A stretch of 64,000 nucleotides of DNA, taken from the NCBI GenBank assembly GCA_977862235.1, contig OZ374559.1, forward strand, positions 1,674,001 to 1,738,000, given 5' to 3'. This stretch comes from Dudresnaya verticillata (Eukaryota). The notes beneath the pieces are model-generated. The model searched no databases. It was given only the letters and a program-made list of their open reading frames with translations, and had not been told where the DNA came from. This document shows positions 1 to 64,000 of the stretch, piece after piece (within the stretch, counting starts at the first letter, position 1; each line of letters starts with the position of its first letter). The position numbers and the translations under genes are program-made.

Positions 1-2862
1 AGAAGTTGACCGAACTGTCACCGCCGCGCTACGCGAAGCCAAGTATCCACCGGACCAGAAGGAGCTACGGAGTTTCCTCGGTCTTTGTAACGTCTACAGA
101 CGGTTCGTCTCGCGATAAGCGCATGTCGCTGCCCCCCTCAACAAGTTGCTGAGGAAGGAACAGGACTTCCGGTTACAACCGTTTGACGAGACACAAGCCA
201 AAGCGTTCAGTACGCTCGTCGAGGCCGTGACTCATCCGCCTATACTGGCGCTACCACAGCAGGGTCTCCCCTATTCCGTCGATTGTGACGCAAGCGAGTA
301 TCAGGTCGGCTGCGCTCTCTTTCAAACGCAGCCCGACGGGGAGCGTAAGCCACTCGGCTTCTGGTCCCGCTCGCTCATCGCTCCAGAGCGTAACTACTCG
401 GTCTCCGAAAAGGAGTGCCTCCCAGTAGTATGGTCCGTCATGACGCTGCGACCTTACCTCCAGATGGAGTCATTCACAGTCCATACGGACTATTCGTCAT
501 TGAGGTGGCTGATGGAAACCAGCGACCCCTCTGGACGGTTAATGCGGTGGCGTCTTCGCCTTTACGAGTTCGACTTTGTCGTGAAGTACAAAAAGAGGTA
601 CCTGAATACTCAGGCAGATGCCCTTTCGCGTCTACAGACGAAGGGAGAAACCGTCGAGCCCATTGACGATGATATACCATGCTATCACGGAAGCTACGTC
701 TAAGATGGCCATCAGACGTCACAAGACGATCTGTCACACGCCGAAGGCGAGGTCGACTTCGCCGAACGAGAGTTCGAAGAGTTCGACCAAGTGTCGATTA
801 ACAACACGCCACCGGCGAATGAGGTACTCCTTCGTCAAGTAACGCACGAAGAGTTGGTACACGCCCAGGGCAATGACCAATACTGTAACGACATCAGGAA
901 GCGTCTGGATGACGGGATCATCTTACCGTTCGCAACGGATGAACAGGGCATGTTGGTCCGAACAGTGGAAGTCCGCCCACAAGTGGTCGTACCCTCCGCA
1001 TTACGCGCTCGCCTACTCCACCTCCGGCACCACGCCAAGTTGGCAGGGCACCCAGGGGGCGTAAGTTGTATCATACGCTTCGACGCGAATACTATTGGCC
1101 ATCGATGCCAGTGGACTGCTACGCGACTGTCCGCAACTGCGTAACCTGCGCTAAGAACCGCGTATTGCTGCGAAAGAACACCAAGCAATTGAAGTTATTC
1201 CCGGCAACCGAGCCTCTTGAGTTCGTATCGATCGACATCCTGGGCGAACGCATACGCACGAAGCGAAGAAACAAGTTCCTACTCGTCATTGTGGACCGCT
1301 TCTCGAAGCTGGTCCGGACGGTCCCACTACGTAGTATTACGGCATTGGAAATCGCTAAGGCGTTTGTACTACATTGGGTCTTCGTATTCGGACCCCCCAC
1401 GAAATGTTTGTCCGACAACGGACCACAGTTTGTGGCTAAGTTGTTCCAGGATATCTGCCGTCTTTTGGGGGTGGACAATATCTTCACCACGACGTACCAT
1501 CCGCAAAGCAATGGCCAGGTAGAACGATTCAATCGAACTATCCTGGCCTCGCTGCGTCACTACGTTGCGGATCATCCGAGAGATTGGGACCTGTTCACGG
1601 ATGCCTTGACGTTCGCATACAACACGCAGTTGCATTCATCTACGCATCTTACTCCGTTTGAATTGGTGCTGTCTAAGCCACCACGGCCATTGTCGCTTGA
1701 AGCGGAACCGTCGCTCGAAAGCTTACCCACCGCGGGGCAATACTACACCAAGTGGCGAACCTGGCTGGCTGCACTGATGGAAACAGCTAAAGCGTCGTTA
1801 GGGAAAACTCAAGCACGTTACAAACGAAACTTCGATACCCGATTAAGGAAATCGAAGGAAGCAATCGCCGTAGGCGACTTCGTATTCGTACGCAAGGAAT
1901 ACTTCGCCCGAGGCGGGAGCATGGATCGCGCAGAGCGTAAGCATAAGTTGGCGCCAGTGGCGGACGGACCATATTGGGTAACTCACGTTGATAACGAGAC
2001 AGTAACCGTCGACAAGGGACATGACGAGCGGGAACGTTTGTCCCGAGACCGCGTGGTCTGGGCGCCGACCCGACCGGGTCAGGCGGCCCCTCCAATCGTC
2101 GTACCACCAGGCGCGCCCGCGGCGCAGGACGCAGTCGCCCCTACGTCACAAGACGAAGGGACGACTACCCCCGACAGGCCACCAGCGAGCCCAGAGGGTG
2201 ACGCAGAGACTTCGCATACTGCGGGAGATCCGCAGGAGCGTACAACCGCAACGCAACGCAGTCGTGGGTTGGCAGAGCTTTCGCCCTTCGCCGCCGACCC
2301 CGACGACCGCGCTTCGCAATCCGTCTCCAACGACGACAATACCCCAGGGGTTCGCACCCGTTTGGAACACATCGCTACGGCACCGCCGAATGAGAACAAC
2401 GACTCCGCTGAAAGCGCGTCCGATAACGAGTAATTTAACCGTGCAAGCACGAAGCAAGGCGCTGCAAGCGATGGACTCGTCTCACGACGCAGCAACCCAT
2501 TGACCGCTGATCGATCGTCCGAAGCCCAAGGGCAACGCCTTCGGCGATCAACCCGTCGAGTACGTTTCGCCGAACCGGCGCAGACACCCATCACGCAACG
2601 AGACGAACCGCCAAAGGCGCTGTAAGGGCACAGGTCCAACCCGATCGCTGTGAGCGGGAAGGAATACGTTATCGAACGCATCGAGTCGCACGCATACGCG
2701 GATGATGGTGAGATCTTCTACCGCATCAAGTGGTTTGGATACCCCGCTTCAGCGAACACCTGGGAGCCCGTGTCCAGTTTGCCGCGATCACACGCCGTGC
2801 GGTACCACCGACGGAAGCACACGCGCCTGCCACAAAATATTGACGACGCCCAGCACGGATAA
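1..2862 (+). pseudogene. pol: pol of element A: RT end, RNase H, integrase, chromodomain (stops/frameshifts)
   Basis: CDASEYQVG, YSVSEKE, ADALSR (RNase H); HPGG...CVTC zinc finger, SDNGPQF, HPQSNGQVERFNRT (integrase); EYVIERIESH...YRIKWFGYPASANTWEP (chromodomain 2650-2862). Confidence 0.93.
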
Positions 2863-4387
2863 CCCTAATCGGGAAAACAACGCTAAAAGCGAAAGCACTG
2901 ACGTTCAGAGACTGCACGGGCACGCGAATGTCGCCAACGTCGTGGAAGCCCCCTCTAACATACGTGGACGCGAGCACACCCGCCGTGGCGACATTCAAGC
3001 ACACACGTCACAGACGGAGCCGAACGCAAATCTGGCTTCAAAGACAGCCACACCAAACGGCCCTCATACAGCGCGCCGGATGCGAGGGTGGCTGACAGTG
3101 GCTCCAGATCACTCGCCGAGGTACGCGCCCCACCAATCCCGTTGCCAAACGCAGACTAGAGCTCGAAAATTTAATGCGCAAACAAAGGGGAGGCGCACTA
3201 CCCGACAATCAACCACTATGCCAAACAAGGTATGCCAAGTGGCCGCACTGGTGCTACCGGCACGCACGACGCCCGACGCACTTCGCAACGCGCAAGGACC
3301 GTCCCCGACGTTGCCGCACGCTTGCGCACCACGGCCAAGTCGCTGCAGCCTTCCCTTACCCAGCCAGCGAACGGCTCGGCCGGGCACGAACACACGCACC
3401 ACGCCGCCAACGCACCTCCCGAAGAAGGGGCACGCCGCCGAACCCGCCGACCACGGGGGGAGTGAGTCGTCGAGGACGCGTTTATCACGGTTCCGTGCAC
3501 GACGCACAACCAAATCGCTAACCAAATCGCGCAATGGCTCCGCCGCTGGGAATAGCCGCCACAGTCGCGCGACGACCATTCCCCACCCTCGGAGGAGAGC
3601 GTCAGAGACAAGGAACAAGGCAACTCCCCCACCAGGAGCCACCTCACCTACCACACGTCGACCTCCGTCAACGACGATGTGCACAACTAAGCGACAGCGC
3701 ACCAAGCGAGAAAATAATACGCCCCAAGCGTTGCAAATGGTCCACGCTCACGCGCAAGCCGCGGTCCGAACTCGATAACACCCAACAACGCTCTGAGCGA
3801 GTCCCCTATGACGACTATGTCGAGCGCGACAGGATGAAATGCAACGCAAAGAAACGCTTCGCTAAGCGAAATAACCAAGAGGCTCGGCCCCGACAACGTC
3901 GACAATAGTTGTCGTCAACAAAACACAGTTCCGAAAACAACGCCCCAGGCGCGCTACACAACGCTAATGCAGCGAACAAAGAAGGGAGGTACAACGCCCA
4001 AGTAACGTCTCTCGGCGACTAATACGATAACGTCGTCACGACGAGACAACAAGTAGGTGAACGCTCCCCGAAGTGACACCACTTCTCACTATACGTGTAA
4101 CACGAGTTCACTAACACACCCGCAAGACGCGATGGCAACACACTACAACACGACGGTTGCAGCGGGACGAAACCAAACTACGTTACCAACGATACAATTT
4201 ATTCGGGCTAAGCAACGGGGAAGTCCCGCGCCCAAGCTACAAGCCACGGCGGCTAAACGCCGCAAAACATTCAACACATTCGTCAACGACGTACGATGCC
4301 CTACCTCCCGAGTCCGCAAAGGAGCCGACAAGGTACCACAATACGCACCCCCGCGAAGGCCTTCCGCCCTAAACGACGCTAACTATG

Positions 4388-6742
4388 TCACGTCGCAGAC
4401 GGTTTTGCCGAGTCCGCCGCACCATCGCCCTCGGCAGATTCCCTCAACGCCTCTTCATAGAGGTCGTGTTCCGTCACTGACGGCACACCCACAGCAGCAA
4501 CAGGGACGGACCGCAAAGGCACCGCCACCGCTACCGCTGAAGGAGTAATACGCGCCGCTGGTGAAGAGTTCGACTCACCACCCGCCTTAGGCGGCGAAGC
4601 CTCTTTGGCTTTGCCAACCGCCGATGGCGCAGAACCAAGTCGGTCATTCGCCTCCGGCGCTGCCACGATAACATCCGCCTTCAGCGTAGTTGCAGGGACT
4701 GTCCCCTTGGACGACGAAGCAACCATAACCGCCTTTGGCGTAGAGTCTAACTCATCACTCGCCTTCGGCGTCGCAGCAGAACCAACCGCCTTCGGCGCAA
4801 CTGTCGCAACCGTCTGAACCGACGTAGACCCCTCACCCGCCTTTGGCTTCATTGGTTCTATATCCTTCATCAACGCAGGAGCCACTGGACCCTCCTCAAC
4901 CGTCGGAGACGTTGTAGCGACATTTGCTTCGCTCGCCGCTGGCGGTACAGTATCAATTACGTCTTTGGACGCTGAACCAGTCGCCTTAGGCGATGACGAC
5001 TTTCCGTCTGCACCGTCTTTCGACTCAGAACCTACTCCAACCATCGGCACCGGCACCCACGCACTCTGGGGTCGCGACGCAGCCGCCAGAGACTGGCTCA
5101 CCCACTCAGTGGGCGAGCCACTCAAACCGCTAGTAGCGACTCCAGCTGCACGCAATAAGGCAAGCACGGTGCGGCGCTGTTCCTCGGTCCAGACTGGCAC
5201 CGAGGGCGCCTTCACAGATCCGTCTATGACGTTTGATACTCCGCCTTGAGGCGTTACGGTCGGCGGAGCGGACTCGACTACTTGCGTCGCCATAACGGTA
5301 TCGCCATCAACGTCCGAGACGGGATCCGCAAGGTCCAAGGGTGCCACAGCTGGCAAGCCAGCTGACACCCAACACCACCGGCAGACCCTTGTGCAAAGCT
5401 GATGGTGGAGCCGCAGCCTCGGCAGATGACTCAACCGCCATAGGCGTAGCGACAGCCGTCCCAGACGGGTTCCCCGGTTCGCCATCGGCGTTAAAAGCAT
5501 CTTCCTTGGCCATGAAGGCACTCAAATGCGGAGGAAAATCACCGACAAAGTCGCAGCTCTTACGCAAACCACGCGGGTGATTACCCGGGGTGAAGCGGTC
5601 CGTTTTGCGATGGCGCTCCGCAACGTTCTTCGTCGTACGACGCTTTGTCCATGGATTATAATGAATCCAATCGCCACCGGCGGAGTGCGTACGACTCATC
5701 GCGATTCGCGGGCGGTTCGTCTTACGGCGGTTGTTCCCTAACGGCACCATCGCCGGGTCGTTCCAATTAATTTCATCCGCTACTGAGCGCAAATCCCAGA
5801 ACTCCTGGCTGTTCCTCGACCCGCCGAGTATCTCGGCTAGGTCCAGGCCACCAAGAGACGCGACTACGCGAGGTGGCAGATAATACATGCGGAAGGTGTC
5901 ATACACCTCCCACATCCAAGCGTACGCTACGTTTGCCACCCATTCGGTGTAGAACATCACCCACCATTTGGAGTACGGGTCCGTCATTAACTCCGACCCG
6001 ATATTCGTGAGACACGGAGGAAGTTCGGCAGCGAAACCTTCGCAAATTTCGAACTCTCGCCAAACGGGCGGCACCTTCACGAAGCAGTGAGGCAACTTAC
6101 TGCGTTCGATATGATCGTCCTGTATATCCTGGTAGGCCACAAAGACGCCCTTTCGGCGACGCGTTTCACATTCCCGACGTATGGACCGTTCCCAAAAGAA
6201 CGTACCCGTCCGGTGTTGGTAACGGAAATCCGCTTTCAAGCGTACTCCCAGGAGTTACGCCTCCTGTCTGATACGCGGCTCTGCCGAGACGCTCAGATGT
6301 TTGAGCGATAACGTCCCTAGACGATTCCCATATTCGATCTCGCCATTGGTCCGGTATTGACCGGCATCTAACTCAAAGATGGCCGGCGTTAACGCCGAGC
6401 ACGGATAACGCGTGGAGCGACGATACACGTCTGCGACTAACTTGGCATGAACGCCCGCACGCGATTACCCTGCGCGAACCCACAGCCACTCGGGCGGCAC
6501 CGTGCAGCGCAACTTCCATTCCATCGTCCAGACGACGGCAAGGGGGAGTCCCCCGGCAAAAACCCGCTAGTAGTGTAATGAGCAATGAGCTCCTCATTGC
6601 GCAAGGCCTCCTGGTCAAACCAGGGGGCCTGCGCGAAGATGTCCCCGTGATCCTGCGGGTTCTTCCCGACGAAGTCGTACGGCGACAAGTATACCGGCGC
6701 GGCCGAGGGCGCCGCGACCTGAACACCATTGAACGTGGGCAT
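4388..6742 (-). pseudogene. Antisense extra ORF of element A, unknown function (frameshifted)
   Basis: ORF pieces 6793-6437, 6239-5307 and 5521-4388 are colinear with 14050-16257 and 29573-31875 (APWF, GFLPG, CEGFAAELP, WMWEVYDTFR, WNDP). Confidence 0.85.
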
Positions 6743-7196
6743 ATCTTCGGCGACGCAACTTCGTTTACGCCACGGGCGCTTAAGGTCAAACAAACGTCAA
6801 AGACGACTCTTGCCCAACGACACAGGCGGTTATACTTTTTCTTTCGTCAAAGACGCCTTTTGTTCCGCGCCACGGGCGACTACGATGAAGCTGCGTCACA
6901 GACGGGAAACACTTGCGCCTTGGGCGATGAGCTTCACACAACTCGTCTACGACGATGCAACTGACACGCCCCAGGCGACGAATTGGATGTGGCGCCGTTG
7001 ACGGGATTCACAAGGCGCCAGCGGCGATGATGTACGGTGAAGAGAGCGCAAGAGATAGAGAGCTCGCCGGACGCAACACGCAGCACGCGAAGTTAGCACC
7101 GCACAGCCGGAACGCAGGAACGCACGCACAACGAAGTGGGATCTGCAGCGAAACGCAAGCTTGCGGCGGACGTGTTCGCGTTTTGCGAGGGGGTCG

Positions 7197-8061
7197 TGTG
7201 GTGCAAGGGGAGTGCTGCCCCTTTTTCGCTGTGAGCGTATTATATGCCAACGTCTACCGACGGCACGTCAACCGCCGTTGGCGCGCGAACACGTCATGGA
7301 TGATTGGCCCACGGGCATACGGCCGCCGTTACCCCGCGCGGCGCGGCGCACGCGCACACTGTACGGCCAGATCCGGATGCATCATCCCGATCGGCCAGGC
7401 GCAAGGCGCACGCCTGTAAGCTTGGCCCGGATCCGGATCGGATCCGGATGGGACATCGGGATCCGGCATCGGGATCCACAGTGATGTAAGGAGCGCGCCT
7501 GTAATGGCCGCGCGCCAGCAATGCTGGCGGGGATCTGGATCCGAATCCGGATCTCCCGCACTGTTACACGCATGCGCCTGTAAGTCACCCATTACTCGCA
7601 CGCACCCTTGTAAGCTACTCCTGAGCTCCCGCGCACGCGGCTGCATGGCGACGACGACGTGTCAGACACTCGACGGCGCGACACGCGTCCTGAGTTCCCG
7701 CGCACCGCGCCCGCCGCCGTCGCTCACGTAGTATATTAGGTAATCCGTCTGAGACGCTGAGTAAACCCCGGACAAGCCAGCCTTGGTCCAGACTTCCCCG
7801 TTCCGCACGCGCGTACCCTACCGCTGCCTACGGCTCAAGTGTCTACCTCCCGTGCTTCCACGTCTATCACCGTCCTTGACGTGTTTCCTTTCTGTTCCCT
7901 TTTTCCTTCCTTTCCGCCTCGGGCGTCTACAGTCCGCCCAAGGCGTGTCCTCTGCTCTACCACAAGTCGCCCAAGGCGAGGCTACTCACCGCCACGGGTG
8001 TAGCTACCCACCGAGCCCCGAACTGCTCGGCGGTATACCGTCCTCCGACGTTTGCACCACA
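7197..8061 (+). repeat. 3' LTR of element A (865 bp)
   Basis: 10-bp terminal inverted repeat TGTGGTGCAA/TTGCACCACA, preceded by PPT; 3' part similar to LTRs at 28215 and 54209. Confidence 0.93.
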
Positions 8062-9871
8062 CCGCGCACAGATTCAGGCGCTTCGTCCTATCGTCCCGGT
8101 CATAGGCGCTGTTGAGGTCTAAAACTGCTGTGTAGTCGTCTCCCGAGCGTTGTGCCGCTATTGTCATTTCCACTGCCATTTCCGTCCGTATGTTTGGCTG
8201 AAACCCGAGATGCATTCTATGCGGGGTGAAGCCAGCTTGCACTTCATATTCTATTGCTTTTTCGATGAATTTGTGGGCATGGGAAAGCAGGCAAATTGGG
8301 CGGTAGTTCCCTGGATCAGCTTGTCAACCGCGTTTATGCACAGGCACGAGTGACCCGACCGTCCAGGTTTCAGGGAGAATTGAAAAGTCACCGCAGCGTT
8401 TCCACATCCAGAAGAGTAGTTCTGCGGAGGGTTCGGGGCACAGTTGTAGCATCTCAATGTGAATGTCGTCCCTGCCTGTCGCGGTCCCTCTAGATATGTT
8501 TTTCAGGGCGCGGGTAATGCTTCGTTGGAGACGCGGGGGTACGTAGAATGTTCGAGGCTTTGGTGCCGCGGGGGTGTCTTTAGATGTATCCATGTGTTTT
8601 GTGAAGGCTGCTGGCTGTAGTTCTGGTCCCCGTGATATGTGCATCTTCGCACGACGGACTCGTTTTCGGTTTCGGGTCTGTTTAGACTGGGAGAGGATGG
8701 ACTGTGGGCCCTGTAGTAGCTCTTCAGCCTCGCTCCGTTGCTGTTGCTTCTTGATGGCGCGGATACGGCAGCGTATGGTACGTTGGAAAGTTCGATACTC
8801 TTGCTCTGCTCTCTCTCGTGCTGGAGGAGTTCTTGCTGCCTTCATTCATCGATAATCTCGAGACCGTCGGTGGCGTAATGGGTCCAAGTTTGGGGGACAG
8901 TGTGGCTTGTTAAGTCTGACTGATTCGGAGAACAGAAGCTTCCAGCGTTTTTGTAGAAGCTTTGGGAGCTCATCCATGCTTTTCTTGGCCTCATGGCGAT
9001 TGTTGGCATTTCTAAGTCTCTGGATGTATGTCGGTAATGTATTTACGTAGGCACGTCGCACTATGTTATGGTATTGGGGATTCGCAAGGAGCCGTTTTGT
9101 GATTCTGCAGCTTCGTTTCTTGGGGACATGGTTGAGTTGCAATTCACAGCTCTAGGTGGGCTGTGGTTGGCGCTGCGGGAGTTTTACCAGGACCGGGGCG
9201 TGATCACTAGTCCCGTCCCATTCTCCTGTTGCAACAAACGTGTAGAGGGGTCCGGAGGCATTTTACAGGCAGATATCAATGGTGCTCATACCTCCACTTC
9301 CGTTGGAGCTGAAGAAAGTCGGCCGACTTTCTTCAGGAACCGTCTCCGGCGGTGCGTGGACGGTAAAGGGGTTTCGGGAGCACCACTTAGATATGGCCAC
9401 TCCTTTCTCATTTCTCCCCGTGCGCCATGCCGTACTGCGTGCGTTGAGGTCACCAATGATGAGTGTAGGTCCACGCGATCTCGCTTTTACAGTGTCCAGA
9501 ATGGTTCTGATGTCTTCTTTTCCGGCTCTGGGGCTGATATTGGCACCGAATATGTCACCGACATTGGGGACTTCGAGGCATAGTAGTTGATATAGCGCCG
9601 GATGATGCGGCGACTGGGGTAAGATGGAATATCGATTAGATGCTTTCAGTTGTGGCCGGCTGACCATTGCAATACCTCCGAGCCATGGACCGTTGGTCCC
9701 AGCACGCGTTGCCGGAATTGTAAAGGAGGGGTGGGGCAGGTTATGATGTTGTGATAGAGGTGTGTGTGTTTCGCTGCGTAGTAGGACTTGAGGTTGTGCG
9801 GTGGTCAGGAGCGTTATAACGTCTAGGAGGCATGAATGTAGGCCCGCGACATTCCAAGTCCTCACTAGCAT
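8062..9871 (-). pseudogene. LINE ORF2: apurinic endonuclease + N-terminal half of RT
   Basis: VRTWNVAGL, SETH, IIGDLNAR, STIDI (APE); ATGRDDIHIEML, PETWTVGSLVPVHKRG, QAGF, AVLDLNSAYD (RT). Confidence 0.88.
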
Positions 9872-10259
9872 GTTTCTCCTGTGTTCTGAGGACCCGCTTT
9901 TGCGGGGGTGTGGTATTGGAATTACGCGAGGCTTGATTTTGATGTCTAGCAGGCATTGGGTCGGAATTGGCCACGGCCCGGTTTTCCAATGGGGTAAGCT
10001 TCGCGAAGCCGCACGCGGTGAGGGACGGGTACTGTTGCATGGTGCGGCTTCTTTGGGAACCAGTTCTGGCTTGCGAGTATGGGTAGGTGTCCATCGGGTC
10101 TGCATTTGGAAGAAGAGAGTGATCGCGGGGTCCAAAGTTTTGTATTTGGATTGCGTCCGGTATAGCAACAATAATTGTTGTGTTGAGCCCAGTCCCCGGA
10201 GGTACTGTCTTGTTTTGAGGGGCGGTCTCATTTTTTGCGCGTCCATCATCTGCAACGGG

Positions 10260-11668
10260 ATAATCCCAATGGAATGAATGTACTATACGGGGTTGGGAGG
10301 AGCGCTGTCGAAGGCTGAGTGATTGATCTTGGCCATTAGTAGCGATCCGTGCTTGTAAACGACGGGGAACAAACGGGTCGGCGATAGAAAGCGTTCGGAG
10401 CTGTGTTTGGTACCATTGTGCAGTGGGGAGGTGAGGCGTTATTTTTCCATTGCGCCACCAGCGCATGGCGACGTTCATGACCTGTGATTCCATTTTTGTG
10501 CTGTTCCCGTCGTGATTAGGGGGTTTGATGGGATCGAAATCGTCTTGTATCGGGCGCATGAAGCGGGGCAGTCGCCTCATGACCATGTCTCGGCGATCCT
10601 CTTCGAAGACCACCTCCACAATATATGGAGCGGTGGTAGTGTGGTACGAGATGTTGCGTAGTGCAAGTCTGTCGCCGTTCATTAAATCATGGAGTATGCA
10701 TCTCTGTAGGTCACTAAGCCTGACCCACTTCCCATGCCTGAAATAGGTGACGGTCAGGGGGCTTCTAACTTCCCAGGTATTGGGTGAGGGGCGCCGGTCG
10801 TTACGGTACATTTGGTTAAGCGCGTCTATCGTCATGGGGGGGTCTGGGGTGGCGGTGTGGCCTGCAAGTGCTGCTTGTAGGAATGTTGGTGCGTCTGAGG
10901 CTACAGCGGGGCGCACTTGAACCGCTGGTTGTCGTTGCGAGGGCAGCAGAGTTGAATTGGAGGTCCTTTTTCTGCCAGGCGTATTCCGGTGCGATGAGGG
11001 GTTCCGTAGGTTCCTGGACTGGTCGAAAGAACGGGTTCTGCGTTCGGTCCGGTCCGTTCTTGCGCGGTCGGTGGGTTTAAACGGCTGTTTATCAGGGCTG
11101 CCAACGAGCTTGTCTGCTGTTGCGCGAGCCGTGTTGCATCTTCTCGGGCGCTTTGGGCACTTTCCGTGATCTGGTTTGACAGTTTGTTGGTCTGGGTTTC
11201 CAGCTTCGAGTGGAATGACACTGCCGGGTCATGGATACCTGCAGATAGCACTGTTTTCGCCTCCTCTAGGTTCTTCTCAATAGTCGTCATTCGAGCGCGC
11301 TGCTCAACGAGTTGTTCTTTAGTTTCTTGGAGGCCTGCCTCCTGTCGTTGAAGGGAGGTCTCCAGTGCGGCGAAAGCTGACCCCGTTGCACGTGCTCGGA
11401 GGTCTTGGCGATGCCCCGTTTTGTTTTTGTCGATGGCGTAAAGCGTCACCGGTTCGGAGCACGGTAAGCAGCGATGATCCTTGGTATGTCGAGTGGCAGA
11501 CTTTGCAGCGGTAAGCAATGACCTCGTTCGTCGTGTTTTCGGTTGAGATGGGGAACAGGGTGGCGGGGTGAGGGGTAGGGCATCGGAAGTAGACGCAGAA
11601 GAGGAGCGTTTCGGGGCTGAGGAGGTGTGGCTAGGATCGGGCTGCGAGTTTGGGTAGGCAGAGCTCAC
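10260..11668 (-). pseudogene. LINE ORF1-like protein (coiled coil), frameshifted; 3' end approximate
   Basis: ORFs 11668-10901 (LQETKEQLVEQRARMTTIEKNLEE) and 10916-9741 lie directly upstream of the APE ORF. Confidence 0.55.
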
Positions 11669-12476
11669 TGGGTTGCAGTCTTACATTAGGCCGTGAAAGC
11701 ACGTCAGCATTCTGACCGTTGCGAGTAGTTGATTGGGCATCTCGAGAGGTCAGTTTTTCATAATCTGGACGTTGGGTGGATGACGTCGGGTGGCCCGTTT
11801 GTCCGGGTGATGGGCCGCACATTGGTAATGACGGTGAGCTGGCTCTTACAGACTTTCGTTTGCGGGGCGCCGACTCCTCGAGTGACGTTGGTGGAATGTC
11901 AGATGGGAGGTGTTGCAGCGTCGCTGTGGATGAACGTGGTCGTAAGTAGTGAAAAGCTTTTTGGGTGTCTCAAAAGCAGTCATCCCAGTAGTGCTGTGGG
12001 AGATTAGACGTTAGGCTACTGGTGTCATTGCCAACAGCATCTCTCGTGGGAGTAGATTGGATTACTGACCATATCTATGTTGGATTCACCAATTGTCAGC
12101 AGGAGGCGGAAATCCGCCTCCCAAACGCATCAATCCGCGACCCTTCCTACTCTCCTTGGCGCTGATATTGCGCAGGTTTCTGGGCTGAGCTAGCTGCTCT
12201 AAGTATTCTCCCTCATGTTGACATTGCACAAGACTCTCGGTAGAGCTCGCTGCTCTTGGACATTTCTTTCCTTTTCAAGCACGTAAACGTCGTCAACACA
12301 ACTTGTAAAGCCTGTGCGGACATGAAAAGTACTACTAAGGATAGAGAGCAGTGTCGATCGTTGTACGCTTCATCGATCGGAAGCTATGAACGAAAAACGT
12401 TTCGATACTCTGTAATATATATCGTGTGAGAAATTCCGATATGCCATCGGGATGAATACGCTCAAGCAAACGACCG

Positions 12477-12586
12477 TGAACATTCTTTGTTAGTCCTGTT
12501 CTCGAGAACATTCTTTGTTAGTCCTGTTCTCGAGAACAGTCTTTGTTAGTCCTGTTCTCGAGAACAGGACTAACAAAGAATGTTCA
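12477..12586. repeat. Three tandem 28-bp units followed by an inverted copy (palindrome centred on CTCGAG)
   Basis: GAACATTCTTTGTTAGTCCTGTTCTCGA x3 (one mismatch) then GAACAGGACTAACAAAGAATGTTCA. Confidence 0.95.
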
Positions 12587-12938
12587 AGGCCTCCATATAA
12601 CGGCACTAGAAGTCCTAGAACCACCAATCTACAGTGGCAAGTTCCATTATTTCTCCCATCCACCCGCTCCTTTTTCATACAGACATTACGTTCATAATTT
12701 ACCGCCCATTCTGGTCATGCAGACCTGGTAAAACAGTGCAATAATTGACTTCCTTTGCATTACTCATTTCTGAATGAAGTTGGTCTTTATAAATCAAGGC
12801 TGCGTTTCCTTTTCAGCGCCAGTTGTAGATACCGATTCGTTTTGTAGAGTTTCTCGAGAAGGGAGCATCACATCACAAGAAAAAACAAAGCTGCCGAAGG
12901 AGCGGGAATTACTCAGCTATTTCTCTTTGTGTGCCCGT

Positions 12939-13777
12939 TGTGGTGCAACGCCCGAACAAGGGCGCAACCCCAGGACCAGAGTCCGAGTGGTCCTCCCACG
13001 GGTTGGTAGCAGGCGACGACGGTGAGGCCGACGCCGGTTGGGTGGTAGAGTTAGGGACACGGGGTGTGCCCCGGGTGGTTGAAACGGGGGCGGGGTCGAC
13101 TGTAAACCCCCGGCCCACGTTGGAGTGCCGTGGTACACGTAGAACGATGAAGGCGATTACGCCGCTGAGTGCTGTTGAAGCCAGGCAGTAGAACGGGGTA
13201 CGTAAGCCCAAGTCGCGCGCGGTGTCGACACCAGGTGCGAAGGTGGGGGTATCCTCGAGTTCCTAGGCCTGCTTAGCGCTTTACTGTGAGGGGGGTTCAC
13301 CCCGTATACTAAGTATCCCCCGCGGGAGATGCGCGCGCGTGTGTGGCGCCGCGCGCTTGACACTTGGCATGCGCGCGCACCACGAGCTCACTAAAATATC
13401 GCGCAAAAATACCTAGCGTAGAAATACTACTACCGCACTGTAAATCAGTGTAATCTAAGGGTGCGCATTGCTGGGGCGCACCCGAGCAAGGATTCCCTCG
13501 GATATATTCGGCGCGCGTGTTACGCGTGTACACGTGGAGACGTGTCGCCCGTGTGTGCTGTTGGCGCGTGCTGTACGGGCGCGCGCGCACCGTGCCAAGG
13601 GCGCGGTCCCCATTGGCCGGATCTCGCACGCGCGGCACCCGCGCACAGGCCCATCCAAGCTGCCGGTAATCGGCGTATGTTATAGTCGCGGGTGATCCGC
13701 GTGTACCGTCGTCCGCTCACCGCGCGAGCGGGTGTAGCGATATAAAACGGGGTTTTCCCCCGGGGTCTTGCACCACA
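12939..13777 (-). repeat. 3' LTR of element B
   Basis: Direct repeat of 25927-26765; TG...CA termini; adjacent PPT GGAGGGGGGCGA (13778-13789, minus). Confidence 0.97.
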
Positions 13778-14049
13778 TCGCCCCCCTCCGAAGAGTGAAA
13801 CCCGCGGTGCCGCCCCTCGTCTTTCGGTGTCATCACTCTGCTTGCGGAGGCTTCTCCGATTGTATCGCGCAGCAACAACCCCGCCACCGTCTTGACGACT
13901 CGTCTGTTGCCTGACCGCGGCTCTCCGCTTTCCAACTTGGACGACTTGTGTGCGCGCACCACGTGTGTGTTTGGCCGCGTCAGTCGTTGCGGGGCTCCTC
14001 GCGTGTTCCCTCACCAAACCCTTTCGCGGTCATCCGCTACACGGAAACT

Positions 14050-16257
14050 ATGAGCCAACCACCGTCGGCCGCGGCGCTGGGTGCGACGGAAGCGGAGGAT
14101 TTCTCGGAGATCCAGCCCAAAACGTCAGAGCCTGCGTCCACGTCCGCCCCGGTGCCGCAACCTGCGTTGGCTGCTGTGCACGTAGCCGCCGGCCTACCGG
14201 CCGTCCCACGTCTACCACCGGTTCCTGCCCCGTCTCCATCGGCTCCATTCATGACGTCACCACCTCCGCCAACACCGGCGTCGTTGTTACAGGAAACGGG
14301 GAATGCCCCGGTATCAGGGTCCCAATCATCTCATCTGTCGCCGTCGACGTACGCGGCAGCCTCGTCATCGGGGTTTGTCCCCATTCCTGTCGCACCGGCC
14401 CCGCCGACCCTTGAGTACCCGCTTCCGGCGGAGTTCGTCGGCATGGAGGCGGCGCAGGACCTCGACTTGTTTGCGCGTGCACCGTGGTTTCACCCACGTG
14501 ACTTTCGAGCGATGAACATCATCGGGCGTTACGTTGTCTGCGGTTACTTGCCAGGGGATCTCCCCGTTGATGTACTGCAGTCGGAAGACTGGCGTCTCCA
14601 CGGGGCGATCCCCATTCACCACCTCAACGACTGGCACCGTCCCCTAGACGTAGTATTCCGCGATTGGGTTCGCCTTGTTTACCGGCGTCATACGCGCACC
14701 ATTGGTCGTGGGATCATCGCGCAGGACCTCGACGTTGATTACGCGGTATACCGCACGAATGGTGAAGTGGATTACGTGTGGTATCTGGTCGGTTTAGACC
14801 TCCCTCAGGCCTGGCGCGGACGGGAGCCGCGGGTTTCGCAGGCGGCGTTACTCTTTGACGTCCAGTTGCGGAATGAGTTTCGCTACCTTCGCAAGCGCGG
14901 TAGCGCCTTTTGGGACAAGATCCGCTTCGAACGTCGTGAACGCTCACGTCTCGGCATCTTTGTGCCCTATCCCCACGTCGAGGCTTCCCTCTTCAGAATG
15001 GTGTACCGCCGGCGGTACTACATCGGCCTACCCCTCGCCTGGGCATCAGTCGAAACCTGCGAGGGCTTCCTCGTAGAGTTGCCTAACGTGTTCGGGTATT
15101 GCATGAGCGAGTTCTTACGCGACCCGAACACGGGGTTGTGGACGGTGGCCTACACCGAATTCATCGCGAAGATCGCCATGCATTGGCTTTGGGAGACGTA
15201 TGATACCCTGCGCTTGTGGTTCTTACCCCCGATGGTGACGTCCCTTCTAGATGAGTTGGACCTCCGCAACGTGCTCGGTGGGCAAAGTAACGACGACGAA
15301 CTTCGCAGGTTATTCCAGCTTCACAGCACTATTGATTGGGACGATCCCGCGGTGGTGCCGCTGTCAAATAACAAACGCAGTAATCTGCGGCGTAACTTTT
15401 CGCCGGGTCGGCGTCACCCCACCTGCGGGGACTTTGTCTGGTATGACCCTTGGCGACGCCAGCTCGTTGACGAGCACGAAGCGCGGTTTCACCACGAACA
15501 CCCGGTGCCGATGCCGGCGGATTATCCCACCGGCTACCTGTACGATGCGATGGAGCAGGTTGTTGATGAGGAGGGTAGCGGAGATTTCCCCGATGGTTAT
15601 AACGTCCGCTTGTCGGGTCCCGACGTCCCTGCTCCCCCGACGTCATATGCCGACTTGGACGGCCCGCGGTCCCGCGCACAACGCGAGTTGCGCGAGGGTG
15701 CGGAATTGTCGTCTATGGGCATGGTTGTTCGGGGTTCTACTGCTTCATCGCCGGAGAGAACCCCGAGGTTGCCTGATGCGCCGTTGGTCGGTGCAACCGC
15801 AGAGGCCGTCATCCCGACTAACACGGGTGCCCCTGGTGGCACACCCGGACCCACCCGGCTCGCCATGGCTGACTTTTTGCAGCGTTCCGGGGTTGACCTC
15901 GACTTGAATCTCTCGGAGCGTGGGCTCCGGGAGCGGCTTAGCGCTATTCTAGTGGCTACTGCACACGAAGCTGGTGATGGTGGGGCCCGTTCATACGCGT
16001 CACCCGCGACGGAGTCGACTCCGGTTAACAGGGCGTCCAACCCTCTCGGGGATAGGGCGGCAATAGGCACGGAGTTGGCTCCAGGGGCCGCGAGCGCGAC
16101 TGCGGGTCATGAACCCATGGATGTAGCTCCGGGGAACCCGCCGAGTGAGGCGGAGTTCGCCCTAGAGAAGGATGGCGAGGCGACGGACACCAATGCTGAG
16201 CCCGGCGGTAATATCACTGGTGATCCCATGTTTGCCTGGATGAAGCGCACGGATTAG
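14050..16257 (+). CDS. Intact antisense extra ORF of element B (~735 aa), unknown function
   Basis: Uninterrupted ORF (open from 13948, first ATG 14050); Trp/aromatic-rich core homologous to the antisense ORFs of A and C; low-complexity termini. Confidence 0.85.
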   Translation: MSQPPSAAALGATEAEDFSEIQPKTSEPASTSAPVPQPALAAVHVAAGLPAVPRLPPVPAPSPSAPFMTSPPPPTPASLLQETGNAPVSGSQSSHLSPSTYAAASSSGFVPIPVAPAPPTLEYPLPAEFVGMEAAQDLDLFARAPWFHPRDFRAMNIIGRYVVCGYLPGDLPVDVLQSEDWRLHGAIPIHHLNDWHRPLDVVFRDWVRLVYRRHTRTIGRGIIAQDLDVDYAVYRTNGEVDYVWYLVGLDLPQAWRGREPRVSQAALLFDVQLRNEFRYLRKRGSAFWDKIRFERRERSRLGIFVPYPHVEASLFRMVYRRRYYIGLPLAWASVETCEGFLVELPNVFGYCMSEFLRDPNTGLWTVAYTEFIAKIAMHWLWETYDTLRLWFLPPMVTSLLDELDLRNVLGGQSNDDELRRLFQLHSTIDWDDPAVVPLSNNKRSNLRRNFSPGRRHPTCGDFVWYDPWRRQLVDEHEARFHHEHPVPMPADYPTGYLYDAMEQVVDEEGSGDFPDGYNVRLSGPDVPAPPTSYADLDGPRSRAQRELREGAELSSMGMVVRGSTASSPERTPRLPDAPLVGATAEAVIPTNTGAPGGTPGPTRLAMADFLQRSGVDLDLNLSERGLRERLSAILVATAHEAGDGGARSYASPATESTPVNRASNPLGDRAAIGTELAPGAASATAGHEPMDVAPGNPPSEAEFALEKDGEATDTNAEPGGNITGDPMFAWMKRTD

Positions 16258-17779
16258 CCGCGTATATCGGCGTCGGTACCAGTGCCGACGGGCCCACTGT
16301 GAGGCATATAGTCGTAGTCGAAGCAGGTGATCCGCGTGGAAATGTTCGTTGTTTGGTCAACGTGAAATAAAAACCAACTTGCATAGTTATCCGTCCCACT
16401 CCAGTAGTTAGCATTGCGGGTGCCGCTCGAGGCGTCGCTGAAGTGGGCCAGCCGCGTACATGTCCGTGGTTGTGCAGTGCGATGTTGGCAACGCGGAAGC
16501 CAAGTTGCGGCCCGTAGCGTAGCGTGCATTAGTGCTAGGAGCGGCTCATCGAAGGCGCTCCATGTCAGGGCACTTAACAATATGCGAAACGGTTTATCCG
16601 TGTTTTGGACACTCGTTGAGTACCAACGTTGCTGGTTCAACAACTTCCGTGTTCGAAGGTATGTTCCACGTGTTCGTTAGGTAGAATCCGAGCGGTCTAG
16701 CCGCGGGTGAATACTCGTTGCTTGTCAACGCCAAAACCATTAGCTTATCTTGGCGAAGCATGCTCACGTTAGTATAGCAGAGGCGGTTGATCCGCGCGAA
16801 GGTTAGTCAACATGAATACGTATTCAGCGTACGCTCGATTGCACGTTAGGCACCCGAGGGCAGGACCCGTTAACGAGACTCACGACCATTTCGCATCGGA
16901 CATTATCAGTCGTTGAGCGGGACTTCCGCGCCTCGGTACTTGTGGGTTAGCAACGCTGCTAAGTCACCCTTCCAGATTTTCCACCAGGCGAGGAGCGCCA
17001 TAAGGTGTGGCGAGAGCGGACGTCGTGGGGATCCACTGTATCATTACCATGTTGCCACGCCGTTGGTCATTCGTGTTGTCTGAACGGTACGTATCGCATG
17101 AAGCGGTTACCCGCGTAAAGCAACGCGATGTCATTAGCGTTAGCATCCGTGTTCGGGTCGTAATTGAAGCGTTCTTCGTGTGGTGTCACAATAAAAATTG
17201 TCGTCGTAGGCCATGGTAGGTTATTCGTCGTATGTCAGCGTTATTAAAATCAAGCCTTCTGGGCGCAGGGTCCCACTCGCCCCGTAGGTGATATTGGCCT
17301 CACATAGGGTGCCATTACGGCACCGCATTAGCGGTGTTCGAAGCGGTCCAACCGCGTTAAAGTCCGTTGTTGGGCAACGTATGGGAGTCACCTTTCCCGA
17401 CATCGAGGTCCGTTGGGCGGTCGTCAGTGTATTTGCATCGCGGGGAATGCCTCGCCTGGAGTTCACACGGGGCGTAGCAACAAAAGTCATGACGAGAGCG
17501 GTCTACCCGCGTGATGATGTTCGTTGGGAGACAACCTGAGTCGGACCAGACGCCTTAGCTTAGAACTTCGCCTCGTGCCATAGCTGGCGTTAGTTCCCGC
17601 CACCACGGATCCTTCGCGTGATGATATTGGTCGTAACGGTTCATCCGCATAATGATACTTGTTGGTCCTCAACTTCGTTTCATCCTCCCTCCCGGAGTGG
17701 GTTTTGGTTTGCCATTCGTTGTGATCCAACGCACTATGGCTGCTTTCGTCACTTGGGCTGCCGCTGTAACTACTCCTGT

Positions 17780-20700
17780 TGAGGCACCTCAACCCACCAT
17801 GGCGTGGTGTAAGTCGTTCGGTGTTCCCAGCCTAGCCCTACGGCAATAGCGCAGGATCTGACTGCGAGGTAGATTTTCGATCGGCTCGAGTGTGTTCGCG
17901 GAACTTGGATATCCAAATCACTTGACCTCGTAGAGAGTACCTTCGTTGGCGTATTCGTGGTTAACCACTTTCTCGATGACAAACATTGTACACGGAGCTC
18001 CCGTGGTGGGGTGTACAGTAGTTGGTGCCGTTACTGTAGAGCGAGGATTGGCCTCAGCATGAGGAGTCGTGGGTATGACCACTGGATTTTGATCGAATGT
18101 CACGTGCCGTGTTGTGGTAGTGCCACCCGTGTTCTGTCGTGGTGTCGACCCCGTTGTGATTTGGCGCAAGCGTGCACTTCAACACGGCTGGGTGGCGATT
18201 ACATGAGGATTAGCTTCGGTGCGTGCCGTCGTTGACGAACTCGGCTCGCCTCGTTGGTCTTCGGAGGCGTCTCCGCTCTTGTCGACATCGTCCACGCTTG
18301 CGGTCCGCCTGAGCTGTCTGGTCTATGCGCCGTCCGACGACGAGTCATGAGAGCTGTAAGAGCGGTCCTCACCGCGTGGTTGAAAGAAGGCGTCGCTCAC
18401 CGGTCTAGTGCGTATGTCATCTGGCAGTGCCGAATCGTGGGGAGCCACGTCGTCCCGCGTGGTATTACCGTAGCTATCTACGCCTTCAAACTTCTCGCGA
18501 TCCAGACCGGCGGGAACGGGATCACGCGCATCACCGACTTGACTGCCGGTATCGGCTGCTACGGGACGGGTTTCCGCGGCGGTGCCTCGATTTGTTGGTT
18601 CGGCACGGTAAGCTGGTTGTGTCTGTGTCGCGTGGTGATCCACATCCCTGATGTTTCGGCCCCATGGTTCCTTATCCACATGAGAAATTTCAGCGGCGCG
18701 CGGAAGGCGGTCACCCACGGCGCCGTTGGTCGGCGAGGGCAGCGTAGGCTTACCTTTTTCAACCTTTCGTGCCGTCTTGACACTAGGTGAAGGCGAATGC
18801 GTCGTTTCCGACTGTGGGGTACCCTCGTAGTTACCGGCGCGCCGCGTCAGTGCCTTGCTTTGGGTACCTCCCGACAAGGGCTGATTGGGCCCCGGAGGTG
18901 ATTCTGCGGGCGTGTCGTTCGTTATCCGCGGTGGTTCCGCTGTACTGACCGACTTCTTTTTGTCGGGGGCCGCCGAGGGCGGCCCCCGTAGGGCGATAAG
19001 CTCAGGTCGACGTGCGTCTGCGTTTTGGTCCTCACGTTGTCTTTCGACTCCCTGTCCGCTGCGGGGCGACTGGAGTGCACCTCTGTTGCTTGCCGGAGCC
19101 TGCGTGGGAGATGCGGTAGTACGCAAGGCCGAGGGAATCCTCGTTATGATTCGTGCATACTGTTGGCTGTCGCCAATTCCAGGGTCGCCCTGTGGCGGCA
19201 GATCAGCCAATCCCCGCTCGCGATGCATCGAAGCTGATGACAGCGGAGTACTTGGCAGTTGCTTATTGGTTTCGCGGTGAGGTCCGCTGTCGCCTGGCAC
19301 AGGAAGTGCTTCCGCGTGATCAGCTCGTGCCCTTTTGTCATCGGTCGCGAACGTGGGCTCGGGTGGGGGTGCCAAGACCACCCTGTCGCGGGAAATCCGC
19401 TCTTTGGTGTCGTTCCCCATGTCAAGAACGACGGTGTCACCCTCGGCCTTCACAACCCGATACGGCCCGTCGCTGATCGGCGCAAGCTTATGCTTAGGGG
19501 CATCCCTGCCATAGTACTCCTTCCTGACGAAGACATACGAACCGTCGTTGATAACTTCCGCGGGTATCCGCACTCTTGCGTCAAAATCGCGTTTGTAGCG
19601 CGCTTGCGACTTAGCGAGTTCCTTACCTGCGGTTTCCATCAGCCCGCGTAGCCATTCCAGCCACTTTTCGCGATACTTCGCGGTAGACGGGAAGCTCCGT
19701 AGCGAGGGTTCGGCCTCGATAGCCAGCGGCGGCGGTGGGCGTGCAGAACCAATTGGAAAAGTGCCAGCTTCGTCGCAGTGTGGACCTGCGTGTTGTAAGC
19801 ATACGTGAGCGCGTCACTGAATAGGTCCCAATCACGCGGGTGGTCCGCGACATAATGGCGTAGGCTTGTTAGGATAGTCCTATTGAATCGTTCGACTTGC
19901 CCATTAGTCTGGGGATGATACGTGGTTGTAAACAGGTTCTTGACACCCAGTAGGCCACAAATAGCTTGAAACAACTTCGCAGTGAACTGCGGTCCATTGT
20001 CCGACAGCAATGTCTTCGGTGGTCCATAGACAAACACCCATTGGTGTACGAAATCCTTAGCGATCTCAATCGCGGAAATCCTCTTGAGCGGTATAGTCCG
20101 TGTTAACTTTGAGTAGCGGTCTACGATGACAAGTAGGAATCGGTTTCCACGCTTAGAACGGATGAGTTCGCCGAGAAGGTCTATCGAGACCTGTTCGAAA
20201 GGCGCTGCCGCCGGAAATAACCTCAGGTATTTGGATACACGTCGGAGTTTGACTCGATTCCTCGCGCACGTGACGCAGTTCCGAACCGTGGTGTAGCAAT
20301 CCACTGCCATTGACGGCCAATAAAAATGGCGACCTAGAGAATAGAACAGCTTGCGTCCACCCGGGTGACCGGCGATCTTCGCATGATGTGTCATGTGTAG
20401 GACGCGTGCTCGAAGCACGAATGGTACCTCGACCTGGGGGTCGGCCTCCACAGTCCGGACTAGAATTCCGTCATCGTTAGTGCGAAAGGGTAGCACCTCC
20501 CCCCGTTAAGACGCGAACGCAAGTGAGTGCAGAACGCGTCTCCCAATTGGGCACGAAGTAGTTCTTCGGTATAAATCGGGCGAAGTAAGTCTTCGTCGGG
20601 TGCAGGTGGGGTGGCGACCAGCAAGCGGTCAAAAGCTTCGTAGTCTTGAGAGAGGAAATCCTCGTCATCAGGTTCAGGAGCGTGGTCAGCCACAAAGCAA

Positions 20701-23230
20701 GGGATGGGATATCTTCATCGATAGGTTGCTGGGTCTCGCCCAGAGTGCGCAAACGTGACAGCGCGTCGGCCTGGGTGTTGAGTCGTCCCTTCTTGTACTT
20801 GACATCGAAGTCGAATTCAGAAAGGCGCAGTCTCCAACGCATAAGCCGACCAGATGGGTCGTTAATTTCCATGAGCCATCTCAGTGACGAGTGATCCGTG
20901 TGAATCGTAAAGTGCTCCAATTGGAGGTACGGTCGTAACGTTGTGACAGCCCACACGACAGCGAGACACTCCTGCTCGGATACGGAATAGTTCTTCTCTG
21001 CTGCGGTTAGTGACCGGGAGAAATACCCGAGTGGGCGCCGTTCGCCGTCGGCGGTTGTCTGGAACAGGGCACACCCGACTTGATACTGACTTGCGTCGGT
21101 GTCGACGGAATACGCGAGCCCCGGCTTGGGCAAACACAAAATTGATGGTTCGATCACTGCATTGATCAGCGCGCGGAACGCTGTGTCTTCGTCAGCTCCA
21201 AACGGTGCCAACTTCACTGGCTGGTCTTTCTTGAGTAGCTTATTGAGTGGAGCAGCCACGTGTGCGTAATCGGGGACGAACCGTCGGTAAACATTACATA
21301 GACCCAGAAAGGAGCGCAGCTCCGTCTGAGTTCGAGGGTGTTGTGCCTCGCGTAATGCGGCGACCGCGGTCCGGTCGATACCAAGTTGTCCGGGCTTTAT
21401 GACGTGCCCGAGGTAGGTGACGGTGTCTGTGAAGAAGTCACATTTCTTGAGCTTCAGGGTCACTCCTGCTCTCTGCAGCATAGCGAGGATTTCCTCAACG
21501 TGTTGGTAATGCGAATCGAGATCGCGCGAATAGATGATCACATCGTCTAGATAAACGAGGCAAGTCATCTATTTGACTCCCGACAGGAGTATATCCAATG
21601 TGCGCTGAAATGTAGCCGGCGCGTTCGTAAGTCCGAAAGGCATACGACGGTAGCGTAACAGACCCGCGTGGCAAGTAAACGTGGTTTTGTCACGATCGCG
21701 GGGTGCAATGGGGATCTGCCAATACCCCGAGTTGCAGTCCAACGTCGTGAATACCGACGCATCACCTAGCGAGTCGATGCATTCGTCCATTCGCGGGAGC
21801 GGGTAGGTGTCGCGCACCGCGAGGGCATTCAATCGTCGGTAGTCGACGCAGAATCGTAGCGTGCCATCCTTCTTCGGTGCGAGCACCACTGGAGATGCCC
21901 AAGGCGACTGCGCGGGTTCGATAACCCCGGCGCGGAGCATCCGTTCGACTTCGGTCTGTTCGAGCTCTCGTTGTTTTGAAACAGCGCGGTACGGCGGCGA
22001 CGAAAAGGGGCGCGAGCCCGGGAGTAAATCGATGTAATTTTCGGTGGTGTTGATCTCACCTAATTGGGCGTCCCACATAGACGAATATGTCCCGAGGAGC
22101 TCCCTCACACGTACTTGATGCGCCAGCGGAAGGTGAGACAGGTCAAGGTCCTCAACCGTTGGTGGTCTCTCGGGGGCCTCCCCGTCTCGTGCTTTCGCTT
22201 GCGGGGTTGTGTCCTACTTGTCATCTTCGGCGGCTTCCGTTAGCCCCAGCACATCCGCAAGCTGTAGATGACTTGGGATGATCGCTGTGGGGTGCGGGAG
22301 CGCCATCGCCACAACCTGGCCCTTCACTAGCGTTTGCGGCTGACGCGAGAAGTTCGCGAGTAGAATCCGAAACGGACGCGAGGGCTCAACCTCGGCGATA
22401 CCATTCGTGGCGAGTACACCCTGTCGTTCGTACGGCGTATTGCTGGGCTGGAGGCAAACGACTCCAGCCCGTTCCGTGGTAACCGTGACCCACGTTTGCG
22501 ATTGTGCAGGAAGAGTGGTCTTCAAAGCTACGCGTACCTTCTGAGAGAAGCGCCCCTTCGCCTTGCCGAACTAATGATCTGCCGGTAACGGCGCGTAGTC
22601 CGGGTGACGTTTCATCGGTCGTCGGGTTATCGGTACCCGCGTCCCGTCGTCGAGTTCGACTTTCTTTGTGCGAGGGTAGATAGCCTCGACGAACCTGTCG
22701 CAGAAATCGCAACCCAGGATGCCTGGTGCGGCCAACCGCTCGCACACAATGAAGTCGAGTTTGACGACACGAGGACCGAGGCGGACTATGAGTCCGATTG
22801 TACCCAGCGTCGCTATCGGCTTGTTGTTCGCATCCGCGATCGTGGGTAAGGCCACGGACTTGATTTCGGAGTTCATCTCCGGTGGGAGCTCCGACTTTCG
22901 GATGAAATTGGGGCCTGCGCCTGTGTCGAGGACACTCAGCTTACGAGCGAGCAGGCCCATTCTTGCGCCGATTTCGGCATAGACCTTGAAGTTGCGTTTT
23001 GCGAGGACACAGAATTCGTCGGTTTCTCGACGCTGCCGTACCCTGTTCCAAGGGCGGCGCAAGGGGGCAGTTCGTCGCGGTTTTTCCGCGTCAGAGATGT
23101 CCGTTGGTGGATCGGACATCGGCGGGGATTTCCCCGGTAGGTGGCTGGGTTCCTCGCCCCGAGTCCCGTCGGTCGACGATGAATCGAGGGACTCTCCAAC
23201 CAAGGGGCCAGGAACCCCACTTAGTTTTCC
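17780..23230 (-). pseudogene. pol: pol of element B: protease, RT, RNase H, integrase, chromodomain (multiple stops/frameshifts)
   Basis: LDTGAG (PR); WASPVVL, RFCVDYRRLN, YLDDVIIYS (RT); TDASQYQVG (RH); SDNGPQF (IN); FVIEKVVNH...EVK*FGYPSSANT (chromodomain). Confidence 0.95.
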
Positions 23231-25783
23231 TGGGCGCGGTTAACCGCGGTGTCCCCGCGACGTAGCACCTGCGGGTACCTCTCTGCCACTTGAGGACGGG
23301 GATCTACCCCAGCTTGACGAAGTCGAAGCGCGACTGCCTCCACGGCTTGGGCATACGAGTCGCGGCGGACTCGCGGTTGTTCTCCCGGCGATAACTCCTC
23401 GAAGTTGCAGACCATCGACTCCGGATCGCTGAAGGGATGGACACACTCGGTTGAGAGGTGGTTCCTTGCGTAGCACGTGAAGCAGATAATCTGCGGTCGG
23501 GGCCCACTTCTATCCCTCGCGCGGATCGGCCCGCGGTCTTGCCAGCCCGGCCGCGCCTGTGCGACGTGGCGTGTGTGTTCCTGATATGGAATACGCGGGG
23601 CCGGGATGTTACGCGGTGATCCACCCCGTTTATAAAAAGCCAGCGCGGGGTCGGCGTCCTCGGAAATTGTATCCGTCGGTAGGTCCGTTGTCGGTACTGA
23701 CGCGTCCGACTGAAACAGGTGGAGTTCACCGTCGGCCTCTCCGTGGTCTTGACGAGCACCGATGCTCCTGTCGCGGAATTCCACGGATGACTCGGCGAGT
23801 AACGCCGTTGCGCGGGGGCGACCCCGGTTGTTTTCTGGACGGTTCTGCACCGTCAGCGGTGGGGTTCTATTCCTGGGGAGACCCAGCCTTGCTCGGTGTG
23901 CGTCACCTTCGTCTTGTGCGTAATGCACAAGACGTTCGAAGGACAGCTCGTCACGAGGCGTTTCCTCTCTATAACGTGCTACCAATGAGCGGATAGCTGG
24001 GTCTAGCCCATCGATAAAGATGGTCATCTTCTCCCACATCGGATATGCATTCCCGCAGCGACTACAAGCCTTACTAAGCCTCTCGCCGTAATCGGCTTCT
24101 TTCTCCCCTGCCGTTGGCGTGTTGAACGAAGTGCGAGCGTAGCTTCGCGGGAAGTGCGAGCGTAGCTTCGCGGATGGCTTTTGGTGTCGCGTAGGTCCGG
24201 AGCAGATAGTTGACTGCCTCGGGCCAAGCGGAGATACCTCCGGATGCATTTGACGGTGAAGACTTAGCCGAAAGGAAAAGCGAAGCGGCATTCCCGCGTA
24301 GGAAATATCCCACAGCGGGGAGTGCCTGGGCTTCCGACATCTCGAGGGTGTCCGCCTCGTCTACGAAGCGAGCCAAAAACTCGAGAATCATGACGGGGTC
24401 TTCCCCGGTAAAGGTATTATCCTTCATCGTCAATTCGAGGCGGCGTATCTGGTCGCGGATCTTCCCCGTTTCGCGTCCCGTACTCTTTTGCGACCTGTTC
24501 TGAAGCCGATAACGGCGGTATGACAGGAGCTTGTCGAAGCGTGGGTCCGTCGGCTTGTGCTCCTTGAGAGACCGATATTTCGGACCCAACTTAGAGCGGC
24601 GGTTCCGCCGGGGTGCAATATCCCCGTCACGACTCGAGTCCGACTCGGACGAGCTACCCGACGAGTCCGACGATGAGGAGGATGAAGAGGATGAAGAGGG
24701 GTCGCTATCATCGGGATCCCCACGGCGACGACGCCGGTCTTCTTTCTTCTTGCGTTTGCGGTCGCGCTTGCGGCGTTCACGCCGTTCACGACGCGAGCTG
24801 CGAGGCTCCTTTTTGGGGGTTTTCCCCTTGCGAAACCCCACGATGTCAACTTCGGGAGTCTCGTTATCATCGCGGTAATCCCCACCGTGGTGGTGACCTC
24901 GGTGGTTATCCCCGTCACAGCAGCGGCCTACCGCGCACTTATAGGCCTCGTCTTCCAGTCGTGAGAGGCGAGCAGCAAACCGAGCGAACCTTTCCTCTTC
25001 GGGTACGGCTCCGCCCTGGCGCGGTTCACCGCGGGATTAGAGTAGCGCGTTCACATCCGCGCGTAGGGTACGGAGGTCACCCGCGAGGGTGGCCTCTGCA
25101 GTACCGGCACGGCCTTCCGTGACGCCTCGGTACAGGGCATTGACCTTGACGACCAACTCGTTGTAACCGAATTCTAGAAGGGTTACGCGGTCAGCTCCAT
25201 CGCGGATGGCGGCGTCGAGTGACGCCTGTAAACCCGCGATTTGCCGCGAAAGTCGCGACGCGAGGTTTTGGTCGTCGTTAATGCACACGGCGCGGATGGC
25301 CGCTCGTGGCAGGGTGGCCCCTGACTGCACAAAAGCGCCAGTCGGGGCCGGAGTTGGAACGGTGGTTGACACCGGTGCTGGGGGTACTGGTGCTGGGTCC
25401 GAAGGCACCGCTTCGTGCGAGGGCTCGCCTGACGGAGCGTTCTCCGGAACGACTCGCGCCGGGGTCGAGGTAACATCCTCGGGAGGTACTGCTGATGGCC
25501 CAGCGTCACTCGGCGCGCCGGTGTTTACGGCCGAGTAGGGAGTGCTACGCGCAGAAACTTGCGGTGGTAGAGTCTCCGAAGTCATCCCCGTTGGTGGCGG
25601 GGGGAACGGCGGCAGCGGTTGTACCGTATGCGCGTCCGAACGACGTGTACCCGTCGAATGGCCACCAAAGGCGACGCCAATTTCGGGACTAACCCGGCGT
25701 TCTTCTAGCGCGCGTGAGCGCGTAACAGGGACCGTTATGGTCCCTGGCGTAGACGAGGTCTTCCTCGATTTCGGCGGTCCCAT
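23221..25783 (-). pseudogene. gag: gag of element B (frameshifted)
   Basis: FTGEDPVMILEFL capsid-like region, FIDGL, CCHC knuckle CFTCYARNHLSTEC; 23-bp tandem duplication at 24128-24173. Confidence 0.88.
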
Positions 25784-25904
25784 TAGGGGAGAAGTGGAAT
25801 TCCACGGGCGGTAGATAGCTGACCCTTGTGGTAATTCCGGAGGGTTCTCCGTGGGATCTTGATAGGTTGAAAACGAGGTAAGCCTCTCGATTGGTCGAAG
25901 TAGC

Positions 25905-25923
25905 CTTCTAGGTCGGGAGACCA
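25905..25923 (-). promoter_or_regulatory. Primer-binding site of element B (probably tRNA-Tyr)
   Basis: TGGTCTCCCGACCTAGAAG 3 nt inside the 5' LTR; identical 19-mer in element C. Confidence 0.85.
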
Positions 25924-25926
25924 CTT

Positions 25927-26765
25927 TGTGGTGCAACGCCCGAACAAGGGCGCAACCCCAGAACCAGAGTCCGAGTGGTCCTCCCACGGGTTGGTAGCAG
26001 GCGACGACGGTGAGGCCGACGCCGGTTGGGTGGTAGAGTTAGGGACACGGGGTGTGCCCCGGGTGGTTGAAACGGGGGCGGGGTCGACTGTAAACCCCCG
26101 GCCCACGTTGGAGTGCCGTGGTACACGTAGAACGATGAAGGCGATTACGCCGCTGAGTGCTGTTGAAGCCAGGCAATAGAACGGGGTACGTAAGCCCAAG
26201 TCGCGCGCGGTGTCGTCACCAGGTGCGAAGGTGGGGGTATCCTCGAGTTCCTAGGCCTGCTTAGCGCTTTACTGTGAGGGGGGTTCACCCCGTATACTAA
26301 GTATCCCCCGCGGGAGATGCGCGCGCGTGTGTGGCGCCGCGCGCTTGACACTTGGCATGCGCGCGCACCACGAGCTCACTAAAATATCGCGCAAAAATAC
26401 CTAGCGTAGAAATACTACTACCGCACTGTAAATCAGTGTAATCTAAGGGTGCGCATTGCTGGGGCGCACCCGAGCGAGGATTCCCTCGGATATATTCGGC
26501 GCGCGTGTTACGCGTGTACACGTGGAGACGTGTCGCCCGTGTGTGCTGTTGGCGCGTGCTGTACGGGCGCGCGCGCACCGTGCCAAGGGCGCGGTCCCCA
26601 TTGGCCGGATCTCGCACGCGCGGCATCCGCGCACAGGCCCATCCAAGCTGCCGGTAATCGGCGTATGTTATAGTCGCGGGTGATCCGCGTGTACCGTCGT
26701 CCGCTCACCGCGCGAGCGGGTGTAGCGATATAAAACCGGGTTTTCCCCCGGGGTCTTGCACTACA
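25927..26765 (-). repeat. 5' LTR of element B
   Basis: Direct repeat of 12939-13777; adjacent to PBS. Confidence 0.97.
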
Positions 26766-27035
26766 CCCATCATGAGGTCGCGGGTTCGTGCCAGAGGTTG
26801 TGTGCGCTTGAGCGCTGGAGAGTATTCCGCATTTGGTAACAGTAGCTCTATTCTCGTTCTTTTGGGTTTCTGATAGTGTGCAAAGGAGGTTTTGCTGCAA
26901 CTCAGACGCGAGTTGTGTTGTGGGGATTTTCTTCTGTCTGGCACTACTCTCAGTTGCGTTTTACAGCAGACCTGCTTGTTCTCCACTCGTTAACAGAACC
27001 GCAGAATCCTTGCTGGTATGGCACAAAGGCAATTA

Positions 27036-28214
27036 AAGTCAAAGCCCTCTAAGTGGAACCACTCCGTGGAATGGGGTAAGTTCTACTTATCGAGAGGTTT
27101 CAGTTGGAGGGAGGCATACAGTACACGTGTCTCAGATTTATTTGAAGAATTGATCAACGCGGGTTTGTCGCATGCGCAGTCCTTTCTCGCCCTGTAGATT
27201 CATCAGGCCTCTGAACAACTTGTTATCTTCCCCTTGACGAGCACCGACAATGCACTTCACACGAGGGATGGCAGCCAATTGCTCCTGTAATGAACCAAGA
27301 TGGGTAGGCTCGGTTGGTTCCTCAACCCTGATCTCATCGGTAGCACGTCCCTCCCGAACCCCTGCATTGACCACTGAGTCCACCATGTCCGTCTCCGTTG
27401 TAACCTTTGTGACCTCCATCTCGTCTTCCCAGCACAAAAGCTCCGATATAGGAATGCGCCTGTGCTCGGGCACTACGGAAGAAATTAAAGAATTGACATC
27501 CTCCGCTTCGAAGTTCGGCTCTTCTGTGCACTGTACAGTTCCCTCCATTGTGCTAGTTACATTCGATCCCATCAAACCAGTTGTACGCCAACAATTCGAA
27601 ATTGTTTCGGCCGTGATTTCCTTCCATACATAAGTAAGCCACCTCATTGCAGAAAGTATGTCCACTTTGTAAATTTCCCCAGCCCCGATGTCTGCTAAAT
27701 CTACGGCGTATTCCATTTGACGCCATCTATAACGGAGTTTCATTACCGCAATAATTCCGGCGTCGAGAGGCTGCAGTCGACTTGTTGTGTTGGGAGGAAG
27801 GAATTGCACAGAAACGTTCTGTAGTGGCGGCAGAGAATCAATGGAGCCATGAGCAGAGCAATTTTCCATCAAGAGCAGGACGTGTCTACTCGGAGCTTTT
27901 CGAACGTAGGCGTCAAATGCGAACAACCAATCAGTAAAAAGCACAGATGTCATCCATGCCCTCTTGTTGCTCTTGTAGCTCAGGCCCAACTCTTCTGGTT
28001 TTTTCCTTTTGAAAACCCTCGGTGGCGTTGCAGTACCAATGAAAAACAATGGCACCTTTTCTGAGCCATCTGCGTTACAGCAGCACATAAACATGAACCT
28101 AGACTTTTGTTTCTTGCGGCCAGAGAAAGCGCAGCTGGCTATGGTTCTGTCTGGTGCCATTTTCCAAAACAATCCCGACTCATCGCAGTTGAATACATCT
28201 TTTGGACTGTATTG
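27036..28214 (-). mobile_element. pogo/Tigger-like (Tc1-mariner, DDE_1) DNA transposon, 3' half; truncated by the LTR of element C
   Basis: Transposase 28214-27138: VFNCDESGLFWK, NADGSEK, AWMTSVLF, LLMENCSAH, FLPPNTTSRLQPLDAGII; pogo-like end TA-AAGTCAAAGCCCTCTAAGTGGAA at ~27034. Confidence 0.9.
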
Positions 28215-29126
28215 TGTGGTGCAAACGACCTTGACGGAACACCGCCGAGCAGTTCGGGGCTCGGTGGGTAGTGACGCCCGTGGCGGTGAGTAACCTCGCC
28301 TTGGGCGACTTGTGGTAGAGCAGTTGACACGCCTTGGACGGACTGTAAACGCCCGAGGCGGAAAGGAAGAACAAAAGAGAACAAAAAGAGAACATGTCAA
28401 AGACGGGTAGAGACGTGGAAGCACGGGAGGTAGACGCTTAGCCGTAGGCAGTGGTAGGGTACGCGCGTGCGGAACGGGGAAGTCTGGACCAAGGCCGGCT
28501 TGCCAGGAGTTTATCTCAACGTCTGAGACGGATCAACTAAGTATAGAACTACCTAGCGGCGGCGACGCGTGCGTACACGCCGCGCGGGAGCTCGGGACAC
28601 GTGTTGTCCGGAGGCGCGTCTGACAGATCCGTCCGTCATGCAGCCGCGCTCCTGACAAATAACGGGTAGTTTCCCCGCTCGAGTCCTTACACTTACACGT
28701 GGATGTACTTCCTTACAGCCCCACGCGCCCCATGGTGCGCGCGATCTCGATCCGCACTAATCCCGATCCAGTCCGGATTCGGGCCAGCCATGCGGATGTG
28801 CCAGGCTTACAGGCGCGTGCCTTACACATCTTAATCCCGATATCTGATCCCGATGTGGGATCCCGAGGATCCGGATCCGGGCCACGCTTACAGCGAACGT
28901 TCCCGCCACTGTGCCATGCGCGTACGCGTGGCGCCGTACAGTGTCCCGGGTTCAGGCGTGCGGTCTGCACGCCAAGCGAGCCGTTCTGGCCCGAGTGGCC
29001 AGCGGCATGCGTCGCTGACATGTTTGCGCCGTAGGCGGGTTTTGTGCGCCGTTAGCGGTCGCCCGTCGGTAGACGCGGAATATCAAACCGCTTGCAAGCG
29101 AAAAAGGGACCCCCCTTGGCACTACA
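28215..29126 (-). repeat. 3' LTR of element C
   Basis: TGTGGTGCAA...GGCACTACA; PPT GGAGGGGGTCG at 29127-29137 (minus); similar to 54209-55122. Confidence 0.95.
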
Positions 29127-29572
29127 CGACCCCCTCCGAAAACGCGAACACGTCAACTTGCTTCAACCTGCCGCCCGTCCTGCGTCCGGGCCGATCGTTT
29201 GCGTTATCCGCACCTGCGCGTGTTGCAATTGCCCACCCTTGGCGTTGTTTGAGCCCCGTCGAAGACGCACGTTCAGCTTCCCCCGCCCTTGGCGCAAGAA
29301 CATTCCGCGTCGAAGACGTATGTTTGACTAACTTCGCCAGTGGCGCGTGTGAAACCCCGTCTGTGACGTCGTATCCGTGCACGCGTTCGTGCATCTGTCG
29401 CCGAGGGCGTGTGTTCGAGTTCCGTCTTCGGCGTTATTTTGTCCAACGTCGTTGACGTGTTTTTGACGGTATCCGCCTTTGGCGTAGTTGACCTGACTCA
29501 GAGTCAAGACCGTCGTTGACGTATCGTGCGAACTCCGCCAGCGGCGTATGATTGCGTAGCGTCTCGGACGTA

Positions 29573-31875
29573 ATGGCACAGTTCAATGGCCTTCAAGTGA
29601 CTGCGCCCTCGGCGGCGCCGTATCCGTCGCCTTTCGACTTCGTCGGGAGGACTCCCCGCAACGATGCGAGATTATTCTCGCGGGCCCCCTGGTTCGACCA
29701 GGAGGCCCTGTGGCACGAGGACCTCATCACCCATTACGCTGTGAGCGGATTTTTGCCAGGGGAGTTACCCCTGGCCATCGTGTGGACGAACGAGTGGCGC
29801 CATCGGTGTGCCATTCCGAGAGGCTGGCTGCGTGTTGCAGCCGGTCAGACGCGTGCAGATGCGCATGCGCGTTTCGTCGTGGACGTGTATCGGCGGTTTA
29901 CCCGCTATCCGGGGTCGGTATTGACGCCCACCGTCTTTGAGTTCGACGCAGGGCAGTATCGCACCAATGGTGAGGTTGGGTATGGGGGCCGTCTTGGGAC
30001 GTTGTCACTAAGCCATGTGGGTTTCGGCTGAGCCGCGGGTGCTTCAGGAGGCTAACCTCCTTGGTGTACGCTTGAAAGCGGATTTCCGATACTTGCATAG
30101 AACGGGCACCTTCTATTGGGAGCGCTGCGTCCGTTGGGAATGCGAAACGCGCCGCCGCAAATGCGTTTTTGTGCCGTATCAAGATACGCAAGTCGATCGC
30201 ATTGAGCGGGAAAAGTTGCCGCATTGCTTCATTCTCGTCCCGCCGTTGTGGCGGGACTTTGAGGTCTGCGAGGGCTTTGCGGCTGAATTGGCTCCGTATG
30301 TCACGTATATTGGCTCCGAGTTGCGAACGGGTCCGTACTCTCGATGTTGGATCGTGTTTTTCACCGAGTGGGTTATCAACGTAACTTATGCATGGATGTG
30401 GGAGGTTTATGACACCTTCCGGCTCTATTATGTGCCGCCACGCGTGGTCAGCCTCCTTGGCGGGCTTGACTTGGCCGAAGTGCTGGGTGGTGCCAAAAAC
30501 TGCCAAGAGTTCTGGCATCTACGCCATGTGGCTGATAACGTCAACTGGGACGATCCGGCTGTTGTGCGGCCGAGAAACAGGCGCCGTAAGGCAAACCGTC
30601 CGCGTTACGCGATGAGTAGAAACCATTCCGCCTGTGGCGATTGGGTGTGGTACAACCCGTGGACCAAACTTCTTACGACGGAGAACATCGCTGAGAGTCA
30701 TCGTTGTACGGACCGCTTCACGCCAGCGAATCACCCACGTGGGTTGCGCGAGAATTGCGACTTTGCGGGGGATTTCCCACCCCACTTGAGCGCCCTGATG
30801 GCGGAGGGGGATGCTTTCCACGCTAACAGCGGACCGGTTAACCAGTCTGGGACGGAAGTCATTACGCCTATGGCGGTTGGGCTTACTGCGGGGGCGACAG
30901 CTCCCACGACGACTTCGCCAGCGGCGGTAGGACCATCGGCTGTTGTGCCTGTTGGCTTGCCGTCTGTTTCGCCATTGGATCTCTCCGCGCCCGTCAATGA
31001 CGTTGATGGTGATTCCATCATGGCTGCGCCCGTGGCGAGTTCTGCGCATGCAGTTACGCCTCAAGGCGGCTTTGTCCAACGTCGCTGACGGTGCAAATTG
31101 CCCTCCTGCAGTGCCCAAATGGACTGAGGAGCAGTGCCGCACGGTGCTCGCATTCTTGCGAGCCACTGGTATCGTCGCTGACGGGTCGGGCGGGTCATCC
31201 ACGACGCCCCTCGGGCACTCGCTGCTGGCTGCTCTGCAGCCCAAAGTTGCTGCGGTTCCGGCGTCGACCGTCGTTGCGACTGTGCCGTCTAACGACGAAG
31301 GTGCGGCGTCTAATGGCGGAGTGGCGAAAAAGCCTTTGTCACCTAAGGCGGGTTGTGCGGGTTCATCCGCCATTGCGTCCACTGACGTTGTTAACAAAAG
31401 TCCGCCAAACGCGAGTGCGGTGGCGGCGCCTACGGCAGTTCCGCAGGCTCCAGTAGACTCTTCGTCAGTGACGGATGTTGATCGTTCAACGCCTTTGGCG
31501 GTTAATGCGGTCCCGTCACCGGAGGTGCCGGGGCCGTCGACTTCGCCCAAGGCGGTTGAGGATGCTCCGCCGCCAGCGGCGAGTGAGCTTCCTGGTGTAG
31601 CGCCTAAGGCGGATAATGACTCTAACACTGCGCCTATGGCGTTTGATGAACAGTCGTCGCCTAAGGCGGGTTGTGAGCCAGGCGCGTCGCCAGCGGCGGA
31701 TGTCGCGACTTCGACAGCAGTGGTTGTGGCGGGTCCCTTGCGGTCCGTCCCTGCCCCTGCTGCGAGCCCACCGTCGGTGACGGAAGACGACCTCTGCAAA
31801 GAGGCTTTAAGAGAATCCGCCAACGGCGTCGGGGATGATGCCCTGTCTGAGCCGTCTGCGACGAAAAAGGCGTAG
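29573..31875 (+). pseudogene. Antisense extra ORF of element C (frameshifted)
   Basis: ORFs 29552-30031, 30015-31088 and 30943-31875 are closely similar to the antisense ORF of A (FNGLQVTAPSAAP, YRTNGEV, WMWEVYDTFR, SVTEDDL). Confidence 0.87.
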
Positions 31876-33075
31876 CCTTTGTGGGATCGTTAAGAACGGT
31901 TAGCAAACGCGAGAACGCGTGTGGTGTCGCTTTGCCTGCCCCGAAGCGGGGTGGCGAACGAGGGATTTATACGTCATGGACGGTTAGTGCAGCGTCTCGC
32001 GACGTAGGTCGTAGTGAGAAGTCATACGGGCACGAGGGTTACCCCCGCTTGTGAAGTCCGAATACACTTGACCGTTGTCAAACGTAGTCGCTTGTGGTGT
32101 AGAGCGCTGCAATAGCGAGTAGTGTGTAGCCGACGGGTCGCGTTCGTGTCCTCGTCTTCGTTGTCGGTTCGCTGTAGTAGCGCTTGCGTAAGTGCTTGGG
32201 GTGGTGTCGCCTTGTCGTCGTCCTCCTTATTGTTGCCGCTACAGTAGCGTAGCCCCTTTTTGGGGGAGCCCATGTTGTTAGTCCGACTTAGTCGTTTTGT
32301 TCACATCGTGATTCCGCTTGCTAAGCGATTGCTTACATATTCCAATATGTAGTTAGTGGGCCGTTGCTTGGGCTTTCCGTCATTGACGTAGGAAACGTTG
32401 GGTTAGCGTCGGCTACGGCTAGGTTGGCGATGCCCTGCGTATTGGACGCGTCCCCTGCGACTCCCGGGCACGGTTGCCACGCCCAGCGGCGGAGGCATTT
32501 TTGCGACTAGCGCGTCGTGGACGAAACGTAGCCTAACTCCGTCTTCGACGACTGGTTCTTCTCTCGTGTTTGCGGGCGACCCCTTTTTCGACTTTAGACA
32601 CGTCGTTGATGTTCGTGGGCGTCACCCTCGAGGCGGTTGCGTGCGCCGCCCGTAAGGGTGGCGAGTTTCGGACTTGGCCGTGGGTGGCGCGCCTGGGCGA
32701 GGACGTGGGAGACGGTGTGTCGCGTCCGTGCTTGGTTTGCCTCGTGGGCGCTCGTAGTGCTGGGGCACACACTTGTAAGGTTCTCGTTTGTTGGGCGCCG
32801 CCTGGCTGGCGTTATTGTTTTCACATTAAAATTTTCCATTTCGTTTGTTGCCCGATTTCGTGTGGTGCGTGCGCCCTCCACGCCTTCTGACTACTGTCAG
32901 CTGTTCTGTCCTTACGGACCCCCTCCGAAGAGGGTTGCCTATTCGCGTGTCGCCAACTCAATCGTCCTTGATGCGGTTGATTACAGCCCCCTTCGTCCGT
33001 AACGAGTACACGTCCGCGTCAACCCGTATGAGGATGTGGCGTGTGTTTCGCTTCCAGCGTCCGCCCTGACTAGGG

Positions 33076-35361
33076 TTACCTGCGTTGCGCGTCGTCGATG
33101 TTTGGCGGTAGGCGCGTGTGCTTCTGACGGTGATACCACACAACGTGCGATCTCAGTAGACTGAACACTGGTTCCCAGGTATTCGCTGAAGCGGGGTATC
33201 CAAACCACTTGACGCGGTAGAGGATCTCACCGTCTTCTGCGTGTGCGTGCGACTCAACCCGTTCGATAACGTACTCCTTCTCGCTTGTAGCGATCGACGT
33301 GGGCTCCTGCCGTTCTAACGCCTTGGGCAGTTCACTTCGTTGCGTGATGGGCGTCTGCACCGGTTCTGCAAACCGTACTCGACGAGTCGATCGCCTAAGG
33401 CACTGGGTCGGTGCCCCGAGCGCTTGTGTAGCGGGTTATGGTTCTTCGCTTTTGCGTACTGGTTCCTCGCTTCCAGCGGCGTCCTTCGCGTTAGCGCGGT
33501 CTTCCTCATCGTCAGTCGATGCGCTCGAAATGGGAGCTACCTTGGTGGCCGGCGAAGCCGAGGTTGCGTGTCCCATTCGTGTACGGATGCCTGGACTCTC
33601 CTCCTCGTTGGAAACGGATTGCGAGACCCCGTCGTCAGGGTTGGCGGCGAAGGGCGAGAGCTCTGCCAACCCACGACTTCGCGGCGTTGCGTCCGTCCGC
33701 TCCTGCGAGTCTTCCGCGCTTCGCGGTGTCCCTGTGACTCCTGCTGGGTCCGCCTGTGGCGTGTCTGGGGTTCCTGCTCTTTCGTCGGTTGGCGTGGGTG
33801 CAGTGGGCCCCGGTCCTTCAGGTGGTCCCGGTAATTGCACGGTTGCGGGGGCGGTGTGCTCTGGTGGGGTTGGCGCCCATACCACGCGGTTCCGGGATAA
33901 CCGTTCGCGTTCTCCACGTCCCTTGTCGACGGTAACTGTCTCGTCGTTGACGTGAGTTACTCGATAGGGTCCATCCGCCACAGGCGCGAGCTTGTGCTTG
34001 CGTTCTGAGCGATCGGTGCTCCCGCCGCGGGCGAAGTATTCCTTCCGCATGAATGCAAAGTCGCCAACAGCGATGTTCTCCTTCTATTTCCTCAGACGAG
34101 TATCGAAGTTCCGTTTGTAACGCGCCTTCGTTTTTGCGAGCGACGCTTTAGCGGTTACCATCAATGCGGACAGCCAGGTTCGCCACTTGATGTAGTACAG
34201 TCCGGCAGTGAGTACGCTTTCAAGAGACGGCTCCGCTTCCAGCGACAATGGCCGCGGGGGCTTAGATAGCACCAGCTCGAATGGGGCGAGGTGGGTAGAC
34301 GAGTGCAGTTTCGTATTGTACGCGAACGTCAGAGCATCGGTGAACAAATCCCAGTCCCTTAGGTGGTCTGCTACGTAGTGACGCAGGGAGGCGAGGATTG
34401 TTCGAGTGAATCGTTCCACTTGGCCGTTACACTGCGGATGGTACGTAGTGGTGAAGAGATTCTCCACCCCTAAGATTCGACAGACGTCCTGGAACAACTT
34501 AGCTACAAATTACGGCCCATTGTCGGACAGCAGCTTCTTGGGTGGGCCATACACAAACACCCAGTGTCGAACAAACGCCTTAGCGATTTCCAATACCGTA
34601 ATCTTACGTAAGGGAACCATCCCTACCAGCTTTGAGAAGCGGTCCACGATGACGAGTAGGAACTTATTCCCCCGCTTAGTGCGTATGAGCTCCCCGAGTA
34701 TATCGATGGACACAAACTCGAGAGGCTCGGTTGCTGGGAACAGTTTCATCTCCTTCACGTTCTTTCGCATCAGTACCCGGTTCTTCGCGCAGGTAACGCA
34801 ATTGCGGACGGTCGCGTAACAATCCACCGACATAGACGGCCAATAATACTCGCGTCGAAGCGTATGGTACAGCTTCCGCCCTCCGGGATGTCCTGCTAAT
34901 TTAGCTTGATGCCGGAGATGGAGCAATCGAACGCGTAACGCGGATGGTACAACGACTTGGGGTCAGGCCTCGACGGTCCGAACCAATAGTCCCTGTTCAT
35001 CCGTTGCAAACGGTAGGGTGTCTCCGTCGTCTAGACGTTTCCGGATCTCGGAACAGTACTGGTCACTGCCCTGAGCATGCACCAACTCTTCATACGTCAA
35101 TTGACGGAGGAGCACTTCATCCGCCGGTGGCGCGCTGGTAACCAACATCTGGTCGAACGCCTCGAACTCTCGTTCGGAGAAATCGACTTCGCCCTGGCGT
35201 TTGACATATCGCTTTCTGCGTGAGCGTAGCCGTCCTCTGACGAGTGATCCCCGTCCTTGACGCAACTTCTGTGGTAACACGGGATATCATCGTCAATTGG
35301 TTCGACAGTTTCCCCGCTCGTCTGTAGATGTGAGAGGGCATCTGCCTGAGTATTCAGGTAT
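33076..35361 (-). pseudogene. pol: pol of element C, 3' part: RNase H end, integrase, chromodomain
   Basis: YLNTQADALS, HPGGRKLY, SDNGP*, QVERF, EYVIERVESH...WFGYPASANTWEP. Confidence 0.93.
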
Positions 35362-36130
35362 AACACTAATTTCGCCGGCTACAGAATTTCCAAAACAGAA
35401 CAGAATTTTTTGAGGGTCCTTGAATCCCGGCGTTCGATAGCGCGTTGGAAAGGGGGCGCTACCCTGAGAATAGTGGTGCAAACAGATCGGAGCAAACGCA
35501 AATATTTTCGGAGTTATGCGCTCCGGCATATGGGCCCCGGGTGGAAAGTTCCCGAAAGTTGTGATTTTTCCGAAAAGTTCCAATTAAAAATTATCCAGAA
35601 ATTGATTCTGGCCCGTCCCGCCGCCCGCGCCCCCGCCCCCCGACCGCACACCGCATTCTGGCGACTTCCCGCCGCATTCCGACGCGCTCGGACTTGGCTT
35701 CCCACCGCATTCCGACGCGCGCTCGGCCACCTCCCCACGTCCGACAGCCACTCCCACAATCACCCTTCCTGGTGCTGCTACTGGCCCACGCATTCCGCAT
35801 TCCGGCGCGTGCGCACGCGCTCTGCTTCTGCCTTGCGCGTAATGAGGCGCGCTTCCCCACCCCCTCCCAGACCCGTAGTGCCGCTCCCCGCCCCAGTCCG
35901 GCCTGTGACCGCACTCTGTCTCACGCTCCCTGCCGTTCACCGACACCTCGCCGTCACCCTCCCCCGCGCTCCTGCGCACCGCGCCCGGCCGCATTCTGAC
36001 ACGTCCTCACAACTGGGCCCACTACCCGCCCGACCTGGTACACTACCGGGTAGCTAAGCCGCTTGCACACCCGCGGTTCAGACTTAGCTTGTGGCGTAGG
36101 CGGGCGCTACAGGCGTCGAATGGCCTTGCA
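35362..36130 (+). repeat. Left terminal inverted repeat (~770 bp)
   Basis: Near-identical reverse complement of 49118-48550, then similarity to ~48110; multiple CCGCATTC motifs. Confidence 0.93.
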
Positions 36131-36189
36131 TTTCTCGTGTGCTGCATCAACCCGAGAGTACACTTTACTGGTTGTAGCTGTTTCTCGTA

Positions 36190-39100
36190 TCAAGAGCCGG
36201 CATACCTAACTAACAACGGCGATTCTCTGACTCTCTTCTGGACGAGCTGCGGTAGACGTCCCTTCGTAAGAGCTTCGAATTCGACCATTACGGTCGCGAC
36301 GCCGACAGTACCAGTCCATGGCTGCTTAGTCGCTGAGTATATGGATGCCTTGTACTTTCCGTCCCAAGCACCCTTACCGTCATACGCCTCGTACCATCTT
36401 ATATACAGCTCAGTAGCCTTTCCCGTAGCGTCCTGCACAACATCTAGAATCTGTCCAATCCAAAATGTGCATCGTGCGGTGGCGTTCTCCCTCACAACGG
36501 CAACGAAGTAGTTCTTCGTGTACTGCAGGTCTGAAGAGGGGGTCACAGTCTCCTCCTCACCGTCATCCCCTTCCGGTACGTACTCCAGCGCCGCTCTTCC
36601 GCTGTACTTTCCCCTTGTCTCAAATATGTGTCCCATATCCCAATGAAACGTTTCCAGCCTATCTCTGTACACGTAGTCCCGCAATTCCTGCAGCTCCCTC
36701 ATCTTTCCCGTGTCATTCACACGTATCTCTTCAGAACGAAACCTGTCGTTGACTTCCTTCAAATCTGGCGGCGATTTGACCGCTGTTGCTGGAGTCTTGC
36801 CAAGGTCAGGAGGGGATAGTATGAACCCCTTATCCTCTCCTCCTGTCTGCAACGGAACCCAGTCATCCGCGCATGTCATTCTTAATTGACAGCCTGTCAC
36901 GAAAGCTGCAACAGATTCTGCCTCTTCCGTCGCAGCTGGACCCACACGGTGGAATCTGAAATAGCGATAGGTCGTGAATGCCTCAACATTACCAATGCAT
37001 CCTTCCTGTCGACACAGGCCTGAGAAATTCACAATTTGAAGCATGCGACTGACAACTGGTTCTAGACTGTACGACTGCCGAAGCTCTTCCATCAATTCTG
37101 TCATTGTGACTGCGTCCCGAACTTTAAGCCGGCGTGCCGTGCACGAAAAGGCCTGATCTATATCTGTGTGAGTGTGCCCGACGGGCAGGAAAGACACGAA
37201 GACCTCTTGGAACACACCCCATGCAACGAGACTCTCCAGGTATGAGAACAAAAAAGGTATTTTTGTTCTCTCTCGAACAGTTGTCTACTTGTAGAAATAA
37301 AGTCCCTTGTAGCTCTCCTCTGGACTGTTTGTCCGCAAGCGTTCTGTGCAACGCCTCGATAATGTGGTTCGCGCCGGTATCGAATTCACCGGTCATTGTG
37401 TACAAGTGCAGACGCTTCTCAGCCCTGTGTTCAAGCACCCCAATAAGTTTCGGTTTCATGGCATGCCCAATGCTGGCTTTGGACGACACCACAAAATGGG
37501 GAAGTCCAAATGCGGACTGATCAGCACCATCCACTATGAGGGAGCAATACTCTTGCGGCAATAGTATCGCCTTCTCACATTTTTCTGATATTCACGTCTC
37601 TCTGCCTGTATGAATTTCAAGTGAATGTTGCGCCGCTCATGCAGGTGTTCAGTGCCTGCTCCAGAGGTCCCTGCCTGAGCAAGTCGCTCGCGAATGAGTT
37701 CGCATTCGCTGCACTTTGCAAATCGGTGTGTCTTTCGCACCTTAATGCGGGAGCAACTGTGTTTCCATACAAAGTAAAAGTAACTCTGACACGGAATTTC
37801 CCTGTTTCTGTACAGCCTGGTGTGGTACAATTTGAATATGTCATACACAACTGATTTCTGAAAATAGGGGAGGTGTGACTCCCCGTTATCGGGCATTGGT
37901 TCAGCAGTGCTGTCTGCAAGACGTTCAAGGAAGCAAATGATAGCATCCTGCTGATGGGATGAGGTATCACGCCTCGCATTGTTTGGGAGCTGCAGCTTCC
38001 GGGACTGCCTCGTGCCTTTTACAGAGGTCTGTAAGTCACGGGAGAATCCAAAGGCCTGCTCCAGAAAGTTGTAACAGACAGGCTGGCGGTTGAAAAAGTA
38101 TTTCATCTTTATCGTGTCCAACAGATTGCGAAGATACGTTCGCCTTGCTTCCGTTCATTCCGGCAATTCTGCGCGCCTCCGCCTTTAAGTACACTTGCTC
38201 CACACTTTGGAATCATTTGTTCCCGATGCAGCATCTCATTGACTGCGTGTTTGCGCGTTCCAGGTCTTTGAAGAGGTTCTTATGTCTCTTCTGAAGACTT
38301 CCTCTCCCACTGAATGTCTGCTGCTTTCTCTCCCTGTAAGTATACTTTCGCTTCGTCCTGACCTGCACCTTCTGAAAAGGGTCATACGCATCGTCATCAC
38401 TTTCCGACACGTGTCGTACGGCGTCCGCATCATCATGGCTGGCCTCCCTCAAATGCTCTCGCGGTTCACTCAATTCCTCACTGCTCGGAGCATTGCCAGG
38501 CGGGGGTGTTGTTCGAATTGACCGCGCTGCGGCATCCGCTTGCGGCCCGGCACTTTGTTGGAGGGGTGATGCTGGCCTTGTCGTTTCAACTGGTGTCATC
38601 TGCTGGCTCGATGCGGTAGGGGCCACCGCTGCGGAATTGTGTTCTGCAGTTGACGTCGGGGGGCAATTGCTCAGTATTCGGTAAATTCTGCGACGAACTA
38701 TGCCCTGTCGTGGAGAGTACAACCATCTCTGGCACAACGGCGCGATTTCTCGATTGCCGAGCTCCTGAATGTAGTTCACATCCCATGCATGAAAACCCCC
38801 ACCCATCTCCCCAAGTGTGTGCGGAACTGAGTCCGTTGTCTTGTACTTGTATTTGTACTGAAGTTTCTCATACGGTTGCATGATTTGTGCTCGGTAAACC
38901 ACAACCACATTCTCCCCTTTTTTCTGACTGGGAGACAATTTGTGGCCATGCAGGGTGACACAATACCTGCCAGATTGGTCTGCGTCCTCTTTTGTCCCCG
39001 GTCTCTTGACAATAGCAGTGCCGACCATTTCTCTGTCATACAGAAGAGCAACACGCCCTTCGTCGCGCGCGTTTCCTCCTCCTTTCTTTGCTTCATTTTC

Positions 39101-39208
39101 TCGCTCAGCGAAATCCGTAGTTGACGGGCTCATTTCCATGTCGTTCAAAATGTCCTTCCGCGACGGCATCTGCACACAGCTTGTGAGAGTGCCACTCGTT
39201 CCCTTCAC
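36190..39208 (-). pseudogene. Sola1-like DDD transposase (one gene broken by a stop and frameshifts)
   Basis: CC..KxF, PVCYNFL, FAKCSEC, LIVDGADQ, LQVDNCSRENKN, FLPVGHTHTDIDQAFS; ORFs 39208-38213, 38121-37534, 37561-37124 and 37251-36190 are colinear. Confidence 0.82.
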
Positions 39209-39919
39209 GCTCTAAGCAGAGCGCCCGCTTTCCAGTCTGTTAAGGCACCTGGCCGACCTGGCGGGGAGGCTCAGCACTTCGCAGCAAAACGCGTGCGCAT
39301 TAAATACCCTCTGTGATACCGCGGCGCGCCGCCTGTTGCCTGCTCTTGAGGCTTCACACCCGTGGAGCGGCACGAGTGGCTGCACGGGGTGCATCTGGGT
39401 TATTCTGCAACCCAGATTCTGTTTGTGATCAGATTCTGGTTCTGCACTTGGCCAATTACATTTCAGGACAACTCTCCGCATGCCTGCGGAGCCACACAAG
39501 CTGCAGCTTCTGGGAGGCGGACACATAAAGCTGACGGTCACCCTGGGGTGACCTGGCGGCTGCAGTGCGCCGACATCACGAGTTGATATCGTTTTCACAC
39601 GCTTCCAAGGAAGTCGCCGCACAGCACGAATGGCAATGCTGCTGTTCCAGTTGTTTCAGTCTCTCTGATGGTTTTGGGATCGGCGAAGCAGACAACAGGG
39701 CTCGTATCTCTCCTCGACAACAACGTCCGGTTCACGACGCACATCACCAAGCCTGGCGTGAGCGCGGGCATCATGGGCAGGCGCATTTCAGCCGAACGGG
39801 CCTGGCTCATCTCAGCCGTCCTCACTGCGAACCGTGTGAGTCGTCTGCAGATTGCCGTGCATGGGTGAGCATGCTCATCCTGGACGGCACGCATTGGCGT
39901 TCAAGAATTCGGCAATAGA

Positions 39920-40800
39920 GAAGCTGAGAATGTTGCCGCGCCTGTGTCTCCAAATGATGAACTTGTTCCTAGCATTACAACGAACTTCGTGGAAGAGTTA
40001 GAAAGCGGTGTATCTGTTATTGGCAATGACTTTCAAGACCCGAATGTTTCCAGCTCAAGACAGAGGGAGGCTTCAGCACGTGCATCGAGAGCTTATGATT
40101 GTGTTAAACTCATCGGCCGACTCGCAACATTTCATTCAGGCGCAGTGAATGTGATCAGTCCGGGCTGATCGAATGGCCATTCGAAGAAGTGATGGTGCAA
40201 ACATCTTCATCTAATCTCTTACCACGGCTTGATATCGTCTTACAAAAGCTGCTTCGAGGGCTTTCTACGAATAGTTCTGTGCTCTCAGCTGATGCATTCA
40301 CAGTCAGTCATCAATCTCTAACCGAAGGCACAAAGCCGAAGGGGAAGGAGCTCATTACCGCCATTTCTGATTCGCGTGGTGAAGAGGACTAACTGAGAAA
40401 CACTGGAGCTAATACGCACCGAATGATCAGTTTTGGTATGCTGTTGTTGGGAAGCACGATCAACAAGATCATGGACGTCGTAATGGGCTCTGGTACAGAA
40501 TCACGTGAGTTACAAGCAATGGTAGAGCCCTTTTTGCCTATGGTTGTCCAATCGCTAAGAATATCCCAGGATTCCTTAACTCTGAATGCAGTCAACAACG
40601 TGCAAAAGCTCCTGAAACTTACCCTTCCCAACAAAGCTTCCGTTGCAGGAGAAATGTCGGAAACAATTGTCAGCGTTCTCTCACGAAAGGCAGGACTAGT
40701 CACATATACAGAAGACTTATTTCATGCTTGCCTGCGGACAGCAGCGGCATTGATTCACGAAGTCGGCGGTAAGCATTTCAAGGTAACCGAGTCGAAGCTC
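39920..40800 (+). pseudogene. UTP20: Captured fragment of U3 snoRNA-associated protein 20 (HEAT repeats), part 1
   Basis: SRAYDCVKLIG, LLRGLSTN, NTHRMISFGMLLL, MVEPFLPMVVQSL, LLKLTLP resemble the UTP20 C-terminal third (recognition by eye). Confidence 0.6.
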
Positions 40801-40809
40801 TTGTTGGGA

Positions 40810-41419
40810 TATCGTGTAACTGCCTTGAGAATGCAAAGGCCGCATCAGGGGCTTGTATTGCAGTGCGGAAAACTTGACTACCAGGATCCTGGTATTTCGG
40901 CATCTCCTTGAGCTCGAGCTCAAGGAGATGCCGAAACCTGGGGAGAAGAAGGAGTGTTGGCTTGTGCTACATGAAGTGAGTGCCCCGCAAAACGCTGGCG
41001 CCTTATTGCGCTCGGCGTACTTTCTCGGTGCGGACGGTGTCATTGCCTGCAAGAGAAATAGTACGAAGTTGACACCTGTGGTGTCGAAGGCGTCTGCTGG
41101 TGCACTCGAGGCGATGACAGTGTACGGTGTTAGCTCTATACCGAGCTTTGTCAGGGCAGCGAGGAGGGACGGATGGGGTGCGATTGGTACTGCCCTTGGG
41201 GACGGGGCAGTCGATGAAAAGACGGCTGAGCTGGACAGTTCATCGCTGGTTGTGATGGGCAGTGAGGGGCATGGTCTGAGGACTATGGTGAGGTATGAGT
41301 GTGATTTACTGGTCAGGATACGCGGTCGAGAGGAAGAGTACGACGCGGAGGATGCCGTAGACTTTCTCAATGTGAGTGTCGCCGGTGCTGTGACGTTATT
41401 TCAACTGTTAGGGCGATAA
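40810..41419 (+). pseudogene. Captured 5'-truncated SpoU/TrmH-family rRNA 2'-O-methyltransferase (MRM1/RlmB-like)
   Basis: RPHQGLVL, LHEVSAPQNAGALLRSAYFLG, VVSKASAGALE, VMGSEGHGLR, VDFLNVSVAGAV. Confidence 0.88.
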
Positions 41420-41479
41420 GCTGGAGATTTCTATTCATGAGTACGGGTCTTCCAAGGCGTTAAGGATGGCGCTAGGATG

Positions 41480-42800
41480 AATTGTGGTTCTAATTCAAGC
41501 ACCTCTGCCTGCCTTCAGATACCGAAAATCGAAACGATGCTACTGATAATGCATTATCATGAGAAAAGCCAAACACGGAAGCGCTAACTGTAAACATCAT
41601 GGCTGCAATGTGGCAAGATATGGACCTGGAAGGGCCATGGTATGCTTGACCGAGGCCACAGAAGCTAAGACACAATGGGAACAGGGGCTCTGGCAAGCGT
41701 CTCTGGAGGCCATCAATACGGTATTTCTCGAGTTCCCTGCGGAGGTGCTGGAGGCTAGCCTCACTCTGCTGAGTGGGAATACTTGCACTGGGTGGCGAAG
41801 ACCATGATGCGGACTGGGAGAAAACGTACGCCGTCTTGCAGGGCATAGAGATTGCTTTACGTAAGCAACAAGACATGAGCAGGGCGGTACAATTAGCATT
41901 GCAGCTTGTTATGTGCCCTTTGTGGGAGAGGTTGCCAGTCCTTTTAGTTCACAAACAGCAATGGATTCGACTGTCTTCAGCACAGCTCTTAGGAAAGCAT
42001 TTATCTGCGTCAGGTGGTCGACATTCTTCTCCGAAGGAGGCCAACGACACTGTTCATTTTGTTTTGTGGTCAACAACTGGAACAGTCCGCGCCATTTTGA
42101 AGTCTAGCTGTCTTCAGCTAGAAGCAAACATTTATGAGAAGACCTAGCTCATCAGTGCTTGAAGAACTTACTTTGCATCGCACACGCGACCTACAATAAT
42201 TCTGATATTGCAGAGCTCGCGGAAAGTGACAGTACAGCAATGGGGGGCAGCAGTGAAGCTAAAGAAGAAGATTCTTCCGGGCTGTGGTGGCTGCTGGCAC
42301 GAATGAGTGGGCTTTCTGTGCATTTCGGTGAGACAGAAGCAGCCATGCTTCGTCGAGGCTGCTCATTACGATTCTTACTGATAACAAGCAAATGGGGGGC
42401 TTTGACTGGGTCCAACGCCAAAAGGAGTTTAACATTTCTCCTGTTGTCAAAAGTTTGGAGTCTGGGCAGGGTTCACATAAGACTAGCATGGCCGCTATCA
42501 ATGCTGGTGTCAACAATGAGTCTAGACTCAGCTACTCAGCTGAGAAAAGCCAGATGCTAAGTGTCGAAAACTTGCGGGCGATGGCAAGCACACTTTAGGA
42601 AGCGCTAATTGACGGGCTCGGCGCAACAGAATACTACGGGGTATATCAAACCTTCCGCCAGAAGCGAGAGGACCAGAAGCAAGGGAGAAAACGACAAGCG
42701 GTGCTTGAATTGGCAGTCAATCCCGAGCGAGCAGCAAAGAGACGTAGGAAAAAGGCGGATACTCGGAAACATCGGAAACCAGGCCGTGATGTGAATAGGA
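41480..42800 (+). pseudogene. UTP20: Captured fragment of UTP20, part 2 including C-terminus
   Basis: LLVHKQQWIRLSSAQLLG, CLQL...KNLL, WLLARMS, and basic tail KREDQKQGRKRQAVLELAVNPERAAKRRRKK (frame at ~42640-42790). Confidence 0.68.
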
Positions 42801-43875
42801 GACTATTCGGACGCGCGTCAGGCGGACTGGAAGGGGAGTCGGGCAGGATACCGTGAGTGATGGATTCGTGGGGCGGGAGTCGTCGCGGTGAGGGTAACGG
42901 CGTTTGTGGGGCAGTGTGTTGTGGCAGGCGTATTTGTGTCCACATTCTGGGCATTCAGGTCGTGAGCTCGCAGCGCCGAGGCCAGATAGATTGTGGAGTT
43001 TGCGGGCTCTCAGGACCTGTTCCCCGATACTGATATTGCACTTTGGGCTTCTGCGTTGCCGTGAAGCGCAATATCTGTTCTCATATCAATGTGACTTGGC
43101 CGCATTCAGAAGCTGTAAAGGTGTTGACGGCGGCCCAATGGAAAGACCCTTTTACAAGCTTATTCAATATCATTGGACAGAAAATCTATACAGGTTTTTC
43201 AGCGCACATTTTGCCACATCAAATGAACAGCTATTTGGCCCGGCGCTCTCGCCCCACCTGTTCCCTGATACTGATATTGCACCCACAGGTGTTGACACCT
43301 CCCACCCCCGAGAACCTGTTCCTCGTAAATTGACCGCCGCGCCCCCCGCTGGCACGCCGCTGGCAACGGTGTGCCAGTACTCACCGAAACCGTGTGTGGC
43401 ATGCTATTTTACTCGCAGTATCAGGGGGTATCAGCACCTGGCCAGGCCGGCCTCAACTTCAAAGCCCGGCCAAGTCGGCTGGGACAGCGAGCAGCATGCC
43501 CTAATTGACTTTGTTGCATCTCGCAGTGCAGGTCCGGTGAAACCTGCATTCTACCAATTCCAACTGTACGGCCTGTGCTAAGAATAGTTCTGATGGAGAC
43601 TGCCCACACCCGGTGAACAATCCACGTGACCTCCCGTGCCATCTCGGAATTTGCGGCACATCCATGTCGTACTCCCGCCGTCCAGTGTGTCGAAAGCCCG
43701 TATGGTGTCAGTCGAAAACGGCACCGTGCAAACATGAGCCGGGGACGTAAAGAATTTCTAGCGGAAGGTTTTCTGAACAGAATCTGGACAACTCGTCGGA
43801 CATGCAGTACCCCTTTCCGTACTCTTTCAAGGAGAGCGGTTTTCACGTGCACAGTGAGTCTTTCTCTCGCACACC

Positions 43876-46800
43876 ATGTCGAAGCGCAAGAAGCGGAACA
43901 GGGGGTCAAGTCAGCCCTTGAGGAAGGAGGAGATAGCACAGGCACTATTTGGAGATGTCATGGAGGGGTCTACCAACATTCGAATAGACCCCAGGTCCTG
44001 TGTTCCGATGACTGATATAAGGGACATCTCGAGATCCGGTGTTGAGAGGCTCAAGAAGATTTTCAGGGGTGGTGCGACGAGGAGCGCTAACTACAACAAC
44101 GGGTACATTGCCGGTTCTGATGCGCCCATACTGGCTCGCCTAACAGGTCCCTTCAGGAGTTTCATTTTTGAGTTTCTACGAGCTAAACGGAATGCGGATG
44201 GGACAGAGTACACAGAGAAACAGGTGAAAGAAGAGGCCTCCAGTCGGTCGGAGTGGTTCGGAGTTGTTGATGGCATGCATCGACTTATCGCCATTACGGA
44301 GCTAATCGATGAAGACCGGGAGACATGGAAGGGTTTGCTTTGACTGCCACTGTGCTTAAAGGGGGCACAACATCCAGATTCTGAAGCAACTGGCTCGTCA
44401 TCAGAACAGAAAGCACGACTCCAGCTTTTTTGTAGAGACCACGTTTTACGATCAGATATGCGGTCTGAGGAAAGAGGCAGACCGTCTCGAAGCCAGTAAT
44501 GGGAATATTCCGACTGCGACGGCAGTTGCCGAAGCATATGATGGATGCAGTCACCTATCGGAAAACACTATCAAACAGACAGCGGCAACCGTTCTTCGTC
44601 TTGACCGTCGCGTTATCGATGTAATTGGGAAGATAATGAAGGAGGAGGTCCCTGAACTAGCAACTATGCAACTGTTGACTGCTTCCGGAAAGGCCATAGA
44701 CTCAAACGTTGCGATGCAGAATCTGGATTGCAGAGTATACAGACGCTTCATTCACGTCAGTTCCATCAAGTCTTCCAAGGCCTTTATGAATGCAGGCAGC
44801 TCTGACAACGGCATTACTGTTCAAATAGCTACCCTGTACAGGCTTCGAGAGGTGTCAAGGACACACAATTTCAAACCTGTTTCGGCCAAACACACACAAG
44901 AGCAATTCGTGAAAGCTTCAGCCGCCCTTTCCGAGACTCGGAAATTTGAAGCGATGAGGGAGAGGACAGAATGGCCGTCAGGCATGAGTACATTAAGAGA
45001 AAACCTGTTACACACTACGAAGCTGGACGTCGAGGTCATCATGAATCGAGGTAATGACCGTACACTGTTGAAAAAAATAGTTGAGATGTACAGAGAGTGT
45101 TGTCCGGAAGAGGCCCCAGTGAAGTTGCAGAAGTACAAAGATCTGCAAACTGTGATGGATTCGACAGAAGGCAGACGTGATGACGCTGTCATGACCCGCC
45201 TGGGTTCCAATGAATGTGGAGCAAAAGATTCTGACGGTCAACAGAATTTGGACTGCACGTTGTCACCGCAGGTGGACGCTACCGGAATCTCTAACGACGA
45301 CGAGGTTTTGGACTTAGTAACATCAACCAATTCGAAAAGGGAAGAAGGTCGCGAACCAGCAGAATCTGGACAGGCACCCGTCCAGAACGCAGACCCTACC
45401 GCTGCATGTGCAGCCAAAGACCATTCTGTACCGGAAAAGAGTCCCACAGACCCCACTATATCAACTGTGTCATCAAAGCAGTCTGTTCGCCTCAACATGG
45501 GTACTAATCCTGTGCCGGTGGAGGACGGATCGCTTTCTGTTCCAATAGATTATCTTGCGGAAATGAAACTGACATGCTTTCAGATGACATGGCAGAGCTA
45601 CGACAGTACCGTAAGGAAGGAAGGTGACAAAAGATTCGATTTAATCCTCACAGATCCACCATACGGTACACCGAAATCGCAGTCTAAGTCGGGGAGGTCA
45701 TTCGATAATTACCTCAGCGAGGAAGACATTAAGAAGATAGTTGAGTTCTCGAGGCGCGTACTTGTAGCAGGGGGTGGTTGTTTGTTTCCACGTCATTCCT
45801 GAACTTCAGTGTATTCCACGAGGCTCTGAAGAAGGCACAATTCATGTGCCCAGCATACCCATTCGTATTCTCCAAAGACCCCAAGACCATGCAGGAACAC
45901 CGGGGGAGCGATATGCCCCAGAACTGTGTGGAAATAGCCGTCATGGCGCGTGCCCCAGGTCAGCACGGCGGAGGGTTCTCGCTCGACCTCAGGAGCGAGT
46001 ATCACTGCATCCCCTCCCCAGAAAAGCGGGAATTCGCGTGCATGTCCTCTCTACCAACACCGAAACACAAGTTGCTACGACCAGGCACCAAGTCCCCAGT
46101 TCTGGTCGAAGAGAAGTCTCCCGAAGTACTTGTGGAGATAATGACAACATTCTGTCCGGAGGGCGGGTCAGTTCTGGATATGCACAGCGGAACCATGACG
46201 ACTGGGATTGCAGCTCTCCGAACAGATCGTCGGTGTACACTAATCGAATCACAGGTCGAAAAATTCAAGCTGGGGGCTGAACGTTTGCGTAGGCTTGCCA
46301 CGGAAGCATATGAAATGAAAACAGGTCGTAAACGTTTGGAATCAAGTGCCCATGACGAACTGAATGGTATCGGTGAGGCAGTAAGAGGAAGTGTTGTCAA
46401 AACAGATTCTGCTCATCCAACAAACCATTCCGTAACGAGGAAGGGACCTGAAATGTCCCATCTAACGACACCGTCCGAGCACGTATTGGATGACCCCGAA
46501 GAGAGTATCGAGAAGCACGGCAGAAGTGAAGACAAAGTTGTAGGAAGTGTGGAGCTAAATGAAAAGTGCAGGAGAAGGAAAACACCTGAACCTTGTGCAA
46601 TGCCCAAGGTCGGAGAGAGAGTCATGCTTCTTGCAGATGATAAGGAAGTGGGGGAGGCCGTGTTGCATCCTGAAAAGACTCCAGGAGGGAACTGGAATGA
46701 ACGCTTGCACGGCCACGATCTGTCAGAATCTGCCAAACCAGGGGAGCATCTTGTGGTCGTCTACAGTTTGAATGTCATGGCGGAGTATGAGCTAAGTTCG

Positions 46801-46905
46801 TATCCGTATGTATTCAAGGGAGTAGAGGACCCTCCTGCCAATCTCAAGGGCCTAAATGGCTTATTGTTCTCGTGGGACTTGCACAACATGAAGAAGATTG
46901 GGTAG
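43876..46905 (+). pseudogene. ParB/Srx-like domain fused to beta-class N6-adenine/N4-cytosine DNA methyltransferase (~1000 aa; ~3 single-base frameshifts)
   Basis: NLS-like MSKRKKRNR; GVVDGMHRLIAI (44263); FDLILTDPPYG (DPPY 45653-45664); EKSPEVLVEIMTTFCPEGGSVLDMHSGTMTTGIAALRTDRRCTLIE. Confidence 0.85.
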
Positions 46906-47413
46906 GAATTATAGTCAGTACAGTACTATTGTCATAGGCCGAATTGAACATTTCTCGAGCATCCGTATTCTGAACATGTCTTTGCGTCTTGCTTCCGCCA
47001 TGGTCCATGAATTCGACGTCGTTCAGGCACCATTTACTCTAATAACGCCAATGCTTCCACGTCCCGTACTATGAACGCGGGGGTTATATTTGGTCCAACA
47101 AACAGAATCTGTCACGGAAGGCTGTCGCGAGTGTGGCACATGTACCGTACTGCTGCAGCTGTTGGCAACGTTGCCGCATATTGGCAGTAAGTGATTGATC
47201 GACTAAGTACCGGAGTGCGCCCAGGGCTGTCTCCAACGCATATGAAATGGACACCCGTCAGCTCGTGGAAAGATGGACCATGTATTGTCCAGGCACGCAG
47301 TGATCCTGTCGCAGTTAAAGGCCTCGTCCATTTCGGAAAGAGAGCTGAGATGAAACGAAGTGTTCGTTCACCACCATAATCTGCTGTGACCAGAATACCG
47401 CTGTATTGAGACC

Positions 47414-47934
47414 ATGGATGACTTGATTCTGGATGTGGAAAAGCTGTACAACGCCGTTAAACGTCGGATGGAGGAAGATCTTAATCGTGAGGCACGAAAA
47501 TGGACGCACCAAAGCCCTAGCAGTGACGACGACATTCTGGACAACCACAATGACCTGGATCGTGCTCAAATGGCTTGGGAATCATCACAGCAATTTTACG
47601 CAGACAAGACGATGATGGAGCATTCCCACCATCAGAAAGCTTTGGAAAAGTTGTACAGGTTGTTGCTGAAGAAAATCTTTCTCGTGGGAAGGGGCAAGTA
47701 CGTACACGGTGCAGCCCATGCTATAGACTTCGCGATCGTCGAAACGCTGCACAGGGCGGAGAGAACGCGTATCAACTGGACCGCTACACACGTCTGCTTT
47801 GCACAAAATTCTACATGTCCAACAGCCGCGCAATGAAACCGGAGGTGAGGATGTGCATCATGAGGAGCCTGAACAATGAACTGTCTAGTTGTGAAGGGCT
47901 GTATATGCGGAAGCATGATAGCAGCGATTGCTAA
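47414..47934 (+). CDS. Small hypothetical ORF inside the Sola-like element (possibly frameshifted)
   Basis: 140-aa helical, charged ORF 47414-47836 with overlapping continuation to 47934; no recognisable motif. Confidence 0.35.
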
Positions 47935-48109
47935 CGTTAGAGATAGTAAAGTGGTGGCCTTCTCCCATGAGCACAGCAATGCGCTTCATTCCATTTGGCG
48001 GCCTACAATCGGGGATGTGCCCCATTGAAGTATGGCATGGTCCTCAGCTGCGGCGCAATAAACGCGGCGCAGACAACAGAATGCAATGGGGTCAGGCTGG
48101 CATTGTGCA

Positions 48110-49118
48110 GAACCGCAAGGGAAATCGACTCCTGTAGCGTCAGTCTACGCCACAAGTTAAGTCCGAACCGCGGGTGCGCAAGTGGCTTAGCTACCTGGTA
48201 GTGTACCAGGTCGGACGGGTAGTGGGCCCAGTTGTGAGGACGGGTCAGAATGCGGGTGGCCGTGCCGCACGGGAGCGGGGTAGGGGTGAGGGAGGCGTGT
48301 CGGGGGACTGCTGGGAGGGGCTGACCATGCGTCAGAATGCGGCAACTTGATGTGGACGTGTTAGAATGCGGCCGGGCGCGGTGCGCAGGAGCGCGGGGAA
48401 GGGTGAGGGAGGCGTGTCGGGGGACTGCTGGGAAGGGCTGACCATGCGCCCGAATGCGGCAACTTGAGGTGGACGTGTCAGAATGCGGCCAGGCGCGGTG
48501 CGCAGGAGCGCGGGGAAGGGTGAGGGAGCCGTGTAGGGGGATTGCTGGGAGCGTGAGACAGAGTGCGGTCACAGGCCGGACTGGGGCGGGGAGCGGCACT
48601 ACGGGTCTGGGAGGGGGTGGGGAAGCGCGCCTCATTAAGCGCAAGGCAGAAGCAGAGCGCGTGCGCACGCGCCGGAATGCGGAATGCGTGGGCCAGTAGC
48701 AGCACCAGGAAGGGTGATGGTGGGAGTGGCTGTCGGACGTGGGGAGGTGGCCGAGCGCGCGTCGGAATGCGGTGGGAAGCCAAGTCCGAGCGCGTCGGAA
48801 TGCGGCGGGAAGTCGCCAGAATGCGGTGTGCGGTCGGGGGGCGGGGGCGCGGGCGGCGGGACGGGCCAGAATCAATTTCTGGAGAATTTTTAATTGGAAC
48901 TTTTCGGAAAAATCACAACTTTCGGGAACTTTCCACCCGGGGGGGCCCATATGCCGGAGCGCATAACTCCGAAAATATTTGCGTTTGCTCCGGTCTGTTT
49001 GCACCACTATTCTCAGGGTAGCGCCCCCTTTCCAACGCGCTATCGAACGCCGGGATTCAAGGACCCTCAAAAAATTCTGTTCTGTTTTGGAAATTCTGTA
49101 GCCGGCGAAATTAGTGTT
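48110..49118 (-). repeat. Right terminal inverted repeat (~1 kb) containing ~119-bp tandem repeats (48245-48540)
   Basis: Reverse complement of left TIR; GAATGCGGCAACTTGA recurs at ~48335 and ~48453. Confidence 0.92.
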
Positions 49119-51578
49119 GTATCCCTTCTTATACTTCACGACGAAGTCGAATTCAGAGAGGCGAAGGCGCCATCTCATTAACCGTCCCGAGGGGTCGCTG
49201 ATTTCCATGAGCCACCTCAACGACGAATGGTCCGTATGGACTACGAAGGACTCCATCTGAAGATAGGTCTCAACGTCGCGATCGACCAGACTACTGCTCG
49301 GCATTCCTTTTCGGATACCGAGCACTTGCGCTCCGGAGCGGTTAACGAGCGTGACCAGAAGCCGAGCGGCTTCCGTTCACCGTCAGGCTGCGTTTGAAAG
49401 AGTGCGCAGCCAACTTGGTATTCACTCGCGTCACAATCAACGGAGTACGGTAGTCCTTGCTGTGGCAACGCCAGGATGGGCGGGTGAGTCACCGCTTCGA
49501 CAAGCGTGCTGAATCCCGGGGTTTGCCCCTCGGTCAACGGTTGTAACCGGAAGTCTTGCTCTTTCCTCAACAATTTGTTGAGGGGAGCGGCGACATGCGC
49601 GTATCGCGATACAAACCGTCTATAGACGTTGCACAATCCGAGAGAGCTCCGTAATTCCTTCTGGTCCCGCGGATGCTTGGCTTCGTGTAACGCGGCTGTG
49701 ACCGTACGGTCTACTTCCAATCGACCCGGACGTATCACATGGCCTAGGTAGTTGACGGTCGGTGTGAAGAAGTCGCACTTGGTTAACTTCAATGTCACCC
49801 CGGCCCGATGCAAGGTCGAAAGGATCTCGTCGACATGACGGAAGTGACTATCGATATAGTTCGAGAAGATGATCACATCGTCAAGGTAGACGAGGCATGA
49901 GCGCCACTTGTAACGAGCAAGCAGGATATCGAGGGTCCGTTTAAACGTGGCCGGTGCGTTAGTAAGTCCGAAGGGCATACGCTTGTAGCGGAACAACCCG
50001 GCATGGCACGTAAACGCCGTCTTGTCCCGATCTCGCGGGTTGATGGGCACCTGCCAATAACCACTATTGCAGTCTAGGGTAGTGAAGACGTTCGCTTCCC
50101 CTCGACTGTCAATACGTTCGTCGATTCGCGGGAGAGGGTACGTATCTTGTACCGTTACCGCGTTCAAGCGACGGTAGTCAACGTAGAAGCGGAGTGTACC
50201 ATCCTTCTTGGGAGCAAAGACGACCGGCGACGCCCATGGCGATTGTGTGGGTTCGATAACCCCCTGACGCAACATGCGATCCACCTCCGCTTGAGCGAGT
50301 TGCCTTTGCTTTGGGCCAGCACGGTAAGGCGGGGATGAAATTGGCCTGGAGCCGGGGAGCAAGTCAATATAGTGCTCCGTGGTTGCGATTTCTCCTAATG
50401 AACCGTTCCACATCGACGAGTACATGCGCAGCATCTCCTTCAGCCACCCTTGATGTTCTTCTGAATGACTCAGGTCCAACTCGTCCACTGACGGAGGTTC
50501 AGCTACAGTTGCTTCGATCGACTTAGCGAATGTATCCGGCTGCGCCGTTACTCCATCATTTGTTTGAAAACGGAAGTCTTGATTTGCCTCTTCCTCCGCT
50601 GTCTGCTCCTCGGTGATACCTAGGACATCGGCCAGACTTATATGAATGGGGAACACTGCTGTGGGATATGGCAACGCGGTAGCGACGACTTGTCCTTTGA
50701 CGAGCGCTTGCGGACGCGGGGAAACGTTTGCGACGAGAATCCGTAACACTCTCAGGGGCTCTACTTGAGCGACCACGTTAGTAACGGTCAAAGCTTGCCG
50801 ATCATATAGCGTTCCAAACGGTTGGATGGTAATGACCCCTGTTCGCTCGGTCGTTACCGAGGTCCACTTTTGCCCCTGTGGCGGGATGATCGTTCGTTCC
50901 GCAACGCGTATCTTGGGCGACGTGCGCCCTTTGGCCGGACCGTACTCTTGTTCCGTTGGCAACGGGGGTACGACGGGGGCCGGCGCAGCGGGCGGCGCGT
51001 TATAGGGACACGTGTCCCATCGTCCAACTCAATCTCGCGACTCCGCGGATAAATCGCTTCGACAAAGCGGTCGCAAAAATCGCAACCGAGTATAACCGGC
51101 GCAGCGAGCCGTTCACAGACGATCAACTACAACTTTACAACCCTTCGTCCGAGACGTACAACTAAGTCGATAGTGCCCCGGGTCTGAATCGTCTTGTTGT
51201 TAGCGTCTGATATGACGGGGAGACTCTTGGATACGATCCGTGATCGTGCTTCTAGCGGAATGTCGTCAATGCGAATGAAAGTCGGACCAGCCCCCGTGTC
51301 GAGGACAGTACGTTTACGTGCCAAGGTACCTACAGTTACGCAGAGATCGGCGTATACTTTGTAGTTCCTTTTTTCCATTACGAACAACTGTCCCCGGGCC
51401 TGTGGGGCTGGTACGTACGCCAGGGGCGCTTCAAGGACGTCTGTGACGAGTCTACCCGCCTATCGGCGTATTTGTTAACTAGGTTCGGGTCCTCCTTCCC
51501 TGTCAGCACCCGAGGTGGAAGCCTCTCTGCTTGGTGCGACACCCCAGTGTCAGGAGTTGGTACACTCATTAGTTTTTC
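49119..51578 (-). pseudogene. pol: pol of element C, 5' part: protease, RT, RNase H
   Basis: VLDTGAG, WASPVVF, VDYRRLN, YLDDVIIFS, CDASEYQVG. Confidence 0.95.
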
Positions 51579-54103
51579 GCCTGCGGCGGTTTTAGCGGCG
51601 CTGTGTAGCGATTTATCACCGTCGGATGACGTTCTGCTGCATGCGGCATAGGTCCGCCCCTTGGCGACGGTGGTCGTGCTGCACGGCGTGCTGCTTCACG
51701 CGCGGCGCGTTCTTTGTACCGAGTGTACGCATCAGCGGGGACCCCAGCCTTGTCGGCGTCTGTTAAGCCTTCGTAGTTGGCGATCGCTTTCATATACTCG
51801 CTCATGCGGAGGAAGCAGTCCGGTGCGATGTGGCCACGGGCATAACACTGATGACAGATGAACTGTCTGCGAGCGTCTTGACGGAACGGACCCCTGTCTT
51901 GCCAACCTGGCCTCGCCCGATGGACATGGGGGGCATACTCCGAGTTCGGAACGCGTGGCGCGGGCACAACGGAACGCCCAAAGGCGAGTGTAGGGTCCAT
52001 TGCCCCTTTGTCCTCGTCTTCGACGTAGCTGTCCGTTGGTAACGCTGAAGTTGGCACTGACGCTTGTTCGTCGGACAAGTAGAGATCGACATCGGCGTGT
52101 GTTTCCATCTCGTCCGCATGACGGGTGACATCACGGAACTCAACGGAAGACTCCGCTATCATAGCGCGTGCGGCAGGCTTCGTGCCCCTTGTCTGTTGAC
52201 GTAGAACCGCTCGGTTGCCGCCAATGGCGGGGCGCAATGCGCGAGCGGCTTGGGCCGGGGCCATTATATCCCGTCTCACTGATGTCGAGCCGGCCCTGCC
52301 GTGTCTTGCGCGTTGCGCGTCGCCTTCGTCCTGCGCGAAGTGGACTAAACGTTCAAAAGATGACTCCGCCCTCGGCGTTTCTTCGCGGAAGCGGGCCACC
52401 AAGGACCTGATCGTCGGGTCTAACCCATCGATGTACAGTGTCATCTTTTCCCATTCAGGATAAACGTTACCGCAACGAATACATGCGCCGGCGAGTCTCA
52501 TGCCGTAAGTCGTTTCGTCTTCGCCCTCCTTCTGACTAGTCGAACACAGGGCGAGGACGGCGTCTCGAATCGCCGAAGGCGTGGCGTACGTGCAGAGGAG
52601 GTAGTGCACCGCCTCTGGGTACGATGATACGCCGCCGCGGTGGCGTGAGGACGTCGATTTGACGGAGCGGAATTGCGTGGCTGCCGCACCTCGTAAGAAG
52701 TACGGCAGCGCGACGAACGCTTGTGCCTCGCTCATCTCTAGCGTGTCCGCTTCGTCCGCGAACCGCGTTAAAAACTCCAGGACCATGACGGGGTCGCTGC
52801 CGTTGAAGGCGGCGTCCTTCATTGCTAACTCGAGTCGCTTGATATGGTCTTTGACCTTCCCGGTTTCGTGTCCAGAGCGTTTCTGTCCCACGTCTCGAAG
52901 ACGGCATGTGCGGTACGATAGCAACTGATCGAAGAGCGGATTGGAGGGGCTCAGCTCCTTCAGTCCCTTGTATCGCTTTCCGCGGGGTCGCATGGCACTG
53001 CTATGAGCCATGCGGTCGTCGTCGTCAGACGAAGAGCCTGTTGACCTGTTGTCACTAGACGTGTCCGAAGAGGATGGTGATGAGTCCCCCCGTCGGTGAC
53101 GGTTCTTCTTCCGTCCACGACGCGACTTACGGCGATCCTTGCGTCGGCGACGGTCTTGCTCGGAACTATCGTCATCAGACGGCGGCCCTTGGCGCCACTT
53201 GGCGGTTTCCAGTCGCTCTAAGCGGCTCGCTAATCGCTGAAAGCGTTCGCGTGAACTCAGTTCCGACTGGGAATGGACCGTCAGTGCTGTCGGCTGCTGG
53301 GCCTTGGCGCCGTGGTTGGGGTCCGTCATGAGACGGTCGAGGTCGGAACGGAGTCCTTGAAGGGCACCGTTCTGATCTTCTTCCAACGTCTGCAGACTGC
53401 TGAAAATACCTCCGACCTTCTCGTCGAGCATCTCCGCGAATCGAGCGAGTAAGTTACCGTCTTCAGCGACTCATACTTCCCGAATCCGCTCGCGAGGTAT
53501 CGTGAGATTACCAACGCGGGCGGATGCTGGGGAAGCCAATGGCGGTGTGAGCGCGGGAGTCGACGCCTGAGGCGGATCTCCCGTGCTGCGCTGTTGCGCT
53601 AACGGCCTGGCCGGTGAACATCCGGCACTACCGTGGGGTGAGGGGCACCAGCCCCTAGGGATTGGTGATTCGTCTATGACGTCGCGCCCTGCAGGGCGTT
53701 CTTGGTCGTCGTCGACGGGTAAGGTTGGTTGGTGGACCGGAACTTCCGGTTGTTCCTCGACGATGTCGGCTTGGGCTCCGTCCTCGACGGGTCGCTGTTC
53801 GGCTTGTACCGTGTCAGCGGAAACCACATGCGAGTGGTAGGTTCGGAGGGCCGATTAGTTGGGAACGGTGGTACGGATGACGACGGGTATCGGCGGGGGA
53901 GGTACTTCTCCCCTGTTGAGCGATATATGGGAGTGATCGTCTCCAGGACCGGTCGGAAAGGCCGATGCGATCTCGGGGCTCACGAGGCGCCCAGACCTCG
54001 TTGTCATCCGCTGTAGCGACCGTTCCGACGCGGGGACACTCCCCGTCGTCGATGACGGTCTTCTTGAACTGGGGCCTCGAGACGGCAGCGGCCGTGAGGC
54101 CAT
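51569..54103 (-). pseudogene. gag: gag of element C
   Basis: 620-aa ORF with FNGSDPVMVLEFL and CHQCYARGHIAPDC knuckle; upstream pieces share VSPEI..AF with gag of B. Confidence 0.88.
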
Positions 54104-54187
54104 AATGCAGTCGTAGAGTTGCTTGAACGTCGTGGACGATTAGCGACGGACGTCGCACGACGGAGTAACTCGTTGAAACGTAGCACA

Positions 54188-54206
54188 CTTCTAGGTCGGG
54201 AGACCA
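54188..54206 (-). promoter_or_regulatory. Primer-binding site of element C (probably tRNA-Tyr)
   Basis: TGGTCTCCCGACCTAGAAG 2 nt inside the 5' LTR. Confidence 0.85.
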
Positions 54207-54208
54207 GT

Positions 54209-55122
54209 TGTAGTGTAAATGTCCTTGACGGAACACCGCCGAGCAGTTCGGGGCTCGGGGGGTAGCGCCGCCCGTGGCGGTGGGTAGCCTCGCCTTGGGC
54301 GACTTGTGGTAGAGCAGTTGACACGCCTTGGGCGGACTGTAAACGCCCGAGGCGGAAAGGAAGAACAAAAGAGAACAAAAGGGAACACGTCAAAGACGGG
54401 TAGAGACGTGGAAGCACGGGAGGTAGACGCTTAGTCGTAGGCAGCGGTAGGGTACGCGCGTGCGGAACGGGGAAGTCTGGACCAAGGCCGGCTTGCCGGG
54501 AGTTTACCTCAACGTCTGGGACGGATCAACTAAGTATAGAACTAACTAGCGGCGGCGACGCGTGTGTAGGCGCCGCGCGGGAACTCGGGACACGTGTTGT
54601 CCCGAGGCGCGTCTGACAGATCCGTCCGTCATGCAGCCGCGCTCCTGACAGATCACACGTAGCTTCCCCGCTCGAGTCCTTACACCTACACGTGGATGTA
54701 CTTCCTTACAGCCGCACGCGCCCCATGGTGCGTGCGATCTCGATCCGCACTATCCCGATCCAGTCCAGATTCGGGGCAGCCATGCGGATGTGCCAGGCCT
54801 ACAGGCGCGTGCCTTACACATCTTAATCCCGATATCTGATCCCGATGTGGGATCCCGATTGGATCCGGATCCGGGCCACGCTTACAGCGAACGTTCCCGC
54901 CACTGTGCCATGCGCGTACGCGTGGCGCCGTACAGTGTCCCGGGTTCAGGCGTGCGGTCTGCACGCCAAGCGAGCCGTTCTGGCCCGAGTGGCCAGCGGC
55001 ATGCGTCGGTGACGTGTTTGCGTCGCGGGCGGGTTGAGCGCGCCGTTGGCGGTCGTCCGTCGGTAGACGCGGCATATCAACCCGCTTGAAAGCGAAAACG
55101 GGGGACCCCCCCTGGCACTACA
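54209..55122 (-). repeat. 5' LTR of element C
   Basis: TGTAGTGTAA...GGCACTACA; roughly 94-95% similar by eye to 28215-29126. Confidence 0.95.
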
Positions 55123-56090
55123 ATTTCCGGGCTTTGACGGATGCGGCCGTCAAAGTAAATGTTGATAACCTTCCGGTCGTTTGCCCAGTGACCTCTTTGA
55201 ACAATAACGAGAAGCGGTACTCGGGTGAGAATTAGTCCAGTGACACCACCACTGCGAGGACTATGTGAAGCGTAGAAATAAAACGGTGGGGGTATAACTT
55301 GAAGTACCACTAGAATACGCTGTAGGGCATTGGTGACATGCTGTGAGTCCGGAACATCTCCCTGATGTGACCAGTATAATTCATGAGGTGCAGCCGTATT
55401 CCGATGGGTGTAGTACCGCAATTGCAATGCTAGTGGGTTGGCAGCACCGGTACTATTACAAAATATGGAAGATGATGGTTGTCCGCGGGTAAGACGTCCC
55501 TTGCGCGAGCGAGGGCGTGCGGAAAGTTGAACACGAGTTGATGCGAGTGAGGAACCGACAGTTTGAACCGTTGTGTCTTGTGCTCCGAATCGTCCGGCCT
55601 GAAGATTCACGCTATGAAAGAAGGTATTGGAACTCAATAAGGGAGGCGTCACGCGCACTTGAACTGTCGATTGGTTTTACTAAACCGCAGTTGCGGATTT
55701 TCCAAATAACAGATGCTGGAATACCCGCACGGACGTCTTGAAGGGTACCACGAGCATCATCCTGCCTTCTAAAGGCTCAAAGTAGGTCGCGCTGGCTTTG
55801 TCCTATGCCGGAGTCTGTATATCCGGCTCGAGTATGCATTGTACGAATGGAGGACATGTATTGGTCCAAGGAGCTAGAATGGACCCTGTGTTCTTCGAAA
55901 AGGAACCCAAGATAGGCTAAGACTGTACCTACATCGGCCGGTAGAGCTGTGTGACCTTCTGAAGGGCAAAATGTTTAGAACTTACGCCATTGGCTGGACT
56001 TAGAGCTATCCGTTGCGGTATTCAGGGCGTTTGAGGCGAGTCGAAGACTTTCTATAGCGGCAGAAGTGTCGGGGAGGCGAGAAGCGATGG
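55123..56090 (-). pseudogene. Tyrosine recombinase of the DIRS-like element
   Basis: SQWRKF, VLAYLGFL...QYMSSIRTMH (core binding), ASHSPRSGG, RGHW, NIYFD; cut at the C-terminus by the LTR of C. Confidence 0.87.
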
Positions 56091-56199
56091 CAAGGCTGAC
56101 CGCGTTTTGGGCCGATTGCCTACTTCGGCTAGTTGGAGGGCCCAAGAGGGGTTGGCGGACGTGGAGCTGAAGAGCAACGTGGTCCCTGGTTCTATGACG

Positions 56200-59130
56200 C
56201 GGGACGACAACGAGATTCGCTGCAATAGCTTGTCCCGACTCGCTCCGGTCCAGTGTGGGACTAGAATGACGCCGTGCGCGTGCTCGGAATCGGTCTTGAG
56301 CAACGTGAGAGCTAGCCATTCTGGAGGAGGGCTCTAAAGGCGGCTCATGAAGTCTCCCCAATGTTCCTGGAACTGGGCTTTCATAGTTTTCGCCCGGGCG
56401 GTGGGTGAATATTTGAGAGGCCAGTATCGTCGAACTATCTGCAACTGGAGTGATTTGGCTAATGAGTCGATCAGTGAAGGTGTTGCGGCCAGGTCGCCCG
56501 TCTGCCAGGTCCGACTGAGTCGGTCTGTATGTCGGTTCAGAGCTGATGGAAGCCATGATGCCTTCAGGCTGATCTTCATTTCTTGGAGCAGGCAGTGGAG
56601 ACGGCGAAGCTCGCATATTAGACACTGGATTGGACGACACCATGTTGTTGACTATATGAAACACAGCCATATTGTCCACGTGGAGTACTCCTACGTAGGA
56701 CTGTATCCTTCTTGCCGCATAGTTTGGCTTGAATAAGATCAGTTTCCAGAGTCTTCCTTACGGCCGTCAACTCTCGTACTGTGATGGACTGTAGGCGTAG
56801 AAAAGGGGACCAAACAGCTTGTACCTCCACCTCTCCTGCGGCCCCGGGAGCCATGTTTGAACCCAAAGTGCCTCCGTAGCCTACATCTGCTGCATCGGTG
56901 TGTAGATTCCAGGATTTCATCCCTCCACAAATTAGTCGCCCATCCCCGCTAGCATAGTGCTCCAAACTTGCAGATCTCGTCTTCCCGCGTTGGAAAGACG
57001 GATACTCTGTTCCGGACAACGTCCACGACGGACCTGGTCGGATTTTAAATCGTCGTATAGCGCACGAGTGAAGAAACGGGCAAGGGGAAGCGGAACCAAT
57101 TGAGAAATAGCCGTACCGGTGAAGGTTCGCAGTAGACTTTCCCTCACCCAGCGTCTGGAACATGCCGCATTCCTCAGCAGATCCCGGGCCGTCCCTTGCA
57201 GTTTGGAAAGCTTCTCGTCTGTAATGAAGTACCGAAACTCTACAGTGTCTATGACAAGTCCGAGGTGTTCCAGTCGTGTAGTACCGTGGCCCCAAATGCC
57301 TTTTTGGGGATGCCGAAGAAGTCCCAACTTGGGGAATAGCACATCCAATACGGCACATAGCTGCACATAATCTTGAGCTGTGCTTGGGACCTTTCCGGGT
57401 CCTAGTACTAGCAAGTAATCGTCTATCCATTGTAGGACTCGACAATGAAGTGCAGAACTCATGTATCGAGTGAGGGGACGCAAAATGTGACAGAACCAGT
57501 ATGGTGACCTTGTCCAGCCAAAGGGAAGCGCTATACTGCGGTAGAATTTGCCATTGTACCGGAACAGGAACCAATTCCACATATGGGGGTGCAGTCGCAT
57601 ATGTCTGTAGCCCTCTTTCCAATCGAAGGACAACATTCGGTCTCCTTTGGTCAAGCAAGCCCCAAATGAACTGAGGGTATCCATTAATGCCGACCGCTTG
57701 TCCCAATGAGTAGATCGTCTTTTGAGATTTATGATAAATCTTCCTTTGCCCTTTGACCAGTCCACGAATGCTGATGATACGTAACAACCTTTCTGTACTT
57801 GCGCCATAGCGTAGGAATGGCTTACTATGGTGCAAATTATCCCACGCCACTGGCGCTCTGTACCGTCCTAGACGGATACCTCCCGTCTTTGACGTTTTTA
57901 TCGCCTTTGGTGACTGGGATCGAGCTCCAGGCGCGAACCGGCTCGTGATCCCTGTTTCCGCCGATGGCGCTAGTCATTCGACTTTGTCGGGCAACTTGGT
58001 CAAGAACCAGACCTCCCGCTCACAGCGGATAGTGACGGCAATGTCGGGTTGAGAGAACGCGTGAGGTGTAGATACTGGGTCACGCTGCCGCGCCCCGTGG
58101 CATACTTGCACACGTGGCACGTGTCACAGGGCAGCGGAGGACAATGGGACCAAGAGTCCGTAAGCGCGGTGCGTGAACACGTGTAGGTGTAAGCATTAGC
58201 GCGGCGCGCGCGGTGGCGTGGGCAAATGTGTCAGGCGCGCGGCTGCATTCCGAGGGCGCTTGTCAGACGCACGACGGAACGACACGTGTCCTGAGTTCCT
58301 GCGCGCCGCAGCGCCACCGCTGTCGCCCACGCAGCAGTAGTAATACTTAGGTAACCCGTCTAGGACGGCACAGTAAACCCCGGCAAGCCGGTCTGCCTTC
58401 ACACTTCGCCCCTTCGCTCGTTAGCGTCACTGCCGCTACCGACGTTGGCTACGCGTTGCGACGATCGCGCTTCCGCGTCAATATCCGTCTTTGAAGTGTA
58501 TCCCCTTTTGTTTTCCCCCCGAGAAGCTCGGTAGTTCTTCACCCCCAGCGCTCAAGAGCGGACATCACCGCTATTAGCGTGGGCTACGTGCCGGACTACC
58601 ACGCACTCATCTACTCCGTCGTGGACGTGTGTTTCCCCTTTATGGCCTTGGTAGCCGAATGCCCCTTCCCGCTATTGTGTGCGTCGGCACCGCTTCCGTT
58701 AGGCAAAGCGTCGGTACCCCCGTCCCTCCACGTTCAACACCGTCGTTGACGTGTTTCCATTTCCGTCTTGTTTAGTTTCTTTGGTTTCGACCTACCTACC
58801 ACCCAGGGCGTTTACAATCCGCCTTGTGGCGTTGTCCATGCTCTACCACCCCTACCGTCTCTGACGTGCTACCCGCCGGGTCTCGAACTGCCCGGGCGTG
58901 CTCTTCTGTCCCAGACGTTTTGGACCACACTTACCTCTTGATATGTGCCCCGCGAACAACGTTTTTGCTGCCAAATATAAGATCTTCTTCGTTTTGAGGT
59001 ACTGTACCCAGTACTTGGCCCTTCAAGAATGGGCGCTCCGGCGGATCCCAGATCCCATATGCCAGACACCGTACAATAAACATCCCCGATGGACCTCCAA
59101 GACTCTGCACAACGCTGGGTATCTGCCCAA
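56200..59130 (-). pseudogene. DIRS RT / RNase H / degenerate MT-like domain, interrupted by solo LTR
   Basis: RFIINLK, FDWKEGYRH, ALPFGWTRSP, WIDDYL, HLGLVIDT; HTDAADVGYG, ITVREL, VDNMAV, LPSALNRHTDRLSR; SPPPEWL...GVILVPHW. Confidence 0.88.
57826..58929 (+). repeat. Solo LTR (1104 bp) of a Gypsy family related to A/C
   Basis: TATGGTGCAAA...TTTGGACCACA termini, perfect CTTAC TSD (57821-57825, 58930-58934); removal restores RT GTYQEVSHSYAMAQ; shares blocks with LTR A. Confidence 0.92.
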
Positions 59131-59810
59131 CGTGACGTACGCCACGTTTGCGAACGTTGTGGTTCCTGCATGGTTATTTTTTTATCACCCGCCTCTTTTC
59201 TTGTGGATAAATCGAGTTTAGCCAGTTGCTTGGCGGGTTCCCATACATATTTAGCTGAGAGTTCCTTGTATACTGCCGAATAGGTTGCGGATTCAATCTG
59301 CTCATGGCCGGCTTCGATTTTAGTCTCGACAAGGTCAGCGAGTTGTTGAGCCATAGCGGGACGTTTCGTAATGATTGCATGGAAATGTGAAGTCCGCATT
59401 GGAAGGATTTCTTTACTTGCCAGTAATGATTCCTCAAGAAGGAAGAGAAGGCGGCCCTGCTCTTCCATGGCCTGTAGACTTTCCGCACTCTTGATAAGGT
59501 ATAATGCGGCCAGTCCCTGATCCAACCATGCGCCGGTACTATGGATATACTCCAGTTCTTTCCCATTGCGTCGATCTTTCTGGCGTGTATCACGGTACAG
59601 GTTTGTGTCGGGCTTGAAATAACTGGACTCGTGGGGTTGTATAAGCCCTGCACGTGGCCGCAGTTGTGCACGACCAGCCAGACGGCCAGCCATCATATGA
59701 TTAATAACCTTTCCGTAATCTTCAGCCTCGGCAGGCTTGATAATACTGGAGGGGAGGGCATTGTTCGATGTAACAGCGTTATCTGTCATTAGTGTAGAAA
59801 CCGTTCCCAC
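59080..59810 (-). pseudogene. gag-like ORF of the DIRS element (boundaries approximate)
   Basis: Helical ORF directly upstream of and overlapping the RT start; no diagnostic motif. Confidence 0.55.
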
Positions 59811-60319
59811 CCGGAAGTGAGCGTATACCTTTCCCTAAACGAGGGGTTGAGAAAAGGAAGAACTTGACTATCTGGGATCATAAAGGCCGAAGGCTTATGT
59901 AGCCGTAAATTGGAAGATTTTCCCGGTTCATCTTTGGAAGAACTCTCCGGTCCATCTTTGGAACAATTACCCTGTTTCGTCTCTCCTCTCTGTACGGTAA
60001 TATTTTGTTAGCGTTGCGGCGAGAGTGCGGGTGTGACACTGACTGCTGCCGCTAGAGTGCTCTGTTAGCATTGTGCCCAGAGCGTTGACACTTCAACTGA
60101 ATACTGCGGCTATCCTGGTATTGCATTAATGTTGCTGTTTTGGGACGTTCTGCAAGGTCACTATCTATTGCGTACCTTTTCAACCATGTAAAGAACCTTT
60201 GACTCTCGATGAAAAGCAGCTCTCAAACTTTATCGCGTAATGTAATATACTACTTTTAAAACTGGCCTCACAAGAGGCCAAATAGTGAGGCACGTGCGAA
60301 GAGACAAACCGTCCACTTA

Positions 60320-61672
60320 TGGACCCAGCATGGTGCCTGGCCATGCTTCCTGCTCGCTTTGGGGGTGTTGGAATAACAGCTGCAGTTGATGCTACGCATG
60401 CTGTTTATGCCGCCTCCTTGCTTCAAGTCCGTTCAGCCGTTCGCCTTCTCACCAACCCGCTCTGAGATTTCGGTTCTCCTGACATATGCCCGGTTGACCG
60501 AACCATTACTGAAGCTCTGCTTCCTCTTCAACACCTTTCTATATTACCGCTAGATGTCCAACCGGAAGCTCTAATGGTGAAGGCTGCTCATATTTAAAAG
60601 CTAGGTGAACAATAACAGCGGGTTACTGTTGATAGCAAAGTTTACAACAGTGTAAAGAAGCAACAGGTAAAGCAAGAACCTAATAAACATGAGCGGATAA
60701 CTGCTGTCCTCTCTTTGTCTCATTCCTGGGATTCAATCGTCTGTTTGAGATAGTATTGTAACTGCCCGCGCTGCTGTACTCCGTTCTCCACCGCTCTCCT
60801 CGCACTCTTCTACAGTGCAAAAAGCGTGCATTATTCGTCTTCTATCCTGCAGCACGTCTGCAGCCAGCGCGCCCTTTACTGCCCTCCCGAATACCTATCG
60901 CGGTACTCGCCTCATCCCGGAGGAATGGATTACTACCTGTGATATCCGCCTAGGCAACCCGGTTTTCACCGGAACTACTCGTTGCCCCCACTGTGTACTC
61001 AGGCGTGGTGTGACGCACGCTCCTCTACTTGATCCTCTCGGCCAACATGGCATCACCTGCGCTAGGCGCGAAGGCGCTATCCGGCGTCATAACACCTTAC
61101 GCGATGTTCTGGCCAACGAATTCCCCCAGTTGGGCTTGCGCCCGATATATGTTGAGTACTCTTTTCTCGCTGAACGTCATCTGCTTCCTAGTTCTCACCG
61201 CCGTATGGACGTGGTGGTTCCTAGTTTTGCCTTTAACCCCCGCCCTCAGGCCTTTGATGTTACATTGGCCGCCCCGTTTGCTGCAAATTACTGCACTGCC
61301 GCCTCTCACTTGGGTGGAGCTGCAGCGACGCTCACTGAACGCTCCAAACGAGCACATTACCAAGATCTCCTAGACAGCGAGGGGATGGATTTCTACGCTG
61401 TAGGTATTGACTCGTATGGCGCTATTGGTGCTGAGGCTCGTCAGGCGTTACGTGCCATTGGTCGCTTTACGTCCCAACAGCGAGGGAGTAACCCTTCGGA
61501 CGAAACGCAAGCACTCACCATTCGCATTATCTCTCACCTTCTCCGTTTTCAAGAGGCTGGCAATCAATCGCCGTCGTCTTGCTCTTCAGGTAGGTCCTTG
61601 AGTAGACCGGGCAACCTAGTGCCCTTCGAACCCTACCATAAAGTTCCCCATCTCTCTCATGTGAGAATATAG
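60320..61672 (+). pseudogene. 3' fragment of RLE-type (CRE/R2-like) non-LTR retrotransposon
   Basis: LPARFGGVGI (RT thumb, ~60345), CPHC...QHGITC, IRRHNTLRD, RMDVVV...AFDVT, SKRAHY, FYAVGIDSYGAIG. Confidence 0.82.
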
Positions 61673-61751
61673 TATTGTGAGGCAACTTGCCGAGTAGGCA
61701 CTAGGCGACAGTTAACGATCTTACGCTGGTTAACAGCCAGTGCAAGCCATT

Positions 61752-62081
61752 TTAAACCAACGAAGTGAGAAGAATAAGCAGGGATGGTTTCTGAGCAGCA
61801 GGGGAGGCTCCTGCAGCAATTACAGCTGCCTTGGACTCAGCGCTGGCAGTAGAGGGAGCAACAATAGTAAGGTCATAACCAATGCATGAAACAGAAAGGG
61901 AAGGATCATCCAACACCAAGTCCAATCGTCGAAGATCGTCCTGGAAACGAAAAGTCTGCTCTCTCGTTACAGAAAGCTCGATAGACGGGTGACGGAAATG
62001 AGAAAAATGGAGATCTTGAATAGTATTGTGACGACGAGTTGACCCTTGGGCACAGGGACATTTCGAAGCATGATACCTCAA
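61752..62081 (-). pseudogene. Second RLE endonuclease fragment, opposite orientation
   Basis: HASKC...TRRHNTIQD, RRLDLVL, IGYDLTIVAP. Confidence 0.72.
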
Positions 62082-64000
62082 ACGGGTAGTGACTGTCCTT
62101 CTTCAGTAAGAAGCGCTCGCCGTTAACCAGCGTAAGCTTCTTGACCGCCGAGTTATAAATACTACCTGTTAAGCCAAGGGGCTTCTTGTGAATCTTCCAA
62201 GTAATGGAAGGCTGCTGCTAGTCAGTGTAGCTGGTATCGCGTTTCCATGTTAGACGGAGCAAGTTTTCTCGTGTCGCCCTAGATAGTGCGGTTTGATGTT
62301 CTGCTTATGGCGAAACAGAATAGAATGAAACCTGAGAAGTGTTGGACACGAGCGCCAAACAATATGGTTTGCTATTAATTGCTTTCAGGAAAATAAGTAC
62401 AGCTGCACCAAGAAAGTGCTGCAAATATGTGCTTTGTATGTGTTCACGACACACTGCTTCGCACGATCTGCAAAACGCTTGCAGAGTGTTGGAGTACAGC
62501 AAGAACATGAAGCATACTCGCAGGGTACAACAGTTGACAGCCTTGCACACAAGCCGGCATCACCCATCAGCAAGTTGTCTTCTGGGCACAGGGGGAGGCC
62601 TCTTAGTGTGCAACTGGGAATTGTGCAACAGGACGCTCAGAAGCGTGAGTGCTTTCTGAGTGTTATGTGAAACTGTGTTCCGAGAGGAGTCACAGTCTTT
62701 GATGACGCCTTGTACAGGAAAATAAAACTATCTCGACTGAACCGCCTGTTTCATCAGCCTATACGGAGATTGCACATGGTGGGCTACATTCACATATATT
62801 TTCATTCATATGCTTCATAACTTGAGACGCTGGAGTCAGATCCTATGAAGGGCGGACCGTTGGGTACTCTTTGACGCATAAGCCCATTGTAAGCCTCTTT
62901 TACATTCTGCGTTTGTTTGAATAAAATGCTTCTCTGATAATATCTGTGTGGTCGGAATATTTCAACGTCTGGGATAGGTCAGGTCTACAGCTTGTTTGAG
63001 TTAAGGCTGAGTGATTGATGATTACAATCGATATCCAGGGTTTAATCCTTTGTTTTCATGCCTCAATACTGACGCTTGCAGACAATAAACAAACATTGTT
63101 TGTTACTAGATTTGTGTAATAGAGCAGAAGCATTGTTATGTACGCGACTGCCTCCAACGTTTTCTAGAGCATAAAACACCTTTCTGCCTCTTCTATGTAC
63201 AAAAAATGAATCGAGTTGGATTGAAGATTACTGTATGTCAACTATAGAATTGCATAACGCAGTATGGAACACTAAGTACAACACAGAACGATACTTGTAC
63301 GTAATACGTTGAAAAAGATAGCTCAGATGCACAATTCCCTATACTACAACCCAGTTGCTGCATCAATGCTACAACAATTGTCCGATGTTATGAGTGTGAA
63401 CCCTCTCGCAATACTGTTGAAGTCTGCCTGCAGATACGTTCTGGACCCAAAATTTGAATAATGGTGCTTTTCCAATTGTAGACACTAGCGCATGTCTAAT
63501 TGCCGGGGTTGGTGTAGTTCTAGTTGTAGGGGCAGTAGGTTGCCGAGAATACCAGTAAGTTAGAAGATAGCATAAAGAGCAAGCTCAGAATACTTACTGG
63601 GAATAGCCTAGGTAAGCAACGCAACAAGTTGAACACATAGCTCCCGTACACCTTTCAACAAATTATGTACAGTATGGGACGCTAATAACACCGTCGATAT
63701 TGAAAGAGGGTCTCCTGTTCAAGGCTGCAACCTCGCAACCTATTTCGGAAAACAGTAAGCAGTCTGCTTAAGCCTCAATAGTTTCGGGACATCATCGTAA
63801 GCAGTCTCTACTGTATGAAAGGAAGGTCCAACGATCTGTGTCATTACAAGCATCAACTATCACCATTCGTAGACTGAAAGGCGATTTGAATCGAATAGGA
63901 GGTGTCCAAAAATGAGAACATGCACGGGCCATCGACCTCGAGCCGCGCACAAGGTCATCCGTCAATACGATCAGACGAGGGTGTGCTTGCTCGTAGACGT

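Follow-up and report, generated by a model that had tools for sequence, protein, structure and literature searches.

In a DNA transposon of the red alga Dudresnaya verticillata, the transposase and a DNA methyltransferase-like protein (MTase) encoded on the opposite strand carry homologous copies of a domain of about 100 residues. The domain lies at the N terminus of the transposase and at the C terminus of the MTase, and it recurs in a third class of ParB-like proteins in the databases. Our favoured interpretation, to which we give somewhat less than an even chance, is that the domain is a common tether by which each enzyme docks on the same chromatin protein ligand. The element is contained in a 64,000-nucleotide stretch of contig OZ374559.1, which was analysed as a whole and is referred to here as the window.

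Homology between the two copies is well supported. A BLASTP comparison of the open reading frame at 39208–38213 (minus strand) with that at 45778–46905 (plus strand) yielded 38 identical residues out of 103 (37%; E = 5e-17). The aligned spans correspond to 38756–39055 on the minus strand for the transposase copy and to 46618–46902 on the plus strand for the MTase copy. A Smith-Waterman alignment of the two copies scored 159, and neither the 5,000 full nor the 5,000 block shuffles reached this value once (mean 36; maxima 82 and 71, respectively). A profile built from six database transposase copies only recovered both window copies from 5,472 six-frame peptides (E = 4e-17 and 2e-14; next best, E = 1.1). 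No third copy was found in the window by tblastn, the next match having an E value of 1.3. Identity between the copies is 48, 62 and 39% at the first, second and third codon positions, and the third base is the same for only 16 of the 38 conserved residues. Saturated third positions together with conserved residues indicate that the copies are old and have been maintained at the protein level. These results bear out the preliminary description of this DNA, which had proposed the homology from the letters alone, had regarded the similarity as old, had placed both copies within a few bases of the aligned spans and had suggested alignment against shuffled sequences as a check.

The transposon occupies positions 35362–49118 (13,757 bp), starts with AACAC and ends with GTGTT. 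On both sides it is bordered by the target-site duplication GTAT (35358–35361 and 49119–49122, plus strand), which is seen in the sequence and in an empty-site contig of run X1; this contig skips 13,761 bases, that is, the 13,757 bases of the element plus 4. The left terminal inverted repeat lies at 35362–36135 (plus strand); the right one, at 48109–49118 (minus strand), contains a 117-bp tandem unit. The two arms are 97% identical over 651 nt, with an extension at 83%. Of 15 matches to the motif CGCATTCYG in the window, the terminal repeats hold 14, against a mean of 1.3 expected by chance. The six in the left repeat (35652–35998) and the eight in the right repeat (48246–48825) point inward and are candidate transposase sites. 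By definition, CACTA/En-Spm/Plavaka elements have CACTA or CAC termini and a 2–3-bp duplication. Assignment to this group was rejected: the sequence CACTA begins at the third base of the repeat, and the flanking triplets, TAA and TTG, differ.

Between the two genes lie captured host-gene fragments (39587–42853, plus strand) that were identified by Pfam matches and are Pack-type cargo. They include a piece of a SpoU RNA methylase (40829–41416; E = 1.4e-24) and two pieces of UTP20 (UTP20, E = 1.5e-4; UTP20_C, E = 0.006), and a perfect 42-bp palindrome is found in the same region at 40895–40936. Downstream of the MTase gene, a 148-codon open frame (47390–47833, plus strand) matched no family in the Pfam scan and none of the related loci by tblastx. 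Depletion of GATC in the element (observed/expected 0.43) was considered as a clue to the methylation target and dismissed, as it ranks only 15th of 256 under a trinucleotide model. The element is inserted into a Gypsy-type pol gene, as judged from reverse transcriptase and RNase H matches on the flank. Both flanks (1–35357 and 49123–64000) consist of nested repeats including Gypsy-type pol genes; they also contain a LINE-type endonuclease gene (9266–10255), a DDE_1 transposase gene (27141–28424), an 840-bp direct repeat of 99% identity (12938 and 25926) and 28-bp repeats (12474–12589). The flanking open reading frames at 13948–16257 and 60815–61672 had no Pfam match.

The transposase gene (36190–39208, minus strand; first ATG at 39169) encodes a DDE transposase with two matches to Pfam PF25273 (E = 1.5e-24 and 7.8e-15). 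This is the DUF7869 family, which we take to cover the Sola transposases. The gene is interrupted by one stop codon (38213) and by three frame breaks (near 38152, 37585 and 37251). It shares 45% identity with an intact database homologue, P0003, whose domain spans residues 12–109 and whose alignment continues into the catalytic part. In addition, a related copy in run X1 contains a 2-base insertion at 38152, at the frame break; on the basis of this insertion and the P0003 alignment, the open reading frame at 39208–38213 is the N terminus of the transposase. A run X1 contig spans the break near 37585 without a gap, and because this break is common to the related copy, an assembly error is unlikely. 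The C-terminal region of the transposase (36193–36550, minus strand) is conserved across homologues and BAH-like (P0031; E = 0.043). Its identification with the shared domain was ruled out, the two being unrelated by hhalign (E = 0.72). A cysteine-rich region was recognized by eye as a candidate DNA-binding part. Scans with the transposase gave no match in viral contigs and one short contig, devoid of an MTase, in genome contigs.

The MTase gene (43876–46905, plus strand) was assigned by its identity to P0001 and by a family profile. It encodes a ParB-like, beta-class N6(N4) DNA methyltransferase with a DPPY motif and is disrupted by two frame breaks, near 44340–44363 and 45770. Identity to P0001, which is intact and ends with the domain, is 38–42%. 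The best matches of the family profile are DpnA (E = 1.7e-11) and CcrM (E = 2.9e-8), and DPPY is located ahead of the SAM-binding motif, which is the order that characterizes beta-class amino-methyltransferases. The ParB-like label of the N-terminal part refers to a VVDGMHR motif seen by eye. With both of its genes broken, this copy of the element may well be inactive. Sixteen domain-bearing MTases (P0001 and 15 of the 22 new ones described below) were long enough to be checked for DPPY; the motif has been lost in eight of them, and the domain is retained in all. Scans of viral contigs with the MTase confirmed nothing beyond one short, unrelated MTase match, and scans of metagenome contigs confirmed nothing.

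The MTase is a native component of the element and not recent cargo. The preliminary description had reached the same conclusion from the similarity of the two domains; the reason turns out to be a different one, namely that the pair recurs in related loci and in the published Ectocarpus element Sola1-1_Ec32. A metagenome scan returned 51 transposase loci, most of them short, and only six include over 2.5 kb of DNA on the upstream side of the conserved region. Four of these six (L003, L007, L017 and L018) contain an MTase gene in divergent, head-to-head orientation, which is complete only in L007 and L018. Of these, L018 is distant from the window element, with a transposase identity of 29% and a GC content of 34%. 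The shared domain was found in 0 of the 51 loci, and the four pairs thus establish that the transposase-MTase partnership exists without the domain. In L007 (338–3121, minus strand) and L003 (3–1625, minus strand) the MTase frames are intact and the catalytic motif is replaced, by TAIP and SCIT, respectively; going by these motifs, both enzymes are likely inactive but kept.

Several further features were noted in these loci. Palindromes lie between the two genes in L003 (2366–2506) and L018 (5034–5329), and upstream of its MTase gene (43002–43282) the window element has a 40-bp sequence repeated in direct orientation at a distance of 241 bp, along with a short inverted pair; all are candidate sites for the ParB-like domain. 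The tail of L018 appears SET-like by eye. In L051, arrays of 22–24-bp palindromes (372–692 and 2577–2748) are situated beside the transposase gene, and no MTase was found in this locus. The distant DUF7869 locus L026 (4404–7177, minus strand) has a convergent, probably spliced MTase with a DPPW motif, followed by a SET domain (E = 1e-5), and thereby shows the layout of the accessory gene PAG2 discussed below.

An exhaustive profile search of the database retrieved 192 proteins at E ≤ 0.001. The following class counts rest on the 150 matches listed, 146 of them new, and on a Pfam scan that covered 143 of the new proteins. Among the matches listed are 22 new MTases with the domain at the C terminus (Pfam agrees for 21), seven new transposase-type proteins with the domain at the N terminus (Pfam agrees for two), three spurious repeat proteins and 102 proteins that are short or without class. 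Another 12 are third-class, ParB-like proteins with the domain at the N terminus, three of which match only slightly beyond the domain. Throughout, the domain is placed at a protein terminus, behind a long linker of low complexity. It is optional in both transposases and MTases, each of which have members with and without it. Among 37 long transposase homologues, eight carry the domain, N-terminal every time, and 29 lack it; in a quick tree the eight fall into two clades, each with members devoid of the domain. A word-seeded search with the domain retrieved it in 0 of 31 candidates, though relatives exist by profile search. The domain also offers a sensitive marker for accessory genes that Pfam misses.

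In the third class, the region following the domain matches the ParB-like part of the MTases (hhalign E = 2e-4, probability 46). All six long members have a conserved HxD, H and R in their C-terminal part, recognized by eye, and we take this order to be the 2OG-Fe(II) oxygenase motif. Pfam and PDB profiles gave no match for the oxygenase label. Going by motif, the third class is likely an oxygenase with a ParB-2OG layout like that of the accessory gene PAG3. The window contains no gene of this class.

Alignment of 50 copies of the domain revealed that P78 and W96 are present in all 50, followed by H36 (96%), D97 (94%) and Y69 (92%). The same five residues are conserved in all three protein classes. 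The net charge of the domain is neutral to acidic (class medians −4, −2 and −2.5); the two window copies differ in sign, with −8 for the MTase copy and +4 for the transposase copy. In a weakly resolved tree of 52 rows and 102 columns, the classes cluster (6 changes vs 23 in shuffles), and in none of 200 bootstrap trees is any class monophyletic. The window transposase copy pairs with P0003 (support 94/77) and not with the MTase copy of its own element, which has no firm placement. A separate test with 11 rows did not reject a tree in which the two window copies are held together (p-AU 0.30; alternatives 0.17–0.30). The duplication inside the element that the preliminary description had put forward is too narrow an account, given three protein classes and the pairing with P0003. 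The domain is likely an old module that has moved several times among transposon genes.

AlphaFold, supplied with the 11-row alignment, produced a confident model of the MTase copy alone (pLDDT 90.4, pTM 0.81); the transposase copy, folded as a single sequence, reached a pLDDT of 36. Foldseek searches with the model gave no match at E ≤ 0.001 in the PDB and no significant match in a viral library. The top PDB rows were mostly SH3-like barrels, including Tudor, PWWP, BAH and chromo readers. A wide fold search ranked a KOW domain first (Z = 4.7; 54 residues superposed with an rmsd of 2.4); Tudor, BAH, PWWP and chromo domains followed level with one another, and PWWP-ssDNA and LSm structures were matched as well. 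The domain is predicted to be a small SH3-like barrel; the matches are weak, indicate a common arrangement and single out no family. Methyl-lysine readers of the Tudor, PWWP and BAH kinds bind peptides through an aromatic cage; the domain has conserved H, Y, Y and W residues, and the fold matches do not separate such readers from RNA- or DNA-binding KOW or LSm barrels.

By sequence, the domain appears to constitute a family of its own with no meaningful Pfam match: any one Pfam family was matched by at most 2 of the 11 members, no PDB chain was found at E ≤ 10, and the ESM Atlas returned unnamed bacterial clusters (0.92–0.93) and no usable named one. The preliminary description had likened the domain to the Tnp1/En-Spm family, and its motif order resembles those of Tnp1/En-Spm (PF03017) and DUF8039. 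That the domain is a diverged Tnp1/En-Spm or DUF8039 domain derived from CACTA/Plavaka elements is a real possibility, if a little short of probable, and this origin would fit any function. In red algae, related accessory genes accompany Plavaka/En-Spm elements, according to the available text of a preprint (10.1101/2025.02.11.637652). Against this origin, neither PF03017 nor DUF8039 was matched in the 11 members (E ≤ 10) or in 143 further proteins (E ≤ 0.01), in single-sequence scans that miss remote homology, and the ESM Atlas offered no named cluster.

What the domain does was weighed against the same body of evidence. We favour the common tether over mutual binding and nucleic-acid binding because the invariant residues are found in all classes, the charge is neutral to acidic, MTases lacking DPPY keep the domain, and SET domains occupy other tails. 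The SET domain in the MTase tail of L026 and of the Bostrychia gene PAG2 implies that this slot accepts chromatin modules. The tether has to contend with a domain that is dispensable, being absent from 29 of the 37 transposase homologues and from all 51, mostly short, metagenome loci. Weak fold matches that fit readers and KOW or LSm barrels alike, an oxygenase label with no Pfam or PDB match and a poorly resolved domain tree also weigh against it. Less likely, yet deserving attention, is homotypic assembly, the dimerisation idea of the preliminary description, in which the copies bind one another and thereby join transposase, MTase and oxygenase-like protein in a single complex. It would account for three partner-like proteins each bearing the domain at a free end, for the opposite charges of the two window copies, and for catalytically altered MTases that retain the domain, as expected of scaffold subunits. 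The charge contrast is not general, however, since the median of the transposase copies is −2; moreover, the close transposase relatives P0004–P0010 lack the domain, and the pairs in L003, L007, L017 and L018 persist without it. A complex prediction for the two window copies scored 0.00, with alignments not used and the fold of the partner uncertain, and counts neither for nor against assembly.

We consider it rather improbable that the domain is a KOW-like barrel binding nucleic acid, with element RNA, a methylated base or the CGCATTCYG repeats near the ends of the element as its target. The KOW domain is the top structural match, PWWP-ssDNA and LSm structures are matched too, and CGCATTCYG is concentrated in the terminal repeats; most copies, however, carry a net negative charge, and other candidate DNA-binding parts exist in the ParB-like domain and the cysteine-rich region of the transposase. 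A functionless hitch-hiker or a chance similarity would agree with the broken state of both genes in the window copy. For the family this explanation is refuted, and we regard it as highly implausible, in view of the shuffle controls, the protein-level constraint with saturated third positions and the residues invariant across 50 copies.

In the tether reading, the transposase would cut and paste the element, the ParB-like MTase would place methyl groups on its adenines (or on cytosine N4), and proteins of the third class would oxidize marks on DNA or chromatin. Through their common barrel these enzymes would gather on the same chromatin, where they might dock on a host factor or on a methylated histone tail, and coupling of marking to transposition would allow the element to escape silencing. 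We put forward, tentatively and as a proposal more likely to fail than the tether itself, that the barrel is the address tag of a transposon-encoded epigenetic toolkit: it would assemble a transposase, an adenine-methyl writer and an oxygenase that erases or modifies marks at one chromatin site, with self-marking coupled to transposition in seaweeds. The small size of the domain, its favourable fold prediction and its ease of expression make joint action and target directly testable.

The element type and the two-gene layout are already known from Sola1-1_Ec32, described in the available portion of its report as a giant Sola-type element of Ectocarpus, 21.5 kb long, that has 282-bp repeats, AACCG-CGGTT termini and a 4-bp duplication and whose opposite strand encodes a ParB-like plus N4C/N6A methyltransferase (PMC12477816). 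The window element resembles it in its 4-bp duplication, its AAC...GTT ends and its opposite-strand MTase, here ParB-like by motif, and differs in its length of 13.8 kb and its repeats of 650–780 bp. A domain common to transposase and MTase is not mentioned in that portion, the comparison being one of descriptions and not of sequences. Partial texts on related groups assign PF03017 to CMC elements and divide Sola into three subgroups (PMC4738411, PMC5751038, PMC5199201, PMC4455052), and enlarged En/Spm elements are reported, likewise in partial text, from Chondrus (PMC6431247).

The available text of the Bostrychia preprint describes the accessory genes PAG2 (a PF01555 methylase with SET) and PAG3 (ParB-like with a 2OG oxygenase), which move among transposon families (10.1101/2025.02.11.637652). 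Like PAG2, the window MTase is a transposon-borne methylase, and the third class of database proteins has the PAG3 layout by motif. Unlike PAG2, the window MTase combines ParB-like part, methylase and a new barrel; unlike the Plavaka accessory genes, it accompanies a DUF7869 transposase, and no shared domain is described in that text. Compared with DpnA, CcrM and RsrI, the MTase has the same order of catalytic and SAM-binding motifs but carries additional ParB-like and helical parts at its N terminus and, as a further fusion, the barrel, and half of the relatives examined have lost DPPY. The predicted strand core of the barrel aligns over 50–70 residues with KOW, Tudor, PWWP, BAH and CAP-Gly barrels, from which it is set apart by Z ≤ 4.7, long inserted loops and the absence of a PDB sequence match. 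The VANDAL protein VANC, an anti-silencing factor that induces methylation loss (cited in the available text of 10.1101/2025.02.11.637652), provides a precedent for an accessory protein acting on the epigenetic state of its own element, as the window element may do; the window system would instead add a mark, and the proteins are unrelated as far as tested.

We found no description of the shared domain, or of its spread over transposase, methyltransferase and probable oxygenase, in the literature, supplements and subscription papers lying outside the search. Two papers, in their available parts, propose that algal giant transposons mark themselves by captured bacterial-type enzymes (PMC12477816; 10.1101/2025.02.11.637652). 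Those parts offer no link between such enzymes and the transposase, and one domain present on three protein classes is a link of this kind.
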